Part shown: positions 1-64,000 of the stretch, piece after piece
Layout: each line of letters starts with the position of its first letter
Position numbering within the stretch: the first letter of the stretch is position 1
Assembly: GCA_038087875.1 (NCBI GenBank)
Contig: CM075985.1
Coordinates: 40,486,001-40,550,000, forward strand
Length of the DNA stretch: 64,000 bases
Source: Malacoraja senta
Lineage: Eukaryota
Direction: 5' to 3'
Program-made: the position numbers and the translations under genes
Notes under the pieces: model-generated
The model's input: only the letters and a program-made list of their open reading frames with translations
Database searches by the model: none
Told to the model about the DNA's origin: nothing

Positions 1-490
1 GCCAATACATGATTACAATCGATGCATTATCAGTGTATATACATGGTAAGGGAATAACGTTCAGTGAAAGGTAAAGCCAGCAAAGTCCGATCAAGGATAG
101 TCCGAGGGTCACCAAAGAGGTGGGTAGTAGTGTTACCACTGCTCTCTGGTTGTGGTAGGATAATTCAATTGCCTGATAATAGCTGGGAAGAAACTGTCTC
201 TAAATCTGATGGCGTTCCTTTTCACTCTTCTATACCTTTTGCCTGATGGGAGAGGGAAGAAGAGGTGGTGGCCAGGGTGCGACTCGTCCTTGATTATGCT
301 GCTAGCCTTGTGGAGGAAGCGTGAGGTATAAAAGGAGTCAATAAAAGGGAGGTTCGTTTGTGTGATGGTCTGGGCTATGTCCACAATTTGCTGCAATTTC
401 TAACCGTCTTGGATGGAGCTGTTCCAAAACCAAGCGGCGATGCATCCTGATAAAATGCTTTCTATGGTGCATCTGAAGAAGTTGATGACA
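1..490 (-). mobile_element. Rex1/Babar-like LINE, 3' fragment
   Basis: Minus strand reads NFFRCTIESILSGCI, then YTSRFLHKASSIIKDESHPGHHLFFPLPSGKRYR...FRDSFFPAIIRQLN, the typical Rex1/Babar ORF C-terminus. The 3' UTR matches 47050-47320. Confidence 0.8.
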
Positions 491-529
491 GTAAGTGGAC
501 ATTAACTTACTTTAATATTTTTTTTGTAG

Positions 530-1434
530 CAAATTTGCTGGCAATTGTCATTTTCTCTCGTGGAAATTGCGGACTCTCGAAATGCATCACTCGTTACCTG
601 GTGGGCATGGCTGTGGGCGATTTCATGGTCCTGATAACTGAAGTGATCCTCTATGAGATTGTCAACGGATACTTCCCATTCTCGATATTCAACCACACCC
701 CATTCTGCAGATGGAACCTTGTGGTCCACTTTATTTCCATCGACTGCTCGGTTTGGCTAACTGTGGCCTTCACCTTTGATCGGTTCACTGCTATATGTCA
801 TCAGTCCTTGCGGACCAAGTATTGCACTGAAAAGACGGCAGCTGTGGTGATAGTGGTGATGTGTTCCTTAAGCGTTTTGCAGAATGCTCCATTCTACTTT
901 ATATACGAACCGCGAGAAATAATTGACAATATACAGTGGTCCTGCTATGTAAAGTCAACTTTTTATACGTTATCCATCTGGGTAGTATTCTTGTGGTTGG
1001 AAACCGTGTTAACAACTATTTTCCCTTTTGTGTTAATTTTGCTGCTCAACTCATTAACTATCAGGCACATTATCCTGGCAAATAGAGTGAGGAGTGGACT
1101 CCGGGCAATCAAACAAGCTGAGAAGCACACCGATGCCGAGATGGAGAACCGAAGGAAATCAATAATTTTGCTTCTCGCTATTTCTGGCAGCTTTATTTTG
1201 TTGTGGATGGTTATTTTTATATATTACATATATGTGCAATTTACTGACACACAGTTTTTGGAAGCAAGTTACAACGACCCATTCACCATAATGGAACAAA
1301 CTGGATATATGCTGCGGTGTTTGAGTTGTTGCACAAACACTATTATTTATGCAGTGTCCCAGAAGAAATTTAGAGAGGAAGTTAAGAATATGGTTAAAGC
1401 TCCTTTCATTCTCATTACGAATGCAATCAAATAG
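530..1434 (+). CDS. Terminal coding exon of a class A GPCR, GPR139/GPR142-like (first exon lies upstream of the window)
   Basis: Acceptor ttttttttgtag ends at 529. The phase-1 exon begins (A)NLLAIVIFSRGNCGLSKC. TM2 MAVGDF, TM3 Cys and DRF, ECL2 WSC, TM5 FPF, TM6 FILLW, TM7 NTIIY, helix 8 KKFREEV. Open to TAG at 1432-1434. Confidence 0.9.
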
Positions 1435-1439
1435 GTTTG

Positions 1440-1530
1440 ACACAAAACCTGGAGTAACTCAGTGGGACAGGCAATATATCTGGGGAGAAGGAATGGGTAA
1501 CGTTTTGGGTCGAGTCTCTTCTTTGACTGG
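1440..1530 (-). mobile_element. Penelope-derived short repeat (pseudo-LTR fragment)
   Basis: ggagtaactcagtgggacaggc...gaaggaatgggtaacgttttgggtcgag motif, recurring many times in the window and contiguous with GIY-YIG remnants at 20363-20895 and 62495-62935. Confidence 0.6.
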
Positions 1531-1560
1531 CTACATAAAATGTATTACTTTATTGAAAAT

Positions 1561-1878
1561 CCAGAACTACGGGTCACAGTTTAAGGATAAGGGGGGGAGT
1601 CTTTTAGGACCGAGATGAGTAAAACATTTTTCACACAGAGAGTGGTGAATCTGTGGAATTCTCTGCCACAGAAGGTAGTTGAGGCCAGTTCATTGGCTAT
1701 ATTTAAGAGGGAGTTAGATGTGGCCCTTGTGGCTAAAGGGATCAGGGGGTATGGAGAGAAGGCAGGTATAGGATACTGAGTTGGATGATCAGCCATGATC
1801 AAATTGAATGGCGGTGCAGGCTCGAAAGGCCGAATGGCCTACTCCTGCACCTATTTTCTATGTTTCTATGTTTCTATG
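1561..1878 (+). mobile_element. CR1 LINE 3' fragment (lineage A)
   Basis: Closely matches the 3' end of the full-length CR1 (18820-19137) and ends in (tttctatg)n. Confidence 0.9.
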
Positions 1879-2934
1879 ACATGAATAAGTTTCTGCTGGC
1901 GTAACTCAGCGGGACAAGCAGCATCACTGGATAAAACGAATGTGTCTCGACCTGAAAGGTCACCCATTCCTTCTATCCAGAGATGCTGCCTGTCCCTCTG
2001 AGTTACTCCAGCATTTTGTGTCTGCCTTCGGTGTAAACCAGCATCTGCAGTTCCTTCCTACACATGAATAACTTCCTTGTTGTCTACATGGAAGTTATTC
2101 CAGTAGCTGTGTACATGGCACTCCTGAGAGTGAATACGGCTGACATTTGTTATCATATCGACAAATGTTTTGACCCAATACAGAACAACCCTGTACTAAT
2201 AAAAGATAGAATATAGAACAGTACAGCATATGAATATTCCATTCGGCCTATGACTTCACTGCTGATCACGACATCAAGTTAAACGTATCTCCTCTACCTG
2301 CGCAGAACCCATGTTTCTTCCATTCGCGGTATTTCTATGCACTATTCAAACGTCTCTCAAACACCAGTATAATATGTGGTTCCATCACTACCACCACCAG
2401 CACGTTCCAGGCAGCCACCAATATTAGTGGGAAAATACACAAATATTTTTAAATGATGCCCTCTCACCTTAAAACCCAGTCCTTTGATATTTGACATATC
2501 CACCTTTGGAAAAAGTTGAAACGATTAAGCAATATATAATTAATGATGGAAGTCGAATATGCTGCGATGTGGGAAGGAAGATGGGGTTAGTTTCCTGACT
2601 TGCATATGTTGTGAGTCTGTTGGTATCCAAAATTATATTTGGGGAAACACACAGATATTCTTTTCAACAAGCAACATTTTTATTTTTACCTGTACTTCAC
2701 CGGCCCAGTGCATGTGACACTAAATCAAATTGACTTGAACTTTGAGACATAAGTAAGGCCAGTTTTGTAATGCATTTCCACGTCACTTACTGAAATATAA
2801 TGTGAATTTAAAAGTGAAGTGTAATAAATCCCTGCAATAAAGTAGCTGTTCAAATATAAAATGAGCTTTTAATTTTGTATTCGTTAATTTCTACTCCCCC
2901 TGTAAATCACATACATGGATTGTCATTCACAAAT

Positions 2935-3895
2935 AAGATTCTCAGAAGGCCTTTGATAAGGTGCCACATGTGAGGCTACTAAACAAGATCGCTTATTATG
3001 ATATTATATGCAATATGGTATTAGACAGTATTAGAGGCAAGGTACTAGCAAGGTTAGAAGATTGGCTGACTGGCAGGCGGCAAAGGGAGGGCAAAAACTG
3101 GGGCTTTTTTGGTTGGCTGCCGGTGACTAATAGTGGTCTGCAGGGGATGGTGCTTTTGGTCTGCTACCTTTCATATTATTAGCTAATGATCGGGTTGAGG
3201 GAATTGGTGGCTTTATGGCCAAGTTTACGAATGATATGAAGATAGGTGGAGGGGCAAGTAGCGTTGAAAAATCAGGGAGGCTGCTGAAGGACATGGACAG
3301 GTTGGGAGAGTGGGCAAAGAGTTTGTAAATGGACCACAGTCTAGCAATGTTTATAGCAATCACTTTGGTAAAAGCAATTAAGGATAAACAATGTTCAAAA
3401 TGGTGTGAGGATTCAGAAACCGGAGGTGCAAAGGGACTTGATAGTGCAGGTGTATAATTCCTAAACGCGGAATTTGCAGGTTGAACTGGTAGTAAGGAAG
3501 GCAAGTGCGATGTTTTCATTCATTTTGAGAGGACTAGAATATAAACGTGTAAGACTGAGGCCTTGTGAGGTGATGGTCAGAAAATTTTTGCATTACTATG
3601 AGCAATTTTTGGTCCATATCTGAGGAAGGATGTGCTGTTGTTGGAGAAGATCCAGAGAAGGTATACATCAATGATCCCTGGGATGATTGGGTTAACATAT
3701 GAGGAGTGTTTGTTGAGTCGATGTATTCACTGGAGTTTAGAAGGATGAGGGGGGATTTCATTGAAACCTACTGAATAATGAAAGACCTAGCTAGAGTGGA
3801 TGTGGAGAAGATGTTTCCACGAATGGAAAATTCTCGGACCAAAGGGCACAGCCTCAAAATAAAATGACATACTTTAGAATGAAAATGAGAAGGGA
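2935..3895 (+). mobile_element. Decayed CR1 RT/3' fragment
   Basis: AFDKVPH-like start, WLTGRRQR, and KFTNDMKIGG-like remnants with many stops and frameshifts. Confidence 0.75.
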
Positions 3896-3964
3896 ATTAT
3901 TTCAGGCAAAGTCTGCAGAGGACAGCAAGATTGCTGATGGCATAGACTGAGAGGAACACTGTCC

Positions 3965-4800
3965 ATGTACAAGCATGATGTAGATCAGCTACAGAAATGG
4001 ACAGAGAAAATTGCAGATGGAGATGAATCTGAGCAAGTATGACGTGTTGCTGTATGGGAGGTCAAAATAAGGGGGAATATACAATTGATGACGCGACTCT
4101 TAGCAGCATTGATGTATGGACCATGGGGTCCAATTCCACAACTCCCCGAAAGTGGCCCTACAAGTAGATGGAGAGGTAAAGAAGCTAAATGTTATGCTTG
4201 TCTTCACTCTCCAGGACACTGAGTTGAAGAGTCAGGAAGTCATGGTGCAACTTCATTGGATTTTGAATAGGCAGCTTTGGAGTATCATGTGATATTCTGG
4301 TCGCCCCATTAAAGGAAGGAAACGGAGGCTTTGGAAAATATGCAGTTGAATATCACCAGAATGATGACTGGGAGGCATTAGCTACAGGGAAAAGTGGACA
4401 GACTTGGATTGTTTTCTCTGAAATGATGGAGATTGCAGGTGGATCAGATAGAAGTATATAAAATTAAGACAGGCATAGATAGTGTTGACAGAATCTATTT
4501 CCAGGATGGAAATGTCAAAGAATATATGGCATAGCTTTAAGGTGAGAGGGGAATAGTTTAAAGGAGATGCGTGGGCAAGATTTTTACATGGACGGTGATA
4601 AGTGTATGAAACTCACTGCCAGAGGTGGTGTTGGTGGCAGATACCATCGTGACATTAAAGAGTACTTTGGATAAACATGGATATGCATGGAAGGGTAGGA
4701 TATGGGTTATGTGCAGGCAGAGAAGGGTTGGCATCATGTCTTGCACTGACATTAAGGGTTGAAGGACTTGCTCGTGGGTACTATTCTATGTTCTATGTTG
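3965..4800 (+). mobile_element. Decayed CR1 3' fragment (older subfamily)
   Basis: Recognisable CR1 C-terminal and 3' UTR similarity, ending ctattctatgttctatgtt. Confidence 0.7.
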
Positions 4801-5505
4801 CCTATCCATCCAGAGATGCTGCCAGACCCACTGAGTTACTGCAGCTATTTGTGTCTCTTTCGATAAAGCACCCTCTGCAGTTCCTTGTGTCTGCGTCTAG
4901 AAATTACTGTAATTAATACCTCGTTTCTGCACAGGGGACATGGTTGCAGCCTTTAGCAGCAATGACATCACGAGAAAGTCTTCTGCAATGAACAGTGAAA
5001 ATGCTAAGATTAGTTGCATGATATTAATTGATTTTTAATAATGTAACCCGCAGCCTCTATGATGTGCAATTTATGCTAACTTGCGGGAGCTGAGACATTG
5101 ACAATACTCTTCTTGTAAATAATTGATTCAAAGCTACATAGATATTGAAAGGTTATTGCCAGGGCCTGGGCACGTTTTTATTTTCCTTACTTGCTTCAGG
5201 AACTATAATACATCGCAACTATATCAAGAGATTTATTAGAAGCATCTGATGCCACCTTTAATTTTTATACCACGCAGAATCTCAATTACATTTTCCTTAG
5301 CTGGGAATAGCAACCTCTTGTTTTGTTATTAACACTATTGCTATATATATTTATTCAGATCCTCAGCTACACTCTATGTCATCTGTAAACAAAGTATTTT
5401 CCCTTCTGTGATTAGCCTCCCGCATTCTCAATCATAGGCCGGCAGACTATCTTTGGAATTCTTGTTATGTCTTCTTGGGGTCATTGCTTTATAATTGTTC
5501 CAAGA

Positions 5506-5706
5506 GAGACGCAAAAATCTGGAGTAACTCAGCGGGAGATGCAGCATCTCTGTGGAGAAGGAATGAGTGATGTCTCGGGTCGAGACTTCTTCAGTCTGAA
5601 GAAGGGTCCTGACCCAAAATGTCACTCTCCAGTGCTGCCTGTTCCGCTGAATTATTCCAGCGTTTTGTATCTTTCTTCAGTTTAAACCAGCATCTGCAGT
5701 TCCTTC
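5506..5706. repeat. Inverted (head-to-head) pair of Penelope-derived repeats forming a ~200-bp palindrome
   Basis: Left arm ctggagtaactcagcgg...gggtcgagacttcttcag and right arm ctgaagaagggtcctgacccaaaatgtcac...ccgctgaattattccag are reverse complements, centred on cttcagtctgaag. Confidence 0.75.
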
Positions 5707-6431
5707 TAACACTTATAATTGTCACAGTTTGTTGACTTATTTCATTTATTTTACTTCTCTATGAACCTACATTAATCCACCTCAATCTCATTTGTGTTAA
5801 CAATCTTTGGAGACTACTCAACAGGCTTTTAGATAGGCATTTGTATATGCAGTGAAGGAAGGGCATGGCTCAGGTGCAGGCAGATGAGGTTAGTTAATGT
5901 TGGCATCATGTTGGGCATGGAAATTGTGCATCAAAGGGCTGGTTCCAGTGACATCCACCCAGTTCTCATTTATTTAAAAACTGACATCTGCCATATATAC
6001 TTTGTTTTTACTCTTCCTAATTATCTTCATCCCGGCAGTGACAGTTTTAGTGTCCCTGCCTTTCTCCCTCATGGGATATTTCCACTTTGATATTTTTGCC
6101 AACAAGCTTCCATATACCAAGTTACTCATGCATAGGAAGGAACTGCAGATGCTAAATTTAAACCGAAGATAGACACAAAATGCTGGAGTACATCAGAGGG
6201 ACAGGCAGCATCTCTGGAGTGAAGGAATAGGTGACGTTTCGGGTCGAACACCTTCTTCAGACGCATGCTGAATCATAGGCCAGTAGAATATCTTTGGATT
6301 TATCTTAATGTATTTTTGGGTAGACTGTTTTTTAATGTTCCCAGTTTGTTCCCTTATTCCTTTTACTTCCTTCTGAACCAACAGAAATTCACCCAGATCT
6401 CATTTGTGTTAAAAAAAAAAAACAACTTTGA

Positions 6432-6740
6432 GGGCAGCATAATGGCACATCTAGTGGAACTCCGGTCTCACAACGCCAGAGACTCGGGTTCGATCCTAAC
6501 CGTGGGTGCTTCCTATGTGGAGTTTGCATGCTCTCCGGGTGACTGCGTGGGTTTCCTCCGGATGTGTCCATTTCCTCCCACATTCCAAAGATGTGCCGAT
6601 TTGTAGGTTAATTAGCCCAGTGTAAGTTGGCCCCCATGTGTAGGGAGTCTATGAGAAAGAGGTATAACATAGAACTAGTGTGAACGAGCCAAACGGCATG
6701 ATCCATGCTGTATCTCCAAACTAAACTGAACTAAACTAAA
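6432..6740 (+). mobile_element. tRNA-derived SINE (HE1/V-SINE-like)
   Basis: B-box GGTTCGATCC at 6487-6496, central gtggagtttgcatgctctcc...gtgggtttcctccg domain, (ctaaa)n tail. Confidence 0.8.
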
Positions 6741-7360
6741 CCAGATCTGTTGCCATCCCTTCTCCAATTGATCATATTTAACGAGAAAATCTGCATCCAT
6801 TTCTATTGTTATTTCCAAGAAGTTTCCCATCAGGTCATAATGTCGTACAACATGGAAACAGGCACTTCGGTACAACTTGCCCATACCAACCAGGATGTTC
6901 CATCTACACCTGCCCCACCTGCCTGCACTTGGCCCATATTCATCGAAACATTTCCTATCCATGTACATGTCCAACTGCGTTTGCTGTTGCCTCTCAGGGC
7001 CTGGATCAAGTCACAAACACATGTCCTGCAAAATGCTGTCTAACCACCATCGGAAGAAAGGTCCTGACCCACAATGTCACCTACTCATTCTCTCCACAGA
7101 TGCTGCCTGACCTACTGAATTAATCCTACACTTTGTGTTTTACTCAAGATTCCAGCAAACATTTTTTGTCTATCTAATGCTACATATATTTTTGAATCAC
7201 AAATGTTGTCATCAAGAAAGATCGCTTGAAATCAGTTCCGAAACTCCCACCTGCACCTCTTTACTGTGTTGTTATCCAGTTCTATATTTAGATGTTTGAA
7301 GTCTAAAGTTTTTACCTCTATGCTCTGTGCCTGGAATTGCTCACAATACCTCAAGTTTGC

Positions 7361-7629
7361 GGGCGGCACAGTGGGGCACTGCCACACGGAGCCAGCGACC
7401 CGGGTTCTATGCTGATCTCAGTTGCTGTCTGCACGGAGTTTGCATGTTCTCCTTGTGACTGCATGGGTTTCCTCTAGGTGCTCTGGTTTCCTTCCACATG
7501 TGCGGGTTTGCCCCTAATGTGTAGGGAGTGGATGCTATAGTGGGATTACATGGAACTAATGTGAACCGGTGATCACTGTGGACTCAGAGGGCTGAAGGTT
7601 CAGTTTCGATGCTCTATCTCTAAACTAAA
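7361..7629 (+). mobile_element. tRNA-derived SINE (HE1/V-SINE-like)
   Basis: gggcggcacagtgg head, same central domain, ctctaaactaaa tail. Confidence 0.8.
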
Positions 7630-8318
7630 TATCCTTCCCAGATGTCGAATTCAACCAATAAAGCAATTAGCCATGATTGCTTTTGAATGCGGGACAGTTT
7701 TATTTTATTATTGACTAATTTAGGACATACTCTCTCTCCAGATCTGCAATATTCTCACTAATAAAAATTGCCTCTTCCTCCATTATCTTCATTTTCCCCA
7801 TTTTCCTGTACAGTCTGATCCCAGGAATGTTTTGACGCAGACCTGGTCTTTATATATTTAACTAGGTCTGTATTATTGTCTCAATATCACAATTGTGTCA
7901 AATTCACCAACATTATTTAATACTTTTCTTGATTTCGCAAACTTGGCTGCATACTCCCCAAGCACGTCTTGTTTTCACATATTATCAGAATTTTGCCCAT
8001 ACATTTACTTTAACTCTCCCTCATCCGAAATCCTTAAAATCTGCCGTTGTGGCTTGTCTGACTCTTTAATTTATTCACACGCAGATCAACATTTGTGATT
8101 ATTTCCCTCCAACCTTCATTTGAATCTGTTCAGTGATATCTGCTGGACTTGGCTTGAAATGCGATATGTCAAAAGAGGCAAATATTAGAAGGTTATCATG
8201 CAGGAAAGAGCCACTGTCATAAAAACTGGAAAAGGTGGAAATATTCAACGGGTTATGCAGCATAAGTGGAGAGAGGATGCATGCAACTATAATTTTATTT
8301 CGAAGTCACGTGAGTGAC

Positions 8319-8353
8319 TACGTGAGGAGCCCGCCAGTCCGCATGCGCGTCAA
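8319..8353 (+). repeat. DIRS left inverted terminal repeat
   Basis: tacgtgaggagcccgccagtccgcatgcgcgtcaa is the near-perfect reverse complement of ttgacgcgcatgtggactggggggttctttacgta at 13025-13059. Confidence 0.85.
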
Positions 8354-8744
8354 TACGCGAGACGCAATGCGGCGGGCCGGAGCAGTTCGCAACTGCTCTG
8401 GCAGGTAAGTACATTTTACTTTCAGCGGGCCGCTGCGACAGCGGTCCCACAGTAGCTCATGGAGGTGGCCGCTCTTGCGGCTGCTGCCATTGGAGCACCG
8501 TACGGGAGCAGGTGGCCGATTTCGGAGGCCGCCGTGGAAGCTCGATAGGATCTCGGGTTCATTATTGCCGGCCGGATTTTAGCCACCGTGGAACTCCATT
8601 AGGAGTTGGGGCTGCCGGTATGGCTTGGAAACTCGCTGCTAAAAATAGCAGCAGACGGTGTATTAATATAGCCGCGGCTTTGTTTCGTATCACTGCTAAG
8701 TTTACAGCGACCGGTGTTAGCCGCGGCCAGGGCAGTGAACGGCT

Positions 8745-8970
8745 GCCATAGCGCCGATATAATTTTTTAACATAGAAATGCTGCTGAGGCAGCATACGCT
8801 GCTATCAGCATTATAGTTTGCCATAGCGCCTATAAACGTTTTAAACATAGAAATGCTGCTGAGGCAGCATACGTTGGTATCAACATTTTTAGTGTGCCAT
8901 AGTGCCTATAAATTTTAAACATAGAAATGCTGCTGGAACAGCATACGCTGGTATCAGTATGTAGTGTGTG
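8745..8970 (+). repeat. 75/76-bp tandem repeat x3 inside DIRS copy 1
   Basis: gccatagcgcc...aacatagaaatgctgctgaggcagcatacg units start at 8745, 8820 and 8896. Confidence 0.9.
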
Positions 8971-9743
8971 CTCTATTCGTCGGGGCATTGGATATATTAC
9001 ACATAGCTCTTTAATTTAAGTCAAAATCTGAAGTAGTGGTTAAGGTAGTTAAAATTGAGCGAGCAGTTTTTAATAGCAGTTGCTGTTCGCTCATTCGGTC
9101 ACGTTTGTGACTATCGCAGCAGATAGGACATTTTTATCATACACAATATTGTGTAGAAAAAATGTGACTTGACTTTTTGACGCAGTATGTAACTCCACTG
9201 GAGTGGGTGGCTGTTCGGAGGAACTCCAGTGATGCTCCAGAAAAGAGCTCCTGGCTTGAAGCCTTTTTTCGTCTGTCTATCAGACACCTGTGGAGCTATA
9301 CCTAGTGCAGGGTTGCAGTATTTCTCCCACTGTCTAGCAGACTATCGAGAAGAGGTGACTCCGATTATAATGCCGGCTCATCCGAGTCATATGGGGGCCA
9401 GAGGCGCTCCAGTCCTTCCTAAAATATTCCGTTGGGGCTCCAGAAGGGAGTAAGGACTCGGAGTCACTAACCTGTCTGGTAAGTGTAACGATGATATTGA
9501 CAGAGCACCGATCTGCACAGCTAGTCCCGATCGGCTCCTAGAGGGAGCAGCTTGACAGCCCCGAGTCGGGGCAAAGTGAAAGCCAAGTCCGTGGGACAAG
9601 TCCTGTCGGACGATTTGGGTCAAAGGGATTCTGTCCCCACATCTATGGCAGATGTGATTGGGCGTTTCTCAATTAGAACATCTGATGAATCAGATGGTGG
9701 CACGAGAAATGTTGCGTGTTACGAAGGCATATCAGGCAGCAGT

Positions 9744-10200
9744 CCTGGTTCAGGGTTGAAATATTCCTCCCACTCGGATGAAAGGAGTGGTGGAGATGGT
9801 GCCAAAGTATATGCACATAAGCCTGAGGCAGCTCCTGGTTCAGGGTGGCAATATTCCTCCCACTCGGATGAAAGGAGTGGTGGAGATGGTGCCAAATTAC
9901 ATGCACATAAGCCGGAGGCAGCTCCTGGTTCAGGGTGGCAATATTCCTCCCACTCGGAGGAAAAAAGTGATGGAGATGGTGCCAAATATTATGCTCCGTA
10001 TTATGGAAGCATGCACAGGCAGTTCAAGTCATATGCCTGTAGCTACCCCTGGTTCAGGGTTGGAATATTCTTCCCACTCGAAGGACTATCGGGGATGGTG
10101 CCACAAAATATGCTCTGTGTTACGGAAGCATGCACAGGCAGTCCGAGGCATATGCAAGTGGCAACGCCTGGTTCGGGGTGCACTATTTCTCCCACTCTAA
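9744..10200 (+). repeat. 90-bp tandem repeat (3 regular + 2 diverged units) in the DIRS gag-like region
   Basis: cctggttcaggg anchors at 9744, 9834, 9924, 10048 and 10167. ORF 9552-10229 reads it as 30-aa PGSGWQYSSHSDERSGGDGAK repeats. Confidence 0.9.
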
Positions 10201-12799
10201 GAGAGTGTCAGAAATCAATACGGAACTGACTCCGAACATTACTCCGAACATGACTATGTGCCTGAATCCCATGCTTTAATGCATGATGTGCGAGAATCAC
10301 ATAAGGAAGAGCTGCCTGCTCTTGCCTCTAAATTTACTGTTCTCTCGGGGATGGACAAGCCACTACAAGAGGAGTTGGCCAGCGGCATCAGCTATCTAAT
10401 AGAAATGACAAGCATGACAGACAGGGTCTGCAAATGGAACCTCGCTGAAGCTCCAACAAGCAAATCGACCCGGGGTCAGAGACTCTGGTAAGTAAGCGCT
10501 CGTTATTAACCTCCGTAAACTCCGAAATTGAGCAGTCTGTCGGCCCAGGTTTGGGTTTACTGGCAGCATGGGCTGTCTAGTGGGTTTTCACTGTCTCTGG
10601 GATAGATCAGGTTGATGTACAGACATTGGCAGGGTGCCTTGCATAGTAACCTCTGTAAGTTCCAAGTAGGTACAGTTTGGTTACCCTGGTTCAGGGCAGA
10701 CCATCATGGAACTGGCTGGCCATATGGGTCATATTGACCAGGGAAGCATTGCCTCATCATCTGTAATTGAGGTTATCAGACTGCTCAGTAGAATCAAGTA
10801 GTTGAAGTCTTCCTCAACACATGGTTTAATATCCCCTCAGTTAGTAGAGTTGCCGGTTCATTGGAGTGGTGGAGATGCCATCTTCTCTGGGATAGGTAAT
10901 TACCACCAGGAAGCTGGTCTGGCATATAATATAATTTTTATCTGACCTACAGGTTCATGTTGTGAATCAACAATGTATTTATAACAATCCATAGGCTCTC
11001 AATACCAGTATTCCTGATTGAGCGGCGGGTCGAAGAGATTGTGTTGTGCACTCTGGCGATTCAGACAAGTGGTTTCAGTCAAAGGACTGCGAGGAAATTC
11101 CTGATTCAGGCTTGCATTATACTATTTCTACTCTGAGGAAAAACGCTGAGTATTTGTGGTGACTCTTAGTCAAGAGTTGACAGAGAACTCGTATTCCCAC
11201 ATTAAAGGGAGATTATGGTTTCCGCTCTAGTCATAAGGTTCTGATTATATGTTATCAGCGAAATGTATGAATAACTAGATAATGCACCTTCCGCGGCAAG
11301 AGAAGCCAAAAATGTTCCGTCCGTATGGTCAATAGAGGAACAGGGGTTCCGAATGCAATCAGTGACAGCTCATCCGAGGATGAGTGGTCTGGCCAAGGAC
11401 TGGAGGGGGATATTTCTGATACTTCTCAAGATTACAGAAACATGGTGCAAGCCGAATCAAGTAAGCATTTGGCTAATCTGATCATGTGTTTTCTTACCCA
11501 GTTTAATATGGATGATTGGCTTTCAGCAATTTAACTGATTCAGAGAATCGATCTTGAAGTTGCATACTCTGCCATATCTATACACATGAGACACAGATGC
11601 TGGTGTTTTATGATAACAAAACCAGTGGTGGAAGCCAATGCTGCCGTACTCAGATTAAAGGGCATTGTGTCATCGAGTTTTAGGTAATATGCAAAAATTT
11701 GCAGCTGATTAAACTTATGGGTTATCAGTAGATATCTTTTGCGATATTAAAAATGAGGCAACATGAAATTTAATAGTGCCAATTTTGCCTATTTTCACGC
11801 CATGGTAAGGTGGCTGAAGCAACTCGTATTTACTCAGTCACAATTGATGGCTGGGGCAGCCTGTCTTCTCGGGCAGCTAGCTCTGCACGAGTGTATGAGA
11901 AGCTTGTGAACAACAGTTGTGAGTTACTTTAAAACGGAAGTAACAGAGGTTGTGTGTGGCTTTCAGTTTGAGCCTAGAGATAGCACAATTGACATTGCTT
12001 GTGCTGCTTTGTCATTCTCTATAGTACCACAAGTGGGACAATAAATGATTGGTTATTCGCCCGCTGTTCACTAACGTTATGCAGGGTGTCATTTATTTGA
12101 CCACTCTAATAGCCTACACTCATTGTAGTGTGCGATGTATATCAATAAATTATTATGCAAATATTCGTCTACTATATTCCTAATGGGAGCAGTATTTTTA
12201 AGATGATTTTGCTTTCAACAACTGATCTCAGCACAAAGAACACTGTCTTTACTCAATCTCTGGCTTGGTCTCTAGGTCATAATTAACATTAGGGTAGCTT
12301 GTTATGGGAATGATCTCATAAGCAAAATTGGCAGGATTGCGTACATTTGAAGTTGACAGCATACCCACCAGAGCAGAGATCGGGGTGTCATTAGGTATAA
12401 GCGTGCACTGAGTTTGCTTGTACCTATGAGATGAAAGATAGTTTCTTTTTTTGTTATTCAATAGTCTCAAGATATTGCTGATGGCTCATTAGCAGCCAAT
12501 AGAATGGATATGTTCCCTTTCATCTTACAGCAAGAGGCTTACATAGTGTGTGTTAATACATTTAAAAAATTGGTTGAATATGTCTGTATATCTGTAGATA
12601 GAATTCTGCACAGTGTTGCATGAGTTATTGTCTAACACAACAGTCTATTGGGACTATGGTCCGGTTAAGAATAATGGCCATCATGCAAGTTAGCATCATG
12701 GTATTACTAACCCATGTTTTTCTACCATTAATGTTTTTCTGTTTAAGTGTTTCACACACAGATTGGGTTACTGCATGAAACCACAGAGCTTTGATGTCT

Positions 12800-12906
12800 T
12801 CACGTAGTCACTCACGTGACTTTGAAATAAAATAGAAAGATTAAACGAGAACTTACCGTTTGAAGGTTGATCTTTATTTGATGAGAAGTTGAAGTGAGGG
12901 AATACG
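12800..12906 (+). repeat. DIRS internal complementary region (ICR)
   Basis: 12800-12832 is complementary to the element's left end (8292-8325). 12833-12906 is complementary to the right-end extension (~13055-13122). Confidence 0.85.
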
Positions 12907-13794
12907 TGTGCCCTCCACTCCCAACCCTACTTCTCATTAAGGCCATTCGGTAGTTTAAGCTCGTTAATCTTTCTATAGCTTAGGTCAGCAACTATTCTGT
13001 GGTTTCGTACAGCTGCTCTAAAGATTGACGCGCATGTGGACTGGGGGGTTCTTTACGTATTCCCTCACTTCAACATCTCATAAAATAAAGATCAAACTTC
13101 AAACCGTAAGTTCTCGTTTAATTATATTTTTCTACAATTACCGCTGCAAGTATCTGGGCCAATTTTCTGAAGTCGATTGAATCAGAAGCAAGCTTGCTCC
13201 AACGCCAGTTTAGATGGTCCATCCTAATCCCTTAATTGAGCTCAGTTCAATTGGCCTCAACCTCCGCTGTTGAAAAGAAAGCAACCCATGTGAATTTGGT
13301 TGTTGATTCTACGATCTAAAGCATTAACTGTCTTTCTTTCATTATTATTTTTCCGCTAAGGCTGGCTGATCTAGAAAAAAATCCCAATTTTTATCTTTTC
13401 ATGTCATATTCAGAGATGAATGAATGAATGATATTTTAGTGTCAGAATCATATATTATAATCAATATCATAAACACAGGCACAAGGGAGATGACCTACCA
13501 CCATGGAATCACGCCTGGATTCAAGATTTATCTTTGATCATAGAAAACGCCTTCCTGTTCTATCAAATATATTTATCTGCTGTCTTGATCTTCCTCCTGC
13601 CTTCTTTTTATTACTCCACTCTGCCCAGGCAAATTTGGCTGAGAAAATCTGGTGAAAATGACTCATGACATTAAACATTTAAAAATATACACATTTATCT
13701 TTGGGCAAATATTCAACAGGAATCTTCACCTTAAGAAACATAATGTCACATTTCAAACTAACCAGTGGTTCAAGTGTAAGAACAATATCTGTAG

Positions 13795-14140
13795 AGAGCG
13801 ACCATAATACATAGGAGCAGAATTAGGCTATTTGCCTCATCGAGTCTGCTCTTCCATTCAATCGTGGCTGATCTAATTCTCCTTCTTTACTCACCTGCCT
13901 TCTCCCCGTAACTTTTACAGCCATTACTAATCAAGAACCTATCAATCTCCGCTTTAAAAATGTCCAATGACTTGGCCTCCACTACTGTCTGTGGCAATAA
14001 CATCCACAGACTCACCACCCACAGAAGAAATTCTTCCTCATCTTCATTCTAAAAGAATGTCCTTTTATTCTGAGGCTGTGCCCTGTGGTCCTAGACTCTC
14101 CCACTACTGGAAACCCTACTCTCGAAATCCACTCAATCTA
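13795..14140 (-). mobile_element. Decayed CR1 3' fragment
   Basis: Reverse-complement CR1 3' UTR and C-terminal sequence (ccattcaatcgtggctgatc...ccttctccccgtaac). Confidence 0.65.
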
Positions 14141-14202
14141 TGCCTTTATAGAGAATAGAGTTCGTCTTTCAGTTTAAATCATATCATTTCAGTTCTGGGA
14201 AA

Positions 14203-14725
14203 AGAGGTCCGAAAGCCGTTGGAGAGGTCGCTGAGGGAGGAGCTACAACCGAGCGGTAGGACTTAAAAAGGAGCGCGGGGGCTTGTTCCTTACAGAGGTC
14301 CGAAAGCCGTTGGAGAGGTCGCTGAGGGAGGAGCTACAACCGAGCGGTAGGACTTAAAAAGGAGCGCGGGGGCTTGTTCCTAACAGAGGTCCGAAAGCCG
14401 TTGGAGAGGTCGCTGAGGGAGGAGCTACAACCGAGCGGTAGGACTTAAAAAGGAGCGCGGGGGCTTGTTCCTAACAGAGGTCCGAAAGCCGTTGGAGAGG
14501 TCGCTGAGGGAGGAGCTACAACCGAGCGGTAGGACTTAAAAAGGAGCGCGGGGCTTGCTTCTTACAGAGGTCCGAAAGCCGTTGGAGAGGTCGCTGAGGG
14601 AGGAGCTACAACCGAGCGGTAGGACTTAAAAAGGAGCGCGGGGCTTGCTTCTTACAGAGGTCCGAAAGCCGTTGGAGAGGTCGCTGAGGGAGGAGCTACA
14701 ACCGAGCGGTAGGACTTAAAAAGGA
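14203..14725 (+). repeat. 90/91-bp monomer array (~5.8 copies) in the CR1 5' UTR
   Basis: agaggtccgaaagccgttgg... units start at 14203, 14294, 14385, 14476, 14566 and 14656. Units are nearly identical and have no spacers. Confidence 0.95.
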
Positions 14726-14840
14726 ACCCAAATCGGCAACGTTCCACTTCAAAAACAAGTGGGTTTGAGGAAGCCGCTGATTGGTGGACGCAGATAAGAG
14801 AGAGCAGCTGATTGGGAGTCAGATCCCTGCTGATTGTACT

Positions 14841-14970
14841 GTATTGTAGCAGTTTGTTTTGTATTGTAGCAGTTTGTTTTGTATTGTAGCAGTTTGTTTT
14901 GTATTGTAGCAGTTTGTTTTGTATTGTAGCAGTTTGTTTTGTATTCTATCAGTTTGTTTTATATTCTATC
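14841..14970 (+). repeat. 20-bp tandem repeat in the CR1 5' UTR
   Basis: gtattgtagcagtttgtttt x5 perfect plus ~1.5 variant units. Confidence 0.95.
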
Positions 14971-14985
14971 CAGGGTAAGGGGAGT

Positions 14986-15921
14986 ATGACGGCCAGGGCA
15001 GTTTACTGTTCTGGATGTCAGATGTGGGAAGTCATGGAGTCTGATAGCCCTCCAGACGTCCACATCTGCGCCAGGTGTATCGAGATGGGGCTCCTAATGG
15101 ACCGTATTAGGAACCTGGAGCAGCAGCTCGATGACCTCCGTCTGGTCAGGGAGAGCGAGGAAGTCATTGAGAGGAGTTACAGGGATGTGGTCACTCCAAC
15201 ACCACAGGAGGCATGCAAGTGGATCACGGTTGGGAGAGGCAAGGGGCACAGGCAGGGACTAGAGAGTACCCCGGTGGCTGTACACCTTGACAATAAGTAC
15301 TCCTGTTTGAGCACTGTTGGGGTGGACAGCCTACCTGGGGGTAGCGACAGCGGCCGGGCCTCCGGTATAGAGACCGGTCCTGTTGCTCAGAAGGGTAAGG
15401 AAAAGAAGAGGAGGGCAATATTAATAGGGGACTCTATAGTTAGGGGGTCAGACAGGCGATTCTGTGGACGCAGTCGGGAGACCCGGATGGTAGTTTGCCT
15501 CCCTGGTGCCAGGGTCTGTGATGTGTCCCAACGTGTCCAAGACATCCTGAAAGGGCAGGGAGAGGAGCCCGAGGTCGTGATACATATAGGTACCAATGAC
15601 ATAGGTAAAAAAAGAGAAGAGGTCCTGAAAGGAGAATTTAGGGAGTTAGGAGGGGAGTTAAAGAGAAGGACAGCAAAGGTAACAATCTCGGGATTACTGC
15701 CTGTACCACGCGACAGTGAGAGTAGGAATGGAGCGAGGTGGAGGATAAATGCGTGGCTGAAGGACTGGTGCAGAAGGCAGGGATTCAAATTTCTGGATCA
15801 TTGGGACCTCTTTTGTGGAAGGTACGACCTGTACAAAAAGGATGGGTTGCACTTGAACCTGAGGGGGACCGATATCCTGGCGGGGAGATCTGCAAAGGCT
15901 ACTGGGGAGACTTTAAACTAG
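14986..15921 (+). CDS. CR1 ORF1p: Cys zinc-finger, coiled coil, SGNH esterase
   Basis: ATG at 14986 (MTARAVYCSGC...CARC), LMDRIRNLEQQLDDLR coiled coil, GDSIVRG / HIGTND / DGLHLN esterase blocks. Confidence 0.9.
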   Translation: MTARAVYCSGCQMWEVMESDSPPDVHICARCIEMGLLMDRIRNLEQQLDDLRLVRESEEVIERSYRDVVTPTPQEACKWITVGRGKGHRQGLESTPVAVHLDNKYSCLSTVGVDSLPGGSDSGRASGIETGPVAQKGKEKKRRAILIGDSIVRGSDRRFCGRSRETRMVVCLPGARVCDVSQRVQDILKGQGEEPEVVIHIGTNDIGKKREEVLKGEFRELGGELKRRTAKVTISGLLPVPRDSESRNGARWRINAWLKDWCRRQGFKFLDHWDLFCGRYDLYKKDGLHLNLRGTDILAGRSAKATGETLN

Positions 15922-18900
15922 AATGGTTGGGGGGAGGGACTCAAATAGAGAATGCTATTAGACAGTGTGTGAGGCAGGAGGCAGAGAAGGAAAGCACTCG
16001 GACCCAACATGTAGGGGGGAAAGAAGAAAACAATAATAAACAGAGAATAAGAGGTGGTGGGGTTCTTAAATGGGTGAGCAGAGAAACAGAGGGGTGTAAT
16101 ATGCGGGCGGAAGCAATAGGTAGCAAGGTGAAAGGTAAAAGTGGCAGGCAGACAAATCCAGGGCAAAAATCAAAAAGAGCCACTTTTCAACATAATTGTA
16201 TAAGGGGTAAGAGCGTTGTAAAAACAAGCCTGAAGGCTTTGTGTCTCAATGCAAGGAGCATTCGTAATAAGGTGGATGAGTTGAACGTGCAGATAGCAAT
16301 TAATGATTATGATATAGTTGGGATCACGGAGACATGGCTCCAAGGTGACCAAGGCTGGGAGCTGAACATCCAGGGATATTCAATATTCAGGAGGGATAGA
16401 GAGAAAGGAAAAGGAGGTGGGGTGGCGTTGCTGGTTAGAGAGGAGATTAATGCAGTGGAAAGGAAGGACATTAGCTTGGAGGATGTGGAATCGGTATGGG
16501 TAGAGCTGCGAAACACTAAGGGGCAGAAAACGCTGGTGGGCGTTGTGTACAGGCCACCTAGCAGTAGTAGTGAAGTTGGGGATGGCATCAAACAGGAAAT
16601 TAGAAATGCGTGCAACAAAGGCAAAACAGTTATAATGGGTGACTTCAATCTACATATAGATTGGGTGAATCAAATTGGCAGGGGTGCTGAGGAAGAGGAT
16701 TTCTTGGAATGTATGAGGGATAGTTATCTAAACCAACATGTAGAGGAACCAACGAGAGAGCAGGCTATTCTAGACTGGGTATTGAGTAATGAGGAAGGGT
16801 TAGTTAGCAGACTTGTTGTGCGTGCCCCCTTGGGCAAGAGTGATCATAATATGGTTGAGTTCTTCATTAGGATGGAGAGTGACATTGTTAATTCAGAAAC
16901 AACGGTTCTGAACTTAAAGAAAGGTAACTTTGAGGGTATGAGACGTGAATTGGCCAAGATTGACTGGCAATTAGTTCTAAAAGGGTTGACGGTGGATATG
17001 CAATGGAAGGCATTTAAAGACTGCATGGATGAACTACAAAAATTGTTCATCCCAGTTTGGCAAAAGAATAAATCAAGGAAGGTAGTGCATCCGTGGATAA
17101 CAAGGGAAATCAGGGATAGTATCAAAGCAAAAGATGATGCGTACAAATTAGCCAGAAAAAGCAGCATACCAGAGGACTGGGAGAAATTCAGAGACCAGCA
17201 GAGGAGGACAAAGGGCTTAATTAGGAAAGGGAAAATAGATTATGAAAGGAAACTGGCAGGGAACATAAAAACTGACTGCAAAAGTTTTTATAGATATGTG
17301 AAGAGAAAGAGATTAGTTAAATCAAATGTAGGTCCCTTGCAGTCAGAAACAGGTGAATTGATCATGGGGAACAAGGATATGGCAGACCAATTGAATAACT
17401 ACTTTGGTTCCGTCTTCACTAAGGAAGACATAAATAATCTGCCGGAAATAGCAGGGGGCCGCGGGTCAAAGGAGATGGAGGAACTGAGTGAAATCCAGGT
17501 TAGTCGGGAAGTGGTGTTGGGTAAATTGAATGGATTAAAGGCCGATAAATCACCAGGGCCAGATAGGCTGCATCCCAGAGTACTTAAGGAAGTAGCTCCA
17601 GAAATAGTGGATGCATTAGTGATAATGTTTCAAAACTCTTTAGATTCTGGAGTAGTTCCTGAGGATTGGAGGGTAGCAAACGTAACCCCACTTTTTAAGA
17701 AGGGAGGGAGAGAGAAAACGGGGAATTACAGACCAGTTAGTCTAACATCGGTAGTGGGGAAACTGCTAGAGTCAGTTATTAAAGATGGGATAGCAGCACA
17801 TTTGGAAAGTGGTGAAATCATTGGACAAAGTCAGCATGGATTTACGAAAGGTAAATCGTGTCTGACGAATCTTATAGAATTTTTCGAGGATGTAACTAGT
17901 AGAGTGGATAGGGGAGAACCAGTGGATGTGTTGTATCTGGACTTTCAGAAGGCTTTCGACAAGGTACCACATAAGAGATTAGGATACAAACTTAAATCAC
18001 ACGGTATTGGGGGTTCAGTATTGATGTGGATAGAGAACTGGCTGGCAAACAGGAAGCAAAGAGTAGGAGTAAACGGGTCCTTTTCACAATGGCAGGCAGT
18101 GACTAGTGGGGTACCACAAGGCTCAGTGCTGGGACCCCAGCTATTTACAATTTATATTAATGATCTGGACGAGGGAATTGAAAGCAACATCTCCAAGTTT
18201 GCGGATGACACTAAGCTGGGGGGCAGTGTTAGCTGTGAGGAGGATGCTAGGAGACTGCAAGGTGACTTGGATATGCTGGGTGAGTGGGCAAATGTTTGGC
18301 AGATGCAGTATAATGTGGATAAATGTGAGGTTATCCACTTTGGTAGCAAAAACGGGAAGGCAGACTATTATCTAAATGGTGGCCGATTAGGAAATGGGGA
18401 GATGCAGCGAGACCTGGGTGTCATGGTACACCAGTCATTGAAAGTAGGCATGCAGGTGCAGCAGGCAGTGAAGAAAGCGAATGGTATGTTGGCCTTCATA
18501 GCAAGAGGATTTGAGTATAGGAGCAGCGAGGTTCTACTGCAGTTGTACAGGGTCTTGGTGAGACCACACCTGGAGTATTGCGTACAGTTTTGGTCTCCAA
18601 ATCTGAGGAAGGACATTATAGCCATAGAGGGAGTGCAGAGAAGGTTCACCAGACTGATTCCTGGGATGTCGGGACTTTCATATGAAGAAAGACTGGATAG
18701 ACTTGGCTTATACTCGCTAGAATTTAGGAGATTGAGAGGGGATCTTATAGAAACGTACAAGATTCTTATGGGGTTGGACAGGCTAGATGCAGGAAGATTG
18801 TTCCCGATGTTGGGGAAGTCCAGGACAAGGGGTCACAGCTTAAGGATAAGGGGGAAATCCTTTAAGACCGAGATGAGGAAAAACTTTTTCACACAGAGAG

Positions 18901-19037
18901 TGGTGAATCTCTGGAACTCTCTGCCACAGAGGGTAGTTGAGGCCAGTTCATTGGCTATATTTAAGAGGGAATTAGATGTGGCCCTTGTGGCTAAAGGGAT
19001 CAGGGGGTATGGAGAGAAGGCAGGTACGGGATACTGA
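15738..19037 (+). CDS. CR1 ORF2p: apurinic endonuclease + reverse transcriptase (true start uncertain; endonuclease begins ~16230)
   Basis: NARS, ITETW, YRPP, MGDFN, SDH endonuclease motifs. [27 protein letters not shown] motifs. No stops in 1099 codons. Confidence 0.95.
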   Translation: MEDKCVAEGLVQKAGIQISGSLGPLLWKVRPVQKGWVALEPEGDRYPGGEICKGYWGDFKLEWLGGGTQIENAIRQCVRQEAEKESTRTQHVGGKEENNNKQRIRGGGVLKWVSRETEGCNMRAEAIGSKVKGKSGRQTNPGQKSKRATFQHNCIRGKSVVKTSLKALCLNARSIRNKVDELNVQIAINDYDIVGITETWLQGDQGWELNIQGYSIFRRDREKGKGGGVALLVREEINAVERKDISLEDVESVWVELRNTKGQKTLVGVVYRPPSSSSEVGDGIKQEIRNACNKGKTVIMGDFNLHIDWVNQIGRGAEEEDFLECMRDSYLNQHVEEPTREQAILDWVLSNEEGLVSRLVVRAPLGKSDHNMVEFFIRMESDIVNSETTVLNLKKGNFEGMRRELAKIDWQLVLKGLTVDMQWKAFKDCMDELQKLFIPVWQKNKSRKVVHPWITREIRDSIKAKDDAYKLARKSSIPEDWEKFRDQQRRTKGLIRKGKIDYERKLAGNIKTDCKSFYRYVKRKRLVKSNVGPLQSETGELIMGNKDMADQLNNYFGSVFTKEDINNLPEIAGGRGSKEMEELSEIQVSREVVLGKLNGLKADKSPGPDRLHPRVLKEVAPEIVDALVIMFQNSLDSGVVPEDWRVANVTPLFKKGGREKTGNYRPVSLTSVVGKLLESVIKDGIAAHLESGEIIGQSQHGFTKGKSCLTNLIEFFEDVTSRVDRGEPVDVLYLDFQKAFDKVPHKRLGYKLKSHGIGGSVLMWIENWLANRKQRVGVNGSFSQWQAVTSGVPQGSVLGPQLFTIYINDLDEGIESNISKFADDTKLGGSVSCEEDARRLQGDLDMLGEWANVWQMQYNVDKCEVIHFGSKNGKADYYLNGGRLGNGEMQRDLGVMVHQSLKVGMQVQQAVKKANGMLAFIARGFEYRSSEVLLQLYRVLVRPHLEYCVQFWSPNLRKDIIAIEGVQRRFTRLIPGMSGLSYEERLDRLGLYSLEFRRLRGDLIETYKILMGLDRLDAGRLFPMLGKSRTRGHSLRIRGKSFKTEMRKNFFTQRVVNLWNSLPQRVVEASSLAIFKRELDVALVAKGIRGYGEKAGTGY

Positions 19038-19504
19038 GTTGGATGATCAGCCATGATCGTATTGAATGGCGGTGCAGGCTCGAAGGGCCGAATGGCCTAC
19101 TCCTGCACCTAATTTCTATGTATCTATGTATCTATGTAAAACATAGATATAATCACTTTATTAGATAATTATATATTAGTGGGAAAGAGGGTGTATGGTA
19201 TGTGTGCCTTAATTGCTCAGGGCATTGAGTATAAGATTTAGGAAGGCATGTTGGTGCTTTACAGGTCATCAGCCACTGTGTAGTACTGGGATATGGTACT
19301 CGTGAGTACAGTTTAGTCCTGGCACAGCAGTGTGTACTGATAGGGACAGATCTATCACTGCATAACATAGAATGCTGGAGAAACTCAACAGATCAGGCAC
19401 CATCTGTGGACAGATAACATTTTGAGTTGGGACTATTCTTCACAATGATTGCAGTATGGGGAAGAAAGCTGGAAAGGAGAGGTGAGGCAGTAAGGAAAAC
19501 TTGA

Positions 19505-20352
19505 ATAAGCCCATACCACACAAGCGCCGTCCTGTGTGGTGTGGCTGCCCAGCCTGCAGCTGTCCGTTTTCATTTTATTTTTATTTTTAGTTAGTTAGTT
19601 GGTTGTTTTGTTTTTTTAGGAGTTCTATTCTTTTTTATGTGGGGGGTGGGGGGGGGAGGGGGAAACTACTTTATAGGGTCCATACCTGGTCGGAGAGGCA
19701 GCTTTTCTCTGGGTTGCTCTTTCCACCTGTCCTCGCGGCCTACCAGCGGGCCTGGAGCGGCGTTTCCTGAGGGGACCGCCCAGACCCTCGGCTTCGGCGG
19801 CGGCTGGAGTGCTATCGCGGAGCGGAGCGGGCGATGCCTTGCCCGGGTCGCCGCGCTGGAACTCCGGTGAGCTGGGACCGCCGGTGAACATCGCGGAGCT
19901 GCGGGACTGTGGAGCGACCAGCTGCGGGCGGCGGCGCTGAACTTTACATCGGGAGCGTGGGATCTCGCGACGAGATCGCCAGTGGTGGAGCTCCATCGAG
20001 CGCGGTCTGTCGGCTTCGGAAGCCGCGGACTCCGGTAGGAAGACGGCCGTTCCAAGTGTCCCAAGCTGCTGAGAGGGTTCTCCCGACGCCGGAGCACCAT
20101 CACCCGGCGAAGAAGGGCCTGTAACATCGGCCCCGTAGCGGCGACTGTGGAGGCCAGACTATGGGTGGACAAGGGGATATGGACTGGACTTTGTGCCTTC
20201 CCCAACAGTGGGATCCATTGTGGGGGGATGTTTTTATGTTTTATATTAAATTTCTTTAATGTTGTGTCTATTTGTGCTGCATGGCAAGAACAAATTTCAC
20301 TACACCAGTTGGTGTATGTAACAATAAATGTCCTTTGTCCTTTGTCCTTGTC
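19505..20352 (+). mobile_element. GC/CpG-rich non-coding retroposon with a LINE-like 3' tail
   Basis: Poly-G head ggggaaact and CpG-rich body. Tail aatttcactacacc...aacaataaa(tgtcctt)n. Related pieces at ~49500-50030, 52620-52985 and 58905-58960. Confidence 0.5.
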
Positions 20353-20362
20353 CTTTGGTATA

Positions 20363-20895
20363 AGCCTGGGCGATCGTTTCACTGAACACCTTCACTCATT
20401 CCGCCTGGACCTACCTGATCTCCTTGTTCCCAAACACTTTAATTCCCCTTTCCAGTTCCACACTGACCTTTCTGCCCTGGGCCACCTCTATTGTCAGAGT
20501 GAGGCCAAACGCAAATTGGAGCAACAGCATCTCATATTTCACTTGGGCAGCTTTCAACCAGTGGTATGAATATTGTTATCTAACTTCGTAACCCCTGCAT
20601 TCCCTCTCTCCATCCCTCTACCACCCAAGTCGTACCAGCTTTGAAGTTGTCTTGTTTAGTCTCATTACCTGTGCTCGTTCTCACCTAACAAACAGCTAAC
20701 AATGGCCTGTTTTCTTTATCATCGTCACTTTTTTGCATATCTTTCATTGATTTGTCCTATATCTCTCTACATCACCGTCTATATCTCTCGTTTCCATTTC
20801 CCCAGTCTGAGGAAGGGTCTCGACTCGAAATGTCACCTTTCCTCCAGAGATGCTGTCTGACCCGGTGAGTTACTCCAGCTTTTTGTGTATATCTA
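20363..20895 (+). mobile_element. Penelope-like element 3' remnant (GIY-YIG C-terminus + pseudo-LTR)
   Basis: LGDRFTEHLHS...KHFNS...SEAKRKLEQQHLIFHLGS, followed by a ctgaggaagggtctcgactcgaaatgtc terminal motif. Confidence 0.8.
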
Positions 20896-21036
20896 CGGCA
20901 TAAGCTATAGCTTGCAAAAGGGTGGTTAATAAATGTTATGCAAATGCTGCAGTGGGATTAAACAATGTCGACAATTGATGCGTAACTGACAAGAAGCTAC
21001 GTTTTTTGTAAAATGACTCCTTTGTTCTAGAGGTGC

Positions 21037-23259
21037 ATAGAAACATAGACACATAGAAAACAGGTGCAGGAGGAGGCCATTCGGCCCTTCGAGCCTGCGC
21101 CGCCATTCAATATGATCATGGCTGATCATCCAACTCAGTATCCTGTACCTGCCTTCTCTCCATACCCCCTGATCCCTTTAGCCACAAGGGCCACATCTAA
21201 CTCCCTCTTAAATATAGCCAATGAACTGGCCTCAACTACCTTCTGTGGCAGAGAATTCCAGAGATTCACCACTCTCTGTGTGAAAAATGTTTTTCTCATC
21301 TCGGTCCTAAAGGATTCCCCCCTAATCCTTAAACTGTGACCCCTTGCTCTGGACTTCCCCAACATCGGGACCAATCTTCCTGCATCTAGCCTGTCCAACC
21401 CCTTAAGAATGTTGTAAGTTTCTATAAGATCCCCCCTCAATCTTCTAAATTCTAGCGAGTACAAGCCGAGTCTATCCAGTCTTTCTTCATATGAAAGTAC
21501 TGATATCCCAGGAATCAGACTGGTGAACCTTCTCTGTGCTCCCTCTATGGCAAGAATGTATTTCCTCAGATTTGGAGACCAAAACTGTACGCAATACTCC
21601 AGGTGTGGTCTCACCAAGACCCTGTACAACTGCAGTAGAACCTCCCTGCTCCTATACTCAAATCCTTTTGCTATGAATGCTAACATACCATTCGATTTCT
21701 TCACTGCCTGCTGCACCTGCATGCCTACTTTCAATGACTGGTGTACCATGACACCCAGGTCTCGTTGCATCTCCCCTTTTCCTAATCGGCCACCATTCAG
21801 ATAGCAGTCTACTTTCCCTGTTTTTGCCACCAAAATCGATAACCTCACATGTATCCACATTATACTGCATCTGCCGTGCATTTGCCCACTCACCCAACCT
21901 ATCCAAGTCACCTTGCAGCCTCCTAGCATGCTCCTCACAGCTAACACTGCCCCTCAGCTTCGTGTCATCCGCAAACTTGGAGATGTTGCATTCAACTCAC
22001 TCGTCCAAATCATTAATATATATTGTAAATAGCTGGGGTCCCAGCACTGAGCCTTGCGGCACCCCACTAGTCACTGCCATTCTGAAAAGGACCCGTTTAT
22101 CCTACTCTTTGCTTCCTGTCTGCCAGCCAGTTCTCTATCCAAATCAATACTGAACCCCCAATACCGTGTGCTTAAAGTTTGTATACTAATCTCTTATGTG
22201 GGACCTTGTTAACAGCCTTCTGAAAGTCCAGATATAACACATCCACTGGTTTTCCCTTATCCATTCTGCTTGTTACATCCTGGAAAAATTATATTAGATT
22301 CGTCAGACATGATTTACCTTTCATAAATCCATGCTGACTTTGACCGATGATTTCACCACTTTCCAAATGTGCTGCTATCCCATCTTTAATAACTGACTCT
22401 AGCAGTTTCCCCACTACCGATGTTAAACTAACTGGTTTGTAATTCCCTGATTTCTCTCTCCCTCCATTTTTAAAAAGTGGGGTTACATTAGGTACCCTCC
22501 AATCCTCAGGAACTACTCCAGAATCTAAAGAGTTTTGAAAAATTATCACTAATGCATCCAGTATTTCTGGGGCTATTTCCTTAAGTACTCTGGGATGCAG
22601 CCTATCTGGCCCTGGGGATTTATCGGCCTTTAATCCATTCAATTTACCTAACACCACTTCCCGGCTAACCTGGGTTTCACTCAGTTCCTCCATATCATTT
22701 GATTCCTGGTCCCCTGCTATTTCCGGCAGATTATTTATGTCTTCCTTAGTGAAGACAGAACCAAAGTAGTTATTGAATTGGTCTGCCGTGTCCTTGTTCC
22801 CCATGATCAATTCACCTGTTCTGACTGCAAGGGACCTACATTTGTTTTAACTAATCTTTTTCTCTTCACATATCTATAAAAACGTTTGCAGTCAGTTTTT
22901 TATATTCCCTGCCAGTTTTCATTCATAATCTATTTTCCCTTTCCTAATTAAGCCCTTTGTCCTCCTCTGATGGGCTCTGAATTTCTCCCAGTCCTCTGGC
23001 AGGCTGCTTTTTCTGGCTAATTTGTATGCTTCATCTTTTGTTTTGATACTATCCCTGATTTCCCTTGTTATCCACGGATGCACTACATATCCTGATTTAT
23101 TCTTTTGCCAAACTGGGATGAACAATTGTTGTAGTTCATCCATGAAGCCTTTAAATGCCTTCCATTGCATATCCACCGTCAAACCTTTAAGAATCAATTG
23201 CCAGTCTATCTTGGCCAATTCACGTCTCATACCCTCACAGTTATCTTTCTTTAAGTTCA
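21037..23259 (-). mobile_element. 5'-truncated CR1 (lineage A) with internal deletions
   Basis: Minus-strand ORFs 21135-21947, 22289-22810 and 22919-23260 are near-identical to ORF2 of 14203-19137. (ctatgttt)n-type tail at 21037. Confidence 0.95.
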
Positions 23260-23464
23260 TAACAATGTTGTAGCTACCCCTGTAGCATATGGTGCCCTCT
23301 TCAGGTCAAAGTTACAGTAATCTGGAGGTTGCTGTCCACAGATATTTTATTACAAATTTGGAACAAAACAAAACAGATGCTAGGTCTCATCCCGGAATGT
23401 CAATAATTTCTTCCCCCACAGACGCTGCTCGACCGCTGAGTTCCCCAAGCAGTTTGTTTTTGTT

Positions 23465-23810
23465 CCAGATTATGAGAGACATAGATAGGGTAGACAGTCA
23501 CAACCATTTTCCCATGTTGGAAATGCCCAACTTTAGAGGCCAGAGCTATAACGTGAAAGGGGGAAGGTTTAATGGAGAAGTGGAGGGCATGTTTCTTTAT
23601 ACAGTGTGGGAGCCTGGAACGCACTGTATGGGTGGTGGTGGTAGTGCAGATATTATAGTAGGATTTAAGAGGCTTTCAGATAGGCACATGGAAGTGCGGG
23701 GAATAGAGGGATATGGATCATGTGCAGGCAGAAAAGATCAGTTTAAATTTGTATCACGGTTGGCACAAACATTGTGGGCCAAAGGGCCATTTTTGTCCTA
23801 TTCTAAATTT
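23465..23810 (+). mobile_element. Decayed CR1 3' fragment
   Basis: IMRDIDRVDSHNHFP...RGQSYNVKGGRF resembles the CR1 C-terminus. Confidence 0.7.
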
Positions 23811-23822
23811 AATTTCATTTTG

Positions 23823-24127
23823 TTTAGTTTTAGAGATACAGCGCTGAATCAGGCCCTTCATCCTACTGAGTCCGCGCCGACCAGAGATCACCATACACCA
23901 GCACCATCCTATACACAAGAGACAATTTACCATTGTTTTTACCGAAGGACAATAACTTACTAACCTGTATGTCTTTCGAGTGTGGGAGGAAATCAGAGCT
24001 CCCGGAGATTACGGGGAGAGCGTACAAACTCCTTACTGACAGCACCCATTGTCAGGATCGAACCCGGGTACGTACAAACTCCTTACTGACAGCACCCATT
24101 GTCAGGATCGAACCCGGGTCTCTGGCT
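23823..24127 (-). mobile_element. HE1/V-SINE-like SINE with an internal 49-bp duplication
   Basis: tttagttttagagatacagcg tail. Perfect direct repeat at 24021-24069 and 24071-24119. Confidence 0.8.
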
Positions 24128-24399
24128 CCTAAATATGTGGACGGACATTGGACTTTGGACTTTTTCTTTTTCATTTGTAAACACTGCCATATTATGGTGA
24201 CAGGGTGCAAGAATTTCACTGGGCAGTGCATAACCATTGAAACATTGAAGTCAGAATCAATAGTGCAGATGTGCGAGTGCTGAAGTGGGAATGGTGAAGA
24301 ACTTCAAATTCCTCGGCATGAATTAATTGTTGCATTTTAGTCACTGGAGCAGAACTTTGAAAATAATGGACGTTTAACAATCCAACTGCAGCACTGATT

Positions 24400-24860
24400 A
24401 GAAACATAGAAAGCAGGTGCAGGAGTAGGCCATTCGGCCCTTCAAGCCAGCACCTCCATTCAATATGATCATGGATGTGCATCCAGAAACAGTACCCTGT
24501 TCCTGCATTCTCCCCATATCCCTTGACTCTGTTAGCCCTCAGATCTAACTCTCTCTTGAAAACATCCAGTGAATTGGCCTCACCTGCGTTCTGTGGCAGA
24601 GAATTCCACAGATTCACAACTATCTGGGTGAAAAGGTTTTTCCTCATCTCACTCCTAAATTGCCTACCCTTTATTTGTAAACTATGACCACTGGTTCTGG
24701 ACTCCCCCGACATCGGGAACATTTTCTTGCATCTAGCCTGTCCAATCCCTTAAACATTTTATATGCTTCTATAAGATCTCCTCTCATCCTAAATTCCAGT
24801 GAATATAAGCCCAGTCAGTCCATTCTTTCATCATAAGTCAGTCCCGCCATGCCAGGAAAT
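24400..24860 (-). mobile_element. CR1 3' fragment
   Basis: MFPMSGESRTSGHSLQIKG...VVNLWNSLPQ on the minus strand. Confidence 0.85.
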
Positions 24861-26199
24861 TAAATCTCTTACTTTTATATGAACAATATCCTTGATTTTA
24901 TTGCTTTAGAAAAAAAAATCTGTTCCAGTCCCATCACAGAGATTTTTGCTGTATAATTGTTTGGCTCCTTTCTGCCTTCAATCAATTGAAAGCTTGAGTG
25001 GTAAAGAAGCCACTATTCACAGCATTGAGTATAAGAGTCAGGAAGTCACTTGCTGCTTTATGGAACTTCAAAGATAGACACAAAAAGCTGGAGCAACTCA
25101 GCGGGACAGGCAGCATCTCTGGGTAGAAGGAATGGGCGACTTTTCGGGTTGTGGCCCTTCAGACTCAAGAGGAAAGGGAGACACGGAGATAAGGAAGTGT
25201 AAGGTATGAAAGCATGACATCAAAGGAGATTTAGTTCAAGGAAAATGTAGAATAGATCATGTGTTAGCTAGGAGAAGGTGGAACAAGGCATGCTGAGATA
25301 AATTTTAATCATGAGGACAGTCAGACTGGTCGGAGAACTAGAAATTCAGATAGGCCACTTTTAGAATATTGTGTGCATTTCTGATTGCCCCAAATGCAGG
25401 ATGAATTTGGAAGCATGGAATTGGTGCAGAGTTGGTTTGCCAGAATGATGCACACATTAGATATTAGCTTGAAGGAGAGGTTGGACAGACTGGGATTGTA
25501 ATCTCTAGAATGCCAGATGTTGATCAAAGTATAAAAATATGAGAGGCATATATTGGATAGTCAGAATCTTTTCCACAGGGTGGAAATATAAAGCAATGGA
25601 GGGCATAACTTTCAGGTGAGTGGGACATGGTGTAAATGGCCATGTATTAATAGAAGGCTTAATGAGAGATTTCTGCGCTGATGTTGAGACTGCGCTGCAC
25701 TTTTACACCTAGACACAACTTTAAACTGAGCTCATGTCTCTCCTCCCAGCTGGAAAAAAAAGATGCATGGTACTGCTTCAAATAAGGGCTGGGAAATTCT
25801 TACACGTGCGTTGAACAATTGTTATTTCTTAAGCAATACCTGTAAAGTGGATTAAAGACAGGCACAAAGAGCTGGTGTAACTCAGCCGGTCAGACAGCAC
25901 TTCTGGGGAAAAGGAAAAAGTGACGATTTGTGTCGAGACCCTTCCCGAAATGTCACCTATTCCTTTTCCCCAGAGATGCTGCCTGACATGTTGATTATCC
26001 CCAGCTTTTTGCATCTGCCTACAGTAAAAACGAGCATCTGCAGTTCCTTCCTACACAGTAAAGTTGACTTTCTGGTTGATCTAAAACTGCTGTTTGTGGA
26101 ATTGGCTGCATTCTGAATTGTAAAATAGTTATACTTTGAGAAACATCTATTCGGCTGTAAAATGCTATGTGAATTGTGATTTTGTAATTGTTGTCCTAA

Positions 26200-26431
26200 A
26201 AACACCAATATAATCCCTGCCATAAAACCCGATTCTTAAACTGTATTCACTGGTAAATAATGTCAAGAACAAGTGGTCTCATTCCCATTGGATCTGGTTA
26301 TCGGGTTTGTGTACATATGGACCAATAATTAGCTTCGCAGCAGAGTTCTGTTAAACAAAAGTTCAAGAGATTATGTTACTGTTGCTGTATTTACTCTGCT
26401 GGTTAAATAGCGCGGTGGGCAGCTGTAAAAC
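26200..26431 (+). promoter_or_regulatory. Candidate proximal promoter of the MHC class I-like locus
   Basis: Unique sequence with CCAAT at 26205-26209, ATTGG (Y-box orientation) at 26287-26291, CCAAT at 26322-26326 and TTAAAT at 26403-26408, directly upstream of the leader exon. Short motifs only. Confidence 0.3.
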
Positions 26432-26483
26432 ATGCGTCTTTTTACCTTACTGAACACTTACGGTGTTGCCACCGTCTCCTCAG
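26432..26483 (+). pseudogene. MHC I-like exon 1 (leader), MRLFTLLNTYGVATVSS
   Basis: 52-bp ATG-initiated exon with a consensus donor CAG|GTAAGC. Its phase-1 G joins alpha1 to give D-L-H-H-L. Confidence 0.6.
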
Positions 26484-26781
26484 GTAAGCAATGCTGCTTC
26501 TACTTGTGAACTTTGAGGAAACAACAAAACGGATTCTATTTCTGTTGCGCAGTCCCTGTGTTTGTCCTGGATTCATTGTCTTGGATGTATTAATTTAATG
26601 ACTGAATTGAATGTATTAATAATTTTGGGTAACGGTGATTTTTGTGTTCTGAAGGCTCCTGTGAGAAGTTATATATACTATGGTTACCTTGGCAATCCAT
26701 TGAAGAGAAGAAATGAATACAGGTAAATAATGAACATAGAGCATATGACAATACAGCACAGGAGCAGGTTCTTCAGTCCTT

Positions 26782-26815
26782 CAGTCTGAAGAAGGATCTC
26801 GACCCGAAACGTCGC
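26782..26815 (+). ncRNA. Minimal hammerhead ribozyme-like core in a Penelope-derived repeat (representative copy)
   Basis: CUGAAGA-A-GGAUCUCGACCC-GAAA-CGUC. The window consensus has stem II GGGU/ACCC. Stem I is weak and activity is unproven. Confidence 0.4.
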
Positions 26816-29034
26816 CTAATATATGTGCCGAACAAAATAAACTAATCTCCTCTACCTGTATGTGATCTGTATCCGGCAATTCCATGCCTATGTATGTACC
26901 TATCTAAAAACCTCTGATATGTAACTGTCGCATCTGCCACCACCACCACCACCACCACTGGCAGTCCATTACAGGTGTCGACCACCCTCCACCTAAAACA
27001 ACTTTCCCCGCTCATCTCCTTTGAACATTGCTTCTCCTACCTTAAAGTGAAGTTCTCTGGTCTTCGACATTTCCACCCTGGTAAATAGGTTCTGGCTGCC
27101 CACTCTGCTATGCCTCTCACCGTGTTATGCACTTTCATCAGTTCTCCCTTCAACCTCCAGTATACAAGCGAAAACAATCTATGTTTGTCCAATCTGTCCT
27201 TGCACTAATACCTCAGATAGAATTCAGGTAAATCGGTGATGTACACTTTCAATAAAGAAGAGACTTCTGCATTAGTAGATGTCCCACCTCTCCAAGATTT
27301 CCTCAGCTGGTGTTAGACACCCTCATGATGGTACAATTCAGCCTCCATTAAATGACCAATCAATGTTCATTTAATATTGTTGTTGTCTTGATTTGTTTGT
27401 TGCATCCTTCCGCTCCTGCCGACCCTATCCATTTCCCCACCACCACTTCCTCAGAAGACGATAATGACATTTAAGACGTTTGAGGATAGGGACGTGGATA
27501 TGCAGGGAATTGAGGGGTATGAATCATGTACAAGCATGAAGTGTTTTGTTTAATTTGACATCATGATCGGCACAGACATTGCGGCTGAACTCCAGCCCAT
27601 TGCACCCTTAATGAACAAATATCTATCAATCTGAATCTGGAAATTTTCAAGTGGGCAAGATGTTCAACAGATTACAGAATCGAGAATCAGAGGGCATAGG
27701 TTTAAATTGAGGGGGTAAAAATGTAATGGGAATCTGATGGGCAATTTCTTCCCACACAATGCTTCCTTTCTACTATTATGACAATCGTCAAGGCTTGGAG
27801 ATTACAAACCTGTAATCGGATGCTCGTCCTGAAAGTTTAATCCCATTGTTATCAGATGAAGTAAACATAATGGTGATTCCCCAGTTGAAATAATAACATA
27901 TAAAATAATAATCCTTGGCTGTGGAGTGTTTTGGGAAGTCACATGGATTTTATCATTACTGTATTCCACTCTTAGCCGTCTTATATTTCTCCTCGTAACA
28001 CTGAAACAGACACTTCTAACTCTGCCCTCGGGGCCCCTTCTCACTTCACTTAAACACATGAACTTGGACACTGTCTGGTGTGCTGCATGTAATCTTTATT
28101 ACAGAACAAATATTGCTTGTTCATGTGGAAACAAGAAACTGCACATGCTGGTTAATAGGCATAAAATGCTGGAGTAATTCAGCAGATCAGGCCATATGTC
28201 TGGAGATCATGGATAGGTGATTGTTTCAGTTGAGACAACAAGTGCAGGAAGGAAATGCAGATGTGTATGAAGGAACTGCAGAAGCTGATTTAAACCGAAG
28301 TAAGACAATGAAGCTGGAGTAACTCAGCGGCACAGGCAGCATCCCTAGAGAGAAGGAATGGGTGACGTTTCGGGTCGAGACCTTTCTTCTGACTGCTGAT
28401 GCAGATGCTGGTTTACACCGAAGATAGATACAAAAGGCTGGAGTAACTCAGCAAGTCAGGCAGCATCGCTGGAGAAAAGGAATAGGTGGAGTTTCAGGTC
28501 AAGACACTGCATCAGACAGAGTCGGGGGTGCATATATTTAATTGTACTTTTCCATATCTCTCGGTTCCCTGTCCCCTGACTCTCAGTCTGAATAAGGGTC
28601 TCCGGGAGATGCTGCCTGACCCACTGAGTTACTCCAGTATTTTGTGTCGAGTTTCAGTTTAGGCCCTGTTTATTACCGTCTCCTCCCCCCATCTCTATGA
28701 GCTGTGTTACAGCTCATAGAGATGCTGCGTATGAGGACCTGGACTCAATCCTGACCTCTTACAACCCGGCGTTTTTTTTTAATTTTTCCCCTGCAAACAT
28801 GTGTGTTTCCTATGGTTATTCCAGTTTTCCCCCACGTCCCAAAAATGCCGGGCTGAAAGGTAAGTTGGCCAGTGTGAATTGATCATGCATATGTATTAGA
28901 ATTGGTGGAGGGGTTGAGGGAGGTGTTAATGGCATAGTGGAAAATATTAAATGGGTCAGCGTACCACAAGTATGAATAGGTGTTTGATGGTTACCACGAA
29001 CTTGGTGGGCTAAAAGGCTTTTTATGTGCCGTAC

Positions 29035-29410
29035 CCAGAGGACATAAGTTTAAGATGAAGGGGGAATGATTTAATAGGAACCTGAGGCGTAGCTTTGTTA
29101 CACAAAGGGTGGTGGATGTACTGAATGAACTGCCGGAGAAGGTATTTCAGGCAGGTACTATCGCAACATTTAAGAAACATTTAAACAGGTACATGGATAG
29201 GATAGGCTTATAAGGATGTGGGCCTCAGTCAGCTGTAGAGCCCACGTCAATGGATATTTCTCAGGTGGAGATTAACTGATTATTGATCAGTACGGGTTTA
29301 AAGGGTTATGGGGTGCAGGCAGGAGAATGTGGTTGAGAGGGAGAGATAGAGCAGCCATGATTGATTGGCCGATGGGCTGAATGGCCTAATAATTCTCCTA
29401 GAACTTATGT
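29035..29410 (+). mobile_element. Decayed CR1 3' fragment
   Basis: agaggacataagtttaag...gtggtggatgtactgaatgaactgccgg CR1 C-terminal/UTR similarity. Confidence 0.7.
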
Positions 29411-29720
29411 ACTGATGAAGTACTTGCACTGTAGATGGGGCATGTTGGTCGGCGTGGCAAGTTGAGCCGTAGGCCCAGATTCCCATAGACTCTTTGACTT
29501 TACCTCTCTATGATTCTAGAAAGTCTCCTTGACATTGTCCATTTTCTTAATATAATAAAATATTCTTCAAATGTTGGAATATTGTAACTAGTAGAACCTA
29601 TCGACACGATGGACAATAATAGATCTTTGAAGATGGGAAGCAATCCAATCGGATCATTCAATACCTCGACCACAATTGGTGGAGTCGGTATCAGAGCCGA
29701 TCTTGCCAACTCTTGAAGAA

Positions 29721-30042
29721 GGCTCAGTGGTACAGCGGTAGACTTGCTCCCTTATCTCGATTACAGCACCATAGACCCAGGTTGGATCCTGACTACGGGT
29801 GCTGTCTGTACGGAGTTTGTCCATTCACCCCATGACCGTGTGGGTTTTTCCCGAGATCTTCGGATTCTTCCCACTTTCCAAAGACGTACAGGTTTGTAGG
29901 TTAATTGTCTTGGCGTATAATGTAAATTGTCCCCAGTGTGTGTAGGATGGGGTTATTGTGTGGGGGGTTGCTGGTCAGTGTGGACTCAGTGGGCCGAAGG
30001 GCCTGTTTCCATGGTGTATCTCTAAGCTAAAACTAAACTAAA
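29721..30042 (+). mobile_element. HE1/V-SINE-like SINE
   Basis: ggctcagtggtacagcggtag head, ggttggatcct B-box-like motif, central domain, (ctaaa)n tail. Confidence 0.8.
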
Positions 30043-30192
30043 GACTCCTGACCCAAATTGCCACCTGATCATTGATGCTGCCTGCCCCACTGAGTTCCTC
30101 CAGCACTTGCATCTACAGGTCCTTTTGACTCCATTATACAAAGTTGTTGTATTGTTATCAGTTTCAGCATTAATAACTTTGAGTTAATTACA

Positions 30193-30836
30193 GTGATAGC
30201 ATTCATAGCAAAAGGATTTGAGTATAGGAGCAGGGGGGTTCTACTGCAGTTGTATAGGGTCTTGGTGAGACCACATCTAGAGTATTGCGTACAGTTTTGG
30301 TCCCCAAATCTGAGGAAAGACATTCTTGCCATAGAGAGAGTACAGAGAAGGTGTACCAGACAGATTCCTGGGATGTCAGGACTTTCATATGAAGAAAGAC
30401 TGGATAGACTCGGCTTGTGCTCGCTAGAATTGAGAAGATTGAAAGTATAGAAACTTACAGAATTCTTAAGGGATTGTACAGGCTAGATGCAGGAAGATTG
30501 TTCCCGATGTTGGGGAAGTACAGAACAAAGGGTCACAGTTTTAGAATAAGGGGAAAATCTTTTAGGACCGAGATGAGAAAAACATATTTCACACAGAGAG
30601 TGGTGAATCTCTGGAATTCTCTGGCACAGAAGGTAGTTGAGGCCAGTTCATTGGCTATATTTAAGAGGGAGTTAGATGTGGCCCTTGTGGCTAAAGGGAT
30701 CAGGGGGTATGGAGAGTAGGCAAGTACAGGATACTGAGTTGGATGATCAGCCATGATCATATTGAATGGCGGTACAGGCTCGAAGGGCCGAATTGCCTAC
30801 TCCTGCACCTATTTTCTATGTTTCTATATTTCTATG
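30193..30836 (+). mobile_element. CR1 3' fragment (lineage A) in MHC I-like intron 1
   Basis: AFIAKGFEYRSR...RPHLEYCVQFWSP to the (tttctatg)n tail. Confidence 0.92.
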
Positions 30837-30871
30837 ATACAATCATACTTATTTTTGTTTATGCATTGCAG

Positions 30872-31132
30872 ATTTACACCATCTTGCATTTAACTACCTG
30901 TTGAACCATGGGTTGAGTGAGCTGCCTGAGTACAGTATGGTAACAATGCTGGATGATCTCCAGATAGTATATTTTGACAGCACACTAGAGCGGGCTGTTC
31001 CCAGACAGCGATGGATGGCCCAGTCTTTCCGGCAGGATCACTGGGATTCAATGGCCATCACAGTTGCAGGTTTTCATGGGATTGTCAGAGGAAATGCTGA
31101 GATAGTTTACCAACAGCAACATGGTATCTCGA
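30872..31132 (+). pseudogene. MHC I-like exon 2 (alpha1), reading frame intact; donor at 31124 or 31133
   Basis: Acceptor tgcattgcag ends at 30871. DLHHLAFNY...LPEYSMVTMLDDLQIVYFDS...AVPRQRWM...HWD matches the class I alpha1 pattern. Confidence 0.85.
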
Positions 31133-31224
31133 GTAATTATCCTGACCGGACCTGGGGTAGATACCCAGTGATGGCACAGATGGATTTTGTTTTCGTTTTC
31201 TTGCTGTCACATGTGCTGGAGTAC

Positions 31225-31860
31225 TCTGATAAACTTGTTTTGCATGTTAGTCAATCACATCAAAGAATACTATTCATAAATACAATCAAACCAAACTCAA
31301 GTACAATAGGTAGAGCCAAAGGGAGGACACAGTGTGCAGAATGTAGTTCTCAGCATTGTAATGCACCAGTGCCAGAGACATAGTCCAGCGTCAACAATGG
31401 CGTTGAGGTGAACCCTAGCATAAGGGAGGACTGTTCAGAAAACTGATAACATAGGGGTGGAAACAGTTACTGAGTCTGGTGGTGCACGCTTGCAAGCTGA
31501 CGTACCTTCTGCTGGATGGAAGCAGGAAGAAGAAGGAGTGACCAGAGCGGGACGAATCTGATTATGTTGTCTGCTTTCCTGAGTCAGTTGAAATACAGAT
31601 GGAGTCAATGGTGGGGAATCATGTTTGTGTGGTCGACTGCGCTACATCTCCACCTCTCTGCAATTTCCAGCGGTCTTGGGCAGAACTATTTCCAAACTAA
31701 GTTGTGATACAACCTGTCAGTATGTTTCTATGGTACATTTGTAGAAGTTTGTAAGAGTCATTGGAGATGCCGCATTTCCTTAGTCTCCTGAGGCTGTAGG
31801 GGATCCAGAGGCTCTCAACCGTTTTCACTTCAGCACCATTGATGCTGTTTCGGACATTTA
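31225..31860 (-). mobile_element. Rex1/Babar-like LINE 3' fragment
   Basis: Reverse strand has YKLLQMYHRNILTGCITT-like and downstream Rex1 C-terminal similarity. Confidence 0.65.
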
Positions 31861-31980
31861 GTCCATCATATTTTGACAGAGACACGGCCCATCTTCTGTA
31901 TTAAATGTGTCCTAATTGCTGAACACCCATTGATAAAAGTTAGTTGGTGATAGTATATTTATGGGCTAAGCATTTGATAT

Positions 31981-32224
31981 TCAACACCAGTAATAAGTGG
32001 ATGGATTGGATCATCTGTTTTATTGGGCTGGAATGAGGGAGAAACCATTAGTATATTTATAGCCTAATAACCTAGAGATGGGACCTTGATTTAAGCTGGT
32101 TGATTGTGACGATGTAATTATTCCCTCAGTAATAATATTCTGCTAATCCTGCATTCCCTCAATTTTGGCAACAATCCTCAGAGGGTGTAGCAATCCCAGA
32201 CAGTGCAACAGCCTTGATGTACTT
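31981..32224 (+). repeat. 244-bp direct repeat, left copy (flanks the L1 insertion)
   Basis: Matches 35177-35419 apart from one substitution and a 1-bp indel. Confidence 0.95.
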
Positions 32225-35176
32225 ATCTCCAATAATTAAATATTTTTTATTATTGGAGATAAGTACGAAACCTATTTATATCATTACAGTCTAACATTTT
32301 TAAATTGATAATATTGTCAATTATTATTACATTGTCTCCAATACCTTTTGCCCTTTTTTAAAACTAGATAGAACTAAAGAGATAGATGAAGTAAAGAAAG
32401 AAAAGAAAGAGAAGAAGTTTAAAAAAAAAATAAAAAAAACAAAGAAAAAAAAAAAAAAAGGAGAAAAATAGTTAAAGAAGAATGGAAAAATGTATTAAAA
32501 TAAAAAACTTCATTCGAGATATATTCGTACATTTCAGAATATAGCATTTCATCCATTCTTTAGCCCGAGTGCTAGTCAGGTTCCTGTGCTGAACTATTCT
32601 GACCCTTTAAGTAATCAATAAAAGGAGACCATGTTCCTACGAATAATTCCTGTTTGTCCAACAGGGAAAATCTGATTCTTTCCACGTTTAAGGTCTCCGT
32701 CATTTCTATAATCCACATTTTGATTGTGGGGGCCGTAGGGCCTTTCCAAAATTTTAGAATTAATTTTTTTCCTGTTATTAAACTATAATCAATAAAGTTT
32801 CTTTGTGTTGTTCTAAATGTTTGATTTAATTCTAATTTTCCGAGTATTATTAATTTTGGATCTGGGTCCAATTGTGTGCCGGTTACTTTAGATATTATAC
32901 TGAAAATATTTACCCAGAATTTTTTAATTTTTATACAGTTTGCAAACATATGAGATAATGTAGCTTCTAAATGTTGACATTTATCACATATAGGTGAGAT
33001 ATGTTGAAAAATGTTATGTAGTTTTGTTTTTGAATAATGTAACCTATGTATTACTTTAAATTGTATTAGAGAATGTCTGGCGTTTAGTGAGCATTGATGT
33101 ATGTGTTGCAAACTTTCTTCCCAAGTATCTTTCGTTATTACTTGATTTAATTCTTTTTCCCATGTTTGTCTGTGTAATTCCGTCGAAGGAATGTCACTGT
33201 CTAATAAGATATTATATATATAAGATATTAATTTTTCTGTATTAGGATGTTTGTTCCAACATTCATCAAGAATTTCTGAATTTCTAATTCGAAAATTTTG
33301 AGAGTTCGATTTTACATAATCTCTAAGTTGAAGATATCTGAAATAATCATTTCCTCGAAGTCCATAAGTCTGTTGCAACTCCTGAAATGTCAGAAAGTGC
33401 CTTCCTTATAAAGTTGTCCCATATTTTTAATTCCATAATTCTTCCATTGTGTAAAACCCCCGTCCAACCATGAAGGCTTAAACAAAGGGTTATTCACAAT
33501 TGGAAGAAAAAGTGATAAATTATCTAATTTTAATGTCTTTTTTAATTGTTTCCAAATTCGTATAGCACTAAATATTATAGGGTTTTCCCTATAATTTTTT
33601 TTGTTTAATTTAGACGTAGCAAATAATATCGAACCGATATCAAAAGGTAAACAATCTTCCTTTTCCATTTTTAACCAGTCTGGTTGATGATCTATTTCTT
33701 CCAACCAGAAATTCATATTTTTAATATTAACAGCCCAGAAATAAAACAAAAAGTTGGGTAAAACCAAGCCTCCATTTATTTTTGATTTACACAAGTGTCT
33801 TTTGTTTATCCTATGATTCTTATAATCCCAGATAAAATCATTAACAATAGAGTCCAGTTTTTTAAAAAAGTTTTTTGTCAGATATATCGGAATTGTCTGA
33901 AAAAGGTATAATATTTGCGGTTAAAAAATCATTTTTATAGCATTAATTTTGCCAACCATTGAGATAGGAAGTGTTTTCCGGTATTGAATATTCTTATGTA
34001 GTTTGTTCAGTAATGGGGGAAAATTTGCTTTAAATAATGATGTATATCTCTTAGTTATATAAATACCTAGATATTTAAATTTTTCATTTACTTTTTTAAA
34101 TGGAAATTGTTGTATTATCTGTTTGTTATGTTCCCTTATTGGCATAATTTCACTTTTATTCCAATTTATTCTGTATCCTGAAAGTGAACCAAATTGGGTT
34201 ATTAGCTTTAATAAGTTTGGAATACTAATTTCTGGTTTTGTAATGTAAATTAATACATCATCTGCGTATAGAGAAATTTTATTCACTGTGTCCTTTGTGT
34301 TATACCCATGTATTTCCGGATGCCCCCTAACTCTTTCTGCCAGTGGCTCAATAGCAAGCGCAAATAATAATGGAGATAACGGGCATCCTTGTCTACAACC
34401 TCTAGATAGGCTAAATTTAGATGACAACCTTTGGTTTGTAAATATTCTACCCGTGGGATTTGTATATAACAGTTTTATCCATGTACAGAATTTCTCCCCT
34501 AGCTGCATATTTTCCATCACCGAAAATAAATAAGACCATTCCACCTGATCAAATGCTTTTTCAGCGTCAAGTGAGATTATTGCTAGATCTTCGTTAATAA
34601 TTCTCTTGGAATATATAATATTAAATAATCTTCTTAGATTATAATATGAATACCGTTTCTGAATAAAGCCTGTTTGGTCAGGGTGTATTAATTTATTCAT
34701 CACTGTACTTAATCTATGCGCTAGTATTTTAGTTAATATTTTCTGATCTGTATTTAAAAGTGCAATTGCTCTGTATGATCCCGGGTCTTCCGGATCTTTA
34801 TCAGCTTTAGGAATAAGTGTTATTATAGATTCATTTAAAGTGTCTGGAAGTTTCTGTTGAGTATAGATATTTTCATACAGTTTTTGTAAACGTGGGCAAA
34901 GTAAATCATAATTATTTTTATAAAATTCGGAGCCTAAACCATCTGGTCCTACTGCTTTACCATTTTTTAAAGAACCAATAGACTCTTCAATATCCTTTAT
35001 CGTAATCTCCCTTTCTAATAATTCTCTATCGTTTGAATGTAAACCTTTTAAATTACATTTTAGTAAAAAATCTGCTATTCCTTCTGATTGTGCTACTGTT
35101 TTAGTTGAATAAAGGTTATAATAGTATTGGAGAAATCTATCATTTATGTCCTTGGGCATTTTTAATAATTCTCCTG
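32225..35176 (-). mobile_element. 5'-truncated L1/Tx1-clade LINE (ORF2 RT + C-terminal CCHC region + 3' UTR)
   Basis: GPDGLGSEFYK, LDAEKAFDQV, CRQGCPLSPLLF, LYADD, YLGI motifs and CDKC...HMFANC. One nonsense codon (~33921) and one frameshift (~33390). Confidence 0.92.
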
Positions 35177-35419
35177 TCAACACCAGTAATAAGTGGATGG
35201 ATTGGATCATCTGTTTTATTGGGCTGGAATGAGGGAGAAACCATTATATATTTATAGCCTGATAACCTAGAGATGGGACCTTGATTTAAGCTGGTTGATT
35301 GTGACGATGTAATTATTCCCTCAGTAATAATATTCTGCTAATCCTGCATTCCCTCAATTTTGGCAACAATCCTCAGAGGGTGTAGCAATCCCAGACAGTG
35401 CAACAGCCTTGATGTACTT
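35177..35419 (+). repeat. 243-bp direct repeat, right copy
   Basis: See 31981-32224. Confidence 0.95.
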
Positions 35420-35664
35420 CCCATCTGCATTGCGTTAACCTTCAGACTGACCTGTTGGTTCTGTAGCATTACCCATCTGACAATGCACTTCTTCCTCTGT
35501 TCTTTATGTATGACAGTGCAGAAGACTGAGTGCTACCCTTCTGACACAGCAGAACTCATTTAGAATTACATCCGCAACAGTAAAGCTCCCCCCCTCAGCC
35601 CTTGAGGTTAGTCCATGCCCTCAGTATATAGACCATGAGTCATAGGGTCATTGAGTCACACATC

Positions 35665-38600
35665 ATGTTTGAGTAATGTTGGTGGAGATGGCCTACCTGG
35701 GGGCAGCGACAGCGGCCGGGCCTCTGGCACAAAGACCGGTCCTGTTGCTCAGAAGGGTAAGGAAAATAAGAGGAGGGCAATTGTAATAGGGGACTCTATA
35801 GTCAGGGGGTCGGATAGGCGTTTCTGTGGACACAGACAGGAGACCCGGATGGTAGTTTGCCTCCCTGGTGCCAGGGTCAGGGATGTGTCTGAACGTGTCG
35901 AAGAAATCCTGAAATGGGAGGGAGAGGAGCCTGAGGTTGTGGTACATATAGGTACCAACGACATAGGTAAAAAAAGAGAAGAGGTCCTGAAAGAAGAATT
36001 TAGGGAGTTAGGTAGAGAGTTAAGGAGAAGGACTGCAAAGGTAACAATCTCAGGATTACTGCCTGTGCCACGCGACAGTGAGAGTAGGAATGGAGCGAGG
36101 TGGAGGATAAATGAGTGGATGAGGGACTGGTGCAGTGGGTATGGATTCAAGTTTCTGGATCATTGGGACCTCTTTTGGGGAAGGTGCGACCTGTACAGAA
36201 AGGATGGGTTGCACTTGAACTCGAGGGGGACCAATATCCTGGCGGGTAGATTTGCAAAGGCTACTGGGGAGACTTTAAACTAGTATGGTTGGGGGGAGGG
36301 ACTCAAATTGGGAAAGCTAGCAGTCAGTGTGTGAGGCAGGAGGCAGAGAATGGAAGCACTCTGACCCAAAATGTAGCGGAGAGAGAAGAAAAAGACAATA
36401 AACAGTGAATAAGAGAGGGTGGGTTTCTTAAATGTGTATATTTTAATGCTAGGGGCATTGTAAGAAAGGTGGATGAACTTAAAGCCTGGATTGACACCTG
36501 GAAGTATGATGTTGTGGCGATCAGTGAAACATGGTTGCAGGAGGGCTGTGATTGGAAACTAAATATTGCAGGATTTCGTTGCTTCAGGTGTGATAGAATT
36601 GGAGGGGCAAGAGGTGGAGGTGTTGCATTGCTTATCAGAGAAGATATTACAGCAGTGCTTTGGCAGGATAGATTAGAGGGCTCTTCTAGGGAGGCTATTT
36701 GGGTGGAACTGAGAAACGGGAAAGGGGTAGCAACACTCATAGGGGTGTATTATAGACCGCCAAATGGGGAGCGAGAATTGGAAGAGCAAATATGTAAGGA
36801 GATTGCAGATATTAGTAGTAAGCACAAGGTAGTGATTGTGGGAGATTTCAATTTTCCACACATAGACTGGGAAACACATTCTGTAAATGGGCTGGATGGG
36901 TTGGAGTTTGTAAAATGTGTGCAGGATAGTTTTTTGCAGCAATACATAGAAGTACCTACTAGAGAAGGGGCGGTGCTGGACCTCCTGTTAGGAACTGAGA
37001 CGTGTCAGGTGGCAGAGGTATGCGTTGGGGAACAGTTCGGGACCAGTGATCACAATACCATTAGTTTCAATATAATTATGGAGAGGGTCAGAACTGGACC
37101 TAGGGTTGAGATTTTTGATTGGAGAAAGGCTAACTTTGAGGAGATGCGAAAGGATTTAAAAGGAGTAAATTGGGACAGTTTGTTTTATGGGAAAGATGTG
37201 GAAGAGAAATGGAGGACATTTAAAGGTGAAATTTTAAGAGTACAGAATCTTTATGTCCCTGTTCGGTTGAAAGGAAATAGTAAAACTTGGAAAGAGCCAT
37301 GGTTTTCAAGGGAAATTGGACACTTAGTTCGGAAAAAGAGAGAGATCTACAATAATTATAGGCAGCATGGAGTAAATGAGGTGCTTGAGGAGTATAAAAA
37401 TGTAAAAAGAGTCTTAAGAAAGAAATTAGAAAAGCTAAAAGAAGATATGAGGTTGCTTTGGCAAATAAGGTGAAAGTAAATCCAAAGGGTTTCTACAGCT
37501 ATATTAATAGCAAAAGGATAACGAGGGATAAAATTGGTCCATTAGAGAGTCAGAGTGGACAGGTATCTGCAGAGCCAAAAGAGATGGGGGAGATATTGAA
37601 CAATTTCTTTTCTTCGGTATTCACCAAGGAGAAGGATATTGAATTATGTGAGGTAAGGGAAACAAGTAGAGTAGCTATGGAAACTATGAGATTCAAAGAA
37701 GAGGAAGTACTGACACTTTTGAGAAATATAAAAGTGGATAAGTCTCCAGGTCCGGACAGGATATTCCCTTGGACATTGAGGGAAGTTAGTGTAGAAATAG
37801 CAGGGGCTATGACAGAAATATTTCAAATGTCATTGGAAACGGCAATAGTGCCGGAGGATTGGCGTACTGCGCATGTTGTTCCATTGTTTAAAAAGGGGTC
37901 TAAGAGTAAACCTAGCAATTATAGACCTGTTAGTTTGACGTCAGTGGTGGGCAAATTAATGGAAAGGATACTTAGAGATAATATATATAAGCATCTGGAT
38001 AAACAGGGGCTGATTAGGAACAGTCAACATGGATTTGTGCCTGGAAGGTCATGTTTGACTAAACTTCTTGAATTTTTTGAAGAGGTTACTCGGGAAATTG
38101 ATGAGGGTAAAGCCGTGGATGTTGTATATATGGACTTCAGTAAGGCCTTTGACAAGGTTCCTCACGGAATGTTGGTTCAGAAGGTTCAATGGTTGGGTAT
38201 TAATGGTGGAGTAGCAAGATGGATTCAACAGTGGCTGAATGGGAGATGCCAGAGAGTAATGGTGGATGGTTGTTTGTCAGGTTGGAGGCCAGTGACTAGT
38301 GGGGTGCCACAGGGATCTGTGTTGGGTCCACTGTTGTTTGTCATGTACATCAATGATCTGGATGATGGTGTGGTAAATTGGATTAGTCAGTATGCAGATG
38401 ATACTAAGATAGGTGGGGCTGTGGATAATGAAGTAGATTTTCAAAGTCTACAGAGAGATTTATGCCGGTTGGTTGAGTGGGCTGAAAGATGGCAGATGGA
38501 GTTTAATGCTGATAAGTGTGAGGTGCTACATCTTGGCAGGACAAATCAAAATAGGACGTACATGGTAAATGGTAGGGAATTGAAGAATGCAGGTGAACAG

Positions 38601-39311
38601 AGGGATCTTGGAATAACTGTGCACAGTTCCCTGAAAGTGGAATCTCATGTAGATAGGGTGGTAAGGAAAGCTTTTGGTGTGCTGGCTTTTATAAATCAGA
38701 GCATTGAGTATAGAAGTTGGGATGTAATGTTAAAAATGTACAAGGCATTGGTGAGGCCAATTCTGGAGTATGGTGTACAATTTTGGTCGCCTAATTATAG
38801 GAAGGATGTCAACAAAATAGAGAGAGTACAGAGGAGATTTACTAGAATGTTGCCTGGGTTTCAACAACTAAGTTACAGAGAAAGGTTGAACAAGTTAGGG
38901 CTTTGGAGCGCAGAAGGTTAAGGGGGGACTTGATAGAGGTCTTTAAAATGATAAGAGGGATAGACAGAGTTGACGTGGATAAGCTTTTCCCATTGAGAGT
39001 AGGGAAGATTCAAACAAGGGGACATGACTTGAGAATTAAGGGACAGAAGTTTAGGGGTAACATGAGGGGGAACTTCTTTACTCAGAGAGTGGTGGCTGTG
39101 TGGAATGAGCTTCCAGTGAAGGTGGTGGAGGCAGGTTCGTTTTTATCATTTAAAAATAAATTGGATAGTTATATGGACGAGAAAGGAATGGAGGGTTATG
39201 GTCTGAGCGCAGGTATATGGGACTAGGGGAGAATACGTGTTCGGCACGGACTAGAAGGGTCGAGATGGCCTGTTTCCGTGCTGTACTTGTTATATGGTTA
39301 TATGGTTATAT
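35665..39311 (+). mobile_element. 5'-truncated CR1 (lineage B): esterase ORF1 3' part + frameshifted ORF2
   Basis: ORF1 GDSIVRG/HIGTND/DGLHLN. ORF2 FLKCVYFNARG...ISETW...YADD in three frames. Distinct (ttatatgg)n tail. Confidence 0.93.
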
Positions 39312-39748
39312 CATAGAAACCGGCCCTTCTGCTCACTGAATCCACACTGATCATCAATTGTGTTAAGATGGAGTCACAGCAAACTGCCAATCTGACTAAA
39401 AAACAAACAGGGGGAACTCAGCAGGTCAGGCAGCATTCTGTGGCAAAATGGGCAGAAAACATATTAGACCAGGAGCATTCAGAGTGATGGAGTAGGGTGG
39501 ATAAAGCAGGAAAAGAAATGTAGTCTATGTAGGATAGTGTTAATATGCGGGCATCACTGGTCGGTGCGGACTCGGTGGGCCGAAGGCCCTGTTTCCGCGC
39601 TGTAGCTCTAAACTAAACCTGCTACAGCTTTATGTTGTGTGCTGTTCTGCCTGTTTGTACCACGCTGAGAACTGATGTGTTAATTGCCTCTCCCCTCCAT
39701 CCCCTCCCCTCCCTCAACCCAAATCCTGCACCCCTACCTCAGCCCCAG

Positions 39749-40024
39749 CTGTTTTCTTTGTCCAGGCTTTCTGCGGCTGTGAAGTGGACAGTGACAATTC
39801 CACTGATGGGTTTGTCAGACTGCGTTATGATGGGGAGGATGCCTGTGCTTTCGACAAGGACAGAATGCGCTAGATTGCATTAAGTCCAGATTTCCGAGCG
39901 CTAGTAGATCGATGGAATGTCAACACCTTCATGAACAAGTATTTCAAAGGTCTCCTGGAGAAGGACTGTGTGAAGTGGCTGCTGATATATCTTGAGTGTG
40001 GACAAGATGCACTACAGACGAGAG
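39749..40024 (+). pseudogene. MHC I-like exon 3 (alpha2), 276 bp, with a premature stop
   Basis: AVFFVQAFCGCE...YDGED..FD...RMR*IA...DRWN...LEKDCVKWL..YL. Pyrimidine-rich acceptor ccccag ends at 39748. The downstream dinucleotide is CT. Confidence 0.9.
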
Positions 40025-40124
40025 CTATACGACCTAGACACTCTGACTGGTGGGGCCAGGGGATATCCCCTAGATAGATCAAATGGGAAATATCATGCAC
40101 GTCAGGCTGTCACTTGAGCAATTA

Positions 40125-40428
40125 TTTAGTTTAGTTTTGAGATAGAGTTCGGAAACAGGCCCTTGGTCCACCCAGACCGCACCGACCAGCGATGCTTGCA
40201 CACTAACACTATCCCACACACAATAGGGACAATTTGCATTTATACCAACCATATTAACCTACAAATTTGTACGTCTTTCGAGTGTGAGAGGTGACCGAAG
40301 ATATCGGATAAAACCCACGCAGGTCACAGGGAGAACGTACAAACTCTGTAAAGACAAGCACCCGTAGTTAGTAACGAACCCAGGTCTCTGGCGCTATAAG
40401 GCAGTAGCTCCAAAGCTTCGCCACCCTG
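40125..40428 (-). mobile_element. HE1/V-SINE-like SINE
   Basis: tttagtttagttttgagatag tail and reverse-complement central domain. Confidence 0.8.
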
Positions 40429-41247
40429 TTCTTGGACGAGGGTATCAGTAAATTGTCTGACAACGTACCTCTTAGATGGAGCCAGTGTGTAGGAAGTGCA
40501 AGTGAAAGATAAATATTGCACCAGTGTCATCTATCACACAGGAACATAGACATTCACGAAATGGAGGGATATGTATCTTTGCCATATGTTTAGCACCAAC
40601 CTTGTCGCCTGAAGAGTCTGTTGCTGTGCTGATCAGAAAGCGAATCGGATTCTCTATTTGCCTCTATTACTCCATAGGATGGTGACATCCAATTTCCAAC
40701 AGTTCTCTGGTTGAAGAACTTCTTCCTCCCATTCCCTCTTGGAATAATTAGTGTTATTATTCAGCAGAGATTCATGAACAAATAGATGCAATCATGTCCA
40801 AAGTATCAATTCCAATGGTGAGTTATACTCCTCCATTGGGCCCTGCATCCCCCTCCCCTCTATGCTGTCAGTTAAAGTCTGGAGCCAAGATAAAGAGCAT
40901 GTCAGTTGTATTACAACTAAATGTTTTGTTGTTTTGCCATAAATGCAAAATGAAAAGAGAAAAGGCTGGAAACATTGTGCAAGACAGAACTGCAGATGAT
41001 GGTTTACACCGAAGGTAGACACAAAATGTTGGAGTAACTCAGTGGGTCAGGTAGCATCTCTGGGCATTCCTTCTCACCAGAGATGCTGCCTCATCTGCTG
41101 CGTTACTCCAGCATTTTGTGTTTGGGCTGGTATCTTTTTTCATCTAGGGAAAAACTCTGATTGGGAAAGAGGTGAGATGGAGTGATCTTGTCATTGAAGG
41201 CTTTTTCTTCGTGTCTTCACTGATTCTGACGCTTCGTACACTTGCAG

Positions 41248-41504
41248 AAAACCCTGAGGTGTTTATTGGTATTAAACGTAATGGGTAGCAATCACTGAGA
41301 CTCTCCTGCCTTGTCACAGGCCTCTACCCACAAGCCATCGATGTAACGTGGCTGAGAGATGGTGAGGGGGACCACGAGTTTGAATCCAGTGATCTGTTAC
41401 CCAATTGGGATGGGACTTACCAGCTGAAGAATACAATTGAACTGAGTAGAGAAGATGTGGCAAAATTCTCCTGTTACATCGAACATGCAACTCTGCTGCA
41501 GGGA
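41248..41504 (+). pseudogene. MHC I-like exon 4 (alpha3, C1-set Ig), with a premature stop and truncated 3' end
   Basis: ENPEVFI...*..LRLSCLVTGLYPQAIDVTWLRDG...LLPNWDGTYQL...FSCYIEHATL. Acceptor cttgcag ends at 41247. Confidence 0.9.
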
Positions 41505-41765
41505 GTCCCACCGAGGGTTGGCCCACCGAGTCCATGTCAACCAGCGATCCCTGCACATTTACATTATCCTACATATTAGGGACAATTTACAATTATACCA
41601 AGCCAATTAACTTACAAACCTGTATGTCTTTGGACTGTGGGAGGAAACCGGAGTTCCAGTAGAATACCCACGCAGGTCCTGGGGAGAAGGTGCAAACTCT
41701 TTACAGACGGGACCCGCAGTCAGAATTGAACCCGGGTCTCTGGCGCTGTAAGGCAGCAGTTCTAC
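41505..41765 (-). mobile_element. HE1/V-SINE-like SINE abutting the truncated alpha3 exon
   Basis: ggcccaccgagtcc...gtgggaggaaaccggag...gaacccgggtctctggcgctg. Confidence 0.75.
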
Positions 41766-41769
41766 CAAG

Positions 41770-42720
41770 TGGGCAAAGCAGAGGCAAATGGAATACATTG
41801 TAGCAAATGTCTGATTATGCATTTTGGTAGAGGGAATAAAGATGTAGTCTATTTTCTAAATGGGGAGATAATTCAGAAAACTAAGGGACTTGGGAGTACA
41901 AGTGCAAGATTCCCAAATAGTTATTTTGCATATTGAGTCGGTGGTAAGTAAGGCTAATGTAATGCTAGCATTCATTTCGTGGGGACTAGGATATAAAACA
42001 ATAATATAATACTGAGGCTTCATCGGCACTGGTGAGGACACATTTGGAATATTGTGAGCAGTTTTGGGCCCCATATTAGAAAGGATGTGCTGGCTTTGGA
42101 GAGGGTCCAGAGGAAGTGTGTCCTGGGGATGAGTGATTTAACGTATGAGGAGTGTTTGAAGTCTCTGGGCCTGTACTCGTGGGAATTTAGAAGGATGAGG
42201 GGGGTATCTCATTGAAACCTACAAGATAATGAAAGGCCTAGTTAGTGGATGTGGAAAGGATGTTTTCAGTAATTGGAGAGTCTAGCAAAGCCTCACAATA
42301 AAAAATGTACCTTCAAAATGGAGATGAGGAATTTCTTAAATCACAGGGTGGTGAATCTGTGGAATTTATTGAAACAGACAGCTGGGTGGTCCGATTCATT
42401 GCATATCTAAAAGCAGAGAATGATAGGTTCTTGGGGTGGAAGATTGCAACCTTCACGTTGTCCACCCTGTTTCGACTAATGTAATCAACCCGATGTGCAC
42501 AACCAAATACATCAAATATAACAAGTTGACCTGCAGCTTTAGGCTGTGCACGCCATACGCAAGAAGAAGAAGAATAGGTTCTTGATTAGTATGGGTGCCA
42601 AACGTTACAGGGAGAAGGCACGAGAATGGGATTCAGAGGTAAAAATAGATCTGCCATGACTGAATGGTGGAGTGGACTCGATGGACTGAAAGGCCTACTT
42701 CCGCTCCAATGTCTTACGGT
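41770..42720 (+). mobile_element. Decayed CR1 3' fragment
   Basis: CR1 RT-thumb/C-terminal similarity with many lesions. Confidence 0.7.
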
Positions 42721-42997
42721 CAAAATTATTCTTATGTCACCCTTAACTCACCCATCCGAATGTAGGAACGGTGGAAGCAAGATAGGCTGATCCTGGCCAA
42801 GGTATCTTATCTTCTTTCTTCGGCATCTAGCTAATTTTATGATAGTAGTTAGTTGCACAAAAGGCCAATAGTGGTGCCATATTTGACCCCATTATCAGTC
42901 TGAAGTAGCAGCATCTGTTCTCTAGCTGACTTATTTGTTGCAGACAAGACCTCTGCAAAGATCTTCACACCAGGGCCAAGCTGACATGGTTAAAATT

Positions 42998-43183
42998 NNN
43001 NNNNNNNNNNNNNNNNNNNNNNNNNNNNNNNNNNNNNNNNNNNNNNNNNNNNNNNNNNNNNNNNNNNNNNNNNNNNNNNNNNNNNNNNNNNNNNNNNNNN
43101 NNNNNNNNNNNNNNNNNNNNNNNNNNNNNNNNNNNNNNNNNNNNNNNNNNNNNNNNNNNNNNNNNNNNNNNNNNNNNNNNNNN
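42998..43183. other. Assembly gap (186 N)
   Basis: Run of N. Confidence 1.
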
Positions 43184-43602
43184 GAAAATTAAGCTGTCAG
43201 ATATCATTGAAATATCTGCAAAGTTTAAAACCTTTGAAGTTTTATCAACTATGAATGGGTTCACTTTTATTTGCTATAATAACAATCGTCAACATAAGAA
43301 AATGGCCTTGTTGATCTCTACACTGCAAATAGTAATCTATTTCTGATGTACTTGAATCTTTAAATTCTTAATTAAATGCTGCAGATAAAATCACAAAATC
43401 TCAATGCTAATATTAACTTTAAAGATTTTTCATCGATTTTTTTAAACACATCCATCCTCTGGACAATTACATAAATCTAAGACTTAATTACTTTGTAATT
43501 AGATGTGAACAGTGCCAGTTTAATGTAGATAATAAAATCATTACAAAGTTGTTATTGATCAATGAATGTTTAAAATACACTGTATATACTGTATGCTTAC
43601 AG

Positions 43603-43725
43603 AGAGGGCAGTGAAAGAAGATATAAAGATTAGGATCGTGACTGGAGCTGTAATCGATCCTCTCGTTCTCATGGGGATCATGTTTGCAATTGGTTGCTGG
43701 AAGAAGAGGAAAAGGAGAAAAACTC
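43603..43725 (+). pseudogene. MHC I-like connecting peptide/transmembrane exon
   Basis: Acceptor tgcttacag ends at 43602. ERAVKEDIKIR-IVTGAVIDPLVLMGIMFAIGCW-KKRKRRK. Candidate donor GTAATG at 43726, or read-through to ~43805. Confidence 0.6.
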
Positions 43726-43804
43726 GTAATGAACAGGGACCAGCTGACAACAACAGAGACCAGGAGAGGACTGCAGTGACCATGAAGCACAATAAGCTTG
43801 CTAC

Positions 43805-44262
43805 CGGAATGATGCCTGGATTAGTGGGGTATTAGCCACAGGGAGAAGTTGGAAAGACTTGGATTGTTTTCTCTGGTATGTCGGGGCTTGAGTGGAGACC
43901 TGACAGTAATATATAAAACTGTGAGGGGTAGAGATAAGGTAGACCATCAGACTTTTTACCCATAAAGGAAATAGCAAATAAGAGGAGGTATAGCTTTACA
44001 ATGAATGGCAAAGTTAATAATATGTGCAGGGCAAGTGTTTTACGCCAAGCGTGGCGAGTGACTGGAATGTGCTGCCAGGGGTGGTGGTGGAAGCAGATAC
44101 GATAGTTGCATTAAAGAGACTTTTAGATAGGCGCATGCATATGCAGGGAATGGATGGATATGGATTATGTGTAAGCAGATAACAATTGGTCATGGCATCA
44201 TGTTCAGCACAAACATTGTGGATCAAACGGGCTGTTCTTGTGCTGTACTGTTCTATGTTCCA
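43805..44262 (+). mobile_element. Decayed CR1 3' fragment
   Basis: gaatgatgcctggattag...agacttggattgttttctctgg to a ctgttctatgttccatg tail. Confidence 0.75.
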
Positions 44263-44529
44263 TGCTCTTTATTCTATCAATGCTGACTGATGGCTTTACA
44301 TTCTGCCATACTTGATTTAATTGCTGTCTTAGCTGCAGTTACCATGTGATTCCTAACTCTTTTATTGCACCACATTTTGGAATAAAAGGTAGCCCATTTG
44401 ATTGATTGATTGATTGATTGATTGATACTTTATTACCACATGTGACATGTCACAGTGAAATTCTTTGTTTTGCATAACATACACAAGGTATACAAAGAGT
44501 CACCATGTATAGGGTGCTGACACAGTTAT

Positions 44530-45022
44530 GGGCCTGTCCCACCAGCATGCGATAGCATGCGTCTAGCGCGACCAAACGTGGTCGCTTGAGGCGTACTGCT
44601 TCGCGGGGCCGGTCCCACTTCGATCGCCGGAGGCGTATGGAGTTGTGCGGGGCTGGTCCCGACATCGCGCGGGGCTCCTAAAATCTTGCACTGTTCGAAA
44701 ATCCGCGCGCCAACGGCCTGTCGGCCTGCAGGCGCATTGAGGGCGTACGCAGCGTCTTGATGTTGTACGCAGCGTCTTGACAGCTTACGCCTAGCGCGTG
44801 GCGTTGCGCGATGACGTCTCCGCCCGACGCCGTGCGACGTCCAAATTCAGTCGGCCCGCCTCCTGCCCAGCTGATTGGTGAGTTTGACATACATTACGTC
44901 ACGCGCGAACTTTGCGCGTACTTGCCGCGTACTTAGCGCGTACATACCGTGAACTTAGCGCGAACTCCGCTTCCGTTTGGTCGCGCTAGACGCATGCAAT
45001 CGCATGCTGGTGGGACAGGCCC
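44530..45022. mobile_element. MITE with 49-bp terminal inverted repeats (possibly PIF/Harbinger-like)
   Basis: gggcctgtcccaccagcatgcg...accaaacg (44530-44578) vs 44974-45022, one mismatch. CpG-rich interior, no ORF of note. Superfamily is tentative. Confidence 0.8.
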
Positions 45023-45055
45023 TTTTCAAAGTAATCATTACAGTCCCCAATGGCC

Positions 45056-45245
45056 CCTCTTTGTCCTCGGCAGTCCTTCCATGTTGGGTTCACCTGTGTT
45101 ATCGCCGGCCCCCGCAACCCCAGGAACCTCTTTGTTCTCGGCAGCCCCTCCATGTTTGGTTCACCTGTGTTATCCGCGGCCCCCTCAACCCCGGAACCCT
45201 CTTTGTTCTCTTTGTTCTCGGCAGTCCTCCCATGTCGGGTCCCTC
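45056..45245 (+). repeat. ~70-bp imperfect tandem repeat x~2.5
   Basis: ctctttgt(c/t)ctcggcag...ccatgt..ggttcacctgtgttatc units. Confidence 0.75.
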
Positions 45246-46619
45246 TTTAAAATAGCTACGAAGAAGATTTATTTTCCAGGATGTGTATGATTTGCCTGAA
45301 CTTTCTATTTCAGCTGTGGAGACAAGGTGAATGAGTATTTTCCAGTTTGAGATATAGAGTTTTAGATCAGAAATGAATCAAAGATTGCAGGAATTATGCA
45401 GTAAACTAATCAAAATCTGATTTGACATAAGTTATTGAATGATGCAGACTGTTCAAGGGGGCTTACAGCTGATTACTAATCTTATTTTATATAAAACATA
45501 AAGAAGTACATCTCAGGAAGAGGCCCTTTGGCCCACAATGTCTGTGGTGAACATGATGAGATGCTAAACTGATCCCATCCAACTGCAACATGATCCATAT
45601 CCCTCTATTTCCTGCAGATCAGATTGTCAATCTAAAAGCCTCTCAAACATCATATATTATCTTGCCAGACATAGACTCAAAAAGCTGGAAAACTAACCGG
45701 ATCAGACAGCATCTCTGAATACAAGGCAGAGGCGACATTTCGGGTCAAGGCCCTTCTTCAGATTCCAGAACTGCTGTCTGACCCGATGCGTTACTCCAGC
45801 TTTTTGGGCCTATCTTCGGTTTAAACCAGCATCTGCAGTTCCTTCCTAGTTATTTTGCCACTTCTCTTTGTCACATACTGTAACCTGCATTCCTTGTTCA
45901 CATACCTGATTGTGTATTGGAGAAGTAATTGCCTCTGCATTTAATGCTTCAGATTCAGATTCAGATTCAGATTCAACTTTATTGTACTTCAGTACTTCAA
46001 GTATTTGATGGGCCAGTCAACAAGGATCTTTGTTTTCCAATACGAACCACACTCTACACCACAGCTTAGATAATATTGCTTAGTTTAGTTGAGTTACACA
46101 GCGTGGATGCAGAGCCTTCAGCTCATCGAGTTGATACCAACCATCTTGCACACCAGTTCTATGTTATCCCTCTTTCACATCCTCTTTCGATGCACTAGGG
46201 CAATTTTACAAAGATCAATTCACCTACAAACCTGTACATCATTGAGATGTGCGAGGAAACCGGAGCACCTGGAGAAATCCCACGTGGTCAGAGGGAGAAC
46301 ATGCAAACTCCACATAGACAACATCCCAGTACCCTGTCATGAGATTATTTATGGAACACGGTAATGTATGGGGGCTGTGTTTTGTTGATCCGACAGATCA
46401 CTGGGAACAATACTCATTATCAAAGCTGTGGTGTAATAGCTGTGGAAGTGTTTTACGTGCAACGGTCCGAGAATTTCATTGTATACCCACCAGTGTCCTT
46501 TCTGAATTATGAGCATTTCATAAAATACTTCTGAATGAGTTTTACGAAGACTTTAGCATGCTACATCTGAGCTATATACTTGTTTTGTCATTGTTAATAC
46601 TGTAGACAGCTATTTATTC

Positions 46620-47030
46620 AATCATAAGATCATGTGATAGGAACAGAATTAGGCCATTCGTCCCATCATTCATGGCTGATCTATCCTATCCTCCAAACTC
46701 AATTTTCCTAACTTCTCCCCATAACCCCTGACACCCGTACTATTCAAGAATCTATCTCTGACTTTAAAAATATCCATTGGCAGCCTCCACAGCCTTCTAT
46801 GGCAGAATTCCACAGATTCCCCACCATTAAGAAATTCCTCCTCATCTCGTTCCTAAAGGAGCGTAATTTAATTGTAATGTTTTGCCCTCTGCTGAGATGC
46901 TCCCACTAGTGGAAACATCTTCTCAACATCCACTTTATCCAGGCCATTCACTATTCGGTAAGTTTCGATGAGGTCTCCCCTCATCCTTCGAATTCCAGCG
47001 AGTAGAGGCCTAGTGCCGTCAAACGCTCAT
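46620..47030 (-). mobile_element. Decayed CR1 3' fragment
   Basis: gaattaggccattcg...ccttctatggcagaattccacagattc similarity. Confidence 0.7.
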
Positions 47031-47049
47031 CAGAACGGAATAACAACAA

Positions 47050-47320
47050 CCTTACTCTTCATATAACCAATTGTGAAAACTCACACCTCCACATTCAGGG
47101 ACAGTCTCTTCCCAATTGTTATCAGGCAACTGAAACCATCCGACCAACAACTAGGGTGCAGTCTTGAACTACTGTCTCCTGCATTGGAGATCCTCGGACA
47201 ATATTTGATCGGACTTTACTGCCATTATCTTGAACTAAACGTTATTCACGTTATTCCCTTTATCATATATCTGTACACTAAGGATGGCTCGATTGTAATC
47301 ATGTATTGTCTTTCCACTGA
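47050..47320 (+). mobile_element. Rex1/Babar-like 3' end
   Basis: HTSTFRDSLFPIVIRQL, and a 3' UTR matching the reverse complement of 1-200. Confidence 0.7.
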
Positions 47321-48019
47321 CTGACATTTAGTTTAGTTTGGAGATACAGGGCGGAAACGGGCCCTTCGTCCCAAGATCAAACCCGGCTGTGTGGCAATTA
47401 AGGCAGCAATTCTACTGCTGCATCACCATGCTGTCCTTATTGTTGTCTGATGTGCAAGGAATGGAGGTATATTATGTGACGGCAGATAGGAGTTGGTCTT
47501 GGCATCATGTTCAACACAAACAGTGTGGGCCAAAGGACCTGTTCCTGTGCTGTTCTGATCTATTGTGGTGATTGTGAAAACACATAATAATTACTTGATT
47601 GCTGGTATCTTAAGTGTATTTACTAGGTACATTAAATATTCAGACAAAACTAAATTCCATTCCCGAGTCATCTAATTCCCACATCCCAGTCAGCATGAAA
47701 CATCAACTTTAATGATGTACTGATATATTTATTTTCTATTCATATTTAACTGTGAGTTTAATGTTACACCAAATGGTAATTGGCTTGTTTCCATCAGTGT
47801 ATGCAATCTGGGTGACCCTGAACTTATTGCTTAGGTGTGAGATTCCTCGCAACGACTGAGATGAAGAAGAAACCTGACTGCTACAGACTTTTTGGAGGGG
47901 ATTGCAAGATTTTGATGCCATCCAGTCCATCACTGTCTGTGAAAAAACATGCCCTGCACATCTCCTTTAAACTCTCATCTTAAAGCTATGCCCTCTTGCA
48001 TTTAATGTTTCCATCCATG

Positions 48020-48327
48020 TTTAGTTTAGTTTAGTTTAGAGATACAGCGCGGAAACAGGCCCTTCGGCCCACTGAGTCCTCACCGACCAGCGATCCTGGT
48101 CTATCCTACACACACTAGGGATGATGTACACATACACCACGCCAATTAATCTACATACCTGACATCTTTGAGTGTGGGAGGAAACCGAAGATCTCGGAGA
48201 AAACCCATGCTGTCATGGAGAGAACGTACAAACTCCATACAGACAGCACCCGTGGTCGGGATCGAACCTGGGTCTCCCACGCTGCAAGCGCTGTAAAGCA
48301 GCAACTCTACCGCTGCGCCACCGTGAC
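48020..48327 (-). mobile_element. HE1/V-SINE-like SINE
   Basis: (tttag)n tail, central domain, gggatcgaacctggg B-box complement. Confidence 0.85.
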
Positions 48328-48946
48328 CCTGTTCTGACTATCTATCCTAACTATACCTCTCATAGTTGTATATACTTCTATCAGGTGTCCCATCAAACTC
48401 CGGCATTCTAGGCGGGAGCAATCCATGTCTGTCCATCTGATTCATGTAACCAACACACCCTAGTCGAGGCATCATTTTTGTAAACCTCTGCACCCTTTCC
48501 AATGCCTGTTCATCCTTTATGTAATTAGTCACAAAAACTGCACATAATACTCCAAAATATGGATAACCCAAAGTTCTATAAACTGTATTGACTTCCTGAG
48601 TCTTTTGCTCTAGAAACCCAAGATTCAGCCCCAAGATCTCTCTGTAGATTAAGGCTGTTAAGGGTCTTGCCAATAACTCTATACTTTTCCTTTACATCGA
48701 CCACTCAAAGTGTAACACCTCATACAAAATGAATTCCATTTGCATTTTTTCTGCCCATTTCTGTATCTGATATATTTCCCATTGTACACTACGGCAGCCT
48801 TCTTCACTGTTCGCAACTCCATCAATTTTGGTGCGCCTGCAAACTTACTAACCAACCCAACCACTAAGTGGCGCCAGCAATGGCTGCCTCGCCAACAGTC
48901 TGTCTGTCCCTTCCGTCTTTGTGTTTTAAACAGTATGTGTTTAAAT

Positions 48947-49497
48947 CAGGGGTTGGCAACCTATGGCCCACGGGCCGGATTCGGACTGTAAGCCCAAATC
49001 ATCCGGCCCGCAGGCGTAACACAAAACACACACAACACTTATCCGAGAGTGGTTCTCACACACACACACAAACACACACACATACACCAGCAAATTCCAT
49101 ATCACAACACCAGTCGACTCACTCTCTCTCTCCGTCCCTACCCTCCCACCCCCTCTTCCATCCTCCCGACCACCCGGAGTCAAAGCGCCCCCCACCTCGG
49201 TGCTGCAGCATGTGTGAAACTGCAGTGCGATGAGAGCGGCTTCGACGAGGCGGTGCTGGAGCGGTTTCCTCGGGAACCCAGCGGAGGAAAATGAAGCATC
49301 AGCGGGGTTGGTGAGGAATTCCGCTTCGGCCTCAGTGTAGTTTGCTGCGGGTTGCAATTGTCTTTTTCTTACATTTTTGTTGCGATTTTTTAAAAACTAT
49401 AATTAATTAATTATTAACTATGGTGATAGATGTGGCCCGCCATCCTCTCACAGACATCGGTCCTGGCTCCTATGCAGAACAAGGTTGCCGATCCCGG
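48947..49497. mobile_element. Non-autonomous hAT (Charlie-like) DNA transposon
   Basis: TIR caggggttggcaacct vs aggttgccgatcccgg (13/16). Imperfect 8-bp TSD gtttaaat/tgttaaat. Confidence 0.6.
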
Positions 49498-51889
49498 TGT
49501 TAAATGTATGTTTTTAGTGTTCTTTAGCTTGTTTTACGTGGGGTGGGGTGGGGTGGGGTGGGGTAGGGGTGGGGGGATGGGGGAAACTTTTTCTAATATC
49601 TTACCTCGACGGAGATGCGATGTTTTTCTGTATCGTATCTCGGTCCGCACTGCGGCCTAACATCGAAGAGTTGGAGGCCTTTATTGGAGACCGACTTTTG
49701 ACAGCCCCACCGCCGGAGCTTGCGGACTTAACATCACGGAGCTCGCGGTCTCTGGTCAGAGACCGACCTCGGGAGCTCCAAGCCGCAGGAGCTTCGACCA
49801 CCCCCGACACAGGAGCTTCGATCGCCCCGACGCAGGAGCTTCAGCCGCCCGCTACGGGTGCATCGATCACCCCGACGATGGTTCGACTGCCCCGACCGCG
49901 GGAGAATAAAGATAAAGAAGATTGGACTTTTTTGGCTACCATCACAGTGAGGAATGTGGAAATCCGCTGTGGTGGATGTTTATGTTAACTTTTATGTCAT
50001 TGTGTGTCGTGTTGCTTGTCTTGGGCCAGGGGTGGGATCCAGTACAGGCAAGGCCAACAATTTAATGACATGGATAAAAAATCAAAACAAAAATGCAAGG
50101 AAATAACAAGAGATCCAATCAGAACATAGACACAAAATGCTGGAGTAACTCGTCAGGACAAGAGAAGGAATGGGTGACATTTAGGGGTCGAGACCCTTCT
50201 TCAGACTGATGTCAGGGGAATGGGAGGTCGATAGATAAGGACGTATAGTTAAGGAAGTGTAAGATGTGAAAACAGGACAAAGCGAATGTAGATCAATGAA
50301 AAGGTAGCAACAAAGCAAACAGAGATAAAGAAGGGAAACTCTCGGAAAAGTTTGACAAGGGGGGATCTGCTACGTACTGAGAAGCTGAGGTAAATATAAT
50401 ACCTTTATTTAACAGCAAGCTGCCTCGATAAACAAATAAGTCACAAGCCAACAGATGTTTACACTGATAAAGTTAGACCAACAAGGGTGCATGCAGGTTC
50501 AAGCAGAACATAAACTCTGGCCTTGAAGTATGATATTGTTTGGTTAGTTTCTGTGTGCGTGCGCAATGAGATTCTTTACAATGCAAATCAGAATATGAAA
50601 AACGAAGAAAAAAGTTAAATATATAGATTCATTCTTGTAAAACCTTTCACAACATTTCAAAAACATTTAGAACCACTGAGTATTTCTTGAAATGTAATCA
50701 CTATTGAATGAATAAACAAAGAACATTGAGCATGATGACACAGGCACAAGCCCTAGCATCACAACGTTTGTGCTGGCTGGCTATGTTGCCATTACAGACT
50801 AATCCCATCGTCCTGCACATGGTCTGACAAGTCTGAAGAAAGGTCTCGACCCAAAACATCACCCAATCCTTCTCTCCTGAGATGCTGCCTTTCCTGCTGA
50901 GTTACTCAATATTTTTGTGTCTACCTTTGGTTTAAACCAGCATCTGCTGTTCCTTTCCACACACCCCTTCATTTCCTTTCTGTTCACGTGTCAGGACCCA
51001 AGAGAGACAAGAGAGTTAAGCTTCTTTAAAGAAATGTCTAATTAAATGTTCCAACAACAGAACAATTACATTATTACATGCAGCAGCCTAACAGGCCCAT
51101 AAACAGAGTATAAATAGATAAAAAAGATAATAATAAAAAATAAATAAAAGAGCCACTGTGTGGCGCGACAGTCAAAATCAATTTATTAGTTAACATAAAA
51201 CATAGAGCAGTACAGTATATATGCCTGTTTAAATGCCTTTAAACATTGCTATCATATCTGTTTCCACTATTCCCCTGACAGCACGCTCCAAGCACCCACC
51301 ACTCTCTGTAAAAAAATCCTTTAAGATTTACTCCTCTCTACTCTGTGTCTCTTATAATTATATATACTTCCGTCAGGTGTCCCCCCACCTCCCTCATATT
51401 CCGACTCCACAAGAGCAAATGATCTAAGTTTGTCCAACCTGTCCTCATAGCTGAAACTGTCAAACACTGCTTTCAATTTTAATTCAAAGGAAAATGTGAT
51501 GAACGACAGATGATATGTGTTCTTCGATGGTATCAACTGAAAGATAAATATCAATGAAGTTTCTGGGATTAACCTGTATTCCTTAAATAACGTTTTCGGA
51601 TTATTTTTTAGAGGGCAGGTATTGATTATTTGAAATATATATTGCATTGAATCAGACCTTTCAGCCCATCGAATCCACACCAGTCATTGACCATCCGTTC
51701 ACACCAGTTCAGGGTTATCACATTTTTGCATCACATTTTGAATTCACGGAGGCCGATTAAGCAACAAGCCAGCTTGTGCTTAAGGTGTACGAGGAAGCTG
51801 GAGCACCTGGAGGAAGCCAGCGCAGTCACAGGGGGAAGATACAAACTCCACACGGACAGTACTTCAGGTCAGGATCAAGTCCAGGTAAT

Positions 51890-52420
51890 AAGGAATGGGT
51901 GTAGAATAAGGCCATTCGGCCCATCTAATCCACTCCACCATTCAATCATAACTGATCTATCTCTCCCTCCTCAACCAATTCTCCTGCCTTCTCCCCATAA
52001 CCTCGGACACTTGTACTAATCAAGAATCTATCTATCTCTGACTTCGAAATATCCACTGACGGCTTCCACAGCCTTCTGTGGCAAAGAATTCCATGGATTT
52101 ACCACCCTCTGCCTTAAGAAATTTCTCCTCATCTTCCTAAAAGAACGTCCTTTAATTCTGAGGCTATGGGTTCTAGTCCTAGATTCTCCCACTAGTGGAA
52201 GCATCCTCTCCACTTCCACTCTATCCAAGCCATTCACTATTCTGTAGGTTTCAATGAGGTCACCCCTCATTCTTCTAAACTCCAGTGAGTGCAGGCCCAG
52301 TGCTAACAAATGTAAATGATAGGTTAACCTACTCATTTCTGGGATCATTGTTGTAAACCTCCTCTGGACCCTCTCCAGAGCCAGCACATCCTTTCTCAGA
52401 TATAGTGCCCAAAATTGCTC
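51890..52420 (-). mobile_element. Decayed CR1 3' fragment
   Basis: EQFWALYLRKDVLALERVQRRFTTMIP...LEFRRMRGDLIETY on the minus strand. Confidence 0.85.
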
Positions 52421-54381
52421 ATAATGTTCTCTAGCACTGAGGGAGCAGCTCTGCCAGTTGTGCCATTGTGCCGGCCTGGTAGTATTTTGGTTTAACGTGT
52501 GTTGTAAAATTGCATCACAAACTCTACAGAACGCCCTGTACAGCACCAGATTCCACTGATGTTTCTTTGGTGGGATATTGATTCTCTGACTGAGAATGGA
52601 GATATGCTGTGGCTGACACCGAATGAAAAAAATGTTTTGCACACAACTCACAGTTACTTCTTGCCTGGGTGGATGGAGCCTGCAGCTGGGGCCTAGGTCG
52701 GTACGACGAAGGCGTCCGGACAGGACCCGGCAGCGTTAGTGGCTAGGCCGGTGTGGCAGTCGATGATGGCGCCGACCGATGGACGAGGACAGGCACGTGA
52801 AATTGAGGACACCGCTGCCGAGGGAAGGAACAAATGAGAACCTGGCGTGGGGGACGGAAATGTGTAACTTTCTAAGCGCCCTTTATGGGCAACTATTTCC
52901 ATACCTTGTGTTTGCAAGCAAAGAATGTCACTGAGACTTGTCACATGTGACAATAAAGTATTCAATTAAATTCAATTCAATCAACAGCCACCTCATAATC
53001 TATTGATAACAGGCATTTTGTTACAAGAAGGGATTCTCTCGAAAGGCGTAGGTTTATTTTCAAAAGTTTTAATCAATTTCTCTGATACAAGGGCACTGAC
53101 CGCTTGTTCTGCTTTCGCTGTAAGGAGACACTCTCTGCAGTAACTTTCTCATTCGACTGAACTTTGTACATCAGTTTTCACATGGTATGTTTGAGAGCTA
53201 TTTCCATTTACTGGGAGACATCACACCCAAGCCTGAACTAGATTGCATGCTACCCCATAGTTAATGGCGAGAACAAGGTTTTTGTCGTTCAGTCTGATAT
53301 TGATTAGAGTTGAATTCAGGAAACCCAATACCAAGCACAGCCTTTTACAAGGAAAAGCAAACAAATTGTGGCATTTACTTCAAAAAAAACTAACACTACC
53401 TATTGGACAATGTTAATGAATTCTGCTTTCAAAGAATGAGTTCAAACCATGCTAAACATGTCCAAGGAATTCTTAATGTATACGAAGGAACTGTAGATGC
53501 TGGTTTAAGCCGAAGATAGACACAAAATGACGTAGTAACTCAGAGGCACAGGCAGCATCTCTGGATGGAAGTAATGGGTGATGTTTTGGGTAGAGATCCT
53601 TTGGGAAAAAATCCTCATGGCCTATGTGTAAATCGCATGTCAATGAGAATGGAGATGTTGACTGTGAAATGTGAGTCAGTGGGATTTGGATGGAAATGTG
53701 AACGTACAGAATTTAAAAGTAGTCTATTGGATCTGAACACATATTGGTCTGAAGTAGGGTCTCGACCCACAATGTCACCCATTCCTTCTCTCCAGAGATG
53801 CTGCCTGTGAGTTAATCCAGAATTTTGTGTCTGTCTTCCGTGTAAACTGGCATCTGCAGTTCCGTCCTACACATTTGGTATGTGAATCAGTATTGTGTGA
53901 ATGGATACTTTTTTGAATGGGATTCTGCTTCAGAATGGTGTTGGTGGATGCATTTTTGAATGGGTTATGTGATTCAGAATGGTGTGAATGGAGGATTTTT
54001 TGACTGGGGCGTGTGATTAAAAATGGTGTGAACAGATCAAATTTATCAATGACAGCTACATTTATGCAATTAATCTATATTTATCATATTTAATTTTATA
54101 ACATATATATGAACTTCAAATTGAATTAATTACGTTCTACCCTGTTACTTGATCTTTTAGGTAGTTGAGAAGGTATTGAAAGAGTGCCTTGTTCACTCAA
54201 GAACCCAGGCAATAGTGGATACTTAATCAGCAAACACTTGGCCCAGTGCCTGAGGTGCTCCAGTCACTAAGTGATGGAAATGTATTTGTCATTTCACAAG
54301 TCTCACATTGTGTAAGAGGTTGGGGCTGGAGTTTCAGCCCAACAGATCAGTCAGAAGAGGTACAGGAACAGAGGCAGGGTG

Positions 54382-57300
54382 AATAGAAAGATTAAACGAG
54401 AACTTACCAGTTTGAAGTTTGATCTTTATTTTATGAGAAGTTGCAATGAGGGATTACATGAAGAAGCCCACCAGCCCGCATGCGCGTCAATCTTCAAAGT
54501 AGCTGTATGAAACCACAGAATAGTTGCTGACCTAAGCTATAGAAGGATTGAAGGCTAGAACTACCGATTGATCTTTTATGAGAATAGGGTTGGGAGTGGA
54601 GGGCACGTAATCCCTCATCGCAACTTCTCACAAAATAAAGATCAAACTTCAAACTGGTAAGTTCTCGTTTAATCTTTCTATTTTATTTCGAAGTCACGTG
54701 AGTGACTACGTGAAGAATTCAAAACTCTGTGGTTTCATGCAGTGACATAATCTGTGTGTGAAACACTTAAACAGATAAATCATTAATGGTAGGAAAACAT
54801 GAGTTATTAATATCAGGATTCTAACTCGCATATATGGCCATTGCTCTAAACTGGCCTTTAGTCTCAATAGACGGTTGAATTAGACAATAACTTATGCAAC
54901 AATGTGCATAATTCTATCTGCAAACATCCAGACATATTCCACCAAATGGTATAACTTATTAACCTGCACTATGTAAACCTTATGCTGTATGATGAAAGGG
55001 AAATCCATTGTATTGGCTGCTAATGAGCCATCAGCAATATCTTGAGACTATTGAAACATAATAACTATCTTTTATTTCATAGGCACTAGCAACTGAGTGC
55101 ACTTGTATACCTAATGACATCCCTGATCTCTGCTCTGGTGGGTATGCTGTCAACCTCAAATGCACGTAATCCTGCTAATTTGCTTATGAGATTGTTTGTA
55201 TAACAAGCTACCCCAATGTCAGTATGACGTGGACCCCAAGCCAGAGATTGAGTAAGGCTGTGTTCTTTATACTAAGATCAGCTGCTGAAAGCATAATCAT
55301 CTTAAGATACTAGTCCCATTAGGACAAATGTTGACGCATATTTGCATAACAAGTTAAAACTGATACGCATCGCACATTAAAATGAGTGTGGGCTATAAGA
55401 GTGGTCAAATGAAAGACACCCTGCATAACGTTGGAGAATAGTGGCTGAAGAACTAATCATTTGTCCCACTTATGGTATTACCGAAATGATAAGGCAGAAC
55501 AAGTAATGTCAATTGTGCTGTCCCATTAGTTTCTCTAGGTTTAAATTGGAAGCCACACAAACCTCTGTTCCTGCCGTATAGAATTTACTCACATATATTG
55601 TTCTCAATCTTTTCATATAAAAAGTGCAGAGCTAGCTGGCCGAGAAGACAGGCTGTCCCAGCCGTCACACGTGACTGAGTAAATAAGAGTTGCTTCGGCC
55701 GCCTACCATGGCGTGATTGAATAGGCAAATTGGTACTGTTAAAAATTGTGTTGCCTCATTTGTAATATCGCAAAAGATATCTACCGACTATCCATAAGTT
55801 TTATAATTTGCAATTTTGCATAATACCTAAAACTCGATGACATAATGCCCTCTAATCTAAGAAGGGCAGCATAGGCTTACACCACTAGCTTTGTTATTAA
55901 ACAGCAGAAACTGTGCCTTATGTGTATAGATATGACAGAGTATGCAACTACAAGATCGCTTCTCTGAGTCAGTTAAATTGCAAACACCCAATTATCCATC
56001 TTAAACTGGGTAAGTAAACCCACAATTTGATTAGCATAATGCTAACCTGGTTCGGCCTGCACCATATTTCTGTAATCTTAAGAAATATACCCCTCCAGTC
56101 CTCGGATGAGTTGTCACTGATTGCCCGCAGAACTGCTGTTCCTCTATTGATCCTATGGACGGAATTGTTTTGGCTTTCATTACCGCGGAAGATGCATTAT
56201 CTAGCTATTCATACATATCGCTGATAATATATAATCAGCAGCCAATGACCAGAGCTGAAACCACAGCCTCGCTAGAAGTGAGAATACGAGTTCCCTGTCA
56301 ACTCTTGACTAAGAGTCACCGTGAATACATAGCGTTTTCCTTCAGAGTGGAGATTAGTATAATGCAAGGCTAAACCAAGAATTACCTCTCAGATCTTTGA
56401 CTGAGACCACATGTCTAAGGCTCCAGAGTGCATAACACAATCTGTTCGACCCACCACTCAATCAGGAATACTGGTTTTGAGAGCCTATGGATTATTATGA
56501 ATACATTGTTCATTCACAACATGAACCTACAGGTCAGACAAAGTTATAATATATGCCAGACGAGCTTTCTGCTGGTAACTACCTGTCCCAGAGAGGATGG
56601 CAATGATGATTCCAATGAACCAGTAACTGCTAACTGAGGAGAAATAAACCATACGATGATAAAAACTTCAACTTCTTTATTGTATTGACCAGTCTGATAA
56701 CCTCTCATAGATGATGAAGCAGTGCTTCTCATGTCACTATTACTCGTATAGCCAGCCAGTTTCATGATGGTCTACCCCGATCGAGGGTAAACAAACTGTT
56801 CCTACTTGGAACTTACACAGGTTACTGTGTAAGGCACCTTGCCAATGTCTCTACATCAACCCGATCTTATCACAGAGACAGTGAAAACGACTAGACATCC
56901 CATGCTGGCAGCAAACCCAAGCTGGGCCGACAGACTGCTTAATTTCGGAGTTTACGGAGGTTAATAACGACACCTTACTTACCAGCGTCTCGAACCCCAG
57001 GTCGATTTCCTTTGTTGGAGCCTCAGCAAAGTTCCATTTGCAGACTATGTCCATCATGCTTGTAATTTATGTTAGACAGCTTATAGAATTTTTCGAGGAT
57101 GTAACTAGTAGAGTGGATAAGGGAGAACCAGTGGATGTGTTATATCTGGACTTTCAGAAGGCTTTCGACAAGGTCCCACATAAGAGATTAGTATGCAAAC
57201 ATAAAGCAACGGTATTGGGGGTTCAGTATTGATGTGGATAGAGAACTAGCTGGCAGATAGGAAGCAAAGAGTAATCGGGACCTTTTCAGAATGGCAGGCA

Positions 57301-59325
57301 GTGGCTAGTGGGGTACGGCAAGGCTCAGTGCTGGGACCCCAGCTATTTACAATATATTAATGATCTGGATGTGGGAATTGAATGCAACATCTCCAAGTTT
57401 GCGGATGATACGAAGCTGGGGGGCAATGTTAGCTGTGAGTGGGATGCTAGGAGGCTGCAAGGTGACTTGGATAGGTTGGGTGAGTCGGCAAATGCATGGC
57501 AGATGCAGTATTATGTGGATAAGTGTGAGGTTATCCACTTTGGTGGCAAAAACAGGAAAGTAGACTATTATCTGAATGGTGGCCGATTAGGAAAAGGAGA
57601 GATGCAACGAGACCTGGGTGTCATGGTATACCAGTCATTGAAAGTAGGCATGCAGGTGCAGCAGGCAGTGAAGAAAGCGAATGGTATGTTAGCATTCATA
57701 GCAAAAGGATTTGAGAATAAGAGCAGGGAGGTTCTACTGCAGTTGTATAGGGTCTTGGTGAGACCACACCTGGAGTATTGCGTGCAGTTTTGGTCTCCTA
57801 ATCTGAGGAAAGACATTCTTGCCATAGAGGGAGTACAGATAAGGTTCACCAGACTGATTCCTGGGATGGCTGGACTTTCATATGAAGAAAGACTGGATAG
57901 ACTCGGCTTGTACTCGCTAGAATTTAGAAGATTGAGGGGGGATCTTATAGAAACTTACAAAATTCTTAAGGGGTTGGACAGACTCGATGTAGGAAGATTA
58001 TGCCCGATGTTGGGGAAGTCCAGAACAAGGGGTCACAGTTTAAGGATAAGGGGGAAGTCTTTTAGGACCGAGATGAGAAAATCATTTTTTACACAGAGAG
58101 TGGTGAATCTGTGGAATTCTCTGCCACAGAAGGTAGTTGAGGCCAGTTCATTGCCTATATTTAAGAGGGAGTTAGATGTGGCCCTTGTGGCTCAAGGGAT
58201 CAGGGGATATGGAGAGAAGGCAGGTACAGGATACTGAGTTTGAGGATCAGCCATGATCATATTGAATGGCGGTGCAGGCTCGAAGGGCCGAATGGCCTAC
58301 TCCTGTACCTATTTTCTATGTTTCTATGTTTCTATTTCTTGCCACCATCTGATTCATCAGATGTTTTTGCCATAGATGTCTCAAATCAAAACATCCGACA
58401 AGACTTATCCCATAGACTTGGCTTTAACTTTGCCCCGACTTCCGGTTGTCAGGCTTCTTCCTTCAGCAGTCGACCGGGACTAGCTGCGCAGATAGGTGCT
58501 CTGTTGGCATCAACTTTAACTTACCAGACAGGTTGCACCTGCTAGTGACTCTGCGTCCTTATTCCCTTCTGGAGCTCCAACAGAGTATTACAGAGAAGGA
58601 CTGGAGCGCCTCCAGCTCCCATATGACTCAGATGAGCCGGCGTTATAATAGGAGTCACCTCTTCCTGATAGACCCTTAGAGTGGGAGAAATACTGTAACC
58701 TTGCCAGGTGTTGCCATAGACAATTACGTTCATATGATTAAAGACGCATATCGCCATTAAATCAGACATTCAACTGCTTTACGTTATGCAGATAGTTGAA
58801 ATCTTTATAAAGAATCTAGCAGTCCCCTCCAGTAAGCGGAAATTAATAGGTGTAGCTCCCACTGGTGTCTGATAGGCTTCTTAAGCCAGGAGCTCTGGAC
58901 TTGCAATGGCAAGACCAATTTCACTACACCATTGGTATACATGATAAAAATGTCTTGTGTAATAATCATTTTAATTTAAACTTTATTGGTATAAGATATA
59001 TTGTTATATTCTCGCAATAAACATACACTGTATACTGCTGCAGCATAACTGTCGGTGCTGCGGCAGCTGAGCTTACCTGCGGCTATTTTTAACTCACTTC
59101 CTGCCGCAATTATGAATCCTAGCTCCTTACGGAGCCCCACGCTCCTATGGGGCCACGCACCGCCACCAATCTCGGCTGCCTGCTCTGGTTCAGAGCTCGA
59201 GTGGCAGCCGCCGCAAATCTAGCGTCTAAGGAGCCCCACAGCGGCTTGCAAATTTCGGCCGCTTGCTCCCGTGTGGAGCTCGAGCGACAGTCGCTCCAAA
59301 ACTCACGTGACTTCGAAATAAAATA
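54382..59325 (-). mobile_element. DIRS1-type element, coding-defective, copy 2 (interrupted by CR1; left ITR deleted)
   Basis: Reverse-complement right end, ITR and ICR at 54382-54716. Left end at ~59300-59325. Colinear with copy 1 at roughly 80% identity by eye. TATT duplicated at both junctions. Confidence 0.82.
57080..58338 (+). mobile_element. 5'-truncated CR1 (lineage A) nested in DIRS copy 2
   Basis: LIEFFEDVTSRV...FADDTKL...GYGEKAGTGY, then a (tttctatg)n tail. Confidence 0.93.
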
Positions 59326-59509
59326 TGTGCTTTGTAGACTATCAAATACAGAATATTACAGGTCAGGAACTCACCCTTTGGCCCACAATGTATATGCCGA
59401 ATGTAATGCCAAGAGAAACTGACCTAGTCGAATGCAAACAGATATTTTACATTCGATGAACACTTTGACATCATACAACCCCTCTCCAATGACAATTATC
59501 TCCTTCCTT

Positions 59510-60500
59510 CCATGACTTTTAGGTATGGAGTCATAGAGTGATACAGTTTGGGAACAGGCCCTTCGGCCCAACTTGTCCACACCGGGCAACATGTCCCAGC
59601 TACACTAGTCCCACCTGCCTGCCTTTGGTCCATATCCCTCCAAGCTTGTCATATCCATGTACCTGTCTAACTGTTTCTTAAACGAGGGGATAGTCCCAGC
59701 CTCAATTACCTCCTCTGGGAGCTTGTTCCATACACCCACCACACTTTGTGTTAAAAAAGTTACCCTTCGGATTCCTATTAAATATTTTCCTCTTGAACTT
59801 GAAACTTTGGCATCTGGTCCTCGAATCCTCTACTCTGCGCAAACGACTTTGTGCATCTACCCGAACTGTTCCTCTCATGGTTTTGTATACCTCTTACAAG
59901 ATCACCCCTCATCCTCCTGCTCTCCAAGGATTAGAGACCCAGCCTACTCAACCTCTCCCTATAGCTCACACCCTCTAGTCCTGGCAACATCCTTGTAAAT
60001 CTTTTCTGACCAGTTTCAAGCTTCACAATATATTTCCTATAAGATGGTGCCCAGAACTGAACACAATATTCTAAATGCGGTCTGGCGAACATCTTATACA
60101 ACTGCAACATGACCTCCCAACTTCTATACTCATTACTCTGACTGAGGAAGGCCAATATGCCAAAAGCCTTTTTGACCACCTTATCTACCTGTGACTCGAC
60201 CTTTAAGGAACCTTGCACTTGTACTCCTAGATCCCTCTCCTCTCAACACTCCCCAGAGACCGACCATTTACTGTGTTGGACGTCCCAAAAAGCACCTCAC
60301 ACTTCTCAGTATTAAATTCCATCAACCATTCCTCGGCCCACTGTCCAATCGATCCAGATCCTGCTGCAATCGTTCACAACCATCTTCACTATCCGCAAAA
60401 CCACTCCCTTTTGTATCATCAGCAAACTTGCTAATCTTGCCCTGTATTATATCATCCAAATCAATTATGTAGATGATAAACAGTAACGGGCACAGTAACG
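59510..60500 (-). mobile_element. Decayed CR1 3' fragment (lineage B-like)
   Basis: SLKVESQVDKVVKKAFGILAF...RPHLEYCVQFWAP and GSLLCPLLFIIYIIDLDD...KFADD. Confidence 0.85.
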
Positions 60501-60518
60501 AACCCTGAATCACACCCA

Positions 60519-60660
60519 CGGCCGGATTTACGTATAAGCTGGACAAGCTTAAGCTTAGGGCCTCGAGATCTAGGGGGGCCTCGCAGATCCGGATTTACCA
60601 TTAGGCTTCATAGGCTGAAGACTAGGGCCTCGAAATCTAGGGGGCCCCCGGCCAAGGCAG
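60519..60660. mobile_element. Possible hAT-like terminal fragment with an internal duplication
   Basis: cacggccggatttac resembles a CAGGGCCGGATT-type TIR. ccggatttac...agggcctcga.atctaggggg occurs twice. Confidence 0.35.
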
Positions 60661-61704
60661 GACACGTGCCGTTCAACTCTGGGCGGGCCCCCTCTCTATC
60701 TATCTCTCTCCATCTCCCCCCGCTATCCGTATCCGGGCCGCTGGGTCTCCGTTCTCCGCTCGCTCCTCATCCGCCGGCACGGCAGGCCTCCTTGCACATG
60801 CGCATTTCTACGGCAACTGATCGGCGCTGGGCACTTTCTCCCTCGCTTTGAATTGTGGGAGATTTGGCCGCCATTGCTGTCCGGTTGCTGCCTCGCCGCA
60901 ACCGCTGAAAACCAACGCAGAATCACTCCATGACCCTGGATCAGGAGTAACTCCATGGAGTAACTCTTGCTTCTGGTTTCTTGGTCCTCCATAAATATTC
61001 TAAATGGAATTTAAACTGGAGGTGATAGAGGGCTGAACAATAACAGCCTATTGCATTGTATCTGTTTATTTATTGTGTATATATATGGTCTATGGTATAT
61101 AAACACACTGAACTTTTATCTCCTGTTCTGTATTATGTTTACATATTCTGTTGTGCTGCAGCAAGCAAGAATGTCATTGTCCTATCTGGGACACATGACA
61201 ATAAAACTCTCTTGACTCTTCAAGTCAAGAGTCAAGAGAGTTTTATTGTCATGTGTCCCAGACTTAAGCAAAAAAGGGTTCTTGGGGAAAAAAGAGGTAC
61301 CTCAAATTTAGTTGCGTCTGGTTGGGTAACTATGGCAGGGTGACGAATATTCCATGCTTTAATTGTGCGTGGGAACTCCAAGGAGCAGCCAGCAACTCAG
61401 GATAGAAGAAATTGGGTGACATTTCGGGTAGAGACCCTTCTTTAGACTCCCTCTGGTTTTAGTGTCTTTAGTTTAATTTAAAGATACAGCGTGGAAACAG
61501 GCCCTTCGGCCCACCGAGTCCACGCCGACCACTGATCACCCGTACACTAGTGCTATCCCACACATTAGCGGAGTAAGTCAAGTGTCAAGAGTGTTTTATT
61601 CTCTCACGTCCCAGTTGGAACAGTGAAATCCGTACTTGCAGCAGCACAACAGAATATGTAAACATAGTACTCTGTAAACAATGTTATAAACGAGAAAACA
61701 AAAC

Positions 61705-61980
61705 NNNNNNNNNNNNNNNNNNNNNNNNNNNNNNNNNNNNNNNNNNNNNNNNNNNNNNNNNNNNNNNNNNNNNNNNNNNNNNNNNNNNNNNNNNNNNNNN
61801 NNNNNNNNNNNNNNNNNNNNNNNNNNNNNNNNNNNNNNNNNNNNNNNNNNNNNNNNNNNNNNNNNNNNNNNNNNNNNNNNNNNNNNNNNNNNNNNNNNNN
61901 NNNNNNNNNNNNNNNNNNNNNNNNNNNNNNNNNNNNNNNNNNNNNNNNNNNNNNNNNNNNNNNNNNNNNNNNNNNNNNNN
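61705..61980. other. Assembly gap (276 N)
   Basis: Run of N. Confidence 1.
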
Positions 61981-62494
61981 TAATAACGTTATATCGTATA
62001 GTATCGTGTGTGTAGGAAGGATCTTCAGATGCTGGTTTAAACTGAAGATAGACACAAAAGGCTGGAGTAACTCAACAGGTCAGACACAATCTAAGGAACA
62101 TGTTACGTTTTGGGTTGGGTCTGAAATAGGTTCCTGCATACCTTTGGAATGTGGAAGGAAACAAGAGCACCCGGTGAAAACCCATGCGATCAAAGGGTAA
62201 AGGAGCAAACTCCATACAGACAGCACCCATATTCAGGATCAATTTCGGATCTCTGGCACTTTTTGGCATCAACTTTATGGCCAGTGTACAGCCCCATAGT
62301 CTTGAACTTAATTAAAACGACAAGTGTTGCATTTCCTGCGGTTGCAAGGGAAAGTGTCAGAAGAGGGGGTAGTTTGGGTGGGAAGGGACGAATTGACCAG
62401 GACGTTACGGAGGGAGCGGTCTCTGCGGAAAGCCAACAGGGGAGGAGATGGGAAGATGTGGCCAGTGGTGGGATCCCATTGGTAGACAAAAAAA

Positions 62495-62935
62495 GCTGGA
62501 GAAAATCAGTGGGTAAGGCAGCATCTGTGGAGCGAAGGAATAGACGACGTCTCGGGTCGAGACCCTTCTTCAGATTGATCTTGGGGTGGGAGGTGACATG
62601 AAAAAGAAAGGAAGAGGCGGAGACAGTAGGCTGTGGGAGAGCTGGGAATGGGAGGGGAAGGAGGGAGAAAGCAAGGACTACCTGAAATTAGAGAAGCCAA
62701 TGTTCATACTGCTGGGGTGTAAACTACCAAAGCAAATATGAGGTGCTGCTCCTCCAATATGCGGTGGGCCTCACTCTGGCCATGGAGGAGGCCCAGGACA
62801 GAAAGGTCGGATTCGGAATGGGAAGGGGAGTTGCAGTGTTGAGCCACCGGGAGATCAGGTTGGTTATTGCGAACTGAGTGGAGGTGTTGTGCGAAGCGAT
62901 CGCCAAGCCTGCATTTGGTCTCACCGAGGGTGATC
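62495..62935 (-). mobile_element. Penelope-like element 3' remnant (GIY-YIG C-terminus + pseudo-LTR)
   Basis: GETKCRLGDRFAQHLHSVRNNQPDLPVAQHCNS...EEQHLIF, followed by a ctgaagaagggtctcgacccgagacgtc terminal motif. Confidence 0.8.
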
Positions 62936-64000
62936 ATCCGCTGAATAATCCAACCACAATTTTGTTTGGAGGTGGAAAGAAATAATAGAAATTGTATTCA
63001 TTGCAACGTGTAAAAAGAGTTGAGATACTGTATTATAATTTTGCTCCATGTCCTTGTGGTATATATCATGTCTTGATTGGTGAATATGTTTAGTTTGTGG
63101 CTTTATTTGAAGCTGAAATAATATGTGAGTGCTTCATTGAGCATAACTCAAACTGGTAACTACGCACTTCGTCCAAGCACATTATCGCACGCGTCATGCA
63201 AGCCGTCTTAAATAACCACCTAAACTGTCATTTGGCAACTTAAAAAGCTGCCAAGGTTGCCCGGCTGACATGAGAGAAAAAAATTAAGTGACAGCCCTGC
63301 AAGGTGTATAATATGTTTGACACTGTCATAGGCCTTACTTGCATATGCTGTCACAGCGCACTGTAGTCTCTAAACAAGCCTTCAGTGGTTTTCCTTGCCC
63401 TCCATTTCAGAATAATAGTGTTTTAAGCCAATAACTCGACACTAGCACTGGCAATAAATAAATAAAGAAATCAATAAAGCGCAGCTTTCCAGCCCCTTAT
63501 CTCATTGGCTACGCTCGGCTGCAAATCTGTGTCAATCTGGTGGACCATCTTCCTCTAGTCGTGGGGGTGCGGAATTGGGGGGGGGGCTCACAAGTGAAAC
63601 GGCTTAGGGCCTCTCTTCATCTAATTCCGGACCTGGTCACACCACCAGTCACACACCTCCAATCAGTGAAGCAACCTTCCACCATCATCCTCTGCTTCCG
63701 TCCATGGAGCCATTTGCTATCCATTCAGCTTTCTCTCCTTGGATCTCATGCGATCAAACCTTCCAGAGCACGGAACCTACCATGCGGAACCTTTTCGAAT
63801 ACCTTACTGAAATCCATGCACACAACATATACAGCTCTGTAGAGCTTCCACAGCTCGAGTTGTGCAAAATGGAGAGCACATTTCCTGTCAGTCAGGCAAT
63901 TTCCATTGAGGCACTAATTGTGTTCAGTGTGTTGGACTGAGGGGGAAAAATGGGATTAATGGATGAGATTAACTTTCTCCAGTTGTTGTGATACACTGTA

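Follow-up and report, generated by a model that had tools for sequence, protein, structure and literature searches.

A decayed locus of a skate non-classical MHC class I lineage, probably an old duplicate

Five plus-strand exons in a 64-kb stretch of skate DNA (the window) had been read in a first-pass annotation as a hidden MHC class I pseudogene. This locus raises the question of whether the exons belong to a single heavy-chain gene, whether that gene could still make its protein, and how the copy came about.

Exon structure and class I identity

The class I copy lies at 26432-43835 of the window (Table 1), and it was compared with two loci of the little skate (Leucoraja erinacea): the intact locus of XP_055486430.1 (L001; "MHC class I-related gene protein-like, partial", contig JAMYXN010000384.1) and a second, partial dead copy of the same lineage (L003). 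The five exons of the window copy splice in frame into a leader-alpha1-alpha2-alpha3-TM/tail heavy chain with two internal TAG codons, and their lengths of 52, 252, 276, 282 and 233 nt make up 364 codons and a stop. The in-frame, phase-1 join proposed in the first-pass annotation was found where it had been placed, though the alpha3 join needs a cryptic GT at 41530. Each of the four acceptors is a phase-1 AG, and exons 1 and 2 are followed by phase-1 GT donors. The donors of exons 3 and 4, canonical in L001, are destroyed in the window copy.

Table 1. Coordinates of the class I exons and associated features in the window.
Feature	Position	Strand	Remarks
Exon 1, leader (MRLFTLLNTYGVATVSS + 1 base)	26432-26483	+	Donor G/GTAAGC; ATG and donor kept in L001 (100-151)
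Exon 2, alpha1	30872-31123	+	Intact; acceptor AG, donor GT; splice sites same as L001
Two LINE insertions in intron 2	31981-39308		Pfam RVT_1, Exo_endo_phos, Lipase_GDSL_2
L1-like LINE	~31981-35419	-	Flanked by duplicated ~244-bp target
CR1-like LINE	~35651-39308	+	GDSL ORF1, endonuclease, reverse transcriptase
Exon 3, alpha2 (276 nt)	39749-40024	+	TAG at 39871-39873; CT at 40025-40026 instead of donor GT
Exon 4, alpha3 (C1-set)	41248-41529	+	TAG at 41286-41288; 3' end dependent on cryptic GT at 41530
N run (assembly gap)	42998-43183		Within alpha3-to-TM intron (intron 4); touches no coding sequence
Exon 5, connecting peptide, TM helix and cytoplasmic tail	43603-43835	+	Acceptor conserved; ends with TAG 43833-43835

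The window leader MRLFTLLNTYGVATVSS shares homology with shark orthologue leaders (MLLVTLLNVYCVP.VSS) and differs from that of L001 by five synonymous changes and one non-synonymous change; the GTAAGC donor of the leader is also kept at the little skate locus. Upstream of the window ATG, at a distance of 110-145 bp, there are ATTGG and CCAAT boxes. At the other end of the gene, the frame of exon 5 stays open, and its QGPADN.RDQERTAVTMKHN tail is kept in L001, with a 20-nt indel near the 3' end that alters the last residues relative to L001. The end of this exon had been put at 43725, which had to be revised: the GTAATG at 43726 is not conserved in L001, where the exon continues to the stop, and no conserved splice site is present there.

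The profile searches agreed with a class I identity. The alpha1, alpha2a and alpha2b pieces matched Pfam MHC_I (PF00129) with 27.9, 26.4 and 15.2 bits, each below the cut-off of 28.3 bits because the pieces are short, and the intact XP_055486430.1 carries PF00129. The alpha3 piece matched C1-set (PF07654) with 51.4 bits (E 1.5e-13; cut-off 21). PDB searches with the window pieces returned class I-type chains only, the best match of alpha1 being 9ch4_A (E 1.7e-22). The diagnostic residues listed in the first-pass annotation are all there: VQAFCGC with Q96 and G100-C101, YDG, and C164 in KDCVKW, where FCGCEV and KDCVKW line up with the paired cysteines of carp U and 9ch4-type sequences and give the alpha2 disulfide C101-C164; the alpha3 Cys pair is found in LSCLV and FSCYIEH. 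The copy thus combines the MHC_I superdomain, the C1-set domain, the alpha2 disulfide and one phase-1 exon per domain, by which the structural family of the MHC class I heavy chain is recognized. No second class I gene was found within the 64-kb window, and a search for an extra exon in intron 4 or downstream gave chance matches only, the best of them in sequence derived from a LINE reverse transcriptase. The assembly gap lies ~1.47 kb past alpha3 and 419 bp ahead of the TM acceptor; between 41530 and 43600, no coding signal of class I type was found, and the gap flanks, and these only, are collinear with one little skate locus (left to 42301, right from 43279). Judged from its sequence, we interpret the locus as a heavy-chain pseudogene of a skate non-classical MHC class I gene with the canonical layout of one phase-1 exon per domain.

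Four lesions in the window copy

The stops that the first-pass annotation had noted in alpha2 and alpha3 are two of four lesions, each of which is a derived state in comparison with L003, the orthologues and the intact L001, so that its reading as a pseudogene was borne out with more damage than it had described. The first is a TGG to TAG change in alpha2, at a Trp that is invariant in all orthologues and is encoded by TGG in both L001 and L003. The second is the change of the alpha2 donor from GT, as in L001, to CT, and the third is TCG to TAG in alpha3, where L001 has TCG. The fourth is a deletion of ~0.5 kb which removed what corresponds to L001 19259-19775, that is, the final 13 nt of alpha3, its GTAAGT donor and a repeat copy. 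Homology of alpha3 to the intact copy stops at 41507; filler occupies 41508-41520, and from ~41518-41521 onwards there is sequence derived from a repeat, with the cryptic GT inside it; the ..NVPQ end of the alpha3 exon is kept in the L003 protein and in all orthologues. Neither an open frame nor a full set of usable splice sites, as a functional gene requires, is present in the window copy. Translation would end after 142 residues, at the alpha2 TAG, and the copy appears unable to make the protein any longer.

Two readings that leave the locus some activity were weighed against these lesions. One is that the gene is live, or a null allele, and that the lesions are assembly or sequencing errors or belong to one haplotype. 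Assembly gaps do lie nearby, the exons are more conserved than the introns between the window copy and L001 (93-96% versus 86-90%), and class Ib loci often carry null alleles. Nevertheless, the four lesions are independent and of different kinds (two TAG substitutions, a splice-site substitution and a 0.5-kb deletion with filler), and they are accompanied by further radical replacements at invariant sites, a clustering that errors would not produce, which makes this reading highly improbable. The window-derived changes include an invariant Y to N, a G to R, and F to L in TGFYP. In total, 14 changes at conserved sites were derived in the window copy and 8 in L001, an excess which is not significant. 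The dN/dS between the two is 0.51 at a dS of 0.06. Together with the window-derived changes, this would be in line with relaxed constraint, but the value would fit either a recent death or the normal rate of class Ib genes.

The other reading, which we regard as more improbable still, is that the locus still has a useful product, either a secreted alpha1 fragment cut short at the first TAG or an RNA with a regulatory or antisense role. The intact leader and alpha1 exons and splice sites, the mostly synonymous leader differences and the boxes upstream of the ATG would suit such a product. Against it, a chain of 142 residues that lacks half of alpha2 would be unable to adopt the class I fold, its mRNA would be a target for nonsense-mediated decay, and the conservation of alpha1 (93% identity to XP_055486430.1) is explained by the age of the copy alone, given the dS of 0.06.

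Placement among elasmobranch class I lineages

XP_055486430.1 is an intact protein with 89% identity to the window copy over alpha1-alpha3, and the two genes belong to one lineage and agree in the order of their exons, in their splice sites and in where their introns lie. Of the 12 elasmobranch species in this "MR1-like" lineage, 11 have a single annotated protein each, and the little skate has two. In the tree, the window copy groups with XP_055486430.1 inside a clade with 100% SH-aLRT support whose topology follows species relationships, and the split joining this clade to the 9ch4-like clade has an SH-aLRT of 95. We assign the window copy, from its sequence, to the elasmobranch "MR1-like" orthogroup, the name being an automatic one from NCBI. 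Similarity to mammalian MR1 consists of non-classical class I status, the same domain layout and a second rank among the PDB matches of XP_055486430.1. MR1 itself was rejected as an identity, since this lineage has Ala at the position of K43, the lysine with which MR1 forms its Schiff base.

The peptide-binding groove sets the lineage apart from classical class I molecules. Aligned with carp U, the anchor positions of the window copy read F7, H59, Q84, L143, R146, W147, L159 and Y171, so that only W147 and Y171 are retained, with K146R; the lineage as a whole keeps 2-3 of the 8 peptide-terminus anchors. The set of classical class Ia (UAA-type) molecules, Y7, Y59, Y/R84, T143, K146, W147, Y159 and Y171, is mostly lost, and this class was rejected. 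The likeness to UDA lies in being an old, low-copy class Ib lineage of sharks and rays. UDA is said to be an old, MHC-linked, low-copy and non-polymorphic class Ib lineage of sharks and rays, and reportedly keeps 8 of 9 invariant peptide-terminus residues; compared by description, it was rejected on the 2-3 of 8 anchors kept here. Because the groove has lost most of its peptide-terminus anchors, working members of the lineage would most probably present a ligand other than a peptide, perhaps a lipid-like one.

The closest solved structure is PDB 9ch4 chain A, an elasmobranch non-classical class I molecule, which is the best structural match for alpha1, alpha2b and alpha3 and matches XP_055486430.1 with an E of 2.9e-60. 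Its lineage forms the adjacent clade of the tree, with genes that neighbour those of the present lineage on the chromosome, but the two are separate: skates have their own 9ch4 orthologues (397 bits for P0136 of Amblyraja radiata, only 207 bits for XP_055486430.1), which are distinct genes, and the window copy falls in a separate clade with 100% support. Membership in the 9ch4 type was rejected accordingly. Going by the scant literature, 9ch4 probably belongs with the CD1-like UFA/UGA genes, and UGA is its probable name. The literature found on 9CH4, 8GM8 and UFA/UGA consists of passing mentions; in PMC12562908, "UGA" of Flajnik and colleagues is named via personal communication only, and the supplements of Verissimo 2023 gave no usable gene table for lineage names.

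Origin of the copy and its meaning for annotation

The window copy and L001 are collinear over 18 kb, including the leader, introns and flanks, at 86-90% nucleotide identity. The little skate copy is intact, with TGG, TCG, the GT donor and the full alpha3 end, whereas the window copy has its four lesions and two extra LINEs; neither insertion is present in L001 or L003, and their flanking sequence occurs twice in the window. Non-coding divergence between the window copy and L001 is 10-14%. Orthologous introns of the neighbouring gene in A. radiata and L. erinacea, which served as reference, are 95-97% identical, that is, they diverge by 3-5%. The divergence from L001 is thus about three times the level between Amblyraja and Leucoraja orthologues, which suggests that the window copy is probably an old dead duplicate. 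We consider it very probable that the copy is a non-functional form of a skate non-classical class I gene; it is probably an old segmental duplicate which decayed by birth-and-death. The ancestral gene would have had separate phase-1 exons for leader, alpha1, alpha2, C1-set alpha3 and TM/tail. The little skate gene of XP_055486430.1 has a 9ch4-type class I gene ~42-47 kb downstream, and the window copy, too, probably lies in a block with such a gene downstream.

The same comparison bears on the possibility that the window copy is the sole copy and truly orthologous to the gene of the little skate, so that a conserved, mostly single-copy gene was lost. The whole gene and both flanks are collinear with L001, the site patterns of the window copy, L001 and L003 are star-like (127/105/103) and compatible with orthology, and no A. 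radiata protein of this lineage was present among the homologues, though that genome is annotated; the divergence could be accommodated if the source skate were more distant than Amblyraja and Leucoraja are. We nevertheless judge it unlikely, given the threefold divergence, the A. radiata block of P0136, which is orthologous to the L001 contig at 95-97% while the window is not, and the extra dead copies already present in L. erinacea. Comparisons beyond the gene gave little further guidance: ten ORFs of the window had no exact match, a search for short protein fragments with alpha1 yielded no candidate, the window does not overlap the A. radiata locus of P0136, and identities between transposon copies do not discriminate among possible sources. 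The window copy is probably not the only copy of the species.

A further reading, which we put forward tentatively, is that the skate block with the lineage gene, the 9ch4-type gene and a GPR139-like receptor gene was duplicated several times, and that live and dead copies sit on different blocks or haplotypes. If so, skates would vary in the presence and copy number of a gene of which other sharks and rays have a single copy, and the chromosomal copy seen here would be a dead one.

A dead class Ib copy alone is routine, and the value of this one lies in its context. It documents birth-and-death turnover in a skate class Ib cluster, in a lineage that otherwise has one annotated protein per species in the 11 other species sampled. 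Of more interest than the dead copy is the lineage, given its groove without anchors and its position next to CD1-like genes, and its intact copies are the better objects of study. The comparison also fixes the exon structure of the lineage, with a far-upstream leader, a canonical alpha2 donor and a single TM/tail exon, and corrects the public little skate model. The concern of the first-pass annotation that such loci are missed or split holds for the little skate: in the NCBI model of the intact gene, the leader 10 kb upstream is missing and 12 intron-derived residues have been included, and the annotation turns the second, dead copy into a scrambled protein of 263 aa. This is a warning to annotators that such loci get split or mis-spliced. 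In the NCBI little skate model, the apparent alpha2 donor is the ATATCC that stands at 40063-40068 in the window. A U12-type intron after alpha2 that uses this site was rejected, as it is out of frame by +2 nt in the window and the orthologues show the canonical junction.

Exon structure and class I identity

The + strand was translated from stop to stop and the DNA surrounding every candidate exon was inspected. The first-pass annotation had proposed a five-exon locus with the classical class I layout, and the exons found here join in frame into 1095 nt (364 codons plus the stop), with two internal TAG codons at 39871-73 and 41286-88. When the profile check was run, Pfam MHC_I matched the alpha1 piece and both alpha2 pieces and C1-set matched alpha3 (E 1.5e-13), and the PDB matches to the exons were class I-type chains without exception. 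Q96, G-C101, YDG, C164 and the alpha3 cysteines were all found, so the GC...C alpha2 disulfide, Q96, YDG and C1-set alpha3 named from the sequence are present in the locus.

Exons of the class I-like locus in the window, and the dead partial copy in little skate
Feature	Position	Strand	Remarks
Exon 1, leader	26432-26483	+	ATG to G/GTAAGC
Exon 2, alpha1	30872-31123	+	AG/ to G/GT
Exon 3, alpha2	39749-40024	+	276 nt, the canonical length
Exon 4, alpha3	start 41248	+	
Exon 5, TM exon	43603 to TAG 43833-35	+	
L003/P0164, dead partial copy	L. erinacea JAMYXN010000412.1, gene 10001-14232		annotated as 263-aa protein

A motif scan placed a CCAAT at 26322 and an ATTGG, in Y-box orientation, at 26287, 110-145 bp 5' of the leader ATG, and a TAAATA at about 26405. 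The motifs at 26287-26326 and about 26405 may be a promoter remnant.

Lesions and comparison with the little skate copy

An exhaustive HMMER search with the window alpha1 as the query yielded a single close protein, XP_055486430.1 of Leucoraja erinacea (P0001; 'MHC class I-related gene protein-like, partial'). Window 26331-44482 is collinear with its locus (L001, on contig JAMYXN010000384.1) at 86-90% nucleotide identity, including the upstream sequence, the introns and the downstream flank, and base-level alignment showed that alpha1 and all four acceptors are preserved in the window. L001 keeps the leader ORF with its donor, 10 kb 5' of the partial NCBI model; the two leaders have five synonymous and one non-synonymous difference, and the leader peptide matches those of the sixgill-type and sawshark orthologues.

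An N run at 42998-43183 lies inside the alpha3-to-TM intron, about 1.47 kb past alpha3 and 419 bp ahead of the TM acceptor. Since the sequence to its left (up to 42301) and to its right (from 43279) is collinear with one same little skate locus, the exons on both sides belong together. Orthologue proteins gave no coding match above chance in window 41530-43600, where the best chance match fell in LINE-derived sequence, and no match 3' of the last exon. The last exon had been ended at 43725, which does not hold: it is open in both copies through a conserved tail (QGPADN.RDQERTAVTMKHN) up to the stop, and the GTAATG read as its donor corresponds to ATCACAAT in L001, so the exon continues to the TAG.

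In alpha2, the internal stop is TAG in the window vs TGG in L001, a Trp invariant across every orthologue, and the donor is CT vs the canonical GT. In alpha3, the stop is TAG vs TCG in L001, and homology to L001 ends at 41507, where about 0.5 kb of L001 (19259-19775), with the final 13 nt of exon 4, its GTAAGT donor and one repeat copy, is swapped for 13 nt of filler adjoining a repeat. Because the ancestral state persists at every scorable lesion in L003, the dead partial copy in L. erinacea, and in the orthologues, the lesions are derived in the window. Judged from its sequence, the locus is a pseudogene, as proposed earlier, with four lesions instead of two.

Between the window and L001, dN/dS is 0.51 (46 non-synonymous and 24 synonymous differences). 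Polarised with four outgroups, derived replacements number 14 in the window vs 8 in L001, a difference that is not significant, and window-derived changes at invariant sites include alpha1 Y>N, G>R before YDG and F>L in TGFYP; this non-significant excess suggests relaxed constraint on the window copy. Intron 2 has gained one L1-like and one CR1-like LINE, neither of which is present in L001 or L003. The L1-like insertion is flanked by 31981-32224 and 35177-35419, copies of a stretch that occurs once in L001; this agrees with the target-site duplication of about 244 bp described previously.

The window copy also guides the true gene structure of the lineage that NCBI auto-names 'MR1-like'. L001 has a canonical GT donor at the usual alpha2 end, and the canonical LQRR/xTPEV junction is common to all orthologues. 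An ATATCC at window 40063-40068, 39 nt beyond the end of the alpha2 exon, looks like a U12-type 5' splice site and is kept in the window, L001 and L003; it is apparently used as a donor in NCBI's little skate model, and in the window it is +2 nt out of frame. The public model of XP_055486430.1 lacks the leader exon (L001 100-151, 10 kb upstream) and holds 12 intron-read residues (GTRPRHSDWWNG, L001 12990-13030).

A non-classical lineage

Searching with P0001 returned 'MR1-like' proteins, 54-72% identical, one per species in Pristis, Mobula, Hypanus, Pristiophorus, Heptranchias, Scyliorhinus torazame, Stegostoma, Hemiscyllium, Mustelus, Cetorhinus and Chiloscyllium, with a second, partial one in little skate. 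In a maximum-likelihood tree these and the window copy form one clade (100% SH-aLRT), the branching of which matches batoid, squalomorph and galeomorph relationships; the split uniting it with the 9ch4-type clade has an SH-aLRT of 95. The skate orthologues of 9ch4, an elasmobranch non-classical chain in the PDB, are distinct genes (against 9ch4, P0136 of Amblyraja radiata scores 397 bits and P0001 207 bits), and a third, more distant lineage is marked by PDB 8gm8 and represented by P0018. UFA is a CD1-like lineage within the class Ib cluster (PMC10751288). Both UFA and UGA are linked to the MHC, occur in single or low copy number and bind lipid in crystal structures (PMC12562908).

With a carp U sequence as reference, the window keeps two of eight peptide-terminus residues (W147 and Y171), plus K146R, so the lineage is not classical, and a classical class I identity was ruled out. 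UDA reportedly retains 8 of 9 peptide-terminus residues (Almeida 2020), and the few anchors in the window rule out that identity too. 'MR1-like' is a mere label, since MR1 has a Schiff-base lysine where the aligned residue here is alanine. The locus is a copy of an old non-classical class I lineage.

Probable duplication and neighbouring genes

The 86-90% identity between the window and L001 is below the 95-97% between A. radiata and L. erinacea in the introns of the neighbouring 9ch4-type gene. L. erinacea has, in addition, the dead copy L003, with lesions of its own (alpha2 acceptor AG>CG, TGT>TGA at Cys164, donor GT>GC), at which the alpha1 exon was sought and not found. Pairwise distances among the three copies are about equal, with site-pattern counts of 127 (window=L001), 105 (window=L003) and 103 (L001=L003). 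Because of this excess divergence, the extra dead copy and the equidistance, the window copy is, most likely, an old paralogue that arose when a block was duplicated, unless the window stems from a more distant skate. The locus is real and was correctly read as class I-like; as a pseudogene it is ordinary, and it serves to mark turnover within the class Ib cluster of skates.

On the little skate contig, the 9ch4-type gene P0139 lies about 42 kb downstream of P0001. Copies of a GPR139-like gene stand on both sides of the 9ch4-type class I gene in little skate, which suggests that class I and GPCR genes form a repeated block. The window holds an open 299-codon rhodopsin-type GPCR frame at 535-1434 (+; Pfam 7tm_1, E 1.4e-22), which shares 70% identity with the L. 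erinacea protein 'probable G-protein coupled receptor 139' (XP_055521888). Skate 9ch4-type genes (L004 on A. radiata CM021389.1; L002 and L005 in L. erinacea) have very long introns, with 32 kb from leader to alpha1 in L004, and their models span 55-99 kb; in L005, the longest of the L. erinacea models, the class I gene is fused by read-through to a GPR139-like gene.
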